From Bugula neritina (Eukaryota > Animalia > Bryozoa): 64,000 nt of DNA. Each line of letters opens with the position of its first letter. The stretch's first letter is position 1. Under the pieces are notes generated by a model that ran no database searches, was not told the origin of the DNA, and saw only the letters and a program-made list of their open reading frames with translations. The stretch lies in the NCBI GenBank assembly GCA_964035545.1, contig OZ037766.1, positions 19,146,767 through 19,210,766 on the forward strand. Direction: 5' to 3'. The translations under genes were made by a program, and so were the position numbers. Shown piece by piece: positions 1 to 64,000 of this stretch.

Positions 1-2463
1 CTGGACGACGTCATTGTAATCTCCCCAGACTTTTCGACTCATGTCAGTTGTCTGCGGGAGGTCTTTGACCGTCTCCGGGCAGCTGGACTAAAGCTGAAGC
101 CCTCCAAGTATGCACTCCTGCAGCCGGAAGTCACGTACCTGGGCCATGTGGTGGGCCGTGATGGGGTCGCTACCGACCCGGAGAAGGTACAGGCTGTGAA
201 GGAGTGGGCTGTCCCCCGTGACCTCCCTGAGTTGCGCGCATTCCTGGGCCTAGTAGGGTACTACCGCCAGTACATACCTGGCTTCGCAGGAGTGGCTCAG
301 CCGTTAAATTGGCTGACCGCAAAGAGGGTCCGGTGGCAGTGGACGTAGGAGGAGCAGCAGGCATTCGACCACCTCAAGTAACGGCTAATGGAGGCGCCAA
401 TTCTGGCATATCCTGATCCAGCCAAGGAGTACATCCTGGACACCAACGCCAGCGACCACAGTGTTGGAGCTGTCCTGTCTCAAGTTCAGAGTGGGAGTGA
501 GGTGGTCGTGGCTTACTACAGCAAGACTCTCGCGGCCGCCGAGAAGAACTGCTGCACCACTAGGAAGGAACTCTTAGCAGTAGTCAAGGCGGTCAAGCAC
601 TTTCGGCCATATCTGTATGGGAGAACGTTTCGTTTGCGAACAGACCATGCATCACTGATATGGCTGTGTAAACGTGCGGAGCACTCGAGCCAGGTAGCTC
701 GTTGGCCAGATATTCTTGCCGAGTTCTCTTACCGGATAGAGCACCGTGCTGGCCGGAAGCACGGGAACGCCGACGGCATGAGCCGCCGGCCGGTAGAGGA
801 CTGTAAGCAATGCCTACACATTGAGAAGCGGGACGGGGGACCCGCTCGCCTTGACGTGGAAACAGAGTTAGGGGAGGGCGCCGTCTATCGGTGGGAGCAC
901 GGCCATCTTCGGACCGAAACTCACTCAGACGACGTCCAGGCGCTCCACGCCAACCCCACTCTGTACCAGAATGTCAAGGAGCTGTCCCGACTCCAGGAGA
1001 CGCTACCCGGCGCGGTAGCGGACATTTTCCGGGCCAAGAAGGAGGGCCGACGACCTAGCGAGGAACAGCAGCGGCAGGGAGACGTTGAGTTCCAACTCCT
1101 CTGTCGTCGCTGGGATGCCCTCAAGGTCAGTCCTGATGGCCTCCTGATGATAACGTTAGCAGCAGACAACCGTCAGCAGGAGAGAGACCGCGCCGTCTGT
1201 CCACGCGCCCTTCGACGGGAACTGATTTGGGACACCCATAAGCAGGCTCATTCTGGAGTCAGTTGGGTCATCAGGTGTCTGCGGCTGCTTTGGTATTGGC
1301 CCGGAATGACTCGAGACGTACGACTGCGGGTACGGCAATGCGAGGTCTGCCAAGCTAGCAAGCATTGCCGCCCCACGGAAACCACTGGTCGACGCCGGCT
1401 ATATGCTGGTTGACCGTGGCAAGTAGTGGCGGTAGACCTTGTCGAGCCTATGCCGTTATCTGCCAGAGGGAACACCTGGATACTGGTGCTCACGGACCAC
1501 TTTACCCAGTGGGCAGATGCTCTGGCTATTCCAGACGCAACAGCCCCACGGTGGCCCGGACCCTGAACCAACATGTGTTCTGTTACCTCAGTTTACCCGA
1601 GCAGATACATACGGACCAGGGTGCCCAGTTCCAGTCCCAGCTCATGAGAGACCTCTGCCGGATATGGGGGGTGAACCAGAATCGGACCACCCCATATTAC
1701 CCGCAAGGGAACGGAGTCGTCGAGCGGAACAACAGGATGTTGGGGGACGCCCTCAGGAGCCTGCTCCTTGGTTGAGGTCAGGAAGAATAGGACGTGGTGC
1801 TGCCGCAAATCATGTGGGCTTACCGCAGCACACCACACTCCGCCACGCAGGAGACCCCAAACTTCCTGATGCTAGGCCGAGAGACGCGGGTTCCGGAACA
1901 CCTGACATACCATGTTCCTGCCCGCGAGTCACCGGTACACGAATACGTGGAGGGTCTGATAGACATCATGGGCAAAGCTCATGATGCACTGCGTACCCAG
2001 CAGTGGCAGACCCGCACAGAGGACTCAGAAGAGCCCCCATTGTACCAGGTGGGAGACTGGGTCTGGATGGTGAGCTACCGTAGGCGACGCGAACAGTTGG
2101 CTAAGCTTCAGCCGAAGTTCGTTTGTCCCTACTGCGTAGTGGAGGTGCTGCCCAACCACACGTATCGTGTGGAGCACTCTGGACAGGTTTCAGTCCAGAG
2201 CGAACAGCGCCTGAAACCTTACTATGCCAGCCCAGACACGGTGGGTCAGGCTCCACCCCTCCTGGAGCCCCACCGCCATTCCAACCGTTGAGGACAGGCC
2301 ACCCAGCCCGAGAGGTAGAAATTGTGGTCCCTAGAGAGGCGGACCAGGGGCAGACCGCCTTGCTGGAGCAGCTGGAGCGACAACAGAGAGAGGAGAGGGA
2401 GCAAGAATGGCAACAAGCTCTAGGACCACCACCCCTCCAGGGGGAGGACACCCCCACCCGCCG
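1..2463 (+). mobile_element. Degraded Ty3/Gypsy pol fragment (RT end, RNase H, integrase), relative of elements A/B/C, 3'-truncated
   Basis: LDD at position 1. ORFs 148-348, 388-1413, 1365-1775 and 1794-2291 carry RNase H (LDTNASD, ELLAVV, TDH, ADGMSR), HHCC and integrase (TDQG, ERNNR) motifs, broken by stops and frameshifts. Colinear with pol of element A. Confidence 0.93.
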
Positions 2464-3818
2464 GTGCTCCACAAGCCAGATAATCTTTTTTGATTAAATA
2501 TGTTGCACGAGACTCCTGTGTCTAGCTGGTATTCTATTTTGGCACGCTTATTCCTAGATCTAGTATTGATGTTGGCGATGAGTCACTTTCCTTTCTTTAT
2601 TACTTGTATGTACATCAGAGATTTTGAATCACTGCTCTCGTCAGAAGCTATGCGTTTAGCGACTGCATTTATTCTGCCGTTTCTCTTGGATCTGCAGACC
2701 GCTTTGAAGTGGTTGAATTTCTTGCAGTTACTGCACTGTTTGCCATATGCTGGGCATTTGCGAGGAGGATGATAATTACCACAGTGTCCACAGTTAGATT
2801 TAGCAGGATTATTCGCTTCCTTGTCAGTTGTGCGTAAGCACTGTTTGACATTTTTGTTTGCTTTAGTGGGCTTGTGACCAAGCGTATGAATTGATTCGTC
2901 TTCCGCTTTAATAGCTTTCATATCACTCTGAGAGCTCTCAGCCAATTTGCACTTTTTAATAGCTTTTTTGAGGTCTATGTTTTCTGACTCCTTGAACAAT
3001 TTTCTCCGCAGTTGTTCATCGTTGATGCCAAGAAGTAAGGCCTGCATAAAAAAGTCATCGTACATGTCACCCAGGTCACATTCTCTGGCGATCTTATGTA
3101 AGTTGGTGACATACTCATCTATTGATAAGCATTTCTGTTTTGTCGATAGCAGTTGATGTCTTTTGATTATTTTGTTGGAGGTCTTTTTGCGAAAGTTGTC
3201 AAATTTTCCTAGGACATCTTTGTAAACATCTTTAGATTCTCCTTCCCCAAACTTGAAACTTTTGCATATGTCTACACCTCTTGGTCCAATGGTCCGCAGT
3301 AGAATGGCTATTTTTATTTTATCCTCTTTGTCAGATTTTTCTGCAGCTATTAGATAATAGTCGAATTCTTCCTTGAAGCGAGACCACTGGGTGGACAACT
3401 CTGCACCATCTTGCAGAGGTTTGGGCATAAGAAAATCTTGTGCAGTTGCCATGTTTACAATAACTATTTTTTTATCTTGTATCAGGTATCAGGAACTAGC
3501 TGTAGTATAGGTAGAGTTCAGTGTGATAACTTCCTCACTCAAGGCACCATGTTTATGTCAGTGAGTATTCCAATGTTTTGTAATTGTTATTGTAATTGTT
3601 TGTGAATAAACAAATATTGAGATAAGGAGGTTTGGATTAGTTTCGAGTGGTAAGTAATCTTTAATCGGTCTCAAACCATAAGCCAGAGAATGTACTACAA
3701 ACACACAATAAAGTAATATTAGTATAAGTAATGCTTAGACACAAAAAGATTATATAACCAGAGTACAGTAGTTACTATGCTACAGAGTATACACATAATA
3801 CAAATTAATATAATAACA
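2464..3818 (-). mobile_element. 5' part of a second Gypsy-family element (LTR, PBS, gag, start of protease), truncated
   Basis: ORF 2583-3452 is gag with tandem zinc knuckles (CGHCGNYH..C, CSNCKKFNHFKAVC). QLDTG protease motif follows in frame after a stop. On the minus strand ...AAACA is followed by TGGTGCCTTGAGTGAGG (3549-3533), a PBS resembling elongator tRNA-Met. The outer LTR boundary (~3818) is uncertain. Confidence 0.8.
2583..3452 (-). CDS. gag: Gypsy gag with two CCHC-type knuckles
   Basis: WSRFKEEF...ILLRTIG capsid-like N-terminus and C-terminal knuckles. Confidence 0.85.
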   Translation of the reverse strand: MATAQDFLMPKPLQDGAELSTQWSRFKEEFDYYLIAAEKSDKEDKIKIAILLRTIGPRGVDICKSFKFGEGESKDVYKDVLGKFDNFRKKTSNKIIKRHQLLSTKQKCLSIDEYVTNLHKIARECDLGDMYDDFFMQALLLGINDEQLRRKLFKESENIDLKKAIKKCKLAESSQSDMKAIKAEDESIHTLGHKPTKANKNVKQCLRTTDKEANNPAKSNCGHCGNYHPPRKCPAYGKQCSNCKKFNHFKAVCRSKRNGRINAVAKRIASDESSDSKSLMYIQVIKKGK

Positions 3819-3961
3819 TTGTGACAATAGAATGATGATGGGGAGGCTAAACATATCAGCGTGTTGGGTTATAACAGTTATAGGTTGAACCGCTACGGAG
3901 TATTAGTATTAAGTATTTAGCCGATAGCTTGAAGTCTAAGTCAATTGTCAGACGCCTTCAT

Positions 3962-4355
3962 CAACAACAGGTGAAGAAGCTAAGCGCTTTCATGATGAGG
4001 CAACTGAGAGACATAATGCTGTAAAATGGTATGACAAAGTTACGAATGAAGAAATATTAAGACGTGCCAATTTGCCAAGCATGGCCGACATCCTTATAGA
4101 AAAGAATTTGAGATGGCTAGGCCATGTGCACAGGATGGAATATAGCCGGTTACCAAGACAATTGCTCTACTCTCAGCTGAAGGAGGGTAAAAGAAATACA
4201 GGGCGACCTAGACTCAGACTTAAAGATGTTGCTAAGAGGAATATGAAATGGAGAGCAATAAACTTGAGTTCTTGGCAGCAGACAGCTGACAACAGAGCTG
4301 CGTGGAGAGCTGCAACCAAATTTAAGCCGAATCCATAAAACAGTCATAGTCGTAT
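3962..4355 (+). mobile_element. 3' end of an RTE-like non-LTR retrotransposon; its tail resumes at 11803 after element A
   Basis: ORF 4072-4338 LRWLGHVHRM..RLPRQLLY...GRPRLRLKD...W...A.NRAAWR is the typical RTE-clade C-terminus. Confidence 0.8.
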
Positions 4356-4660
4356 TGTGGTGGCTCGTGGAGCTACCAGCAACACAATACGCAAGGTTGC
4401 GTATTGACCCGGAACAATGTATTAGCCAATTAGCTAGGCTGTTTTATAAGTAATAGTAGCCGCTTCGCGCTACTAGCTCAGTTGAGGATAGTGCTGAAAA
4501 CTAAATAGACGTGCGTATCATTACTGTTGTACATTGGATTTTTATTATGTATTCTTGTATTAAATATAACGATATCTACTCGACTTAACTGGTGAAGTTT
4601 CTCTAGTGTTAAATAGACTCTCTTGGTGACACATCAACCCTAAATCTGAAAACTATAACA
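4356..4660 (+). repeat. 5' LTR of element A
   Basis: Direct repeat of 11494-11798. Contains TAGCCAAT and TTTTATAAG promoter-like motifs. Confidence 0.97.
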
Positions 4661-4661
4661 G

Positions 4662-4679
4662 TGGTGGCAGCAGTGGGAT
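4662..4679 (+). promoter_or_regulatory. Primer binding site, tRNA-Leu
   Basis: TGGTGGCAGCAGTGGGAT, 1 nt after the LTR. One mismatch to the complement of the tRNA-Leu(AAG/TAG) 3' end TGGTGGCAGCGGTGGGAT. Confidence 0.9.
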
Positions 4680-4693
4680 AGTGTATATCAAAG

Positions 4694-5560
4694 ATGGAGA
4701 CTGAACATGCTAGAATGCAACCACCCCCAGTAGAAGGTGAGCGTAGAAATGCTGTTAATCCTGTGAATCGTGAAGGAGAAGAAGCTTATAGACATTGCTT
4801 GAAAGCTCCCACCTTTACTGGGTCGGAAGATGTCGAACAATTTATACAAGAATTTAGAGAGGTAATGGAAGTTGCTCAATGGCCGCATAGAGTGGCCCTT
4901 ATCAAATTGCGGAGGGCGGTGACGGAGCAAGCCAAGCCGTACGGAGTGGGAACGGACGTAGACGGCATACTGGCTGCGCTGCGGGCCCGTTTTGGCACCT
5001 CCGTCATAGACGCCAGGACCAAGCTGGAGAGATTGTGCCGCACCCCGCGGACCTCGCTACAAGAACATGCCGCGACGGTGAAGAAGCTGGCGCAGATTGC
5101 ATATAGCGATCTGCCAGCACAACACCAAGAGCGTTACACCTATGACGCCTTTGTCCAGTCCCTAAACGACCTGGGCCTAGACCATCACCTACGAGCTAAA
5201 GGGATAACCAGAATAGAGGATGCCCTGGAGGCTGGAGAAGCTTACCTGTTGGCTACCCAAATGCATCGAGCACAACGGAACCCACCAGTAGTTGGAGTCA
5301 GCGCTGCTCGGGCTACGACAAGCTCCGAAGCCCTCCCGCTGGAAGCCGAAGTGGACCGTATGGTAGAGATGCTGGGACAATTGGTGACCATTCTGGCCGG
5401 TGCTGGCCCCGGTCAGGCCTTGCGGATGCCCCCAACACCTGTGGGGCAAGGCTGGAGTAGCGCTGATCAGGACCAGGGACAGAAAGGACGACCCCAATAC
5501 CAGGGGGCGTTAAACTGTCACGGCCCGCGGACACTCTCCCTCCCCGCGGGCCGCAACTAA
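4694..5560 (+). CDS. gag: Gag of element A (capsid-like; knuckle degenerate)
   Basis: First ORF after the PBS. APTFTGSEDVEQFIQEF...W...LRARFG is homologous to the gags of B and C. Confidence 0.92.
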   Translation: METEHARMQPPPVEGERRNAVNPVNREGEEAYRHCLKAPTFTGSEDVEQFIQEFREVMEVAQWPHRVALIKLRRAVTEQAKPYGVGTDVDGILAALRARFGTSVIDARTKLERLCRTPRTSLQEHAATVKKLAQIAYSDLPAQHQERYTYDAFVQSLNDLGLDHHLRAKGITRIEDALEAGEAYLLATQMHRAQRNPPVVGVSAARATTSSEALPLEAEVDRMVEMLGQLVTILAGAGPGQALRMPPTPVGQGWSSADQDQGQKGRPQYQGALNCHGPRTLSLPAGRN

Positions 5561-5570
5561 AGGAGTATGG
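5509..5570 (+). promoter_or_regulatory. Putative -1 ribosomal frameshift signal (G_TTA_AAC plus GC stem-loop or pseudoknot)
   Basis: Heptamer 5509-5515 in the gag frame, 5-nt spacer, perfect 10-bp stem 5521-5530/5544-5553. The -1 frame is open from 5509 into pol. Confidence 0.75.
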
Positions 5571-8500
5571 TGGAACACGCCGTCGTCTGTCCGTACGGAC
5601 CCGGCGGAACATTCTACCCGAGTGGCAGGTACCACGCAGGACTAGTAGGCCCGCACAACGGCCCAGTACCTTTTCCCTGCCACTCGCTAACCGGTTTCAC
5701 CGGTTACCTCGGGAGGAGGAGCCCGCCACTGAAATGGAGCCAGAAGGCCCAGTGGAGAGGCCCAAACCCCGCCGGCACCAACCTCGCCGCCGGAAGCCCC
5801 GTAAACCACGGGTGGAACCCCCGCCGTCCTGTCAAACCAGGACAGCACATGCGGGGGGGGTGAAAGTACAACCACATGGAGAGAGCTATTTCCTACCCGG
5901 AAAGGTGGCCGGCAACGCCGTCACTTTCCTGCTCGACTCCGGTTGTACTACCAACCTTCTCAGCCGTAGAGTCTTTGAGGCACTGCCCCGCCGGGACAGG
6001 GATAGAGTACGACCGTATACTGGAGAACATGGCACCCTGGCAGACGGGTCATGTATCCCCTTTTATGGTATTATCGAGCTCCCTGGGCGTGTCCGAGATC
6101 AGGCTGTACAGGAGACCTTTATCATAGGTCAACTGGAGGAAGATGCTATCCTCGGCATGCCCTTCTTGAAGCAACACCAGTGCCGAATAGATTTTAGTAA
6201 GTCGGTGGTGCTGATGGGCGGGCGAGAACTCGCCTGTGTGGATAAGTTTGGGCGTCCTCTGGTGGGCGGTGTTCAGGTAGTTCGGAACTGCACCGTACCC
6301 GGACGCTCCAGAGCTACTATCCACTGCCGAGTGAACAGCAACCGGATAGCCAGGCTCGGGGTCGTTGAAAGCGCGCACGAAAAGATCCAACTCGCCAGTA
6401 GTTTAAACCGACTAACTGAGCGAGGGGAGGTCTTAGTGCAGTGCGTCAACCCCTTTACCGAGCCCATTGAGCTCCCAGCTGGGTCAATGCTGGGCCGGTT
6501 CCACTCCGTCCAGGAAGAGGACGTGGGCCCGTCGCTGGGTGACGCGACGGAGGCACCCCCTCGACACCCTATTCAGGGACGAGGGGCAGTCCCGACACAT
6601 CTCCGGGAGTTATACGAAACAGCCAGTGGCGGCTGCGCGAGTAACAGAGAACGCCAAGCTATGGCCAAGTTACTACGCGACTACGGTGATGTGTTCAGCA
6701 GCGGGGAGAATGACGTGGGACTGACTGGAATTGTCAGACACGAAATACCGCTGACTGCAGGGACAGTCCCTGTCCGGCAGCCCACGCGCAGGCTGGGGCC
6801 GGAGAAAGAGAAGGAGGTTAGCCGACAAGTACGGGATCTTCTGGACCGGGGACTGATAGAGCCCGCCCATAGTGCGTGGAGCTCGCCAGTCGTACTGGTC
6901 CGGAAGAAAGACGGCAGTTGGCGGTTCTGTGTGGACTACCGCAAACTCAATAGCGTAACCATACAGGACGCCTACCCTCTACCTCGTATTGACGAGTCAT
7001 TGGACGCCCTAGCCGGCAGCAAGTACTTCAGTACGTTAGACTTGCTAAGCGGCTATTGGCAGGTTCCTCTGAGTCCCGACGCCCAGGAGAAAGCGGCGTT
7101 TATCACCAGAGACAGTTTGTGGAAGTGGAAGGTGCTGCCCTTCGGGTTAACCTCCGCCCCAGCCACCTTCCAGAGGCTGATGGAACAAGTCCTTAGCGGA
7201 CTCCATTGGAAGACACTGCTGGTCTACCTCGATGATGTCATCGTAATCTCTCCAGACTTCGAGACACATGTCAGTCGTCTGCAGGAGGTTTTCGAGAGAC
7301 TCCGAGGTGCCGGTCTTAAGCTCAAACCTTCCAAGTGCGCTCTATTGCAGCCGGAGGTCAAGTACCTGGGGCACGTTGTCGGTCGAAACGGCGTGGCAAC
7401 GGATCCCGAAAAGGTACGGGCAGTAGAAGACTGGGTCACCCCCCAAGACTTGACCGGACTCCGGGCTTTCTTGGGGCTGGTAGGGTATTACAGGCAATAC
7501 ATACCAGACTTTGCGGGCATAGCCCAGCCGTTAAACCGGCTTACCGCAAAGGGAGTGACGTGGCAGTGGACTCCAGTCGAACAAGAAGCGTTCGACCGCC
7601 TCAAGGGCTGCCTCCTAACGGCGCCCATCTTGGCCTACCCAGACCCCACTCTGGAGTACATCCTAGACACAGACGCCAGTGACCAGAATGTTGGCGCTGT
7701 GCTGTCGCAAGTGCAGGAAGGCCGAGAAGTAGTAGTAGCCTACTACAGCAAGTCTCTCTCTCCCGCTGAACGAAATTACTGCACTACCCGCAAGGAGCTG
7801 CTGGCAGTAATCAAGTCAGTGAAGCACTTCAGACCATACCTATATGGCAGGAAGTTCCGGCTGCGTACGGATCATGCCTCGCTGATCTGGTTGTGCAGGA
7901 GAGCAGAGCCCTCCAGTCAGGTCGCCCGGTGGCTCGAAATCCTAGCTGAATTCTCGTACCGGATCGAACACCGACCGGGCAAGAGACACAGCAATGCAGA
8001 TGGGTTGAGTCGCCGACCTGACGGAGGTTGCAAACAGTGTCTCAACATCGAGAGGAGGGATGGAGGTCCCCCACGATGCGAGTTGGAGACGCTGGCTCAT
8101 CACGGAGCACCGTTTGACTGGGATCAAGGTCAACTCAGGCAAAGAGTTGATGAGTCCCCGGAGGATGTACAAAACCTCCGCGCCAACCCTGTACTGGCCG
8201 GTAATGTTCGAGAGCTGAAGAAGCTCCAAGAAGAGCTGCCGGGAGTCGTGGCAGACATCTACCGGGCCAAAAGGGAAGGGCGACGACCCAGCGAGGAACG
8301 CATACGACAGGGATGCGCCGAGTTCCGGCTATACTGTCAGCGTTGGGACTCGCTGCGGATCGGGCAGGATGGGTTGCTAACCATCTCGCTAGCTGCCAGC
8401 GGCAGACACCCGGAAAGGAAGAGGGTAGTCTGCCCCACAGCCATCCGCCGTGAGTTGATTTGGGATACTCACAAGCAGGCTCACGCAGGGGTCAAGCGAG

Positions 8501-10134
8501 TGATATCCAAATTACGACTCCGGTGGTATTGGCCGCAGATGGAGCGTGACGTCCGGCTCAGAGTCAAACAGTGTGAGATCTGCCAGGCCAGTAAGCATAG
8601 CCGCCCCCCTGGTGAAGCAGGACGGCGGAGGCTATATGCTGGTAGGCCCTGGCAAGTGGTCGCTGTAGACCTGGTCGGACCCATGCCCCTGACCCCCAGA
8701 GGCAATAATTGGATCCTAGTACTAACCGACCACTTTACTAGGTGGGCGGATGCTCTGGCTATCCCAGATGCATCAGCCCCAACAGTGGCCAGGGCACTAG
8801 ACCAACATGTATTCTGTTATTTTGGGCTTCCCGAACAGATACACTCTGATCAAGGCGCTCAATTCCAGTCTCAACTGATGAGCGACCTTTGCCACCTCTG
8901 GGGAGTAAATCAGAGCAGGACCACCCCCTACCACCCTCAAGGTAACGGGGTGGTGGAGCGCAACAACCGGATGCTAGGTGATGCGCTCCGGAGTCTCCTC
9001 CTTGGACGAGGTCAAGAGGAATGGGATACGGTGTTGCCGCAAGTCATGCGTGCATACCGTAGCACCCCACACACCAGTACTGGTGAGACCCCAAACCTCT
9101 TGATGCTCGGGAGAGAGACTCGTGTCCCTGACCATCTCACCTATCACGTTCCAGAGCAGGATAACTCAGTCCATGAGTATGCCAGTGAACTAGTGGAACG
9201 GATGAAGGCCGCACACGAGATACTGCGCCAACAGCAGTGGAAGGTGCGGCACGAAGATTCCGATGAACCACCCCTCTATCAAAGAGGAGATAAGGTGTGG
9301 ATGGTCAATTACCGTAGGCGCCGCGGACAGGCTGATAAGCTGAAGCCTAAGTTCGTAGGCCCCTACGTGGTCGTCGAGGCTATGCCCAATCATACGTACA
9401 AGATTGAGCGCTCAGGACAGGTGTCTATCCAGAATGAGTCTCGCTTGAAACCGTATTGGGCTAGCCCTGACGGAGTGGGAGAAGCCCCCCCGTTGTTAGA
9501 GCCCAGGAGGCAGACAACGACGCGCGGGCGACGGCGGCATGGACCTGAATACGAAGTGGTCATACCGCGGGAGGAAAACTTGGTGAGAGAGGAGCGGCAG
9601 CTTTTGTCAACAGAAGCGTGTCCGCCACCGCCAAGTCTAATTCCATCACTTCCAGAAACTGAGCCGGTTCCGGAAGTGCAAACCCCCACGGAGGGAGGGG
9701 CTCCATCCGGAGAACAAGAAGAGGTGACCACTAACGGTGAAGTAGAGACGCCATTAGAGGCCCCTACTAACGAACCGGCAAGTGTGTCACCCCCCCTAGA
9801 GAGGGGACAGCGTACGAGGAAGCCCCCACCGTATTTGAAAGACTTCATATGTGACTGCATTAGAAGCGGCGCACATGAAAGTCTAGGGGAAAACCGTACG
9901 ATGAAATGTTGGAGTTGTGAACCCCACGCAAATATCAACTTTTGCGAGGGCGGAATAGTGGGAGGAATTAATGCGCGTAAAGCAAATAGTTCCGACCTCG
10001 TGCCTCAGAAACGATGCTCAGCCTTTTCTTATGCTGACATCGCCAAAGGCAGACGTATCTCACAACCAGCTCCAACCTTACCAAGAACGTTGAGTATGGA
10101 CATTAATACCGAGTTCCCAGGTAAGCCAGTATAA
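5509..10134 (+). CDS. pol: Pol polyprotein PR-RT-RNaseH-IN (first ATG 5734; probably expressed by -1 frameshift from gag)
   Basis: LLDSG protease; FCVDYRKLN, LPFGL, YLDD RT; LDTDASD..ELLA..TDH..ADGLSR RNase H; HHCC; DDE integrase; GPY/F module. No stops over 1466+ aa. Confidence 0.97.
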   Translation, partial: VKLSRPADTLPPRGPQLKEYGGTRRRLSVRTRRNILPEWQVPRRTSRPAQRPSTFSLPLANRFHRLPREEEPATEMEPEGPVERPKPRRHQPRRRKPRKPRVEPPPSCQTRTAHAGGVKVQPHGESYFLPGKVAGNAVTFLLDSGCTTNLLSRRVFEALPRRDRDRVRPYTGEHGTLADGSCIPFYGIIELPGRVRDQAVQETFIIGQLEEDAILGMPFLKQHQCRIDFSKSVVLMGGRELACVDKFGRPLVGGVQVVRNCTVPGRSRATIHCRVNSNRIARLGVVESAHEKIQLASSLNRLTERGEVLVQCVNPFTEPIELPAGSMLGRFHSVQEEDVGPSLGDATEAPPRHPIQGRGAVPTHLRELYETASGGCASNRERQAMAKLLRDYGDVFSSGENDVGLTGIVRHEIPLTAGTVPVRQPTRRLGPEKEKEVSRQVRDLLDRGLIEPAHSAWSSPVVLVRKKDGSWRFCVDYRKLNSVTIQDAYPLPRIDESLDALAGSKYFSTLDLLSGYWQVPLSPDAQEKAAFITRDSLWKWKVLPFGLTSAPATFQRLMEQVLSGLHWKTLLVYLDDVIVISPDFETHVSRLQEVFERLRGAGLKLKPSKCALLQPEVKYLGHVVGRNGVATDPEKVRAVEDWVTPQDLTGLRAFLGLVGYYRQYIPDFAGIAQPLNRLTAKGVTWQWTPVEQEAFDRLKGCLLTAPILAYPDPTLEYILDTDASDQNVGAVLSQVQEGREVVVAYYSKSLSPAERNYCTTRKELLAVIKSVKHFRPYLYGRKFRLRTDHASLIWLCRRAEPSSQVARWLEILAEFSYRIEHRPGKRHSNADGLSRRPDGGCKQCLNIERRDGGPPRCELETLAHHGAPFDWDQGQLRQRVDESPEDVQNLRANPVLAGNVRELKKLQEELPGVVADIYRAKREGRRPSEERIRQGCAEFRLYCQRWDSLRIGQDGLLTISLAASGRHPERKRVVCPTAIRRELIWDTHKQAHAGVKRVISKLRLRWYWPQMERDVRLRVKQCEICQASKHSRPPGEAGRRRLYAGRPWQVVAVDLVGPMPLTPRGNNWILVLTDHFTRWADALAIPDASAPTVARALDQHVFCYFGLPEQIHSDQGAQFQSQLMSDLCHLWGVNQSRTTPYHPQGNGVVERNNRMLGDALRSLLLGRGQEEWDTVLPQVMRAYRSTPHTSTGETPNLLMLGRETRVPDHLTYHVPEQDNSVHEYASELVERMKAAHEILRQQQWKVRHEDSDEPPLYQRGDKVWMVNYRRRRGQADKLKPKFVGPYVVVEAMPNHTYKIERSGQVSIQNESRLKPYWASPDGVGEAPPLLEPRRQTTTRGRRRHGPEYEVVIPREENLVREERQLLSTEACPPPPSLIPSLPETEPVPEVQTPTEGGAPSGEQEEVTTNGEVETPLEAPTNEPASVSPPLERGQRTRKPPPYLKDFICDCIRSGAHESLGENRTMKCWSCEPHANINFCEGGIVGGINARKANSSDLVPQKRCSAFSYADIAKGRRISQPAPTLPRTLSMDINTEFPGKPV

Positions 10135-10151
10135 GTCTTGTATTCCTATTC

Positions 10152-11225
10152 ATGGAAACGGGCTCGATGCCAGTAGATTCTGAACTAATTCAGCAGATTG
10201 AATCAGAATTACTGGGAACCACGTTTCATGTGAATGACGATGAAGACACTGTAATGGCCGATGGTCTGTTAGACCTGGAGCTAGACACTGTTCTTGGTCA
10301 GTCCACACATGATTCACCAGTTCCTCGAGTGCATTCCAAAAGCAGTGACTCCCAGGCTAGCAACGGTCGACAGTCACTAGAATTAGGTTGTAAAGATCCA
10401 CCGCGATCTAACACTAATTCTACTTTTGTAGACACACTCGCGCCCGTCTCTCCGGGCATGCCTTCTCTAGAGATGGCGTGGGACTCAGAGCCGGCCCCAA
10501 CAACTTCTACCACCAGGAAACTGCCACCCCAGTTGGAAGCAACCTCCAACTGGATTACCCCTGCCACAGAGAGAGAGATCAGGACCCATCAAGGAGGTGA
10601 GGGTAATCGTGAATGCAACCTCTGCCAGCAGCGATTCACGACCCACCGCAGACTAAAAGTACACTTGCCGCAACACTACATCACCACTTTCTGCCCTTGC
10701 GGAGAATATAGCTACAATCGTGATTACCTGTTGCGGCACCAACGTACTATGCAGTGTTATCAAGGGCATGTCTATGAAGTAGACGAATCATCCTATCCTG
10801 CCTTTCTCAACGCCATCAAACCACTCATCACTGACTCAGCTCGGCTATCTCGCCTGGAGCAAGGCTTCCCTTCCCCGCGACCCATCATCTCTAAAGCCGC
10901 AGATAAACCTACACAGTCTACTAACTCTCCACCTCACAGTCCTATACGCATGCCGCATACCTTTCCTCGTGTCGTACTACAGAGAGTAGACACAAATGCG
11001 TATACACTCCCTCCTCCCCTTCCATCCTCAGAGCGGAAAAGACACAGGCAGCCAACTTCCTCTCGCTCGTCCCCCTGGGCCCGTAACCTACGTGAGGTAG
11101 AAGCTAGGGCGCATGACTTGGAGCAAGAAGTGTACAGGCTGGCCCCACGGGTACAGGCAGCATCCAGTGAACTCAAATACTTACAGGAGTCTATTAAACG
11201 CATGAAGCGTGCGGCCCGCAGTTAA
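10152..11225 (+). CDS. ORF3 of element A: zinc-finger / PxVxL / coiled-coil protein (not env)
   Basis: 357 aa. C-x2-C-x3-F-x5-L-x2-H-x3-H followed by C-x-C-x12-H-x5-C (10614-10757). Homologous ORFs occupy the same position in B and C. Confidence 0.9.
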   Translation: METGSMPVDSELIQQIESELLGTTFHVNDDEDTVMADGLLDLELDTVLGQSTHDSPVPRVHSKSSDSQASNGRQSLELGCKDPPRSNTNSTFVDTLAPVSPGMPSLEMAWDSEPAPTTSTTRKLPPQLEATSNWITPATEREIRTHQGGEGNRECNLCQQRFTTHRRLKVHLPQHYITTFCPCGEYSYNRDYLLRHQRTMQCYQGHVYEVDESSYPAFLNAIKPLITDSARLSRLEQGFPSPRPIISKAADKPTQSTNSPPHSPIRMPHTFPRVVLQRVDTNAYTLPPPLPSSERKRHRQPTSSRSSPWARNLREVEARAHDLEQEVYRLAPRVQAASSELKYLQESIKRMKRAARS

Positions 11226-11482
11226 CTCGAATCTACCTACAACTCCATACTACTCATTCCCCTACCTCTCTGTGGCATTCCCTACCGTAATGGTGGCACG
11301 TACTCTACATGTAGATAGGACCTTCTCTTGCTTATTACTTAGTGTGCACGTTATATATACCTGTATATTTTTTTTATCAGTTGTTGTTTTTTTTGTATAT
11401 ACTTTTATACTGTTCTCTTACCCCCCCGAAGTATACGTTTTTTTTATGTGAGTTTATTTTATCAGAAAGTGGGCTTTCTGCT

Positions 11483-11493
11483 GGAGGGGGCAG
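11483..11493 (+). promoter_or_regulatory. Polypurine tract of element A
   Basis: GGAGGGGGCAG abutting the 3' LTR. Confidence 0.85.
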
Positions 11494-11798
11494 TGTGGTG
11501 GCTCGTGGAGCTACCAGCAACACAATACGCAAGGTTGCGTATTGACCCGGAACAATGTATTAGCCAATTAGCTAGGCTGTTTTATAAGTAATAGTAGCCG
11601 CTTCGCGCTACTAGCTCAGTTGAGGATAGTGCTGAAAACTAAATAGACGTGCGTATCATTACTGTTGTACATTGGATTTTTATTATGTATTCTTGTATTA
11701 AATATAACGATATCTACTCGACTTAACTGGTGAAGTTTCTCTAGTGTTAAATAGACTCTCTTGGTGACACATCAACCCTAAATCTGAAAACTATAACA
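11494..11798 (+). repeat. 3' LTR of element A
   Basis: Matches 4356-4660 and is followed by the TSD GTAT. Confidence 0.97.
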
Positions 11799-11821
11799 GT
11801 ATCGATTGACTACAAGAGAGA

Positions 11822-12392
11822 GATATATATAAATACATATAATATATATATAATATATAAATGATAACATATATATATGTTATATATATTATATATAATA
11901 TTATTATATATTTATGATATATATAATATAATAATATTACATTATATTTATTATATATATTATTATTATATATAATATATATAATATAATAATATTATAT
12001 TATATTTATTATATATAATATTATTATGTATATAATATATATAATATAATAATATATTATATTTATTATATATAATGTTATTATATATATAATATAATAA
12101 TATATTATATTTATTATATACAATATTATTATATATATAATATATACATCCTATAAAATATAATATAATAATATGTAATATATTATTATAATATATATAT
12201 ATTTATATATGTTATATATATTATTATTATATATATAATATTTATATATATTGTATATATTATATATAATATTATTATATATATAATATATATATATATA
12301 ATCTAATACAATAATATATAATATATAACAAGATAAAATATATTATGATAATATATATATTATATGTGTATATATATGTATATATATGTATG

Positions 12393-12471
<79 letters not shown>

Positions 12472-12510
12472 GTATATATATATATGTATATATATATATG
12501 TATATATACC

Positions 12511-12586
<76 letters not shown>

Positions 12587-12712
12587 TATTATATTATATA
12601 ATATATTATTATAATATATATATATTATATATAATATTATTATACTTATATAATATATATATAATATAACAATATATAATATAAAAATATATAATATATT
12701 ATTATAATATAT

Positions 12713-12758
<46 letters not shown>
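11822..12758. repeat. (TA)n / AT-rich low-complexity tract
   Basis: Direct inspection. Confidence 0.95.
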
Positions 12759-12762
<4 letters not shown>

Positions 12763-13320
12763 GCCAAATATTTACTACAAAATTCAAAAATAGCATAAAT
12801 TAAGTAGTATTACCGTGCCTATTTGCATCCAATTAACTAGTCTTACATTTATAGCAACTGTAACGTATTTTGTGTATAATGGTTATTGCAAGCATTATTC
12901 AATTCATATTCACAATAAAATCACAGCGAAGCTTTAACTTTATAGCTTTGTATTTATGTGCATGATTGAGTTTTAATTTTTCTTTTAATTTTATGTGCAA
13001 TAAAAATGTGTTTAAAAACTTTACCAATAAAAAAAATTAAAAAAATGTACACATGAAATAGAAAAAAAATAAAATAACAAAAGTGGCAAAATTTTTCCTT
13101 TATAACTTATATAAACTCGCGGTACCAATCCCGGCATAATGGCGCCCATATGATTCCGTAAGATTTGCTAATGGCAACACTCTTAAATATACCACACTGG
13201 CCCAAACTATCCTGTGCACTAATCATCTTTGAACAATATTATGCCCATACGGGCGTATGACCTAGAACAGTCTATTTTCTTCTAGGCCATACGGCGTATG
13301 GGACCGTATGGGTACCACTA
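12759..13320. repeat. Interspersed repeat / non-autonomous DNA transposon fragment
   Basis: 12760-13140 is closely similar to 33620-33990. Repeated CATACG/CGTATG motifs precede a terminal GGTACCACTA. Confidence 0.6.
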
Positions 13321-13330
13321 CATCCCTGTA

Positions 13331-13493
<163 letters not shown>

Positions 13494-14680
13494 TTGATAC
13501 TAATACAATTTTGGATATAAAAATAAATTTAGATCTTCATTTATTGACTACATTATTGTTTCACGTAGTGCGAGCTACGATCATCAGGTCGTTGTGTGTA
13601 CGCTTGAGTGATTTTGTTTTGAAATTAGTATTGTTAGTGTATTACTACGCTGGAATGTTTTAACTAGCGTCTGTTAAGTGCGCAAGTAAAAATTTGCGTT
13701 TATGTCTACATGTGGTGGAAAGCTCTTTTCGTTTGTTGAGGGAAGATAATTCCGGTTGTTTTAAAATCATATACTTCTCATAGTTGCATAAGTTACATCT
13801 GTTGGTTAGGTTTGAGTATGATTTGCAAATTTTTAAAATATTCCATTTTAAGCTGAATTTTGTGTTGTTGTCTTTTAAATTCCAGATGTGTCTGCTGAGT
13901 TGCGTGCTGTTGGCTTTATCTGCATGTAGGAAAGAGGCTTTGTGGTTATTGAATCTGGTTTTGAAGGTAGTCGAACAGAGTCTTATGTATGAATGGCTGG
14001 AATTATTGTCATGTCTTGTTACAGTTGCTTGGTATATTACGTCTTTGTATAAGCATTTACCATTTAATGGACAGTGGGAAGGTTGTTTGCAGTTACATTG
14101 TGTGTTATTTAGTTTAGTAGCGGTAGTAGGGGTGTGTGTGGTTTTAAGTTTGTGATGGTTCGAGCCATCAATAATATTTTTCATGTTGGGCATGCATGAA
14201 TAGCTAATTTTTATGGTTTTCCTATTGAAAATTTTACTTAGTTGGTTGGATGGTGGAAAGCATTTGTCGATGATTTGAAGAAATTTCTTCCCTATTTTGG
14301 TTTTTACTGTTGAACTGAAAGGTGGGTTGTACCACAATATGTTTCTATTTCTATTTCTATTATTGTTGTTGGATTTGGGTGTCAGGTTATATTTTAATTT
14401 ATAGTCATATCCACTGTTTGATAGTGCTTCTTGGTACGGTTGTATGGTGGTGTTAAACTCTTCTTCATTGGAGGATAGTGAGCTAAGTCTTTTAATAATA
14501 TTTTCTGGTATGTTTTTCAATACTGCAGGTGGGTGGTCGCTTTGTTTATGAACATAAAGGATAGTGTTTCCAGGTTTTGTATAGGGTTTATAGGATTGGT
14601 TAGTCAAGTTAAATGTTACATCTAGGAAGTTTACAACTTTCTTATTGGCTTCTATTGTGATTGAAAGATTAAATTTTGGA
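13494..14680 (-). mobile_element. 5'-truncated Penelope-like element (RT thumb plus C-terminal GIY-YIG endonuclease)
   Basis: ORF 13660-14694: VNFLDVTF..YKPYTKP..YVHKQSDHPP; WYNPPFS; CNC..CPLNGKC linker; VIY...YIR(G)...FKTRFNNH; RCNLCNYEK. Confidence 0.9.
13546..13590 (-). ncRNA. Minimal type I hammerhead ribozyme in the Penelope 3' region
   Basis: Minus strand reads GAC-CUGAUGA-uCGUAG(cucgca)CUACGu-GAAA-CA(auaa)UG-UA-GUC, followed directly by AAUAAA. Confidence 0.8.
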
Positions 14681-15439
14681 CAATATAAACACAAAACTCC
14701 TCCAGCATATCAAAGTCAACATATGGAAGAACTCCTACTCAGTAATAAATTGGTTTGAAAACATCAAGAACAAAAGCAGTCAAAGAACGGTAGTTTGGCG
14801 CAGCTGACGCAATGGTCTGATCACGTGATCTAAACTTACCAAAATTCGCATTCGTCGTGCTATTTTGGTCCGCTATGCGTCCAATTCGTTGATCGTGTGA
14901 ATATAGTACACCTATAATTACAGCTAGTACTATTGAGTCAGTAGCTCTCACTGAATGTTTGTGTTCGACAAATTGCAAGACTCACTGTAGTAACTAAATC
15001 AAATACTATTGCATTTACTGTATTAGTATTACTTACTGTATTAGTATTAGCAATATTTTAATTAATAATTTAATTATTTATATTATTTATTTATTATTAT
15101 CACATTATCATTATGATTATTACTATTGTCATCATTATCTCTTCATTATGATCACATCACTATGATCTGCCATAGATTCTATCATCATGACTATCGTTAT
15201 GATTGCCACTATGACTATCACTATGTCATAAACTATTGACTACGGTCTACCACCGAGTGTATCAGTATGAAATTGAATAATTAATCATTATCATTATCAT
15301 AATGATACTCACATTCAATGAATGTGAGTATCATTATGATAATGATTATTAATAATAAATATATTTATTATAATACATAAAATAATGAATCCTAAATTTA
15401 AATGCTAATTGATAACGTCATTATGATTTACATTTACAT

Positions 15440-16990
15440 TCTTCCAACCACTGACAGTAAGATAATCGCCAATGAACTAAATAGATACTTTCCCTCAGAC
15501 ACTCACAATTCTGCCACCAAGAAAGTGTATCAAAACTCCCACTTTTCTCAACTCCAACAGAACCATTTCCCATCACATTAGATAGTGTTGAAAAACTTAT
15601 TGTTGACCTTAAAAATCCGCAAATGCCAATTAATAATAAACCCTAATATCAATGCAGAGTGTCTTCAGTATATCTTCTCTGGTTCATTGAAACAAGGTGT
15701 GCTTCCAGGTGCATGGAAGACTGCCAACATCACTCCTAAATATAAAAAAGGTGAAAAAGAGAAGCCATGCAATTACCAACCTATTTCATTGACAAGTGTC
15801 CCCTGCAAAATGCTAGAACATATTATATTACACTATCTAAATATTACACTAAATTCAATTTTGGTTAATAGGCAACATGGATTTAGACGTGGCCTCTCAT
15901 GTGACACTCAATCGTGTGCGACTTTTCATGATCTTGCAAGAGTAGCCGACAACTCATCAACTACTCGTGCAGTAATTCTAGATTTTAAAAAAGCCCTCTA
16001 TAAAGTTCCTCGTTTACTACTCATAGAGAAAATCAAGCATGTTAAAGGAATTGATCCTTTTATTGTCAATTGGATACAGAGCTTTTTGACTGAAAGAAGT
16101 CAAAAAATAGTTATCAAAAAGACGGAATCATCTGAACTAAGTGTAACATCTGGAGTCCCCCAAGGATCAGTTCTTGGACCAACACTTTTCCTAATTTACA
16201 TCAATGATCACCCTAAATCTGTCTCATGCAAAGTCAGTCTATATGCTGACGATGCACTTTTATATGCTGAAGTTAACAACAAAATACAACAGGAAGCCTT
16301 TCAGAGAGACCTAAACTCACTTTATAATTGGTTACCTAAATGGAAAATGTCATTTAATACTGATAAGTGTGAAGTGATTATGTTTGGTGAAACTGATGGC
16401 ACCTCCTATCTATATTCACCTGGTGACACCACTCTTAGAACTGTTTAAGAGGCCAAATATCTTGGTGTAATTATGCATTCTAACTTGAAGTTTGACAGAC
16501 ATATTACATCTAAAGTCAACAATGCAAATAAAATACTTGGCTGTATCAAGTATACAATCTACAATGCACCCATGAAGGCAAAATTAATTGCATACCTTAG
16601 TCTATGTAGATCTATCCTTGAGTATGCAGACACGTGGGATACGACTAACAAAAGTGCCTGTGAGGAAATTGAATGGGTTCAAGATCAAGCCATCAGGTTT
16701 ATCGCTAACCTCAAAGGGAGATGTGGCATCAGTGACGCTCGAACTGAATTGCAGCTTAAAACTCTTGCGAGCCGACGAAGAGACCATATAATAACATTGT
16801 TAATGAGAACACTCTCAGATGAAGAGCGCCATGAAAAGCTTTCATCTGCTTATGATAAACTATTATATTCAAATCGGTCAATAAACACTCGATCTGCTAA
16901 GAGAGGAGAACCAACATCAATTTCTCATCTTCACAGACCTTTCACTACAGTTTTCTCCCTCGAAACATTAGATATTTGAGGATACTACCT
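15440..16990 (+). mobile_element. Degraded LINE reverse transcriptase fragment (CR1/L2/jockey-like)
   Basis: ORFs 15585-16448 and 16473-16979: YQPISLTS, QHGFRRG, ILDFKKA, GVPQGSVLGPTLFLIYIND, LYADD. Confidence 0.9.
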
Positions 16991-17009
16991 CATAACACAA
17001 ACTCAGCTT

Positions 17010-17228
17010 AAAAAAAACTCGCGCAAGTTTATAGTCGCTATCCCTGTGAGAAACCCCTGTTGGAAAGGGTTTTTATTGGAACGGGCTAAGGACTTGTTCA
17101 AATGAGGCACAGGAGCAATTATGACTGGATGCTCTTCCTAGCATCACCAATGGCCTTTGTCGGAGTTCGAACCTATGACTTCGTGTTCACGAAGCAAACG
17201 CTTTAACCCCTAGACCACGGCTGCTCCC
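17010..17228 (-). mobile_element. tRNA-derived SINE
   Basis: Head with A box (GTGGTCTAGGGG) and B box (GGTTCGAACTCC), non-tRNA body, T-rich tail. Second copy at 33267-34287. Confidence 0.75.
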
Positions 17229-17630
17229 TTAGCTATGTGCTAAAACCTTTCAAATTACAAACAAAATATCCAAACTTAGCTACATGCTGGAATAGATACA
17301 TTTCAACACATGGTAAACCCAAACAAAAAAAACATAAGAGGCACTCATAATTTGGCGCCTGTAGGTGTTAGTAGAATGTTCTAATTTTTACGAGGCGAGT
17401 TACAAGGTGAGGTGAGTTCTGTTACTTAGCAAGTTAATAGTTAGTACTTAGTAGTATTACTATTACTATTAGACTCACGGTGGTAAATAAAAAAGTTAGA
17501 AAGGATTATCATTGTAATAATTTTTATGATTATTTACATGACTCACTAATTATTTTGAAATTACTTATAGTTAATGTTATTCAGTTTTTCCGAGTCAGTT
17601 TAGCTTCTGCTCTTCTAGCCAATCAGTTAA

Positions 17631-20600
17631 TGTTATAGCTATAACCTTACTATTATGGTCATGGTGCTGATAGTTGTTAATAGTAGTCATTTTTATAATA
17701 ATATTCATATTAAGCTTTGCCATGTAGTTGTGTTGTTTGACTGCTATTAGTTACCGAGAGACTCGTTGAGCTCGGGGATTTTCCTATTAGCTTGAATTGC
17801 AATAAATGACAAGAATCATCAGCTTAGACTCAATCCAATGTTGTTGTACTCTTACGCACCAATCACACATGGTGGCAGCAGTTAATACTAATAATGGGCG
17901 ATAAAGAAGTTCAGCAACAAATAATTGTGCATAGGAATGCGCCCAGAATCGAACCACTAGGTGAGATCGTTTTGAATTGTGAGCAAGAGCAAAACTTCAG
18001 AAGGTTTAAAAGCCTGTGGCAGTCATTTTATATTCTGTCTAGACATTCGGAGGAAAGTAATTAGTACCAAAGAGCATTGCTATTATACACAATTGGTGAT
18101 GATGCATGCCGGGTCGTAGAGTCTAGTCATAGATATCAAAATGATCAGAGTCTAGCAGCGATTATAGACATTTTAAAACAGTGTTGCATAGGAGAACGAA
18201 ATATAGTGTACGAACGCTATAAATTTAATCTGAGGTGTCAATTACAAGGAGAGAATTTTGATGCCTTTTACTTAGTATTACGTGCACTAGCCGATAAATG
18301 TGGATTTAACTACCTACCCGCCACTGATGAGGCACCAGCACCATTTGATGAAATGCTGAGAGATTGAATTGCTGTAAGAATTAGGGGTGACTCTCTTAGA
18401 AAGAAATTAATTTTTCAAGGGAACACTTTAACACTAGACAGGCAGTACGAAGTTGTAGGAGCAGTGAAGTCACTTCAACTGTGATGCAAATTGTAACAAA
18501 AAGAGCAAGCTCAGGGTATGTAGATGATATAATTAAAGCACAAAGCAGGTACCTTAAATATAATCAAAGCAAACCAAGTCATACGCGCAAGCATGGAGGT
18601 GCTGTTCAGCTGCCAATCAACTCACAGTTGTACAAGCCTACAAACAGCCAGGATCAATTGTAGTCTTGACGATGTCAATAGATGTATATCGGTGTCACTA
18701 AATCTATGTCGATGTCAATAGATGTTAATCAATGTCAAATGGTGGCAAATAATGTCAACCAGTGTTATCTTAGAATAATAGCGTAATAAAGGACATCAGT
18801 GAGGATTTATCGCTCAAATCACAGCCTAGTTCACTACAGTCAAAATTCTTTTTCCTCTCGTAAAATTACAACTAGTTTACTAGCACTAACTATTGCCAAG
18901 TGCCAGAGGTCTCTTAGTTAGCACTGACTGTGCTGTAAAACGCTTTTCTTTGTAGGTTTTCAATATAGCTAAGATGGCTAAGCAAACTCACACTAATTTC
19001 ACTACAACGAGGGTATACTGTTTACGGGGGAGTTCGAAATAGAAAACTAAACTGTGGATGCTTAAAAAGCTGAAGTAGCAGTAAATGGTAACCCTACTAC
19101 TACCAAGCTTTCTACAGGTGCAGATGGTACAGCAGTCAGTGACAAACTACCTTGGCTGTCTACTATTTTACTGCAAACTACAGGAGTCCGCTTATTTGGA
19201 CCTGGAGAAAAGCAACTCTAAATCTTTGGAACTTTTGAGGCAGATCTTCCATATAAAGGTCATGAGTACAAGGACACAGCCTACGTAATTCAAAATCAGT
19301 GAACCTCTCTACTCAGTAGAACTGCTTGCGAGAAGTTAAGACTGATAACTTGCCAAGTGAAGCAGCAAGGTGAAGTAACCAAAGGCATCTCCACAGGCTT
19401 CTCAAGGGATACTCATACAGAATATTACTGATTCTAGATTACCAACCTAAATGCATCTACGCTCCAAGAAAAATTCCGATTTCATTATGAGATAAGATTA
19501 AGAAAAAGCTAGATGAGATGGTGCAGCAAGGAGTTATCTCCACCGTATTAGAAGCTACAGAGTGGTGTAGTGGCATGGTTCCAGTCCTTTAACCATCAGG
19601 AGATGTGGACCTGACTGGCCTAAATAAAACTGTTGGAAGGGAAATCTATCTAATGCCAGCAGTCGATGAAAGGATGGGACTGTTGGGAGCTAGTTAGACC
19701 TTCTCAAAACTAGATGCCAATAGCGGGTTCTGGCAAATACACTTGAACAAGGAGTCAAGAAAGCTGACTACCTTCCTTACATCTTTCGGCCGGTTCTGTT
19801 TCAACAGACTTCCATTTGACATATTTAGTGCACCGGAGATCTTTTCTCGAACTATGTGCAGAATGTCACATGGATGATATTCTAGTTCATGGTAAAGATG
19901 CAGAAAGCCACGATAAAACCTTGAAGCTGGTTTTAAGCAGACTAGAAGAAGCAGGACTCACATTGAATAAGGACAAGTGTAAGATTGGCCAAGTTTTTAG
20001 GCCACATCATAGATGCTAAAGGAGTCAACCCTGACCTAGATAAAGTCGCATCAATACGTAATTTTCCAGCCCCTACCTGTTAGAGTTGAGATGAATAAAT
20101 GGCATGCTGAATCAGCTAGCTAAATTTATTCCTCACCTCTCCGAAATCACAGCTCCCATGAGAGAGTTACTGAAAGAAAGTAAAGCTTGGACATGGAGTC
20201 AACCGCAACAGGAAGCTTTCCCAAAAGTAAAGCCCATACTTATGTTTGCTCAGGTCATAGCCCACTATGATCCCAAGCTGAAAACAATTGTTGCCACTGA
20301 TGCTTGCAACACTAGACTTAGAGCTGTTATGTTACAAATACAAAAGGATGGAACAAGGAGGCCAGTATACTATGCACCAAGGTCTTTGACCGCAGTGGAA
20401 CAAAATTAAGAGGCGATAGAAAGGTGACGTTTGGCAATGGCTTGGGCATGCAACAAGCTAGATCAGTTCAAAAGAGGATTATCTTTCACTCTAGAGACTG
20501 ATTACAAGCCTTTAGTTAGGCTTAATGGGTGTAAAAGACTTGGACCAAGTGTCAGCCAGGATTCTCCGATTGAGACTGTGGCTCATGAGGTATGCCTGTG

Positions 20601-22100
20601 GCTCATGAGGTATGCTCTAAAGATAGAGTATATCCCAGGGTCTCGTTACCACGTAGCAGATGCTTTGTCTCGAGTACCCTCTGGTCTACCATCTCGCATA
20701 GATGTGATGCTGGTTGAAGAGCTAGAAGCTAGCACTTCCATCATACCTTCTATGTATACAATGATCAAAAAGATCAAGGAGGCACAACAACTAGATGCTG
20801 TGTGCCAAGAGGTCCAGAATCTCATCACAAAAGGATGGCCTACATATAAAACAGATGCCCACACAGCAGCACACCCTTACTGGGATGTCAAAAAACATTT
20901 GACACAATCTAAAGGCCTTCTTTTGTATGATCAGTGGCTAGTCACCCCAAGTAACCTAAGACGAAAACTGCTTGACCGCTATTACCAGGTCCATCAAGAA
21001 GTAGTAAAGTGCCAGGCAAGAGCCAGAAGAGCTATCTGGTGGCCAGGAATGTCTACAGAAATAAAGGAAATGGTACAAGGGTGTTGACATTGCAGAATTA
21101 ACTCACCAACTCCGGTAGAGCCTCTGCAGCCGTCCACCTCGCCATCAAAACCCTGGATAAAGTTAGGTGCAGACCTGTTCGAGCTCCAGAAAAAGAACTA
21201 TCTTTTAGTAGTTGATTACCATAGAAGATACATAGAAGTTAGGAGATTAAACTCTCTGTCTTCAGCATTCATTAAGGACAAAGTTAAATCCATCTTTTCA
21301 ACACATGGAATTCCCGAGGTAGTCATTTCTGACAATGGACCTCAGTTCAGTTCTAGAGAGTTTCAAAAATTCGCCAAGAGTTATGGTTTTCAACACGTGA
21401 TCAGCTCTCCAAAATATCCAAAAGCTAATGGGGAAGCTCAGAGAGCTGTAGGAACAGTAAAGCGTCTGTGGAGCAAAACTACAGACCCGTACCTAAGCCT
21501 AATAACCTATAAAGCTACCCCACTCGAAAATAGATTCACTCCTTTAGAACTCTTGATGAACAGGCTACATCAAACTACTCTGCCCTCAATGCCCAAAATC
21601 CAAGTGGTTCACAAGCTACCAAACATTGCTGAGAAGGAACAATACATAAATCTAAGAACCAAGAGTAACTAGAACCAACGGCACAAACCCACCCTGTTGC
21701 CTGAACTTTCTCAAGGTTCACTCCTTTATGTCAAAGACATTAAGGAGCAGGGCACAGTTCTGGCAAGTGTAGCTCCACACTCATACACAATGAAAACTGA
21801 AACAGAAGTTATGCGCCGAATCAAAAGTGCGTTGGTAGATCTACGGGAAGAGGAGCCCGTAGTGTTTGAACCAAATGCTCCTCCGCCGGTTCTTATGGGT
21901 ACAGAGGTGCATGGTCCAAAAGCTAACAGAAAAGCCAACCCATCAGGAACACAGGCACCAGGAACATTGGTCGCAGGGGTCTTGGGTATGTCTTTAGCCC
22001 ATCCAGCCAGTCCAACGGTTCCAGGTAGGTTTAGTGCTCTATCTAGATAACGAAGATTCCCCCGGAGATCTGACAACTATGCGATGAATTAACATCCAGA
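17631..22100 (+). mobile_element. Element D: old, heavily decayed Gypsy element of another family (5' LTR, gag, pol)
   Basis: Putative LTR ~17631-17869 (TG..CA), then partial Leu PBS TGGTGGCAGCAGT. Gag remnants (LLYTIG, ERYKFN), RT (KLDANSGFWQI, HMDD), RNase H (ATDACN, ADALSR), integrase (SDNGPQF, ANGEAQRAV), with many stops. No 3' LTR seen. Confidence 0.85.
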
Positions 22101-22382
22101 TGATCTAACCACGAAGACACTCGTTCCTTCTATGCAGCAATCATGAATATATTTTTACGTTTTTCTCACTATTAACCTTCCTTTACTATTGTCAATCTTA
22201 ATTAATAGCCCAAGTGATTACATATAAAGTGTTTGTACCCACTTAGAAAGAAGTATGTTGTGTTGTTCGACTCGCTATTATTCACCGCGAGACACGTAGT
22301 GTTATAGTGTCCAAATACCAGGGGTAATTTTGACAGAGGTGAACCTCCTTTGTTCTCAACAGTGATACTATACTGCCTAGAG

Positions 22383-24041
22383 CAGTAGTTCCCAACCTTT
22401 TTCATACTATTCCCCCCTTTCATAAATGTTGACTAATAATTAACCTCCATTCAAAGAGCGAAAAGATTTTATGACTTACTGAATGAGAATATATGATACA
22501 ATGCAATATATTTTGTTCTATTATATTTTCATGTAATATAATTATCATGATAGTAATATTATCATTATTTTTGTGTTATATAACACAGAGCAGTCCAATT
22601 ATTAATGTTATGGCTTCAGTTCATGCTTTTGTGCCAGCTTACTTAAGTCTCACTCTGTTTATGACCAAGCCTGTCTTAAGTCACTCTGCGGGTTAAGGCA
22701 GTTTCTCTTCGTTTTGAATTGATGAAAATCCTACCTCACACAGATAGGCGGTGCTGGATGGCACCAAAACTCTGCTTTGTCAGCATGTGTGGGAAGAGTT
22801 TGCTTGTTGAAACCCAGAAATACTTAAGGTAAAAATGGTGTATGTAAAATGGCACGCTGGTGTCAAATTTTTCCAAACTAAAACCCCCAACCCGTGAACC
22901 CAAACCCCCACCCCCTAACTCACACCCCACCCCCAAACTCCAGAACCTCAAGTACAAACCTACAATCCTCACCTCAAACCCTTCTTTCAAACTCCAAACC
23001 CCCACCCCAACATTGAAAACATGTGCCATTTTTACCTACTTTTCCATTTGTGCTCTTATTATCTGTACCATTTCTACTGGACACTACCCACAATTCATCA
23101 ATTGGAGAAGATTTTAAATCATCCTTCATTTCTGAATTGTGAATCAACTCAATGAAATCCTCCTATGATTCCTCTAAAAACGTTTCAACAAAGCGTTGCA
23201 ATCGGTCACATTTCAAGTTAAGAATCTAGCTCTTTTTTTGGGTGGTAGCTCAGAGAAATACTGCTAAAACTTCCTTAACATTTCAGAGATGAGAACAGGG
23301 AGAGTAGGTGGTGTCCGGTAAAAATGGCACGGGTAAAAATAGCATTATTGGCACAAATGGAAATTAGATAAAAATGGCACATTTTCAACTTTAGCATTAA
23401 AGACTTGAATTGGGGGTTAGGCATTCAGAATAGGTAGTTTGGAGGTTTGGGTTTTTGGGTTATGGAAAATTTAACACCAGTGTGCAATCTTTACCTGTGC
23501 CATTTTTGCATAAAATTGGAACAGGTTCTTCTATAAAAGTTCATTGAATGTGTGGAAAGACACCATGTTTTTGACAGAAACACCACCACTTTAAAAACAT
23601 TGCTGCTGCTAATGAAAAGCAACGGTATGATGATTGCACTCCTGAATTTTTAGTTTCAGATTAATTAGTGTAGAAAATATTATATTCACTAGGTATGTAG
23701 TATACAATTTATAGAAATTGACTTGCATGGCTGCTAAAAGTTGGCCTGCTGGTTTTTGCAAATTTTTTGACCTCTATTGGAAATAGCACAGAGAACAGTT
23801 AGGGTAGAGTAATTAATAAACACATTCATGTAGAAGTAAACTGAGATTGCAGAATATGGTCTGGTTAAATAGATGAACTAAGATAAAGATTTATAGATAT
23901 TAGATATGCATATATACTTATGTAATGTGCAAGTGCTCAAAAAGCCTTCAACAAAGTGCGTGAATTTTTCAAAATCCAAATTCCCCCTAAAATGTCCGAA
24001 TTCCCCCCTAAGGGAATTTCCCCTCAGGTTGGGAGCCACTG
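22383..24041 (-). mobile_element. hAT (Buster/Charlie-like) DNA transposon remnant with two nested MITE-like inserts (~22828-23045, ~23310-23510)
   Basis: TIRs CAGTAGTTCCCAACC / GGTTGGGAGCCACTG. Imperfect 8-bp TSD GCCTAGAG/ACCTAGAC. Minus-strand remnant ..STAYLCEVGFSS..KRNCLNPQSDLR of the hAT dimerisation domain near 22670-22760. Confidence 0.75.
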
Positions 24042-24289
24042 ACCTAGACCTAATTTGAACTTGTTATTCAACAGTAGGCATGGTAGAAAAAGTAGGAAGT
24101 TATTAAGATTTTAAAGTTTGAAGTAATTGACATGTAATTATAAAGTAATTGTAAAAATCAATTACATTAGCAATGTAATTAACTTCAATTACATTTTTAG
24201 ACATCAATTACAAATTACATTCAATTACTTGAAAAAATGTATTTTTTTACAACCAATTCCAATTACAAATTACAATTACCCCAACCCTG

Positions 24290-24700
24290 TCGATCTCTTT
24301 TCTTAGATCTGCCTTTGACGATGGGTGGCTGCATATTCATTGACCGACCTTAGTATTTCACCGCCAGCAATAACGCAAGGTGGGTTTGAATGCTTTGCTG
24401 GTCTTGACCGACATTCAACCTGGGTCTTTTTAGCATTCAGTTTCTATCCAAAAGCATTAAAGGCAGTTATAGTGATCTGGAAATGTTCCTCTGAGTCAGC
24501 CACAAGAACATTGTCATTCACACATTTACGCTCGATTAAAGAAGTTTCTGGTGCTAGCGTCTTTGCTCGCAGCCTTTGTAAGTTGAACAGATCACTGTAT
24601 GATAGTACAATCTTATGCTTAAGCATATTTCCTGCTTTACAAGCTATTGTACAGCAAATAAATATACGGAGAACATCGTTGGCTCAATCACGTAGCCTTG
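24290..24700 (-). mobile_element. Degraded RTE-like LINE RT fragment
   Basis: ORF 24444-24626 LFNLQRLRAKT...VNDNVLVADSEEHFQ...NAFG, followed by KLNAKKTQV. Confidence 0.6.
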
Positions 24701-25605
24701 CTTGACACCACTTGTTTAGCTAATAAATTTTAAATTTGTCATGATGTAAATTTGTCATATTTTATTATCGGACTTCATTTTATTAACGCAAAACTTTTAC
24801 TTTGACATCACACAACTATGATTATATGTAACTGGTGACAACTTTACTGATAAAAGCACTGTTTCTAAACAACAATACACTACTACTGCAGTTGGCGTGA
24901 CAAAGAGGTGCAATGATTGTTAGTTGAGCTTTCGTCAGACCCAACTAATCAAAATTCGTCTTGTCTGAATTAGCTATAACATATCATTCTGTAAATCTAG
25001 CTATAGAGTTTGAGATGTTTTATGTTGGCCATTATGAGCTGAAAAAGCTTATTGTATATGTTTCCTCTAGTTATCTGTAACACTTATGTATTTTAGTTCA
25101 ATTATAGTTGCAAATTTACATTGATGCAGACTTGAATTGTTAGTGCAGTTTACTATTTTGCTATTTTTTTTATTATGTTAAATGCATCATAAATTGCGAA
25201 TTTAAACAATGATGCGGTATTTATAGTGATAACATTGTCTCTATTTTTTATATTTGTAGAAAACCTAGAGTGTTTATTTTTGGTAAATCTTTCTCATGTC
25301 TTAACTAATGCAATCATGGGTTGGCAATGCTGAAATTTCAAAAATTACACCCTAAAACTTCACAAGAAGTGAATTTTGGTAAGACTAGTTTATTCTCAAT
25401 TTTATCCATACTAATGATTATTGTGTACAGTATTTGGCAATACTCGCATAATTCGGCCGAGTTTAAGTGCAGGCTAGTTTTCTTGCTGTAGGCCACAAAG
25501 TACACAGTTATAAGAATGTTGAACATTTTAAAAAAAATATGTAAAATCTTTTTATCTATATTTTATAGGTTAAGTAATTTTCAACAAATATTTATGCATT
25601 TTTAG

Positions 25606-28600
25606 GTCCCGATGCTCGTAGTGGTCATAGGATCGTTATAGATGATAGCAATATTTACTCATATGGGGGTTACAACCCTTCTCCGTCATCAACTATTACA
25701 GATCCTAGAGACATGGCAGAATTTCCTCTTTTTCGTGAGTTGTGGAAGTTCAATTTAGCCTCAAACACTTGGAATCGCCTAGATATGACCGGTTCTGTTC
25801 CAAAAGAATGTGTATCTTATGCTTGTAAGTCATATTTTTTTTGTTACCATGTTTAGCTATTAAAATTTGAACATACATATTTTATTGCTACATTTTGACT
25901 GTTCAAATAGGTTCTCATTGGAGTTATATACATCAATATCTGAGTGTGACTAAAATGGGTGGCCACCCGGTGTCGCAGTCCGTGACACCCATATTGGTCA
26001 TAAGGCAAGGTTTTGACTAAAATGGGTGTCGCGAAAAAATGTTCATTTATTTTCAAATTTTAGCCAGTTTTGACTGTTAAAATTAGTGTTAAATAAATCT
26101 TCAGTGAATAATGAACATTTCACAATTGTTTAAACCAAAAAATGTATTTAAAATAATGATAAAATTGGAATAATTATAACAAAAACCAAACTCGTCAAGA
26201 GTTATCTTTTCTCATCAAAAATTTAATTTTCACCTAATTTTATTGCTAGTGTTATGATCATAGACATGCCCACTTATAAAACATTTACTTTAAACTAATA
26301 AAAATGCTGGGAGTAATAATTGAAAAACAAAAATGTTTACGAAGTTTAAAGAAAATAAATATTTTCACGGCACCCATTTCAGTTAAAATAACCCAAAATG
26401 ACGAAAATGGGTGTCACGAGATTTTTTGATTTGCATTGAGGATAGATATAATTTTACAATTGACATCATTAAACTGCTTTTGCATTTTTACACCAACTTA
26501 GCTAATTAGAAAGTTACGAAACTGCAACATAAAAATAAATAAGATTAAAGTCATTGTGAAAACCCTTGGGGTCAAAAACCAAGGGGTGTCCGGAAGAATT
26601 CAATAGGTTACATGTATTTTAACCTAATTTCCTAGTTCTTTTTCAGTTTCTTGACATGCTGATTAATTAACCATATACTTTAAACTAGTAAAAATACTGT
26701 GAACAATATTAACAAACAAAAATGTTCACAAAATGTGAAAATAAAACTAAGCATCTTTGCGACACCCATTTTAGTCAAAACCCCCCAAATGACTAAAAGC
26801 ATAATTAACCGTGACGCCCATTTTGGTCATTCGTGGATGTTTTGACTAAAATGGGTTTTGCGAAGATTTTTAATTTTATTTTCACATTTTGTAGACATTT
26901 TTGTTTGTTATTATTGCCCACAGCGTTTTTAATAGTTTAAAGTTTATGTTTCCTAAGTTAGCATGTCTATGATCATCATGATAACAGTAAAATTAAGTGA
27001 AAATTAAATTTTTGATAAGGAAAGATAACTCTTGATGAGTTTGGTTCTTGTTATAATTATTTCAATTTTATCATTATTTATTTATGTCTTTTGGTTTAAA
27101 CGGTTGTGAGATGTTCAATATTCACTGAAGAATAATTTAACAAGGATTTCAATGGTCACAACTGTCTAAAAGTTTGAAAATAACACAAAAATTGCTCTCG
27201 GCACCCATTTTAGTTAAAACCCCTCTTATGACTAAAATGGGTGTCACAGACCGCGACACCGGGTATCTACTTATTTTAGTCACACCTCAATATCTTGTAC
27301 CTAGTGTGCCAACAACATAAAATAAGTGATACACACAGTTCTACAAATCGTTATAAGTTTTTCAGATGATCATTATGTGTGCACTAGGGAAGTTGCAGAT
27401 TTTAAAACTTTGATAGTAGGATCTTCACAGTCCATATAAAGCCAAAGATTATCAACAGCCGTAGTTGTCCATCTCAGCTTACACGAAGTCTCAAACAGCT
27501 ATAGTCTAACAGAAAAATACTAAAATGTTGCCAATGTGGTAACGTAATATGTGACTAGAGCCTTCCAGTAAATGAAAAAATTGGCTATATCTAATGGCCA
27601 AACATTACATATAACATTTTATGCTAAGTTATATGCTTGGTTTGTGAAAGTTGTTGAAGGGCAGTAGGCGAATTTCGGTTCAAATTGTACTTTCATAAAT
27701 ATCGGTTGTAAAGTTAATTGTAATGTTTGGTTATAATTAAGATGAGACCATTGGAATAATGCACCATAAGGTTTATTATTGTAAAGTATAAAGTGTACAG
27801 CTTGACAGCATAGAAAGAACTGACTCTAACTATAAGCACAAGGTGTATACTGGTAGTTATATGCATGTGCATATATATATATGTGTGTGTGTGTGCGCGC
27901 GTGCTTGCGGGTGTATTGTGATAAACTTGTGGGTACTGGATGCAACTAGTGCTTGAACATGCTCTTTGTAAGAGAGAACAAGGTTTGAAGTAGTGTAGAT
28001 GATAGCAATTTTTATTGAAAAGTATAAAATCAGGTCCTTTCCAAGCGAGCTCCAGTAGTAGACTGAACTACACTGGAACTCACTGGCTTTTATAAACAGA
28101 GAACAAAAAAAAGTTTCCTTTGTTGCCGAGATCGGAGGCCGAAATGCTGATATTCTGCATTTCGGGAGTCAGGAATGCCGATCTTGGGCAACATTAGTAA
28201 AAAAGCAACATTAGTAAAAGAAATATTGCATAACTTCAGAATGCATATTCAGTCAATTACATTATGCTGAAAGCTTTTACAACAATCATAATACTTAGGC
28301 ATTAGAAAGCTACCTCACTTAGTTATAATTACAACATTCAAAATGATACGCAATAAGTAATTATAATACTGACGCATATAGTTACTTCAAAATATTTGTT
28401 AAATTTCTATTTTAAATTCTCTATTGGTAGTTTGTCCGTTTTCCAAATAATTGTTTTCCAATTAACATTTTAATAGTCACAGATTTGTTCTGCAGCTTCC
28501 AATCAGTATGTGAAAGATATACTGTGATTATCTGTTAGAATATATTCAACTGCAGGCATACTGATAAATAAAAAGCTGTTTGTCATTGGAGGAACAGGCT

Positions 28601-31600
28601 TCCCATTTGCTGAAGTTAGAAGCAATGTACTCTACTGCTTCGATCTAGCTATATTGCATTGGTCTGTAGCACCATGTAAAGGGACTTTACCTGGAAAAGT
28701 GTATGGTCATGTAAGTGTAAATTCAAGTGATGTGATTGGGTAAATATTTTCCCCAACAGGTTATCATTTTTTTTTTAATTTGTAAACCTCTGTTCAGTTT
28801 TGAATTTTTATCCTAGTTACTATAAAACAATGTTTAAAGGTGGTCTCATTATATAAACTATAATCAATTTTGTAATCTATAGAATGCTATTATCATTGCC
28901 AAAGCATTGTCACTCATAAATTATGTAAAGTGTGATTTTATATAAAATAAATAAAGCTAGTTACTTGAAAATTTTTACAGAATTTGCTAGCTTTATTCAA
29001 TATTTGAGGTAGTTGAACTCTTTCCAAGTTGTTTTGTTCTAAACCTTACTCCTCAAGAACTTTGCTACCTCTTCTTCATAGCAAATAGGATGTGTTGCAT
29101 GCTAATATGTTATAGTAACCAAGCTATTATACCTTTATTGCCTATTACATAGATTTTCTTGCCAGGTGAATAAATTGATATTGGCCTATATATAGATAAA
29201 AACTTTTTTAAAAAAGTTATGGATTAACATTAAATTTTTGCAAAGAAGAGACAGAAGTGCAAAAGCTTAGCTTAACAAATGTAGATTTTTGAATATCTTT
29301 GTGTGAACAACCAGAAACATGTATTCATGGTCCACTTGGCATTTTTTATTTATACCTATTTTTTGTCAGTTTAATACAGCAGCAGCAGCATAACTAATAC
29401 TGAATACTAATACTTTTAGTGCTCCAGCCATCATTTAATACTATTTTACTTTTTCTTTTTTCATAAGAGAAATTTTATTTATTTAAAATTGCTAATTATT
29501 ATATCTAGTTTCATAGATTACTTGCAAAGTTTTCCCAGTGAGTCTCCAAATCAGTAAAAGCTTTGCAGGCACACTAGTGGTCCTAGGTAGAAGATAAAAT
29601 TTTAATCAGTATAACCTCATTGTAAAGTTATGTAATAAGCTGCTTTCTTCGGCTCTTTCTAAAAAAAAAGTTCAACTCTTTGGCAGTCATTCAATGTTAT
29701 ACTTTTTATAACATCTTTGGCAGGTTACATCAAAACAGTAATAAAGTTGTCACTGTTATATTGGCTATCTGCTAAATTACACAATTTAAGTAGTTTTGTA
29801 ATAGACATTATCAACTTGCCTGCTGATGACTTTGCTGACAGGCTCAGTATCTGTTCCATTCTAGAGCCGATAATAATTCTCTCTTGATTTTGTTGCATGC
29901 TGGTTTAGATGCTGCAACAAGCAGATTAGCTAGCTTATATGCTTAAAACACATGCTATACATGCTAATATGTGTGAAAACAAATAAGATTACTCTGCTTC
30001 GAATGTTTAGTTTTTAAGTTACATCCTCATAGTATATTAAGAGGAATGATTTTTAGATACCTTTTGTTAAGCATTATATGAGCTCAAGTATACATAGTGA
30101 ACATTTTTCATTTCATAATGAAAAATATAAAAAGTTGTTTTTCATTTAGGTTTACTTGCATATTCCTTTAATCAAAAGTAGATTGTTTCATCATTCTGTT
30201 CATCCTTAATGTTTTGTGAAAATGTTGAGTATTTTTTATCCCATAGAGTCTGCTACATATCAACGGGTATATATTTTTATTTGGTGGCACTACTGGCTTC
30301 TTCTATAATAATGAGATGTATAAACTAAATCTCCATTCTCTTACATGGCAACTTATCTCCCAGCCTTCTTCAGATGGTCAAACCGCCCCTTCTCCCAGGT
30401 AAAGATTCGTTTGTTTTATTATCCCTTCTAAGAATGTATGCATTGAACAGTAAATAACAGTGTTCAAGTTAAATAAACCTACACTTGCATAAGGTTTTCA
30501 CTACCATAGCAATGTTCAACATAATAGTTCTAGACCATAATTTTCATAGTTTCCCATATTTTATTTTCACAGACTTGTCTCGTGAATTTTTTCTTTTGTA
30601 TATTCTATTATAATTGAAATTTTTACTGTAATGAATATGTTTACTTTTTCAATTTTAATATGTTGTTTATTTGCAAAAGAGTTACAAATAAAAGTTGTAT
30701 GAAGATAATTATTTGGGTTGTCTCAAACCCTGCATGTTGGTCAAAGCTATCTTTCTGTATCCAGGTACAGACAGGAGATGATTGCTTATGGGAACCTCCT
30801 TTATTTATTTGGTGGGGGGACCTCTGAAACAGAGGAATCTTTAAAAACGGTATGTATCCGTTATCTGTGGGTGTATTTATAGTGACAGGTTATTTAGATA
30901 AACATAATATTCCCCAGCTGCCAGTAACCATGCTGTTGAGCAGTGCAGTGCTCAACAGCTGTGATAAACCTCACTTTGAGGTTTAGTGTGAACTGTGAAC
31001 AGGGCTTTATGCAGAAGGCAGAGTGAGCACTAGATGCTTTTGTGGAAATAAAAGCAATATCTGCAAATGCATGCTGGCCATTTTCAATTGTTGACCTGTG
31101 GTAGCCCCCAGGAGAAGATACATGCTAACCATTCGCAGCAGTAAGATAGAAATTCTAGGGTATTTAATTTCTTCTTGGTAGCAAGAAGGAAACCTGTTAT
31201 AGCAAAAGCCAACTTTCACTTGAATGATCTGCATGCATTTAATAATGAAGATAATCAGTATTTCACATCAGATCAAACATGCCTGCATTATAGCTTATTC
31301 AGACGGTAACGGATTGGACGAATGCGAATTTTGTTCGTTTTGGATCACGTGATCGACTTTTCAAAATTTCGTTGGAACCTGACCCAGCTGGTTGCACTCC
31401 ATTGGCTTATTTCAAAAGCGAAATTCACATGGCAAACAGTTTGCTCAAGCGCATTGCTTCTAATGAAATTAAATAATCGATATTTTAGTAATAATAATAA
31501 TGAATAATAATTGATTAAAATAAACAAGTTTGTAAGAAGCTTATTATTTTGCTAGTCAGCGGCATTTTATATTTATTTCAAGCAGTTTTCTTTGCAGAAG

Positions 31601-34600
31601 TACATTTTTTATAGAAATGGTCCAGCTGCGCTGCATCAGTATGATCATTCTGATCCTGACTACAAAGATGCCTGTAAACAAATGAGTTGATGTGCACAAT
31701 GAGTAGCAGTGATTTGAAAAATAGTTTGAGATGTAGTTAAATTGAAATTTATCATTTCACCTAAAGTAGACACTACCAGCTTCTATTTCATTTTATAATT
31801 AGTCCTGTTAAAAACGTCTTAGCAATAGCTCTTATATAGAGAAAATATTATAAAACAGGGAATTTTTTTTTATTCAGTAACAATAAAAAATATAAGTAAT
31901 ATGTAGTGAAAGGCTACGAAAGAATAAATAATCAGTTTGAGTTTGATATAAAAGCACGAACAGGGCATTCAGCTTTACGTGTCATTTTCATTTACTTTTC
32001 ACAGTCCAACTGTTGTTAAATATTATAAATTTACTAAAATTTCAGCTTTTTGTTTACCTAATACTGTGATAAACTTGTGGGTCGAATGTAACTTAGTGCA
32101 AGAACAAGGAGGGTTGAAGTAGTAGTGCTCAGAATATTTATTGTAATAGTAAAGATAGATCTTAACCAGGCGAGCTCCAGTGGTAGACTGAATTTCCACT
32201 GAAACTCGCCTGCTTTTATACACAGAGAACAAAGACATGCATACACAAGAGATCCTTTGTGGTCCGAAATTCGGTAACTCCGAAATTCGGCAGAGCCAAA
32301 CCTTGGCAGAGTCGAAACTCGGACCACAAATTTCCAATATTGATATTACACACAAGAAATAAAAGAATAGGAAACAAGAGAGATATAATTTTACCACAAC
32401 ACAATATAAATTTGTTATAATTTAAAGTTGTGTTTTTATTATAATTATTTTATTAAAGCAAAATTTTTATTTTGTTATAGCACTATGATTAAATTTAACT
32501 AGTAACAACTTTACTAGTAGAAGCACCATTGCTAAGCAACTATGCACTACTACTGCAGTTGGTGCCACAAAGAGGTGCGTTGGTTGTTAGTTAGGCATTC
32601 GTGGAACCCATCGTCCGAAAATTTATAATGTCTGAATAAGTGTTTAGCATGGTGCACATTAGTTTGTATACAATCAGGGGTGAGCAAATGGTGCCCTGTG
32701 TGCCACATTAGGCCCCCTACTGTTTTAATCAGGCCCTCAGCCAATCACTAGCAATTCTAACAATTTCATCGGTGTCTTAATCATTCACAGACTGTGTGTA
32801 CTATTTTTGTTGGCGCGAGATTTGCAAAGAGCTTACTGTAATGAGGTTAATGAATCTTAAAGTTCAGCAAAACCTTTTGACTGGACTTTGTGACTGCCTT
32901 TTAGACTCTCGAAATAATGGAAATTAAGTTTGGTTTGCTAAGTTTAATTAATTTAATATGATTTTCTTTGATTTCATGTAAAAGTGGACACCCAATGATT
33001 TCTTTCTAATTTTATTTTCAAGTCAACTTTAGTAAGTATAGCTCGTTGAGGTGCTTTCTGTTGTGTTTTTTCCATCAACTGCATTTTCTAAAAAGTCAGC
33101 ACTGTCTTTTTTACGTTTGCATAAAGTAATGTGATACCTGACCAATGCTTGCTACAGTGATAGCTTTGAAACCAATTGCTGAACTTAGTTCATTGATAGC
33201 TGCCACATTATCTAGCCTCATTAGTTCCAAATATGAATAAGTGTGGTCCAAGTTTTTAGTAATTAAGGGAGCAGCGGTGGTTCAGGGGTTAAAGGCCTGG
33301 CCACACGATAGTGAGAATCACACGAAATCGTCTATTTGACACGAAAAAACATTCGTACGAGAAAATTTGAGGGAATTCAAACGAAATCGTCATCGTTGGG
33401 TGTACACAACGATGACGATGGACGAAAAATCACAATCGACGATAAGTACCATTTGATTGGTCAATAGAATTTTAGCAACAGTGATTATTTCATTTCTACT
33501 ACGTTTCTCTATTTGGCAATTTTCTGCTGCTTGTATCTTGTGCAAGACTCATTCACGGACTAATAAAAATGACTTGTTGCCACCAAAGTGGTATATATTA
33601 GGGGTATATATATTATACACGCCAGATATTTACTACAAATTTCAAAAATAGCATAAATTAAGTAGTATTACTATGCCTATTTGCATCCAATTTACTAGTC
33701 TTACATGTATAGCAACTGTAATGTATTTTGCGTAAAATAGCTAATGCAAGCATTATTCAATTCATATTCACATTGTAATCACAGCGAAGCTTAAACTTTC
33801 TAGCTTTGTGTTTACGTGCATGAGTGAGTTTTAAAAATTTTTTCAATGTTATATGCATAAAAAATGTGTTTAAAAACTTTACCAATAAACAAAACTAAAA
33901 AAGTGTACACATAAAATACCAAAAAATAACAAAAGTGGCAAATTTTTTCCTTTATAACTTATATAAACTTGCGGTACCAATTTCGGCATAATTACTTTTC
34001 GTCTAACGAGCGTGTGGCTGGTCAATACGAAAAAATAACTCACGAAAATCGTCACACGAGTTTCGTGTGATTCTCACGATCGTGTGGCCAGGCCTTAAGT
34101 CATTTACTTTGTGAACACAAGTCACGGGTTGAACCCCGACAAAGGCCATTGGTGATGTTAGGAAGAGCATCCAGTCGTACTTGCTCTTGTGCTTCATTTG
34201 AACAAGTCCTTAGCCTGTTCTAACAAAAATCCTTTCCATCAGGGGTTTCTCCCAGGGATAGCGACTATAAACTTGTGTTAGTTTTTAAGATTTTAGTTAT
34301 TCGATTATATGCTTATTTCTAGTTGAGTGATTTACTGTTGCTAATGAAACCTGCTTATTATATGAGTTATTTTTGTCAATAATGATCATTAAAAAATAAC
34401 TTGAGAATAAATTGTTTACCCTGTTCCTGTTCCGTATGATTTTTTTTCAAAGGGTGATGTAGATCAATTTTGAGCACATTTACTTCTAGTATTTCTCGTA
34501 GAAGTACAAGGGTTATTTTAGTTTGCTGCATGGATGAAATCAGTATAGCACTTTATATAAAGTTTATTTCCACTGGAAGGTAGACAAATATCCCCTTATT

Positions 34601-37600
34601 CCTCCATTGTTTAAAAGTTATTAGTTTAAAATAATTTTGGTCTGTTAATTGAAGGTCATGCAGTTGCCTGTTATCAATGTGTATGACTGGCAGAATACAC
34701 ATAATTTATTACCGAACAAGTTGATGTTAATGTTAATAGCTATTCAAGAGATGAAAAGTGCTGCATTCTTGCGTTTGAATCAGATTTTCTCTAATTATCT
34801 ACTGAAAATGAACCATCAGGTTAAGCTTCAATTTAAACTAGAATAATGTTAACTCAATTAATAAAATGCTTTATTATTGGGTAAAACAGCAACTTTTTAA
34901 ATTGGGGGAGATAACTCTGATTTCAACCTTTTACGATTTTCAAAACTGCAAAAAGCATTCAGTTGGTCAGAATAAACTAGCAACTGGTCTGACTTACAAA
35001 GACGCTATGGAGTGTCTACATGCTAAGGATTACCTTTCTAGCTGCTACAACAAAAAAGTGGCGGCTTAGAGAATCAGGAACATTTGAAAAACTAATACAT
35101 CATGACCTAGTTTCTACCCACTTTTCAATTTTAGTCACAATTTTTTTTGAGAGATAGTTTCGTAGGTGTCCACATTTCTAGAAAGTATATTGAATATTAA
35201 ACTTAAATTACTAAAATAATTACGTATTTAAAATTTTACTATGCCCTCTTGAAAATTTGCCAACCCTGTATATCCAGCCTTTTCAAGCAAGATGTTCTTC
35301 CCCCCCCCCCCCCCAGATACAAAAATGTTTCTCGAAGATTTGAAATGTTGACTTCACAGTGATATATAGCAACGTTTGTATTAATGTGCTCCACCTGCCC
35401 AATTTTGCATGTTCGCACCCCTACTAATAGCACAATTTGAAGGCATCAAGAGCATAAAATAAATAATCAAAATTTGAAAATTTCAATTTTTTAAAAAGCT
35501 TGCCCTATATGGCTTATAAAGGGTTAGGCAATGAACACAGCACTGGTTTTCAAGCCAACTTGCAACTAACTTTAGTTTTGGATTCAGGTCTAAGATGCTA
35601 TAAGATAAAGCCTAAAGTGCAAGGATGTGGCTCCCAACTTATATTTGTGTGGCCTGTAAAGGCATAAAACTAAAATTATTTTACACAGTGTACAATGTAC
35701 ATGAGTTAGAGTGAAAAACCACTTTTTCAATGGCTTATTTATACACATGCTACCAAACATGCAGCCTGCATTAACTATTGGGACTTTACTGTATAAGGAT
35801 TCATAATAATGTCTTTATCCAGTTGTGGAATGCAGTGTGCTGATATTTTGAGATTGAGAGATATAGTATCTCTGACATATCACATATGTAATAACTGTTG
35901 TAACACTGAAGGACTTTAAATATATAGCAAACAAGCACGTGGTCATTTTAGATTCACTTCAACCTTATATTCTCGATGTTGTTAGTAAATATGTTTATAG
36001 CCCCACATTGAATCATTTGATGTTATTTCAATGTGCTTTTGTCTCTTAGCTTATGCCTATTGTACTTAGCTGCTTATTAGTAATAGCAATTTTATAGCTA
36101 TCCACTTATGTGTGCTACTTTATGTTTTTTGTTCTTAATTCACTTGCTTGTAATATTCAGTGCAATAAAGAGCTCTGTCAAATTATAACTCTAACACTCG
36201 GGAATATTTTGGTATCTTCATTCTACTTATAAAGTAAATGTGATTACATCTTTTCAACAATTAGATTATTGTCTATGAATTACATTATTCAACTTTTTAG
36301 GTATGGATTTTTGATACTGAGATCAACAAGTGGCAAGCTGTTATATCTAAACCTGATCAGATTCACGGTTAGTTTATACTAGTTATATACTTGAGGTAAA
36401 CTTGCAATCACGTGCAGTTTTCAGTTATTGTGTATAATATTCAACTTTAACTCAGTCAGCTGGTAGCTGTCCTAAGGATGCATGCTACATGTGACCTTTG
36501 TCAGTTAAGGCTCTGCTCAAACGTAATGATTTTATTGGAGATGTTTTTTGTTTTCAAAACACGTTAGTAAATTGTTTGATTAAAAAAGTAATTTTAGCTT
36601 TTCAAGACAGTGTTTATCTATATGTTTTTGGCAATTATTTGTGACATATTTCTAAATGCTAGAAATTCTTTGTCATGGGTAGAGCAAATCAATATATACA
36701 AAAGTTGATTTCCGGAAGGCTTGCATCGATGCATTTTATCAAAAATAGCTCAAAATGGTAAATCTACTTGATGCTAGTATTGTCTCAATTCAATATTTTT
36801 TCTCTTTTTTCTTATTGTGTTGAAGGATTTCCTACTCCACGAAAGTGCCATGCTTGTGTTCACTACTACAATGGTAAGTTGAAATCCTGCCTCTTTCATA
36901 GATATTTTTATTAAACTATTTTTTGTGCTTATAGCATGTTCTTCACTTCCACGCAGAATAAGCCACCATAACAGTTTCTACACAGGGTATATGAAAATAT
37001 TAAAATGTTTTTTTAATTATTTCAAAATCAAATACCATTAACAGAATTGTGATCAAAGATACTAATCTCACAGCCCCGCAACATCCTGGGTTTTCACAGT
37101 TTTAGTTTCATTTTTCTTGTGAAATATCTGTAATACAGCAAAATATGTGTAGTCTAGAAAAAATTTTCACATAATATCGTTTGAGCAAATTTGAAACATT
37201 GTCTCCGTGCAATGAAAAGATCATAATCCGCACTATTGTTTGTACAAATTTCTGCAGACGTGTATGTGTCAGGGGGACTAGGGGCAGGTGACAACCCAGC
37301 TTTGAAGGATATGTGGAAATTTCACATCCCTACATCTCAGTGGATTAGATTGCACTTTACGCTGAAAAACGAAATTTATTTTCACGCTGCAGCTATTAGT
37401 GAGGTGAGCTGGCTACTGTGTGTGTTTGTGCTTACCGTGTGTGTATAAATCAATCTGTACAACAACTATTTCAGAATTTATTCCCTCATCAGAACAGAAT
37501 TGAATACCATGGCCCACACCTTGAATAGGAAAGAAATTGTTGTATTCATCAAAACATATTTTCAAAGTCTTTAAATTCAAGTCAGGGTACTCCAGGCATT

Positions 37601-39383
37601 GCTCTTGTTATAATTTCAATTAAGTTATTCAATCAATCAACTCTTCTGGAACATTAAATGAAAGCATAGTTCAATATATGTGATAAAAGTATTTTACGAC
37701 AGATTTTTTTTGTGTTAGAAGGTAAATTTGTGAATAGCTGCGTGGTTAGTTACAGTCTTTATTTATCTGCAATGACATTTTAGTGGGTTTATTGTACCAC
37801 TATAGTTTAATCTTTTGTTTTTCAAATGTATTAGATATTTAACTATTTGTGTATTTATTTGCTTCGATAGGCAGCTTAAATCTATTTAATTTAAATGTTT
37901 AGCTCATACTTATATTATATAAGAGTAAGGGTAGATCTTGAAACTGGCTGCAAAAATGCATGACTGTGCATACCGTGGTGCTTCAACTGGTAGGATTTAT
38001 CACACTTGCAATTTTAATGCCATACAACTACACGTGTAACTGTGATACTATCAGAAAGGTTATCTAGCTCTATAATATGCCCTTAGTTGAGTTCTCCCGG
38101 TCTTTTAGAAATAGTAGTCCCAATTTCCACAAATGATGTTTTACCTGTTGATGTACCTGTATTATCTAGCACAGTGTGGCGTGTTAGCTTTTAATCCCAA
38201 CTCATTTTGATTATCAATTTTGTTGTTTGTTGAGCCAAATCACTCTTGGTGTCTGTTCATTAAATCAGTTTTCTTTAGAGATATTTTGGTGCTTATCATG
38301 ATTTTGATGTAGTTAGAAAAGATGGGAATCTGTCACTATGTGGCATAAAGTTTCCTATAACACTGCATAAAGGCAAAATGTATCTTATAAAGGCATTATG
38401 ATACCTATAAAAAGTCATTTACAGGTGATTTTGTTTTCACAGATTGTTTTCACTAAATTGGTCAACTCTTGAGCAGTATAATTATGCTACAAATAGTGTT
38501 GGGTATTGAAATTTCTGTAACTTATTTGCTGGAGTGGCTTGTCTTAGCAGTGAAGATGCTTTGTGATTATTCATCGTTAAATATGATTTTAAAACATTGT
38601 TACGTTTTATGGTCCTATCCGATTGCTATATTTTATGCCTAATAATAGCCATTGGCACATAGTGACTATATACATGACCCTATACATATAACATCGTTGG
38701 CTGTTCATATTATTTTATTGTAGAGTGGAACTTTGTACATTTTCGGTGGTGTTACACCATCATATACAGATAGTAATGATTCTACAAGTATAAGATCTAA
38801 TGCCTTGCATAAGGTAATTCCTATACTCTTTATATTTTATGCTTCAAAATTCACAGTTGTTATAGGGTTTTAGTGGCCTCCACATTGTAGAATGCATATT
38901 ATAATATTATTTTGTGTATTTCCCCAAACTTACTGCTGGTGTGGGCTGTTGGTCCTGACTCCCTTTCATGTTATTAATATTTGTACTTATTTGTCTATTG
39001 GTATTGTTAAATAATAAATATATTTTTGACCTAATCTTTAGAGGTGGTGTATAATTGCTTAGATATAAATTGCTTTTACATATTATATTGAGATAATAAA
39101 TAACCACTACCGGAACAGGGCAAAGTGGAGATAGGTGAGAATTGAGATAATAAACAACTCACTATGATGATTGCTACAGTCTTGTTACATTTTCTAGGTA
39201 GACCTGTACGTCAAATCCTTAGGAGAAGTATGCTGGGAGTACATAATAGACAAGTTCCCACAACTATTGCTCTTACCTCATAGTGACCTCATCAAGCTTG
39301 GAATTCCTCGGATGTATTTAACCCGACTCGAAAATTTTAGGCATGTAATTCCAAGTCAGAAAATAGTTGCTGTAGCTAGCTAA
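25606..39383 (+). CDS. KLHDC10: Kelch domain-containing protein 10-like (CRL2 substrate receptor); first exon(s) not identified
   Basis: GT-AG exons in consistent phase: 25606-25824, 28556-28710, 30247-30398, 30765-30849, 36301-36367, 36826-36873, 37258-37403, 38724-38813, 39198-39383. Translation PDARSGHR..GGYNP..PLFRELWKF..GGTGFPF..FGGTTGF..RYRQE..GGGTS..GFPTPRKCH..YFHAAA..VKSLGEVCW (BC-box-like) matches KLHDC10 as I recall it. Confidence 0.92.
25942..27286. mobile_element. Non-autonomous Mutator/Foldback-like element in a KLHDC10 intron
   Basis: 9-bp TSD TCAATATCT (25933-25941 / 27287-27295). Long inverted arms with repeated GACTAAAATGGGTGTC motifs. Confidence 0.85.
27917..28285. repeat. 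Probable solo LTR related to 32065-32398
   Basis: Shared start TGTGATAAACTTGTGGGT and shared GCGAGCTCCAGT.GTAGACTGAA. Right end uncertain. Confidence 0.5.
32065..32398 (-). repeat. Probable solo LTR
   Basis: TGTGATAA..TTACCACA termini, flanks ATAC/ACAC, TATAAAA and AATAAA on the minus strand. Confidence 0.6.
33267..34287 (+). mobile_element. tRNA-derived SINE copy interrupted by a MITE
   Basis: 33267-33292 joined to 34099-34287 reconstitutes the SINE seen at 17010-17228. Confidence 0.75.
33293..34095. mobile_element. PIF/Harbinger-like MITE
   Basis: TIRs AGGCCTGGCCACACGAT.GTGAGAATCACACGAAA. TSD TAA (33290-33292 / 34096-34098). Confidence 0.85.
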
Positions 39384-41772
39384 TTTGACTTTTTCGAATG
39401 GCAAAATAAGCCCATTTACTGGATGCGGTTATGTAGTGTAATTTTGTGCCTGTTATTCAACATAATTTATTTTTTAGAGAAGTGTAAACACAAATTTCTT
39501 GTCCCCAAATAACATAGACTTGCAATATAATATCTCATTGTAATAGTTATTTGTACCTGAAATGGGCTGCTCTGGAGAATATGGAACTAACTAGCAAATA
39601 CCATTTTAGTTAGAAAGAAACGTCTGAAATTTTGGTAAAATACTTCTAATAATTAATTCTCAAGGTTCACAATGATGGGAAATTTGTTTGGGAATAAATT
39701 ATATCAGTTTTACAGCTGAAGCTTTTTAAGCAAAACTGCATCTTGTTGACAAAATGTTTGTAAGTCATTATTTGTGTGTTGCTGATTGTTATTCTGCTGT
39801 TTTACAATATTTTTTATAATTGTTAACAGAAACGCATTGTTTTGTAAAAATTTGTTTCCAACCCACTTGGACACATGAAGCTATTAATTTAATTTCATTA
39901 TGTAAAATAGTGCAAAAAGTATAAAAGTGTTGTGGTGTAATTCTTATTATGACAATTGCATAGTTGCTATTCAGTATATTCAAATAATTCAAATTTAGCT
40001 TTTAAAAATATTGAATTAATTGAATAAAATTGGTTTTGAAATTCCAGTGTCTTCAAACTAATGTACTAATATTAGTGAAAAATAGAAGTAGCAAAATGTA
40101 GGAAATAGAACAGCAATATGTCAAATATCTTGTGATTTTGACCAATTTTGAGTGTATATGGCAGTTAGTACTTATGACAATTAGCTGCGTTAAACTTTTG
40201 CTAAGGTTAGGAAAATGCTAGATATTTACTCTCCGTAATTGTATAAAACTTAATTGTAGCCAGCTGGGTGACAAAATTTTAGTTACAAAAGTCCCTCATA
40301 ATATAGGGGTGACGGGTGGGGGGGGCACAATGGTCATAGGGGTACAAAAAGCCGGTTAAACTGTGAGAGAACTTATTTAGTTAGAGTTGTAATTTTTTTA
40401 ATAAAAAGATACTGACATAATTTTTTAGCTATTGTAGTTTCAACACATACAGGGCATACATGTTGAAGAGGCTAGTCAAAAACTGTTTTTACCTACTTTT
40501 TGTAAATCTTTTATGTCATTGAAGCTTTATAACTTTTTACACTCAAAGGTAACAAGCCTAAATTTTACTGATATTGTTGCTATTTCTTGTCTCTACATTG
40601 CCTAACTAGTATAACAGCAAATTCCAAAATAAACTTTTCTTGAACCACATTTATTTTCAACTTGGCCATATGGGGCACAATAGACCACGCTGGCCAAGGC
40701 ACAATGGGCCACCTGATTCTTGCACCCTGTTCACTGTTTTTAGTTTGTTTGCCCAAAAAGTTAGATGAAATGTTAATAAAATCTATAGATATAGCCATTT
40801 CTGACCTTTTGTAAAGTATCAAAGACATCATGGTAAAACTACCAAACTACAATGTGAAGCTCCCGTAATAATATATACATCTGGTGAAGTTATCGCATTG
40901 CCATTTTATATATCATACAGAACACTCTGCTGCTGCTTCGAGTGGATAGTCAGGTATTCATTATACATTATATCATTGAGGGAATATACATATATTTGAC
41001 TAAAATAAAATCGGGTGTGGCTAAAATGGGTGGCCACCTGGTGTCGCGGGCCGTGACACCCATTTTAGTCAAAACCCCCCCTTATGACTAAAATGGGTGT
41101 CGCTGTAGTAATTCGTGCAATTACTGTGCGTGAATTCCTAGCTTGTAATTATAGTTTATGTATCCACATCAATAAAGGGCTTTCAATAAGATTAGACGAG
41201 ATTTATTTACTACTATATACAAATAAAGAGATATAAAAGCACACGGATTAAAACACTACATCTTTATTATTCTAGTACGCTCTCTCTATTACTTTATACA
41301 TCGCTGGGGTTATCACATGACGCGCTTCTTATTGGCTAGGAAGACTTGTGGACGCGCGTATCAAGTACTCACTACACCGCCCCCCCCCAACAGGAAGCCC
41401 ACCTTCCTGATAACACAGATACAGTTAGTACTAATACAAAAAAAATACAAAAAAACTATAAAACTGAGAGAGTGTGTGGTACATAAAAGAAAGAACATAA
41501 ATATATACAGTAAAAAAAATATAACAGTATAAACACAACACTATGACACTGACGGGAAAGGCACTTATAGGCGACGGCCCATAGGACTAAGAAATATACT
41601 TGTGGGTTACTATGAGATTGTCATACTGGACGATTGGTCGCTAGCACCGGACACGAGATAGAGGCTTTAGATGGAGAGGGCACCACCTGTGGTATAGTCA
41701 AGAGTGAGGGTAAGACGAGTAGGAAAAGGGGGGGTTTAGGGACTCCGTCTCAAGCATTTCCTTTCATTTGGG

Positions 41773-42831
41773 CTACAGAGGCAGAGAGAGTTCGGAGGCG
41801 GCGGCAGATACTCTCGGCGCCAACCTTTGTACTTCTTTCTCTAGTTCCCGTATCCGTTCTTCTGCTTCTCGTAAGTTACGGGCGGGGGCAGAGTGTCGAG
41901 AGGGAGATGAAGATAGCCAGCGTCGTTTGCGAGAGGGTCTAGGAGAAACGGAAGGGGAGGGACGCCATCGTTGGGGCACTTCGATGCGTCGTAGCACAAC
42001 TCTGGGTATAGAATCGGGACGCGGCACTGTGTGGGTGGGGGGTGATGAGCGGGGCATGGGTGGTTTCTTGAATCCGGGGGGTTTGGGGCAGGGTCCTTGT
42101 GTGATGGCCCTGGGTGCGGGGAACTCCTGACGCAGCCGTTCATAGCGAGTCGGGTCTGATATGAAGGGTCGGATGAGAGCAAGGAAGTGTGGGAAAGAGG
42201 GTTCGTCGACTTCATAAAGATGTCCAACATGACATCCCATGGTCCGCTGGTGACGGAGGATGTAGTCCCTGTGGTAACTATATTCACCACAGGGACAAAA
42301 GGTGGTGACATAATGTTGGGGGACGTGAACTCGGAGTCTTCGAGGGGTGGTGAAATGGAGTTGGCACAAGCGGCAGGTGGTGCGTTGGTCATCGCCTTTA
42401 TATTCTCGAATAAGTGCTTCTGTGTCCGGGGTAACCCAGCATGACTGGTTTAAGAGTACTTCCGGCAGTGTGACGGGGGTAGGTTCCTCGTTCCAAGCCA
42501 TTTCCAATGGCGGCATGTCACGGGGAAGAGGAGAAGGAGTGGTATCTAAAAGAGCAGAATTATTGTTAGATCGAGTGTGATCTTTACACCATAATTCTGA
42601 TGACAACCGACTGTTCCTAGTCTGAGAGTCATACATCTTTTTAGACGGCACTCGAGAGACTGTGTCGAGGCGTGTAGACTGACTAAGAAACATAGTGTCA
42701 AGCTCCAGATCTAGTAGATCGTCGGCCATTGTTATGTTCTCGTCGCCTTTCACGTAAGACTCAGTCTCCAGTAGTTCTGATTCAATCAGGGCAATTAAAT
42801 CAGCACTAACTGATGTTAGACCTGATTCCAT
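41773..42831 (-). CDS. ORF3 of element B (last residues frameshifted relative to C)
   Basis: 352 aa with CRLC..H..H and CPC..H..C fingers, PRVVLRRIE and a coiled coil. Confidence 0.85.
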   Translation of the reverse strand: MESGLTSVSADLIALIESELLETESYVKGDENITMADDLLDLELDTMFLSQSTRLDTVSRVPSKKMYDSQTRNSRLSSELWCKDHTRSNNNSALLDTTPSPLPRDMPPLEMAWNEEPTPVTLPEVLLNQSCWVTPDTEALIREYKGDDQRTTCRLCQLHFTTPRRLRVHVPQHYVTTFCPCGEYSYHRDYILRHQRTMGCHVGHLYEVDEPSFPHFLALIRPFISDPTRYERLRQEFPAPRAITQGPCPKPPGFKKPPMPRSSPPTHTVPRPDSIPRVVLRRIEVPQRWRPSPSVSPRPSRKRRWLSSSPSRHSAPARNLREAEERIRELEKEVQRLAPRVSAAASELSLPL

Positions 42832-42896
42832 GAATGGGAGTGTTAGGTCAAAGCAAGCTTACCTGGGAACCCGGTATTTGTAATCATACTCAGCGT

Positions 42897-45800
42897 TCAA
42901 GCTTGGATGTCAGTGGATTGAGTTTGGATACGTCTGCCCTTGACAACGTCAGCGTATGAAAAGGCTGGGCAGCGTGGTTGCTGCGCACGGCTGGAACTAT
43001 TTGTCTCGGGCGTAGTAGTTTTGCTTACTAATCCGCCTTCGCAAAAGTTGGTATTCCCAAGGTGTTCACAACTCCCACGTTTTGCTGCCAGTCTTTCCGC
43101 ACGGTGCCCAGCCAGACTTTCATAACTGCCGTTTCTAACGCGGTCACATACGAAGTCTTTCAAGTATGCTGGGGGTTGTCTAGTACGCTGTCCCCGTTCC
43201 AAGGGAGGTGACGTATTAGCTGGGGAGGGGGGTGTAGTTGTTGGTCGGGGCGGTGTACTCACGGGTGGGCTATTTTGGACAGAGCGCTCCAACTTGTACG
43301 CATGATTGGACATCGCCTCAACTACCACGTAGGGTCCCACGAACTTTGGCTGGAGCTTAGCCGCTTGTCCTCGACGCCTACGGTAGTTGATCATCCACAC
43401 CCAGTCCCCAGTTCGATAGAGGGGTGGTTCCTGAGAGTCCCCCTGCCGTACCTGCCACTGCTTTGCTCGCAGTATTTCGTGTGCGGCCTTCAGGTCCTCT
43501 ATTAATTTGTGGGCATACTCGTGGATGGTATAGTCTTGTTCTGGGATGTGGTATGTGAAGTGGTCGGGCACTCACGTCTCTCGACCAAGCATCAGGAGGT
43601 TAGGGGTTTCCCCGTACTAGTGTGTGGTGTACTACGATAGGCCCGCATGACTTGCGGTAGTACCGTATCCCATTCTTCCTCACCCCGGCCGAAGAGCAGA
43701 CTGCGGAGTGCGTCGCCCAACATGCGGTTGTTGCGTTCTACCACCCCGTTGCCCTGAGGGTGGTATGGAGTGGTCCTGCTTTGGTTTACTCCCCAGAGGC
43801 GGCAGAGGTCACTCAACAGTTGAGACTGGAATTGAGCCCCCTGGTCTGAATGTATCTGCTCGGGTAGTCCGAGGTAGCAGAATACATTTTGGTCTAGCAC
43901 CCTGTCCACCGTCGGGGCGGACGCATCTGGGATAGCCAGGGCGTCCGCCCACCGGGTAAAGTGGTCGGTTAATACTGGTATCCAACTGTTTCCTCTGGGG
44001 GTGAGAGGCATGGGTCCGACTAGGTTAACAGCTACCACCTGCCATGGCCTTCCAGCATATAGCCTATGCCGTCCCGCTTCGCCAGGGAGACGGCCATGCT
44101 TGCTGGCCTGGAAAAAATTTCGCATTGTTTGACTCTAAGCCGTACGTGTGCCACATGCCGGGCCAGTACCACCGGAGCTGTAACTTGGAGAGCACCTTTT
44201 TTACCCCGGCGTGGGCCTGTTTGTGGGTGTCCCATACTAACTTCCGGCGAATGGCGGCTGGGCAGATCACTCTCTCTCTCCCGTACTGGCTGTTACAGGT
44301 GGCCACTGTGATGGTCAGCAGACCATCTGGCCCGATCCGCAGGGAGTCCCAACGTTGGCAGTACAACCGTAACTCGGTGCATCCCTGCCGCAGTTGTTCT
44401 TCGCTGGGTCGTCGCCCCTCCTTCTTGGCCAGATACACGTCGGCTACTACCCTTCGGAGGTCCTCTTGGAGTCTTCGTAGCTCTCTGACGTTATCAGTCA
44501 AGACAGGATTGGCACGGAGGCTCTGGATAGTCTCTGGGGGTGTATCGGCCTTCTGTAGGAGTTGACCCTGGTCCCAGTCATACTCTTTTCCAGGGTGGTC
44601 CAGTGCTCTCAACTCGGGTTTTGGGGGACCCCCGTCCCTCTTCTCGATGTTGAGGCACTGTTTACACCCCTCGTCCGGCCACCGGCTCAGTCTGTCAGCA
44701 TTGCCGTGCTTCTTACCGGGCCGATGTTCGGTCCGGTAAGAGAACTCGGCCAGGACCTCGAGCCATCGAGCGACTTGGCTGGACGGTTCTGCTCTCTTGC
44801 ACAACCAAATCAAGGAGGCGTGGTCGGTCCGCAAGCGGAACTTCCTGCCGTATAGATAAGGTCTAAAGTGCTTCACCGACTTGATTACTGCCAGCAATTC
44901 CTTTCGGGTAGTGCAGTAATTCCGTTCGGTGGGTGAGAGAGACTTGCTGTAGTAGGCCACGACTACTTCACGGCCCTCCTGCACCTGGGACAGCACAGCG
45001 CCGAGGTTTTGGTCACTGGCGTCGGTATCTAGGATATACTCCAGGGCAGGGTCTGGGTAGGCTAGGATGGGGGCCTCTAGTAGGCGGCCCTTAAGGCAGT
45101 CGAACGCTCTCTGTTCGACGGAAGTCCACTGCCAGGTCACCCCCTTTGCGGTGAGCCGATTTAACGGCTGCGCTACCCCCGCAAAGTCTGGTATGTATTG
45201 CCGGTAATACCCTACCAGCCCCAGAAGAGCCTGTAGCCCGGTCAAATCCTGGGGGGTGACCCAATCTTCTATAGCTCGTACCTTTTCAAGATCCGTCGCC
45301 ACACCGTGACGGCCGACGACGTGCTCCAGGTACTACACCTCTGGCTGCAAGAGAGCGCACTTGGAGGGTTTGAGTTTCAGATTGGCACCTCTGAGTCGTT
45401 CGAAGACCTCCCGCAGACGACTGATGTGTGTCTGAAAGTCTGGGGAGATCACGATGACGTCATCGAGGTATACCAGCAGTGTCTTCCAGTGGAGTCCACT
45501 GAGGACCTGTTCCATGAGCCTCTGGAACGTGACGGGGGCAGAAGTCAGTCCAAAGGGTAGGACTTTCCACTTCCATAAGCCGTCCCGCGTGATGAACGCC
45601 GCTTTCTCCTGGGAGTCGGGACTGAGGGGGACCTGCCAGTAACCGCTCAACAAGTCTAGCGTACTGAAGTACTTGCTGCCGGCTGAGGCGTCCAGAGATT
45701 CGTCGATCCTGGGTAAGGGGTAGGCGTCCTGTATGGTCATGCTATTTAGTTTGCGATAATCCACACAGAACCGCCAACTGCCGTCTTTCTTTCGGACCAG

Positions 45801-47995
45801 GACGACCGGCGAGCTCCACACACTATGTGCTGGCTCTATGAGGCCGCGGTCCAAAAGATCCCGAACTTTTTGGTCGACCTCCTTTTCCTTCTCGGGTTCC
45901 AGCCTCCGTGTGGGCTGGCGAATAGGGGCAGTCCCTGCAGCCAGCGGTATCTCATGACGAACGGCCGTGGTCAGGCCGACGTCATGGTCCCCGCTGCTGA
46001 ACACGTCGCTATAGTCACGTAGCAACTGAGCCATGGCCTGACGCTGTCCGTTGCCCGCGCAGCCGTCACACGCTGCCTGGTATAGCTCTTAGACGTGTTG
46101 TGGGACGGTCCTTCGCCTAACTGACGGGCTCTGTTGGGGACCTTCCGTCGCAGCTCCCAGCGACGGCTCTATATCCTCCTCCTGGATGGGGTGGAAGCGG
46201 CCCAGCATGGATCCTGAAGGTAATTGTACCGCTTCGGAGAAAGGGTTGACACACTGCACCAAGATCTCTCCTCGGTCAGTCAGCCGGTTAAGACTGCTGG
46301 CGAGTTGGATTCTTGTGTGCGCATCTTCGACAACCCCTAACCCCGAGAGTTGGCTATTGTTCACTCTACAGTGAACGGTAGCCTGGGAGCGGCCGGATAT
46401 AGTACAGTTCCGTACTACCTGCACGCCTCCCGCTAGGGGACGACCGAACTTGTCGACACAGGCGAGTTCCCTGCCGGCCATCAGCATGGCTGACTTGCTA
46501 AAGTCAATACGGCACTCGTGTCTCTTCAAAAACGGCATCCCCAGTATAGTGTCCTCTTCGAGTTGGCTGATGACGAAGGTTTCCTGGATAGCCTGGTCGC
46601 GGACGCGCCCAGTCAGCTCTATGATACCGTAAAATGGAATCCGTGACCCGTCAGCTAGGGTGCCTGGTTCCCCGGTATAGGGAGCTAAGGCTCCCCTCTT
46701 CCTATAGGGGAGGGTGTCGAAGACCCGACGGCTGAGGAGATTAGTGGTACACTCGGAGTCTAGCAGAAAGGTGACAGCTTTGCCAGCCACCTTCCCTGGC
46801 AAGAAGTAGCTACCTCCGTGAGGCTGTACCCGTACTCCCCCAGCGTGCTCGGTCTCGGCCGAACGAGGCTGTGCCCGTTTGTTCCGCGGTTTGCGGGACC
46901 GGTGAGAGTTTCCTTGCGGAGGGGTGTATTGATCCCCTCCGATGCCCTGAGGGGCCTCGCTGGTCGACTTCATTTCTGGTAGCGTGCCGAAGCGGTTAGT
47001 GAGAGGTAGAGAGAAAGGTTCTTGTGGTCGTCCTGGTTGGTTGGTTCGACAAGGTGTTTGCCACTGGTGGGGGGCATACCGCTGCGTCCGTACGGACTCC
47101 TGGCGGTATCCACCCCGTTTTTTTCTCTGCTTTGGCCCGCGGAGCTCTGGGGGCCTCCGGGGGGCATGGGGTTTCTGCTGCTTCTTAAGTCGTGGGCAGC
47201 TCGAGCGGCGGTGTCCCCTGGTGCCGCATCCCCAGCAACGTATAGTGGGTCTGGGGGTTTTTACTGCTGGTCTCTTGTACTCCCTGGGGTTGCTGTATGT
47301 TATGGTCGCCACCAACTGTCCCAGTTTAGTCATCAAGCGGTCGACCTCTATCTCCACGGGGGGCTAGCGGTAGCGGCAGCTATTCGGACTGGGCGGTCTG
47401 GTTCTCTAGAGGTCTGCGGGATAGTCTCCATCACCTTGTAGAGTTGCTCGGCTCTTAGGTAAGCCTCGCTTTCTTGGATTGCAGCCTCTATCGTGGTCAC
47501 TCCCTTCGCTTGTAACTGGTGGTGGAAGTTCAAATTGTTGAGGGATTGTACAAAGGTCTCGAATGTATAGCGCCATCTGTGTGTTTCTGGCAGATCGCTA
47601 TACGCAATCTGTGTCAGTCTCTGCACCAGAGTAGCGTGGTCCGGGAGCGGTGTACATGTTTTGCGGAGCAGTCCTTGCAAACGGGCTTTGGCGTCGGCAA
47701 CAGGTATGCCAAAACGGGCCCGTAGCGTAGCAATGATCCCCTCTACGCTAGGTCTCCACCCGTACGGCTTGGCTTGTTCCGTCAGTGCCATTTGTAGCTT
47801 CATCAGGGCTACCCTTGGCGGCCATCTTGTAATGGCTGCAACTTCACGGAATTCCCGAATAAATTGTTCAACATCTTCAAGGCCCGTGAAAACGGGAGCC
47901 TCTAATGTATTCTTATATGCCTCCTCTTCGGCCTCGAGAGGGTTTATGGTAATGTCTCGCTCACCTTCTTCAGTTGAAGCTGCACTTTCGGCCAT
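42897..47995 (-). pseudogene. gag-pol of element B, fragmented
   Basis: ORF pieces 47348-47995 (gag), 46089-47357 (CCHC knuckle, PR), 45333-46034 (RT), 44064-45302 (RH), 43592-44125 (IN), 42897-43571. Internal deletion near 43275 relative to C. Confidence 0.93.
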
Positions 47996-49049
47996 GATGT
48001 TCTAATACTTTCCCATCGTCTTCATATAGTAGCTAGTGATCCCACCGCTGCCACCACTGTAGTAATTCGTGCAATTACTGTGCGTGAATTCCTAGCTTGT
48101 AATTATAGTTTATGTATCCACATCAATAAAGGGCTTTCAATAAGATTAGACGAGATTTATTTACTACTATATACAAATAAAGAGATATAAAAGCACACGG
48201 ATTAAAACACTACATCTTTATTATTCTAGTACGCTCTCTCTACTACTTTATAAATCGCTGAGGGTTATCACATGACGCGCTTCTTATTGGCTAGGGAGAC
48301 TTGTGGACGCGCGTATCACGTACTCACTACATCGCGAACAATTTTCGTTTTATTTTTAGACAGTTGTGACCATTGAAATCATTTTTAAACTATTATTCAG
48401 TGAATAATGAACATTTCACAATTGTTTAAACAAAAAAAACATAAATAAATAATGACAAAATTGAAATAATTATAACGAAAATAGAACTTATCAAGAGTTA
48501 TCTTTCCTCATCAAAAATTTAATTTTCACCTAATTTTACTGTTATAGTTATGATCATAGACATGTTAACTTATGAAACATATAATTTAAACTATTAAAAA
48601 CACTTTGAGCAATATTAACAAACAAAAATGTCTAGAAAATGTGAAAATAAAACTAAAAATTTTCGCGACACCCATTTTAGTAAGAACACCCACGAATGAC
48701 TAAAATGGGTGTCACAGTGATTATTGCTTTTTTTAGCTTTTTGGCAATTCTTGTTGCTAAATTGGTTGTTGATCAAAACTTTAGAAAAACTCTAATATAT
48801 AATAACTGTTTCACCCCAAATGACAGTAGTATTAAATAATAATTTACAATAATAATAAAATATAATAAAAACCAAAACTATCAGTGACACCCCCTAGAGT
48901 TATCTTCCCTGAGTTCTTAGTTTTGTTTTTATGATTTTTCCCTAATATTTGTAAGTATTAAAAATTTTAATAATTTTGATTAGTAAAAGCAAGTAAAAGT
49001 TTCAACATGACATAATTTATAGTATCCAAAACCGCCCAAAAAGCTCAAA

Positions 49050-49267
49050 ATAAAGGTGTATTCTCATACCATGGTTGATTCCATAAGACAGAAGTGCTCT
49101 TAATGAGGAGCGATGAACAACAGGGGAAAATGTTTCATCATAATCAATACCTGGTTTATGAAAGTAGCCTTGAGCCACTAATCTTGCCTTATATCGATGA
49201 ATGGTTCCATCAGGTTTACATTTGGTTTTGAACACCCACTTACTACCGATAGCTTTACGCCCAGGAG
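49050..49267 (-). mobile_element. Ty1/Copia RT fragment (left flank of element C)
   Basis: PGRKAIGSKWVFKTK...RYKARLVAQGY..PGIDYDETFSPV. Confidence 0.9.
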
Positions 49268-49602
49268 TGTAATGGGGCGTGGAAAACACGTCCCACGTGC
49301 CCTCGACCAATCAAACACTCATTAGTATTCCGGCTGTGTTAAGCCACGCAGAACGAGACTGGCATATTCATATAGTGACTAGCAGTGATGTAAAACAGTA
49401 GTAAACAGTGATACACCATATATTTTCCTCATGTTATATTTGCTACAATAAAGATCCTAATAGATAGTACTCTTGTGAATTGTCGTTGACATAATACACT
49501 AGTTGGACTCACTAGAAAAACCCACGTAACTATTGTGCGTCGCACAACAGTGGTGGCAGTGGTGGGATGCATTCTAGTTGAGACAATGAAAAGACGAGAA
49601 AC

Positions 49603-52600
49603 ATGACAGAACATACAACACAACACCCGGAAGGTGAGCCAGCCAATTTCTTGCATATGGAAGAGGTGTATAGAGATAAACTGACCGCTCCCATTTTCAC
49701 GGGTGTAGAGGATGTGGAGCAATTCATCGAAGAATTCCACGGAATAGTAGATGTCGCTCAGTGGCCGCCTCGAGTAGCCCTCGTCAAACTGCGAGAGGTA
49801 TTGACGGAGCGAGCTAGACCGTTCGGACAGGGACGGAGCATAGCGGAGATATTCACTACACTGCAGAGCCATTTTGGCACCTCCGCTCTGGAAGCTAGAG
49901 CCTATCTACAAGTGCTACGCCAAGAGGAAGACACACCACTCCACGACCACATTACCCTAGTGAAGAGACTGGCACGGAGCGCGTACAGCGACCTGCCAAA
50001 AACACACCGACAAAACTTTACCCTTATTGACTTTATGCAGTCTCTAAATGATGTGGGCCTCTACCATCAACTACAGGCGAAAGGATGACCACCCTGGAAA
50101 GTGCCTTGCAAGTCGGAGAAGACTATCTCCGGGCCAAACAGCTGTATATGTAGAAAACCGAAGGTACGCGAGTCACTGCGGAGGCTACCCAGCCACTCGG
50201 AAGCGAGATGGGCCGGCTGAGCACCAAGCTGAAACAGATGGCAAAGACCCTCACCAATGCCGAGCCCCCCAACCGAAGACCCAGGAGAGAGACCTCGAAG
50301 GTGGCTGCCCTGTGTGACAAAGGCAACAGGCCGGGACATCTCCGCTCGAGGTGCCCCCGATTCAAAGGAAGGCCCCGCGGGCCGGAAAAGGAGCAACCAC
50401 GGGCCGGACGCCGCCCGGTTTCTAAGCGGACTCCGCAGGACACCCTCCGTGAGTGGCAGATACCACGACGGACCAGTCGACCCAATGGGCAACGGGAACC
50501 GTTCATATTACCAATCACCAACCGCTGCAGCCAGCTACCAGAGACGGAGCTGGCTGGCGAGGTCCACCTGGACATCGGAGGGGAACCAAACACCTCTCCG
50601 CCTAAGAAGCGACACAAACAAATCACCAAACGGAAACCACGCCATTTGACCGAGACTACGCATGCTGGGGAAGTAAGGGTGCAACCACATGGAGAGAGCT
50701 ACTTCCTACCCGGGAAGGTAGCAGGCAAAGCTGTCGCGTTCTTGCTAGACTCCGGTTGCAACACAAATCTCCTCAGTAGACGAGTCTTCGATGCCCTCCT
50801 TCCCAAAGCGAGGAGGGAATTAGCTCCCTACACCGGGGAACCTGGCACCCTTGCAGGCGGGTCGCGTATCCCCTTCTACGGTGTTATGGAGCTGCCTGGC
50901 CGCGTTCGCGAGCAGGCCATCCAGAAAACATTTATCCTCAGCCAGCTGGAAGAAGATGCCATCCTGGGGACGCCGTTCTTAAAACGACACCAATGCCATA
51001 TGGACTTCCATAAGTCCGCCGTGCTAATGGCCGGCAAGGAGCTTTTCTGTGTCGATAAGTTTGGCCGTCCCCTGGTCGGGGGCGTGCAGGTGGTACGTCA
51101 CTTTACGGTACCAGGCCGCTCCCGGGCGACCATTCACTGCAGAGTGAATGACTGTCAACTCTCTGGACTAGGGTTCGTTGAAGGAACGCACACGAGAATC
51201 CAACTCGCCAGCAGCTTGAACCGGCTGACTGATCGAGGGGAAATCTTGGTGCAGTGCGTCAACCCCTTTTCAGAGTCGGTAACACTACCGTCCGGATCCC
51301 TACTAGGCCGTTTCCACATGGTCCAGGAAGGAGATATAGGGCTGTCGCTGGGCGAGGCGACGGAGGGTCCCCAAGAGCGCCCGTCTGTACGGCGGGGGAC
51401 CGTCCCAGAACACGTCCAAGAACTGTACCAGTCGGCCTGCGAAGGCTGCGCGGGCAACAAGGAGCGCCAAGCTATGGCCCAGTTGCTACGCGAGTATGGG
51501 AACGTGTTTAGCAGCGGAGACCATGACGTAGGCCTGACTAGAGCCGTCCGTCATGAAATACCACTAGCTGCCGGGACTACCCCTATCCGTCAACCCACGA
51601 GAAGGCTGGGGCCAGAGAAAGAGAAGGAGGTCAGCCGACAAGTCCGGGATCTTCTGGACCGCGGCCTCATAGAGCCTGCACATAGTGTGTGGAGCTCGCC
51701 GGTCGTTTTGGTCTGGAAGAAAGACGGCAGTTGGCGGTTTTGTGTGGATTACCGCAAACTTAATAACGTAACCATACAGGACGCCTACCCTCTACCTCAG
51801 ATTGACGAGTCTTTGGACGCCTTAGCCGGCAGCAAGTACTTCAGTACGTTAGACTTGCTGAGCGGCTACTGGCAAGTCCCCCTCAGCCCCGACGCCCAGG
51901 AGAAAGCGGCGTTCATCACCAGAGACGGGCTGTGGAAGTGGAAGGTACTGCCCTTCGGGTTAATTTCCGCTCCCGCCACTTTCCAGCGGCTCATGGAACA
52001 AGTTCTCAGCGGACTCCACTGGAAGACACTGCTAGTCTACCTCGATGATGTCATCGTAATCTCTCCAGACTTTCCGACCCATGTCAGCCGTCTGCGGGAG
52101 GTCTTCGAGCGACTCAGAGGTGCCGGTCTCAAGCTCAAACCTTCCAGAAGCGCTCTCTTGCAGCCGGAAGTGAAATACCTGAAGCACGTCGTCGGCCGTA
52201 ATGGCGTGGCGACGGACCCCGACAAGGTACGGGCTGTGGCAGACTGGGTCACCCCCCAGGATTTGACCAGACTCCGGGCCTTCCTGGGGCTGGTAGGGTA
52301 TTACCGGCAATACATACCAGACTTTGCGGGGGTAGCGCAGCCGTTAAATCGGCTCACCGCAAAGGGGGTGACCTGGCAGTGGACTTCCGTCGAACAGAGA
52401 GCGTTCGACTGCCTCAAGGGCCGCCTACTAGAGGCTCCCATCCTAGCCTACCCAGACCCTGCCCTGGAGTATATCCTAGATACCAACGCCAGTGACCAAA
52501 ACGTCGACGCTGTGCTGTCCCAGGTGCAGGCGGGCCGCGAAGTAGTCGTGGCCTATTACAGTAAGTCTCTCTCATCCACCGAATGAAATTACTGCACTAC

Positions 52601-55238
52601 CCGAAAGGAACTGCTGGCGGTTATCAAGTCGGTGAAGCACTTTAGACCTTATCTATACGGCAGGAAGTTCCGCTTGCGGACCGACCACGCCTCCTTGATT
52701 TGGTTGTGCAAGAGAGCAGAACCGTCCAGCCAAGTCGCCAGGTGGCTCGAGGTCCTGGCCGAGTTCTCTTACCGGATCGAACACCGGCCCGGTAAGAAGC
52801 ACGGCAATGCTGACGGACTGAGCCGGCGGCCGGACGAGGGGTGTAAACAGTGCCTCAACATCGAGAAGAGGGACGGGGGTCCCCCAAAATTTGAGTTGAG
52901 AGCTGTTATAATGGTATGCTCGATGGTGTGTGACAGGGTGGTGTTGACTTGTAATGTTTTACATGTTGATTTATTTGGTACAACTACTATGAATATAAAA
53001 TGATAATAACACTTTGGAATCTAGCAACTAACTGTTTAGCAATAACTACACAAGCATTATATATAGATGCTGACTATGACAATAACAAGGAAATGCATGA
53101 TTCACATAGAAGTCATATATCTACTAATTATAGCAAATAAGATGTGAAATCTATGTGACATTATAACAAGAGCACTAGACCACCCTGGAAAGGAGTATGA
53201 CTGGGACCAGGGTCAACTCCTACAGAAGGCCGATACGCCTCCGGAGACTATCCAGAGTCTCCGCGCCAATCCTGTCTTGACTGATAACATCAGAGAGCTA
53301 CGAAGACTCCAAGCAGACCTCCCAGGGGTAGTAGCCGACGTGTATCGGGCCAAGAAGGAGGGGCGACGACCCAGCGAAGAACAACTGCGGCAGGGATGCG
53401 CCGAGTTACGGCTGTACTGCCAACGTTGGAACTCCCTGCGGATCGGGCCAGATGGTCTGCTGACCATAACAGTGGCCACCTACAACAACCAGTACGGGAG
53501 AGAGAGGGTGATCTGCCCAGCCGCCATTTGCCGAGAGTTAGTATGGGACACCCACAAACAGGCTCACGCCGGGGTCAAAAGGGTGCTTTCCAAATTACAG
53601 CTCCGGTGGTACTGGCCCGGCATGTGGCATGACGTACAGCTCTGAGTCAAACAGTGCAAAATCTGCCAGGCCAGCAAGCATGGCCATCTCTCTGGAGAAG
53701 CGGGACAGCGTAGGCTATATGCTGGAAGGCCATGGCAAGTGGTAGCCGTTGACCTGGTCAGACCCATGCCTTTCACCCCCAGAGGAAACAGTTGGATACT
53801 AGTATTAACCGACCACTTTACCCGGTGGGCAGACGCTCTGGCTATTCCAGATGCGTCCGCCCCGCGACAGTGGCCAGGGTGCTAGACCAAAATGTATTCT
53901 GCTACCTCGGACTATCCGAGCAGATACATTCCGACCAGGGGACTCAATTCCAGTCTCAACTGTTGAGCAACCTCTGCCGCCTCTGGGGAGTAAACCAAAG
54001 CAGAACCACTCCATACCATCCTCAGGGCAACGGGGTGGTAGAACGCAACAACCGCATGTTGGGCAACGCACTTCGCAGTCTTCTCCTCGGCCGGGGTGAG
54101 GAGGAATGGGATACGGTACTACCGCAAGTCATGCGAGCCTACCGTAGTACACCACATACCAGTACGGGGAAACCCCTAACCTCCCGATGCTTGGTCGAGA
54201 GACACGAGTGCCCGACCACTTCACATACCACATCCCAGAGCAAGACTATACCATCCACGAGTATGCCAGTAAATTGATAGAGGACCTAAGGGCCGCACAC
54301 GAAATACTGTGAGCAAAGCAGTGGCAGGTACGGCAGGAGGACTCTCAGGAACCACCCTTCTATCAAACTGGGAACTGGGTGTGGATGATCAACTACCGTA
54401 GGCGTCGAGGACAAGCGGCTAAGCTCCAGCCTAAGTTCGTGGGACCCTACGTGGTAGTTGAGGCGATGCCCAATCATACGTACAAGTTGGAGCGCTCTGG
54501 ACAGGTCTCTGTCCAGAATGAAGCCCGCTTGAAACCGTATTAGGCTAGCCCAGGAGCAGCAGGAGAAGCCCCCCGTTGTTGGAGCCCAGGAGGCAGACAG
54601 TAACGCGCAAGCGGCAACGGCATGGACCAGAATATGAAGTGGTTGTGCCGCGGGAAGAGGACTTGGTGAGGCAGGAAAGGCCACTCTCATCAACAGAAGT
54701 GCGCCCACCGCCCCCAATACCAAGTCTACCCCCACCACTTCCGGATCCGCGTTTGGAAATGCAAACCCCTCCCCCCGTGGGAGGGGCTCCGTCCGGAGGC
54801 AATGGTGGAGAAGGAAATACCATCACCAACGACGGGCCAGAAACACCACAGGTGGAGCAAAATAGCCCACCAGTGAATACACCGCCCCGACCAACAACTA
54901 CACCACCCTCTCCAGCTAGTACGTCACCTCCCTTGGAACGGGGACAGCGTACTAGACAACCCCCAGCATACCTGAACGACTTCGTATGTGACCGCGTTGG
55001 AAACGGCAGTTACGAAAGTCTAGCTGGGCACCGTACGGAAAGACTGGCAGCAAAACGTGGGAGTTGTGAACACCTTGGGAATATTAACTTTTGCGAAGGC
55101 GGAGTAGTAAGCAAAACTACTACACCCGAGGCAAATAGTTCCAGCTGTGTGCAGCAACCATGCTGCCCAGCCTTTTCATACGCTGACGTTGTCAAGGGCA
55201 GACGTATCCAAACTCAATCCACTGACATCCAAGCTTGA
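49603..55238 (+). pseudogene. gag-pol of element C, fragmented
   Basis: ORF pieces 49603-50088, 50208-52586 (knuckle, PR, RT, RH), 52632-52903, 53277-53645, 53792-54277, 54576-55238. Confidence 0.93.
52904..53168. repeat. Solo-LTR-like insertion in pol of C
   Basis: 265 bp with TGTTATAATG..CATTATAACA termini and 5-bp TSD AGAGC. The site is empty in element B. Confidence 0.88.
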
Positions 55239-55303
55239 ACGCTGAGTATGATTACAAATACCGGGTTCCCAGGTAAGCTTGCTTTGACCTAACATTCCTA
55301 CTC

Positions 55304-56392
55304 ATGGAATCAGGTCTAACATTAGTTAGTTCTGATTTAATTGCCCTGATTGAATCAGAACTACTGGGGACTGAGTCTTACGTGAAAGGTGATGAGAACA
55401 TAACAATGGCGGACGATCTACTAGATCTGGAGCTTGACACTATGTCTCTCAGTCAGTCTACACGCCACGACACAGCCTCTCGAGTGCCGTCTAAAAAGAT
55501 GTATGACTCTCAGACTAGGAACAGTCGGTTGTCATCAGAATTATGGTGTAAAGATCACACTCGATCTAACAATAATTCTGCTCTTTTAGATACCACTCCT
55601 TCTCCTCTCCCCGGTGACATGCCGCCATTGGAAATGGCTTGGAATGAGGAACCTACCCCCGTCACACTGCCAGAAGTACTTCTAACCCAGTCATGCTGGG
55701 TTACCCCAGACAAGGAAGCACCTATTCGAGAATATAAAGGCGATGACCAATGCACCACCTGTCGCTTGTGCCAACTCCATTTCACCACCCCTCGCAGACT
55801 CAGGGCCCACGTCCCCCAACATTATGTCACCACCTTTTGTCCCTGTGGTGAATATAGTTACCACAGGGACTACATCCTCCGTCACCAGCGGACCATGGGA
55901 TGTCATGTTGGACATCTCTACGAAGTCGACAAACCCTCTTTCTCGCACTTCCTTGATCTCATCCGGCCATTCATATCAGACCCGACTCGCTACGAACGGC
56001 TGCGCCAGGAGTTCCCCGCACCCTGTGCCATCACACAAGGACCCTGCTTCAAACCCCCGGGGTTCAAGAAACCACCCATGCCCCGCTCATCACCCACCAC
56101 CCACACAGTGCCACGTCCCGATTCTATACCCAGAGTCGTGCTTCGACGCATCGAAGTGCCCCAACGATGGCGTCCCTCCCCTTCCGTTTCTCCAAGACCC
56201 TCCCATAAACGACGTTGGCTATCTTCGTCTCCCACTCGACACTCTGCCCTCGCCCGGAACCTAAGAGAAGCAGAAGAATGGATACGGGAACTAGAGAAAG
56301 AAGTGCAAAGGTTGGCGCCGAGGACATCTGCCGCCGCCTCCGAACTCCGGGCTCTCTCAGACTCTGTAGCCCAAATGAAAGGAAATGCCTGA
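55304..56392 (+). CDS. ORF3 of element C (intact frame)
   Basis: 362 aa, nearly identical to B ORF3 and clearly homologous to A ORF3. Confidence 0.88.
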   Translation: MESGLTLVSSDLIALIESELLGTESYVKGDENITMADDLLDLELDTMSLSQSTRHDTASRVPSKKMYDSQTRNSRLSSELWCKDHTRSNNNSALLDTTPSPLPGDMPPLEMAWNEEPTPVTLPEVLLTQSCWVTPDKEAPIREYKGDDQCTTCRLCQLHFTTPRRLRAHVPQHYVTTFCPCGEYSYHRDYILRHQRTMGCHVGHLYEVDKPSFSHFLDLIRPFISDPTRYERLRQEFPAPCAITQGPCFKPPGFKKPPMPRSSPTTHTVPRPDSIPRVVLRRIEVPQRWRPSPSVSPRPSHKRRWLSSSPTRHSALARNLREAEEWIRELEKEVQRLAPRTSAAASELRALSDSVAQMKGNA

Positions 56393-57025
56393 GACGGAGT
56401 CCCCAAACCTCCTTCCCTACTTGTCTTACCCCCTTTCCCAATTATACCGCAGGTGGTGCCCCATCTACAGCCTCTATATCATGCCCGGTGCCATCAACAA
56501 ATCTTCCAGTATGACAATCTGGTAGCAATCTACAAGTGTACGTTTTCTAGTCATGTGGGCCGTCGGCCTTTAAGTGCCTCTCCCTTCAGTGTCATAGTAT
56601 TGTGTTTATACTGTTATATTTTTACTGTATATATTTGTATTTTTCTTTTATGTACCGCACGCTCTCTCTCTGTTTTATATTTTTTTGTATTTTTATTAGT
56701 ATTAATTGTATCTGTGTTATCAGAAAGGTGGGCTTCCTGCTGGGGTGGGCGGTGTAGTGAGTATGTAATACGCGCGTCCTCAAGTCCCCTAGCCAATAAG
56801 AAGTGCGTCATGTGATAACCCCCAGCGATGTATAAAGTAGTAGAGAGAGCGTACTAGAATAATAAAGATGTAGTGTTTTAATCCGTGTGCTTTTTTATAT
56901 CTTTTATTATATATAGTTATAAATAAATCTCTTCTAATCTTCTCACAAGCCCTATATTGATGTAGATACGCAAACCATAATTACAAGCTAGGAACTCACG
57001 CACAGTAATTGCAAGAATTACTACA

Positions 57026-58665
57026 ATATTCCCTTCCTCCATCGGTCCACAGCGTTTTCATAGTTTGGCCAGTTTGGTTGGTTACTAAAGCATGAAAATC
57101 CTTAAAAGCATTAAACACATCAGATTTCTCATTAACAAAATATACATAAGAAAACCTACTGTAATCATCGATAAAGCTCACAAAATATTTACTGCCACTG
57201 ATAGATGCATTTTGCATAGGGTCACATACATCACTGTGAATTAGGCCTAATGGTATAGTAAGTGTGATAGCATCTTTAGTTTTAAAAATTTTTCAAGCTA
57301 TTTTTTCTTTTATACAAGAATCACACAATCCTACACTCACATTGGATAAGTCAGTGCCAGTGACTAGCTTCTCATTGACCATCCTTTTGATTGTGCTGTG
57401 ATTGATGTGCGCAAGTCTCTTGTGCCAGATTGTGCTACATGATGCTAGATTTGCTTTGTGATCTGATGTAGTTAGATCTAGGAAGTAGAGTTTATTAACA
57501 AAATATGTTCCCATAGCCTGCACTTGGTTTTGCTTGTTTTTCACCCAACACCTCCAGTGGCCAAACTGTACAATCATACCTTTACTTGCTGCAGATTGTA
57601 CTGAAAACAAGTTTTGTATAAGTCAGGTACATGAAGCACATCATATAGTGTAGCTTTTCTTTGTACATGTCGACTGGCTCTGATATCTTGAGAGTACCAG
57701 AGCCAATGACATCAACTACTCAACCATCAGCTATTGTGACTTTTTTTGGTTGGTTGAACTTAGTATATGTGACAAAGGTATCAGCAAGTGGAGTCATGTG
57801 ATGAGTTGCCCCACTGTCTATCAGCCATTCATGATTGTTTATGTCATACAGAGCTTCTTCCACTTCAAAAGCACACTCTTCAGCTTGTGTTTCTGACTGA
57901 GACATTCCCTGTCTAGATTCACCTGCAAACCTGGCTCCATGTTGCTGCCAACTACCACGATTTCTGCTATTGTTAGTTGCATTGAATTTACCTTTAAATC
58001 CTGTGAGGCAATGTCTAGCCAGATGCTATGGCGAATCACAATTATAACATCTTCTTTCAAGGTGTTGCACATTTTTATTTGGCTTATGCCTATGATGACT
58101 ATCAGCATGCAGAGCAGCATCAGTGTTTTCTAATGCTTTCCCACTGCAGTTTATACTTGCACTATTCAGAGCTTGTTGCACCTTCTTCTTTTGCTCTTCA
58201 TTAAGCAATGCATTCTGAACAAATTCTAATGTTAGTGTATCTTGCATCTGAGCTTCTAGTGCAGTTACCACGGTTTGATATTCACTTGGCATTCTGCCTA
58301 GAAAAGTAACCACTTGATCCTCTTTACTTACTGGAGCTTTGATTGCTGTTAGTTTGTTAACAATGTCTTTCATATATTTGAGGTGGTTTTCTACAGAATC
58401 ACTACTTTTCATAACAGCTCTGAAATACTGCTTTTTTAAGTATATTATTCTGTTAGCCAAAGTGCCTCGGTCAAAATGTGATTGTAATTTTTCCCATGCT
58501 TGATAGGCAGTCTCACATTCCGTTATTAGGTAAATGAAATCATCACTTACGCTAAGGACAACTTGGCTGAGAGCTTTCTGAGCATTCAGTTTGAATGCTT
58601 TTTTAGCTGTTTCGCCTGTAGTAGACTCCTGCATACTGCCATCGAAATTTCCAAATAGCTCCTTA
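57026..58665 (-). mobile_element. Decayed Ty1/Copia element: gag, protease, GAG-pre-integrase, integrase N-terminal half
   Basis: ORFs 58026-58634 (gag, CYNC), 57720-57905 (WLIDSGATHHM), 57293-57610 (WHKRLAH..CDSC), 56996-57217 (FIDDYSR..TDGGREY). Confidence 0.92.
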
Positions 58666-59575
58666 GCACAATGGGCCGATAATAGACAACAGATGCAGCA
58701 TTTAGACTAGAAATTATTGAACTAATAACTTGAAAAACAGACAAATGAGAGTAAAAAACTCAAAAATCCCATTGTGCCCCCCCTTCTCACCTCCACAATT
58801 TAACTATTTGTAAAGTTTTCCTTCATATTTGTTGATCTTTTTTACGGTGTTCGCATCTGATGATTAAATGCCAAACTGCTTGCACAGTCTTTAATAAGCT
58901 ATTTTTTATAAGCTTTTAAAACAAAACTAATTGGTAATACACGCATAGCTTTAGTTTTATTCAAATATTATGAATTGAAATTGAAATCTTTTAAAAATAT
59001 TTGGCATTTTTAAAAGTTGTTGATTTCCAGCTGGAGCTATTTATTATTTATGAATTCCTATTTTAAGCAGAAATATAGAAACTTGCCTGCACTCCTTTTA
59101 CGTAGCTAATTGTGCCAGGTTTTGAACAAATAATTTAATATTTTATAATTTATTATCTTACGGTATTAAAGATTAATAGGTATATATTATCACAAGTGAA
59201 ACCAATAGGTATCTCAAGAAACATAATATCAGCTAGTTTTGAAAGTTAATTATGGCAGAAACTAAATATTTTTACAATTTATAAAAACAAGAGCTTTTAC
59301 AATTTAAATATATTTTATCACTAAATATAATTGCAACCATTTGACCTCCAAGACAAAATATTCTATTTTGATGTGATACTTGAAACACGTTATTTCTTTG
59401 GTTGAGTTTGCTAAAAAATTATTTACACTATTTACAAATTTATGAAATGAAACAAGAGCTAATACTTTATTAGCTTGTAAAGCAGAGATATGTCAATTAA
59501 TTTTGCAGCTGCCAATATATTAGACAATTAGTAAAGGGTAGAAAACTCTGTGGTTTTCTAAATGGGACATTTTTT

Positions 59576-63825
<4,250 letters not shown>

Positions 63826-64000
63826 CTATATAGTGAGATATCAGACCATGCATTTTAAACTTATTTCTTTACAAATTAAAATAACTGATTTTCCTGGATA
63901 TTTCAAAGTTTATTAATTGCTAAACACTTCTTTTGTTCATATACATTCATACCTAGAATAAATGTTAAGTTTTTAAAGACCTGTAATATTAATCACAAAA

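Follow-up and report, generated by a model that had tools for sequence, protein, structure and literature searches.

A zinc-finger third ORF in the env position of Ty3/Gypsy elements of Bugula neritina, a candidate element-encoded nuclear regulator

Introduction

Complex retroviruses of vertebrates carry spliced accessory regulators towards the 3' end of their genomes, including foamy-virus Tas, HTLV Tax and HBZ, and HIV Tat and Rev; these Retroviridae also have env, and the regulators are not C2H2 proteins. Among them, Tas binds DNA as an activator and possesses both an acidic domain and an NLS.

Within Ty3/Gypsy, CERV of the C. elegans element Cer1 is a spliced, nuclear, Rev-like regulator (PMC10309623), so that the absence of dedicated trans-regulators in Gypsy, implied by the original prediction for the locus studied here, does not hold. 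Other third ORFs of Gypsy elements have different products: those of bdelloid rotifers encode GDSL esterases, DEDDy exonucleases and transmembrane/coiled-coil proteins (PMC5408684), and errantivirus env genes encode fusogens (PMC13524379). For VANC of the Arabidopsis VANDAL transposons, reviewed in PMC6719617, demethylation via tandem motifs has been demonstrated, and the passages of that review consulted here give small RNAs and VANC, both from plants, as the only TE products that counter host silencing. For animal transposons it is still being asked whether any of them encodes a protein able to counteract or sidestep silencing by the host.

Here we analyse a 64,000-nucleotide stretch of B. 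neritina DNA (contig OZ037766.1; the window) in which three Gypsy elements, A, B and C, carry an ORF (ORF3) in the env slot, and we weigh the proposal that its product is a regulator of the element itself.

Results

Elements in the window

Element A has the LTRs, primer-binding site (PBS), polypurine tract (PPT), TSD, gag and PR-RT-RH-IN order of pol that define Ty3/Gypsy elements (Table 1). With identical LTRs, a TSD and open gag, pol and ORF3 frames, it is a young, intact element. Its PBS is presumably of the tRNA-Leu type; a literature search with the PBS sequence identified no clade. In run X2, 6,354 contigs were placed on element A and covered 30/30 bins, so the family appears very abundant in the host, and none of the listed indels on the element (12 of 13) fell in gag, pol or ORF3. 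The pol frame runs ~75 codons beyond the usual integrase end (9898-10134; homologous in B and C). This tail is selectively kept (dN/dS 0.37) and holds a conserved AFSYAD..KGRRI block, possibly an internal exon.

All three elements had been described as full-length, and only A and B proved regular. Element B has LTRs ~98% identical to each other and a frameshifted pol, and its ORF3 stops early through a frame-changing deletion near 41790 that alters the last residues. Element C is a chimera, recombinant or mis-assembled: the LTR at its 5' end (49268-49549) shows no relation to the B-type one at its 3' end, a TSD is lacking, its identity to B is 83.6% in 5' pol and 91-93% beyond an AT-rich insert, and dS between B and C is 0.57 in 5' pol compared with 0.165 in ORF3. 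The junction lies near this ~270-bp insert, at about 52907-53170, and the 5' LTR and gag represent a third family. The window thus holds two ORF3 lineages and three gag/5'-LTR lineages. The AT-rich flanks and the homologues suggest an invertebrate animal as host.

Other mobile DNA also occurs in the window. Fragment D (region 1-2480, the fragment itself at 1-2297) is a fourth, more distant Gypsy element with pol ~73% identical to that of A; it is cut after pol by another element, which carries a gag-like ORF at 2583-3452 (-), and no ORF3 remnant of D was found in the window. MITE-like short repeats with internal inverted repeats occur at 25944-27286, 41015-41103 and 48333-48715, B being inserted in one copy. 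Other remnants include a LINE-like RT (15810-16979, +), a distant Gypsy pol (19494-21444, +) and a Copia-type gag (58026-58634, -). An ORF at 13660-14193 (-), which had no Pfam match, is one that we take to resemble a Penelope/GIY-YIG endonuclease.

Table 1. Positions of the elements, genes, signals and protein segments in the window
Feature	Position	Strand	Remarks
Element A 5' LTR	4356..4660	+	305 bp, TG..CA; 4-bp TSD GTAT
Perfect 10-bp-arm inverted repeat in A LTRs	4385..4406, also 11523-11544	+	candidate dimer site
PBS, element A	4662..4679	+	type common to B, C and distant locus L042
gag, element A	4694..5560	+	288 aa
Putative splice donor D1	4733..4742	+	MAG/GTRAG; exon end 4736, gag phase 1; B 47965, C 49633
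pol, element A	5734..10134	+	PR-RT-RH-IN, 1466 aa, Pfam
Putative splice donor D2	10117..10126	+	exon end 10120, pol phase 1; B 42863, C 55272
ORF3, element A	10152..11225	+	357 aa
Acidic Leu-rich segment, A residues 7-45	10170..10286	+	net charge -12, activation-domain-like
Candidate acceptor YAG	10171..10173	+	ORF3 codons 7/8, phase 1; first AG after pyrimidine-rich stretch of A
Conserved core, A residues ~133-236	10548..10859	+	conservation, AlphaFold, fold searches
C2H2 finger (finger 1) in A	10614-10676	+	C155-x2-C158-x12-H171-x3-H175
C2HC finger (finger 2) in A	10692-10757	+
Linear motif PRVVLQRVD	10965..10991	+	PxVxL / alternating basic-hydrophobic strand; disordered linker
Basic patch RKRHR	11034..11048	+	likely NLS
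C-terminal long helix, residues 308-356	11073..11219	+	pLDDT ~90-97; likely coiled coil
PPT, element A	11483..11493	+
Element A 3' LTR	11494..11798	+	100% identity to 5' LTR
Element B	41104..48331	-	LTRs 48058-48331 and 41104-41376, TSD TCGC
ORF3, element B	41773..42831	-	352 aa
Element C	49268..57025	+	different-family 5' LTR/gag joined to B-type 3' half
ORF3, element C	55304..56392	+	362 aa
Element C 3' LTR	56753-57025	+	B-type

ORF3 is a gene under selection

ORF3 has the coordinates and lengths claimed for it and sits between pol and the PPT/3' LTR in all three copies. The LTRs of A are, as had been noted, unlike those of B and C; they are unrelated, while ORF3 of A is 54% identical to that of B and 51% to that of C. 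The three proteins align over their whole length and share the blocks already recognised, namely an acidic N-terminus, MP(S/P)LEMAW, both fingers, a basic patch and a C-terminal helix; the basic patch is present in each, but that of C reads HKRR and not RKRR.

Nei-Gojobori counting placed dN/dS of ORF3 far below 1: 0.20 between B and C (bootstrap 0.10-0.35; 26 nonsynonymous and 38 synonymous differences) and 0.12 between A and B (upper bound 0.25, with dS near saturation), compared with 0.09-0.14 for pol and 0.14-0.26 for gag. ORF3 is therefore a real gene under purifying selection. The claim that it lacks a transmembrane or signal segment also held, the maximal 19-residue Kyte-Doolittle values being 0.58, 1.11 and 1.23 for A, B and C, and the lack of a transmembrane segment argues that ORF3 is not env. 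No Pfam fusogen matched ORF3, nor was there a fusogen among the listed fold matches of its core.

ORF3 belongs to an old protein family

A search with a single ORF3 sequence retrieved 45 related proteins, none of them named, and a profile of the A, B and C proteins retrieved 261 representatives at E<=0.001, with no named protein among the best 150 of the 261. One of ten clusters looked up holds a named record, the B. neritina hypothetical protein KAF6040922.1, an ORF3 homologue on a 418-kb contig that is annotated as a host gene. The check for an already characterised TE ORF returned no named TE ORF and no Pfam family, and in the ESM Atlas only unnamed or C2H2 clusters matched. Finger matches to WIZ, from a search of 840-2395-aa proteins, were weak and were dismissed as single-finger similarity.

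Across 78 core sequences with <70% mutual identity, C155, C158, H171, H175, C181, C183, H196, V210 and D211 were kept in 72-77, the finger-1 ligands (C155, C158, H171, H175) in 75-77 and W134 in 66. A second very abundant subfamily (P0104, P0213-P0298; ~90 proteins, ~33% identical in the core) is short (~245 aa), with core and coil and little acidic N-terminus, and three proteins (P0050, P0075, P0159) contain two copies of the finger domain.

Scans with degenerate DNA patterns gave 115 matches (76 metagenome, 8 viral, 31 prokaryote). One of these, L042, is a strong homologue; L045 and L065 are weaker and lie outside any TE context, and the remaining matches were attributed to chance. A separate locus search in viral and metagenome contigs yielded no confirmed related locus. 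At L042 the domain lies in a 5'-open 726-aa ORF that ends just upstream of a PPT and a 720-bp LTR, and beyond the LTR are a PBS of the same type, gag and then the start of pol. Identity to A amounts to 35% in the core and 41% in gag (gag E 3e-34), indicating, from this one distant locus, that ORF3 has held the slot across deep divergence. Links at the protein level come in addition from P0161 and P0171 and from P0163/P0189 (see below). Several inverted repeats rich in CCGA/TCGG, with arms 8-10 bp long, lie in the L042 LTR (1598-2317) and might be bound by a dimeric protein.

Homologues down to ~25% identity, together with the same slot in a distant element, make recent capture of a host gene unlikely; the match of finger 1 to HIC2/SALL/ZBTB fingers makes it plausible that a C2H2 finger was captured long ago. 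These data also bear on the idea that ORF3 is an env-like or cell-to-cell transmission protein, or else a non-functional passenger taken from the host. Occupancy of the env slot, probable env-like splicing and the homologue annotated as a Bugula gene would fit it, but it has to contend with the missing hydrophobic segment, the nuclear-type fold and motifs, the strong purifying selection and the persistence of the slot at L042. We consider it extremely improbable and already largely refuted by selection and sequence.

The core is predicted to be a pair of zinc fingers

Residues 128-250 were modelled with AlphaFold from a 70-sequence alignment at pLDDT 93.8 and pTM 0.84, and the core is predicted to consist of a tandem zinc-finger pair flanked by additional strands and helices. 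It aligned only with tandem C2H2 pairs of DNA-binding proteins (ZBTB20, CTCF, Kaiso and ZBTB7A), with rmsd 2.3-2.7 A over 50-57 residues and low Z-scores of 3.2-3.7. Neither Foldseek, run against PDB and BFVD with a limit of E<=0.001, nor VIA-align, with a limit of Z>=5, returned a match, which does not prove a new fold.

Finger 1 fits both the C-x2-C-x3-F-x5-L-x2-H-x3-H spacing and the beta-beta-alpha fold, and matches HIC2/SALL fingers by profile (E 1e-7). It missed the Pfam C2H2 gathering score (15.6 vs 25.2 bits), nothing scored above the cut-off for ORF3 or its relatives, and 8-10 of 70 family members matched Pfam at E<=0.01. The second finger, proposed as C-x-C-x12-H-x5-C, is present in A as C181-x-C183-x12-H196-x5-C202, but its fourth ligand varies across the family and is a C at the A-type spacing in 12 of 50 subfamilies.

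Over the same 50 subfamilies the finger-1 helix is basic, with R/K at +2 in 46 and R at +3 in 38, and position +6 is hydrophobic (V/I/L) in 33, which is unusual for base contact; finger 2 retains R and D/E at +1/+2, with a variable last ligand. A and B/C have almost the same recognition helices, and the rest of the family has similar ones, though the LTRs are unrelated, so that recognition of a shared short motif, RNA or the nucleic-acid backbone would fit better than LTR-specific reading. The helices thus fit nucleic-acid binding that is not obviously LTR-specific. No LTR motif common to A and B exceeded chance; a shared LTR hexamer (three copies in A, one or two in the 3' LTRs of B and C, none in the C 5' LTR) was also within chance.

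The arm length of the inverted repeat in the A LTRs was reached by 0/200 dinucleotide shuffles, and the L042 LTR, like that of A, has 10-bp-arm inverted repeats beyond chance. None beyond chance was found in the B and C LTRs (best arm 7, p 0.15-0.18).

Motifs outside the core

Apart from the core, the full-length model was ordered only in helix 308-356, with a weaker helix at residues 10-21. The acidic segment of A also contains one NES-like and one SIM-like pattern. Family-wide, acidic-hydrophobic (Leu/aromatic-rich) windows, defined by a heuristic threshold, occurred N-terminal of the core in 11/22 subfamilies vs 4.6 expected, compared with 2/15 C-terminal tails. NES-like patterns were not enriched in N-termini (6/22 vs 10.2 expected); one, M-x3-L-x2-L-x-L, lies at residues 35-44 in A, B and C.

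The linker (pLDDT<50) contains PRVVL(Q/R)R as a conserved island in the close family, and PxVxL occurs in 36 of the 59 close-family proteins that have a tail; family-wide it is not enriched (4/30 vs 3.3 expected). HP1 PxVxL motifs occupy disordered regions, and the HP1a consensus has 3-6 basic residues (PMC12526061), compared with two in the central 9-mer of the A motif. The same linker motif resembles LKIRL, through which the MLV integrase tail binds BET (bioRxiv 2020.09.21.306696), and the corresponding pattern [RK][VI]x[LVI]x[RK] was found in 5/30 vs 2.1 expected (p about 0.05). In distant relatives, [FY]xIP[KRL] occurred in 6/30 subfamilies vs 0.2 expected, for a pattern chosen post hoc, and looks like the SPT6-binding motif of SETD2: Set2/SETD2 bind Spt6 through YKIPK/YRIPK (PMC12851032). 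It is absent from A, B and C. K296 and R297 of the basic patch are invariant in the close family, and NLS-like patches were found in 19/30 vs 13.4 expected. Of 30 distant homologues picked by hand, 20 have a coil-like tail; a single cluster supplied two of these.

Taken together, the motifs favour a nuclear regulator that would touch chromatin and the transcription machinery. They could also be read in the opposite sense, with ORF3 on element DNA using its PxVxL and SIM-like motifs to bring in silencing that depends on HP1 and SUMO, as if a KRAB-ZFP and KAP1 had been combined in a single protein. The near-invariance of PxVxL in the close family suggests such self-repression, as do hydrophobic-acidic patches of SIM-like character, noticed by eye and uncounted, in A and in some of its relatives, and the fact that TE self-control is common (PMC6719617). 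However, both the SPT6-type motif and the acidic segments, which are activation-like, speak for activation, PxVxL is not enriched outside the close family, and the family's apparent abundance in the host does not suggest repression; we regard this reading as quite unlikely.

Splice signals point to a spliced ORF3 message

The sequence MAG/GTRAG occurs on the sense strand exactly twice in each of A, B and C, at homologous places, where shuffled sequences lead one to expect ~0.5. The first copy, D1, lies 10-14 codons inside gag and is identical at 10/10 nucleotides in the three elements while its flanks, from three gag lineages, are 27-46% identical; the second, D2, lies 31 nt upstream of the ORF3 ATG. 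The candidate acceptor ends at nucleotide 22 of ORF3 in A, B and C (in B and C another ends at nucleotide 10, in the same phase), and close homologues that start ME or MG have only P/S/A/L and D/V/A at residues 7/8, which are YAG-compatible. The common phase 1 of D1, D2 and the acceptor and the two perfect donors in three copies point to a spliced Gag-leader/ORF3 mRNA. ORF3 is thus likely to be expressed from spliced RNA and, given these signals, its protein probably does not start at the first ATG of the ORF. RNA run X1 (word share 0.15), which may be DNA, gave shallow contigs (depth 2-7) over parts of the element, 10877-11152 among them; these showed no joint and weigh neither for nor against splicing or expression.

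In B and C the pol frame stops 11 codons before D2, and a conserved ATG follows 8 codons before D2. In the stretch 10090-10126, which includes TGAGTATG as well as D2, A and B/C share 77-100% identity even though it follows the pol stop of B/C; this stretch could be a mini-exon with its own ATG.

Two perfect donors make the genomic RNA intron-containing, which raises the possibility of a Rev- or CERV-like exporter whose fingers would bind unspliced genomic RNA, whose coil would oligomerise and whose NES would direct export. The likely NLS together with the NES-like pattern conserved in A, B and C would suit this function, as would invariant basic helices directed at a target that is not LTR-specific. 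A precedent within Gypsy is CERV, which shares the N-terminus of Gag and has an NLS, an NES, a zipper and a Cys loop (PMC10309623). Nevertheless, acidic activation-like windows are enriched across the family where NES-like patterns are not, the fold is classical C2H2 in place of the H/M/G domains of CERV, and export leaves the chromatin- and elongation-type motifs unexplained. We judge an exporter unlikely.

Use of D2 in A would fuse Pol to ORF3. Chromodomains of chromoviruses steer integration to chromatin, and splicing at D2 (53-nt intron) or direct fusion might similarly add the fingers and the linker motif to Pol and thereby steer integration. The frame of A pol is open through D2, which is in pol phase 1; in two of 231 core-bearing proteins (P0161, P0171) a Pol-tail-like motif precedes the core in frame, in P0163/P0189 the finger domain is joined to a Gypsy protease, and the enrichment of the LKIRL-like pattern points the same way. 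Such a tether is very unlikely in our assessment, since the pol frames of B and C are closed before D2, the conserved gag donor D1 favours a separate subgenomic RNA and most homologues are stand-alone ORFs.

Discussion

We propose that ORF3 is a Gypsy accessory gene that likely specifies a nuclear, probably dimeric zinc-finger protein, which would bind the DNA of its own element and promote its transcription. A splice joining D1, within the gag leader, to the candidate acceptor in codon 7/8 of ORF3 would fuse a short Gag leader in frame to ORF3; the protein would enter the nucleus by its basic patch, dimerise through the C-terminal coil and bind the element's own DNA with its fingers. The acidic N-terminal segment would then activate transcription, the PxVxL-type strand might engage HP1 or a BET/ET-type domain and, in some distant subfamilies, an [FY]xIP[KR] motif could engage SPT6. 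The outcome would be a positive-feedback or anti-silencing loop, acting through the activating machinery or against heterochromatin, as with Tas or VANC.

That ORF3 is a transcriptional activator or anti-silencer is suggested by the selection on it, the tandem-finger fold, basic helices, acidic windows, SPT6-like and PxVxL motifs, NLS, coil and in-phase donors. Counted against it are the invariant helices, the hydrophobic +6 position, the lack of a shared LTR motif, the low fold Z-scores, the PxVxL motif that is unenriched family-wide and has just two basic residues in A, and the absence of the SPT6-like motif from A, B and C. On balance we give the activator or anti-silencer an even chance. 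The transactivator or anti-silencing factor originally proposed has stood as a non-env, nuclear-type zinc-finger protein, by selection, fold, homologues and motifs; the role itself is read from the motifs.

More tentatively, and with rather less than even confidence, we envisage a widespread and ancient invertebrate Gypsy clade that would carry on a spliced RNA a modular transcription factor with a new two-finger domain, acidic segment, coil and HP1/BET/SPT6-mimic motifs, the first anti-silencing or transactivator protein of an animal LTR retrotransposon and a counterpart of VANC and Tas. If true, this would place the element among the rare animal transposons that encode a transcription factor of their own. 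Being small, with defined motifs and one predicted junction, ORF3 is a concrete candidate on which animal TE anti-silencing can be tested directly. It also adds an unnamed zinc-finger domain family, and the Bugula record is a caution that ORFs of this kind may enter annotations as genes of the host.

ORF3 shares some features with each of several known systems. By analogy with Tas, Tax and Rev, it appears to be a 3' accessory gene with splice signals, in an env-less Gypsy element whose two conserved donors and predicted spliced regulatory gene give it a layout like that of complex retroviruses; a viral fold search detected no homology of the core to viral regulators at E<=0.001. Like ZBTB, SALL, HIC2 and CTCF proteins, it has a finger 1 recognisable by profile and, weakly, their two-finger geometry. 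Unlike in classical tandem C2H2 proteins, finger 2 is C-x-C...H-x(3-11)-C/H, there is no TGEKP-type linker, and extra N- and C-terminal elements make a single ~105-aa domain without a full-length match.

Like the bdelloid ORF3s and errantivirus env genes, ORF3 is a third ORF that follows pol; a spliced message is typical of those genes and is predicted for ORF3. The terms zinc finger and C2H2 do not occur in the accessible parts of PMC5408684 and PMC13524379. No C2H2 ORF3 in Gypsy was found in the literature searched, which included few subscription papers and excluded the repeat-family databases Repbase, Dfam and GyDB, so that ORF3 is apparently an old and undescribed accessory gene family of Gypsy. 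Like VANC, it may be an accessory TE protein that works in trans on the family encoding it; unlike VANC, which belongs to a plant DNA transposon (PMC6719617), it is a zinc-finger protein of an animal LTR retrotransposon.

Like ORF3, CERV (PMC10309623) is a Gypsy-encoded nuclear-type protein; its ORF was formerly taken for env, and it is made from a spliced mRNA that shares the Gag N-terminus (predicted for ORF3), with NLS and NES (candidates in ORF3), a zipper or coil and a Cys-rich metal site. CERV differs in being 517 aa long, with H, M and G (GTPase-like) domains, a C4 loop and no homologues outside nematodes, and in exporting RNA while being dispensable for transcription. ORF3 is set apart by its C2H2 and C2HC pair, acidic segment and C-terminal coil, and since the ordered parts of its model are the two-finger core and one helix, it leaves no room for a CERV-type G domain. 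Gypsy-encoded nuclear regulators are thus already known from CERV; what ORF3 would add is a transcription-factor-like anatomy in a slot, and with predicted splicing, like those of CERV.

What the first reader, a model, noticed from the sequence alone, without database searches (positions are those of the whole stretch)
10965..10991. Conserved PxVxL HP1-box-like motif in ORF3
Seen: in an otherwise poorly alignable Pro/Ser-rich linker, A has PRVVLQRVD and B (41992-42006) and C (56129-56143) have PRVVLRRIE, with different codon usage. Known: PxVxL binds the HP1 chromoshadow dimer, and the KAP1/TRIM28 box is PRVSLERLD. Inference: ORF3 joins sequence-specific fingers to HP1, so it could sequester or evict HP1, self-silence the element, or replace a chromodomain (absent from this integrase) in steering integration to heterochromatin. 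The conserved MPxLE motif may be a second short ligand, possibly MYND-type, but that is weaker.
Basis: partly seen in the sequence, partly recalled or inferred. Interest (0 to 1): 0.8.

Follow-up and report, generated by a model that had tools for sequence, protein, structure and literature searches.

The report
HP1-box-like motif in retrotransposon ORF3
A family of jumping genes (Ty3/gypsy retrotransposons, probably in a bryozoan) carries an extra gene whose protein keeps a short motif that looks like the docking site used by cell proteins to bind the heterochromatin protein HP1; binding itself has not been tested.

Summary
ORF3 of three Ty3/gypsy copies carries PRVVLQRVD (A, 10965-10991) or PRVVLRRIE (B, C), written with different codons. 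It lies in a linker that is otherwise only 20-24% identical.

I found 312 relatives. Of the 52 with a complete linker, 28 keep P.V.[LM]; shuffled linkers predict 2.5. A more distant clade, at 26-38% identity, keeps TQP-L-[RWP]-V-x-[LVI]. The most distant members lack the motif.

AlphaFold2 places the motif in a disordered stretch (pLDDT about 35). That stretch lies between a folded two-finger domain and a C-terminal helix.

Outside the pentamer, the two best-conserved positions are R at +4 and I/V/L at +5. A 2025 study of Drosophila HP1a ligands found +4 basic to be nearly invariant and +5 non-polar in about 80%. The KAP1 box has R at -1 and at +4.

Copy A has two basic residues between -4 and +4, where that signature asks for three to six. 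Copies B and C have three.

The integrase has no chromodomain.

So this is a selected short linear motif, and an HP1 chromoshadow ligand is its best known match. Binding, finger specificity and any effect on integration or silencing remain untested. The MPxLE/MYND idea is not supported.

The parts
10965..10991 (+). The motif in copy A: PRVVLQRVD, ORF3 residues 272-280, with V274 as position 0
41980..42006 (-). The motif in copy B: PRVVLRRIE
56129..56155 (+). The motif in copy C: PRVVLRRIE
10152..11225 (+). ORF3 of element A, 357 aa, intact. dN/dS against B is 0.14. No Pfam family at the curated cut-off.
41773..42831 (-). ORF3 of element B, 352 aa. Its C-terminal helix is cut short compared with A and C.
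55304..56392 (+). ORF3 of element C, 362 aa, 92% identical to B
10512..10886 (+). Folded core of ORF3 A, residues 121-245 (pLDDT 77-93). It is the most widely conserved part of the family.
10614..10676 (+). Finger 1, C155-x2-C158-x12-H171-x3-H175, with classical C2H2 spacing. The ligand residues are invariant or nearly so.
   Evidence: (zf-C2H2 E=0.023, below cut-off)
10692..10757 (+). Finger 2, C181-x-C183-x12-H196-x5-C202, an atypical C2HC pattern. The ligand residues are invariant or nearly so.
10887..11063 (+). Disordered Pro/Ser-rich linker, residues 246-304 (pLDDT below 50), which holds the motif
11034..11048 (+). Basic cluster RKRHR (RKRRW in most relatives). It is the second conservation island of the linker and a candidate nuclear localisation signal (inferred).
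11073..11219 (+). Long C-terminal helix, residues 308-356 (pLDDT 82-93), a likely coiled coil for self-association (inferred)
10254..10295 (+). Acidic, leucine-rich N-terminal stretch MADGLLDLELDTVL, residues 35-48, conserved in the close family
10458..10475 (+). It is conserved only in the close family.
4356..11798 (+). Element A, a complete Ty3/gypsy element. LTRs are 4356-4660 and 11494-11798 (305 bp, 100% identical). TSD is GTAT at 4352-4355 and 11799-11802. gag is 4694-5560 and pol (PR-RT-RNase H-IN) is 5734-10134.
41103..48335 (-). Element B. LTRs are 41103-41380 and 48057-48335 (97.8% identical) and the TSD is GCGA. pol is split into several ORFs, so it is broken.
4733..4742 (+). GAAG|GTGAGC, a block like a 5' splice site about 40 nt into gag. 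It is identical in A, B and C.
10113..10126 (+). GTTCCCAG|GTAAGC, a block like a splice signal just upstream of the ORF3 start. It is identical in A, B and C although synonymous sites are saturated.

Best explanation
[quoted passage not shown] The host is an animal, probably a bryozoan.

Its protein has six parts in order: a disordered acidic N-terminal region; a folded domain with two zinc-finger-like modules; a disordered Pro/Ser-rich linker; a basic cluster that looks like a nuclear localisation signal; and a long C-terminal helix.

The nine residues P-R-V-V-L-[QR]-R-[IV]-[DE] in the linker are a short linear motif under purifying selection.

The most likely partner is the chromoshadow-domain dimer of the host's HP1. 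In that case the motif would lie as a beta-strand in the dimer groove. P, the first V and L would be buried, and R at -1 and +4 would be exposed, as in the KAP1/TRIM28 HP1 box.

ORF3 would then link whatever its fingers and helix hold to HP1-marked chromatin. That cargo could be element DNA or RNA, or another element protein. The function would be comparable to the chromodomain of chromoviral integrases or the Sir4-binding peptide of Ty5 integrase.

What is shown: the motif, its conservation pattern, its disordered setting, its fit to published HP1-ligand signatures, and the missing chromodomain.

What is inferred: HP1 binding, nuclear location, dimerisation, what the fingers bind, and the consequence for integration or expression.
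For: - Motif present with synonymous codon differences. No non-synonymous change at P, R, V, V, L or R+4 although pS is 0.87-0.89 there.
- It forms a conservation island in the linker.
- 28 of 52 members have strict P.V.[LM], with 2.5 expected; 41 of 52 have the relaxed form, with 7.3 expected.
- The variation follows the ligand rules. Position -2 is P or L, 0 is V (rarely I), and +2 is L/V/I. Position -1 varies (R, K, Q, S, C, M, W) and +1 stays aliphatic. LxVxL is an accepted variant.
- AlphaFold2 gives the motif block pLDDT 35 and no secondary structure, between a confident core and a confident helix. The clade-2 model gives the same layout at lower quality.
- In ORF3, R at +4 is found in 53 of 70 sequences and I/V/L at +5 in 62 of 70. 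In 173 Drosophila HP1a ligands, +4 basic is nearly invariant and +5 is non-polar in about 80%.
- No acid at -6, -3, -1, +1 or +5 and no aromatic at -4 or +6. With at least 2 basic residues required, 30 of 52 pass, with 2.0 expected.
- KAP1 has P486 R487 V488 S489 L490 E491 R492, and its exposed R at -1 is said to be unusual among HP1 ligands.
- ADNP and ADNP2 show that a PxVxL can carry a zinc-finger protein to H3K9me3-marked transposons through HP1.
- The integrase has an SH3-like C-terminal domain but no chromodomain.
- Four related copies lie within 64 kb of transposon-dense, AT-rich DNA.
Against:
- A PxVxL-type pentamer alone is neither rare nor sufficient.
- Copy A and most relatives have only 2 basic residues between -4 and +4, where the Drosophila signature asks for 3-6. 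Only 4 of 52 pass the strict form.
- An acidic residue at +6 is conserved, while HP1a ligands are generally poor in acids.
- That signature comes from a fly HP1a, not from the host's HP1.
- The most distant relatives lack the motif.
- Clustering of copies in transposon-rich DNA is expected for almost any element and does not show targeting.
- The pattern -3, +1, +5, +7 hydrophobic in many close relatives also fits a class 1c nuclear export signal.
Confidence: 0.45

Rival explanations
1. The motif is a real, selected short linear motif, but its partner is not HP1. Candidates are CRM1 (a leucine-type export signal), the element's own protease (a cleavage site between the finger domain and the helix), another element protein, or an unknown host protein.
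For: Conservation covers nine residues, more than the pentamer, and includes an acidic +6. In B, C and many close relatives the hydrophobic residues at -3, +1, +5 and +7 fit the spacing phi-xxx-phi-xxx-phi-x-phi, which is my reading of the sequences. From my own knowledge, hydrophobic stretches of the R-V-L type in flexible linkers resemble retropepsin cleavage sites. The basic-residue count of the HP1a signature is not met in most members.
Against: The export-signal spacing fails in A and P0001, where T is at the last position, and in the whole second clade, where P is at -3. The [PL]-x-V-x-[LVI] core with R at +4 persists in both. The patterns I recall for SUMO-interaction and PP1 RVxF motifs do not fit, because the flanks are basic and there is no F/W. 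No cleavage data exist.
Confidence: 0.3
2. ORF3 as a whole is a Rev- or CERV-like regulator that exports or stabilises the unspliced element RNA. On this reading HP1, if bound at all, is incidental or is used at the site of transcription rather than for integration.
For: Cer1 of C. elegans is also Ty3/gypsy. It encodes CERV in the env position from a spliced mRNA. CERV is nuclear, is needed for genomic RNA export, and has a candidate NLS, a candidate NES and a leucine zipper. ORF3 here has a basic cluster, a leucine-rich acidic N-terminal stretch and a long helix. Conserved blocks like splice signals flank gag-pol.
Against: There is no sequence similarity to CERV or Rev. No RNA-binding evidence exists. 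Splicing is inferred from sequence only. This reading does not explain why the [PL]-x-V-x-L plus R+4 island is the best-kept part of the linker.
Confidence: 0.15
3. The island has no specific function. It is shared ancestry plus chance resemblance to a degenerate pentamer.
For: P.V.[LM] is short. It arises in 1-12% of shuffled linkers, and loose hydrophobic-x-V-x-hydrophobic patterns occur in about half of all proteins. Family members are not independent samples.
Against: Synonymous sites are saturated between A and B/C, yet six of the nine motif residues are unchanged, while the surrounding linker is 20-24% identical. The core persists in a clade at 26-38% identity. The anchor positions stay fixed while -1 varies.
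Confidence: 0.1

Closest known systems
HP1 box of KAP1/TRIM28 (P486-R-V-S-L-E-R492)
   Same: Same letters at -2, -1, 0, +2 and +4. Both sit in a flexible region of a protein that also has a coiled coil and zinc-binding modules. The exposed arginine at -1 is described as a special feature of KAP1.
   Different: ORF3 is encoded by a transposon. It has no RBCC, PHD or bromodomain and shows no sequence relationship to TRIM28. Position +1 is V/I/L/M instead of S, and +3 is Q/R instead of E. KAP1 binding is proven; binding by ORF3 is not.
Drosophila HP1a Access Code (extended PxVxL signature, NAR 2025, PMC12526061)
   Same: Hydrophobic -2, V at 0, aliphatic +2, basic +4, non-polar +5, no acids or aromatics at the excluded positions, and location in a disordered region.
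   Different: Only 2 basic residues between -4 and +4 in A and most relatives, against the 3-6 asked; B and C have 3. The signature was derived for a fly HP1a. The host here is a different phylum.
ADNP / ADNP2 (ChAHP complexes)
   Same: Zinc-finger proteins whose PxVxL carries them through HP1 to H3K9me3-marked LTR and LINE elements. This is the same proposed logic of fingers plus an HP1 box.
   Different: They are host repressors with many fingers, a homeodomain and a CHD4 partner. ORF3 is carried by the element itself and has two fingers.
Chromodomain of chromoviral integrases, and the Ty5 integrase targeting peptide that binds Sir4
   Same: Retrotransposon-encoded devices that tether to heterochromatin. 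In Ty5 the device is a six-residue peptide.
   Different: Those sit in the integrase. This integrase has no chromodomain, and the candidate tether is in a separate protein.
CERV of Cer1 (C. elegans Ty3/gypsy) and retroviral Rev-type regulators
   Same: An extra ORF in the env position, a candidate NLS, a leucine-rich stretch, a helix for self-association, and likely expression from a spliced RNA.
   Different: No sequence similarity. CERV has no zinc fingers and no reported HP1 motif.

Membership tests
HP1 chromoshadow ligands (PxVxL; ELM LIG_HP1_1 = P.V.[LM]) | Pentamer with P (or L/C) at -2, V at 0, L/M (or I/V) at +2 | tested here: met
   PRVVL in A, B and C. 28 of 52 relatives are strict and 41 of 52 relaxed.
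HP1 chromoshadow ligands (PxVxL; ELM LIG_HP1_1 = P.V.[LM]) | Lies in an accessible, intrinsically disordered region | tested here: met
   The AlphaFold2 block for residues 271-280 has pLDDT 35 with no secondary structure. The region sits between a confident core and a confident helix (the same layout).
HP1 chromoshadow ligands (PxVxL; ELM LIG_HP1_1 = P.V.[LM]) | [quoted passage not shown] | tested here: met
   R at +4 in 53 of 70 sequences and I/V/L at +5 in 62 of 70.
HP1 chromoshadow ligands (PxVxL; ELM LIG_HP1_1 = P.V.[LM]) | 3-6 basic residues between -4 and +4 | tested here: inconclusive
   A has 2; B and C have 3. Only 4 of 52 relatives reach 3. The same paper notes that ligands with P at -2 often lack basic residues at -3 and -4.
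HP1 chromoshadow ligands (PxVxL; ELM LIG_HP1_1 = P.V.[LM]) | No acid at -6, -3, -1, +1, +5; no aromatic at -4, +6 | tested here: met
HP1 chromoshadow ligands (PxVxL; ELM LIG_HP1_1 = P.V.[LM]) | Binding to the chromoshadow dimer that depends on the central V | not testable with these tools
   Only single-chain prediction is offered, and no host HP1 sequence is at hand.
Chromoviruses (Ty3/gypsy with a chromodomain integrase) | [quoted passage not shown] | tested here: not met
   Pfam finds rve, Integrase_H2C2 and SH3_Tf2-1. It finds no Chromo domain, even at E up to 5 on the 347-residue tail.
Ty3/gypsy LTR retrotransposons (Metaviridae) | LTRs with TG..CA ends, a target-site duplication, a primer-binding site and polypurine tract, and pol in the order PR-RT-RNase H-IN | tested here: met
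C2H2 zinc-finger proteins | C-x2-4-C-x12-H-x3-5-H modules recognised by the family profile | tested here: inconclusive
   Finger 1 has the spacing and its ligands are conserved. Pfam zf-C2H2 scores 15.6 bits against a cut-off of 25.2. Foldseek top hits are all tandem C2H2 proteins but at E about 2. Finger 2 is atypical.
CRM1 nuclear export signal (class 1c spacing, recalled from memory) | Four hydrophobic positions phi-xxx-phi-xxx-phi-x-phi kept across the family | tested here: not met
   The spacing fits B, C and many close relatives. It fails in A and P0001 (T at the last position) and in the second clade (P at the first), by reading the sequences.
Rev/CERV-like accessory regulators of retroelements | Env-position ORF expressed from a spliced RNA; nuclear; needed for genomic RNA export | tested here: inconclusive
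   The position is met. Blocks like splice signals are conserved, but no transcript data exist. Export function is not testable here.

The most novel reading that the evidence does not exclude
A retrotransposon lineage without a chromodomain has placed heterochromatin tethering in a separate accessory protein. On this reading ORF3 binds the element's DNA or integrase through its fingers and helix and binds HP1 through a KAP1-like box. New copies would then be steered into HP1-marked chromatin. Alternatively, ORF3 would compete with host co-repressors for the same HP1 groove. I found no published case of a transposon-encoded HP1-box protein in the literature searches.
Probability: 0.17. Interest if true: 0.85.

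Novelty: new variant of a known kind. Interest (0 to 1): 0.6.

Why it matters
Retrotransposons are known to choose safe integration sites through tethers built into the integrase. Examples are the chromodomain that reads H3K9me, the Ty5 peptide that binds Sir4, and the Ty1 and Ty3 contacts with the Pol III machinery.

A conserved HP1-box in a separate, element-encoded zinc-finger protein would be a different solution. It would also be a case of a mobile element copying the motif that the host's own transposon-silencing co-repressors (KAP1, ADNP2) use to engage HP1.

The idea can be tested directly with a peptide, a single V-to-E change, and insertion-site maps. It would also give a first function to a protein family of more than 300 members that has no annotation.

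Tried and rejected
Tools and searches that gave nothing:
- Two scans of metagenome contigs with ORF3 alignments matched patterns, but none was confirmed. Codon-level tests are therefore limited to the three window copies.
- A PDB sequence search with the 35-residue motif segment gave no hit.
- Foldseek of the ORF3 model against the PDB gave only insignificant hits (E about 2), all tandem C2H2 fingers.
- Rfam on the whole window gave nothing.
- Pfam on ORF3 gave nothing at curated cut-offs. Pfam on ten longer relatives gave nothing informative.
- The papers of Thiru 2004 and Liu 2017 are not held.

Ideas considered and rejected:
- Conservation caused by an overlapping reading frame. The alternative-frame ORFs inside ORF3 of B and C are absent from A. 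They are also less conserved (85%) than the ORF3 frame (92%).
- A SUMO-interaction motif or a PP1 RVxF motif. The flanks are basic, not acidic, and there is no F/W. These patterns are recalled from memory.
- A fourth motif copy in element D. D ends near 2490, before ORF3, at another element.

Limits:
- The second AlphaFold2 model, for the distant clade, is of low quality (mean pLDDT 52.7). I used it only for the overall layout.
- The host species was not identified. The only named relative is from the bryozoan Watersipora subatra.

Full report
**What is there**

The window is transposon-dense DNA from a eukaryote with an AT-rich background. GC is 26-38% outside the elements and 46-57% inside them. 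It is not human sequence. It carries intact and young Ty3/gypsy elements, and the only named relative of the protein studied here comes from a bryozoan.

Four related Ty3/gypsy copies are present:
- **Element A (4356-11798)** is complete. It has 305-bp LTRs that are 100% identical, a GTAT target-site duplication, a primer-binding site and a polypurine tract. gag is 4694-5560, pol is 5734-10134 in the order protease, reverse transcriptase, RNase H, integrase, and a third ORF is 10152-11225.
- **Element B (41103-48335, minus strand)** has LTRs 97.8% identical and a GCGA duplication. Its pol is split into several ORFs.
- **Element C (about 49540-57025)** also has a split pol, and no clear 5' LTR was found.
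- **Copy D (1 to about 2490)** is cut by the window edge and by another element before ORF3 would begin.

The LTR of A is unrelated to that of B, and pol is 78-80% identical in DNA, so A and B/C are separate lineages.

I fed none of the consensus lines that the alignment tool prints into any tool. The broken genes are only described.

**The observation**

It holds exactly as written. A reads PRVVLQRVD at 10965-10991. B and C read PRVVLRRIE at 42006-41980 (minus) and 56129-56155. The codons differ at P, R, both V and, between B and C, at one V and L.

Between A and B/C the synonymous sites are saturated (pS 0.74-0.89). Overall dN/dS is 0.14, and 0.23 between B and C, so ORF3 is a gene under purifying selection. 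The proportion of non-synonymous differences is 0.59 in the linker outside the motif and 0.26 inside it. It is zero at P, R, V, V, L and the second R.

Outside the motif the linker is 20-24% identical between A and B/C. Proline and serine make up 32-43% of it. A run of five identities at that level has a probability of about 0.013.

An overlapping alternative-frame ORF exists in B and C. It is absent in A and less conserved than the ORF3 frame, so it does not explain the conservation.

**The wider family**

The word-based protein search found 45 relatives, all unnamed and without Pfam domains. I therefore ran the profile search of the representative library once. It gave 312 proteins at E up to 0.001 and 125 at E up to 1e-10.

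Among the 52 sequences with a complete linker:
- 28 carry strict P.V.[LM], against 2.5 expected from shuffling each linker.
- 41 carry the relaxed [PLC].V.[LMVI], against 7.3 expected.
- These sequences are related, so the counts show retention rather than independent events.

The pattern of change is informative:
- Position -2 is P, or L in P0042, P0063 and a whole second clade.
- Position 0 is V, with I in one member.
- Position +2 is L, or V/I in the second clade.
- Position -1 varies (R, K, Q, S, C, M, H, W), and +1 stays aliphatic.

The second clade is 26-38% identical to A. It has TQP-L-[RWP]-V-x-[LVI]-x-[RK] at the same place. The Watersipora protein has two tandem copies of the core domain, followed by P-L-S-V-K-L and P-V-R-V-A-L. 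Members at about 20-30% identity (P0140, P0157, P0174, P0179, P0068, P0132, P0167) have nothing recognisable there.

Per-column conservation shows two islands in the linker. One is the motif, at 2.44 bits on average. The other is a basic cluster RKRRW, at 2.43 bits. The rest of the linker is at 1.47-1.63 bits.

**Anatomy of the protein**

AlphaFold2 on a 16-sequence alignment gives the following layout:
- a confident core at residues 121-245 (pLDDT 77-93);
- a confident long helix at 308-356;
- no structure at 20-120 and 246-304, where pLDDT is below 50.

The block that holds the motif scores 35. A model of the distant clade is poor overall but shows the same layout.

The core holds two metal-ligand sets whose residues are invariant or nearly so. 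One is C155-x2-C158-x12-H171-x3-H175. The other is C181-x-C183-x12-H196-x5-C202. Pfam zf-C2H2 matches the first below its cut-off. Foldseek returns only tandem C2H2 proteins, at insignificant E-values. The term 'sequence-specific fingers' is therefore a hypothesis.

**Comparison with HP1 ligands**

The early ELM definition is P.V.[LM]. LxVxL, CxVxL and LxVxI are accepted variants.

Structures of HP1 alpha and gamma with the KAP1 box show P486, V488 and L490 buried in the dimer groove. R487 is exposed in the middle of the strand, and R492 lies beside the interface. The authors stress that the exposed arginine sets KAP1 apart from other ligands. ORF3 shares P, R, V, L and the R at +4.

A 2025 study of 173 Drosophila HP1a-binding sequences showed that the pentamer alone is neither specific nor sufficient. 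It defined an extended signature:
- hydrophobic at -2, V or I at 0, aliphatic at +2;
- about 80% non-polar at +5;
- 3-6 basic residues between -4 and +4;
- no acids at -6, -3, -1, +1, +5 and no aromatics at -4, +6;
- location in disordered regions.

ORF3 was not chosen with this signature in mind. Even so, its two best-conserved positions outside the pentamer are R at +4 (53 of 70) and I/V/L at +5 (62 of 70).

All exclusion rules are met. The basic-residue count is met in B and C (three) but not in A and most relatives (two). With at least two required, 30 of 52 pass, against 2.0 expected. With at least three, 4 of 52 pass, against 0.7 expected. The same paper notes that ligands with proline at -2 often lack basic residues at -3 and -4.

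**Other readings**

- **Export signal.** In B, C and many close relatives the hydrophobic residues at -3, +1, +5 and +7 fit a leucine-type export signal. The fit fails in A, in P0001 and in the second clade.
- **Protease site.** A cleavage site for the element's protease in the flexible linker cannot be excluded.
- **SUMO-interaction and PP1 motifs.** The patterns as I recall them do not fit.
- **Rev/CERV-like regulator.** For the protein as a whole, the Cer1 CERV protein is a precedent. It is an env-position ORF of a Ty3/gypsy element that encodes a nuclear regulator with an NLS, an NES and a zipper, made from a spliced RNA.

Two nucleotide blocks are identical in A, B and C despite saturated synonymous divergence. 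GAAG|GTGAGC lies about 40 nt into gag. GTTCCCAG|GTAAGC lies just upstream of the ORF3 start. They look like splice signals.

**Verdict**

The motif is real and selected. Among known classes it is best matched by HP1 chromoshadow ligands, and more closely than the pentamer alone would suggest.

My estimates are:
- about 0.85-0.9 that it is a functional short linear motif;
- about 0.45 that it binds HP1;
- about 0.17 that it steers integration or counteracts silencing through HP1.

The integrase has no chromodomain. The four copies sit in transposon-rich DNA. The latter is weak evidence, because most elements accumulate in such regions.

I found no report of a transposon-encoded HP1-box protein in four literature searches. 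The library is limited to open-access papers.

**Limits**

- No multimer prediction was possible.
- No host HP1 sequence was available.
- No DNA of relatives was recovered; both metagenome scans were empty.
- The host species is not identified.

Noticed in passing
window 4733-4742 (+), 47959-47968 (-), 49630-49639 (+); and 10113-10126 (+), 42857-42870 (-), 55265-55278 (+): Two nucleotide blocks are identical in elements A, B and C although synonymous sites are saturated. GAAG|GTGAGC lies about 40 nt into gag. GTTCCCAG|GTAAGC lies just before the ORF3 start. Both look like splice signals, which suggests a spliced subgenomic ORF3 mRNA. The second block fits a donor as well as an acceptor.
   Followed up: partly
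P0048 / P0193 (XP_067940964.1, XP_067940963.1, Watersipora subatra): This is the only named relative: an annotated 'uncharacterized protein' of a bryozoan. It has two tandem copies of the ORF3 core domain and a C-terminal helix. It may be a host-domesticated gene, or two element ORFs merged by the gene model. It points to a bryozoan or other lophotrochozoan host for the window.
   Followed up: partly
window 41841-42392 (-) and 55743-56264 (+): ORFs of 173-183 aa in an alternative frame lie inside ORF3 of B and C. They are 85% identical to each other and absent in A. Several database 'proteins' (for example P0065, P0088, P0106) seem to contain translations of this frame, so they are probably gene-calling by-products of the GC-rich linker.
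   Followed up: yes
window 1-2490 and 2583-3452 (-): A fourth copy, D, is 69% identical in DNA to A's pol. It is cut by the window edge and ends near 2490. Next to it, on the other strand, is a 289-aa ORF with a weak Retrotrans_gag match (E = 0.004) from a different element.
   Followed up: partly
window 11862-13660: About 1.8 kb of AT-rich tandem and simple repeats (periods of 8-12 and 24 nt, TATACATATA type) starts about 60 bp after the 3' LTR of element A. GC here is 26%.
   Followed up: no
window 13660-14694 (-), 15585-16979 (+), 3990-4340 (+): Other mobile-element remains. There is a 344-aa ORF without a Pfam match that looks to me like a GIY-YIG-type endonuclease tail. There is a non-LTR reverse transcriptase (RVT_1, E = 1e-29). 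There is also the 3' tail of a non-LTR element directly upstream of A's 5' LTR.
   Followed up: partly
window 18077-22050 (+): Remains of an unrelated Ty3/gypsy element, in several short ORFs with an Integrase_H2C2 match. It is broken.
   Followed up: no
window 24815-26785, 32482-32640, 33614-33913, 48447-48691: Dispersed repeats at 77-89% identity link the AT-rich stretches, including the DNA that flanks element B. The elements therefore sit among other repeats and not in unique sequence.
   Followed up: no
ORF3 A residues 35-48 (window 10254-10295): The stretch MADxLLDLELDT is the best-conserved part of the N-terminal disordered region in the close family. It is acidic and leucine-rich. It could be an activation domain or an export signal.
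   Followed up: no
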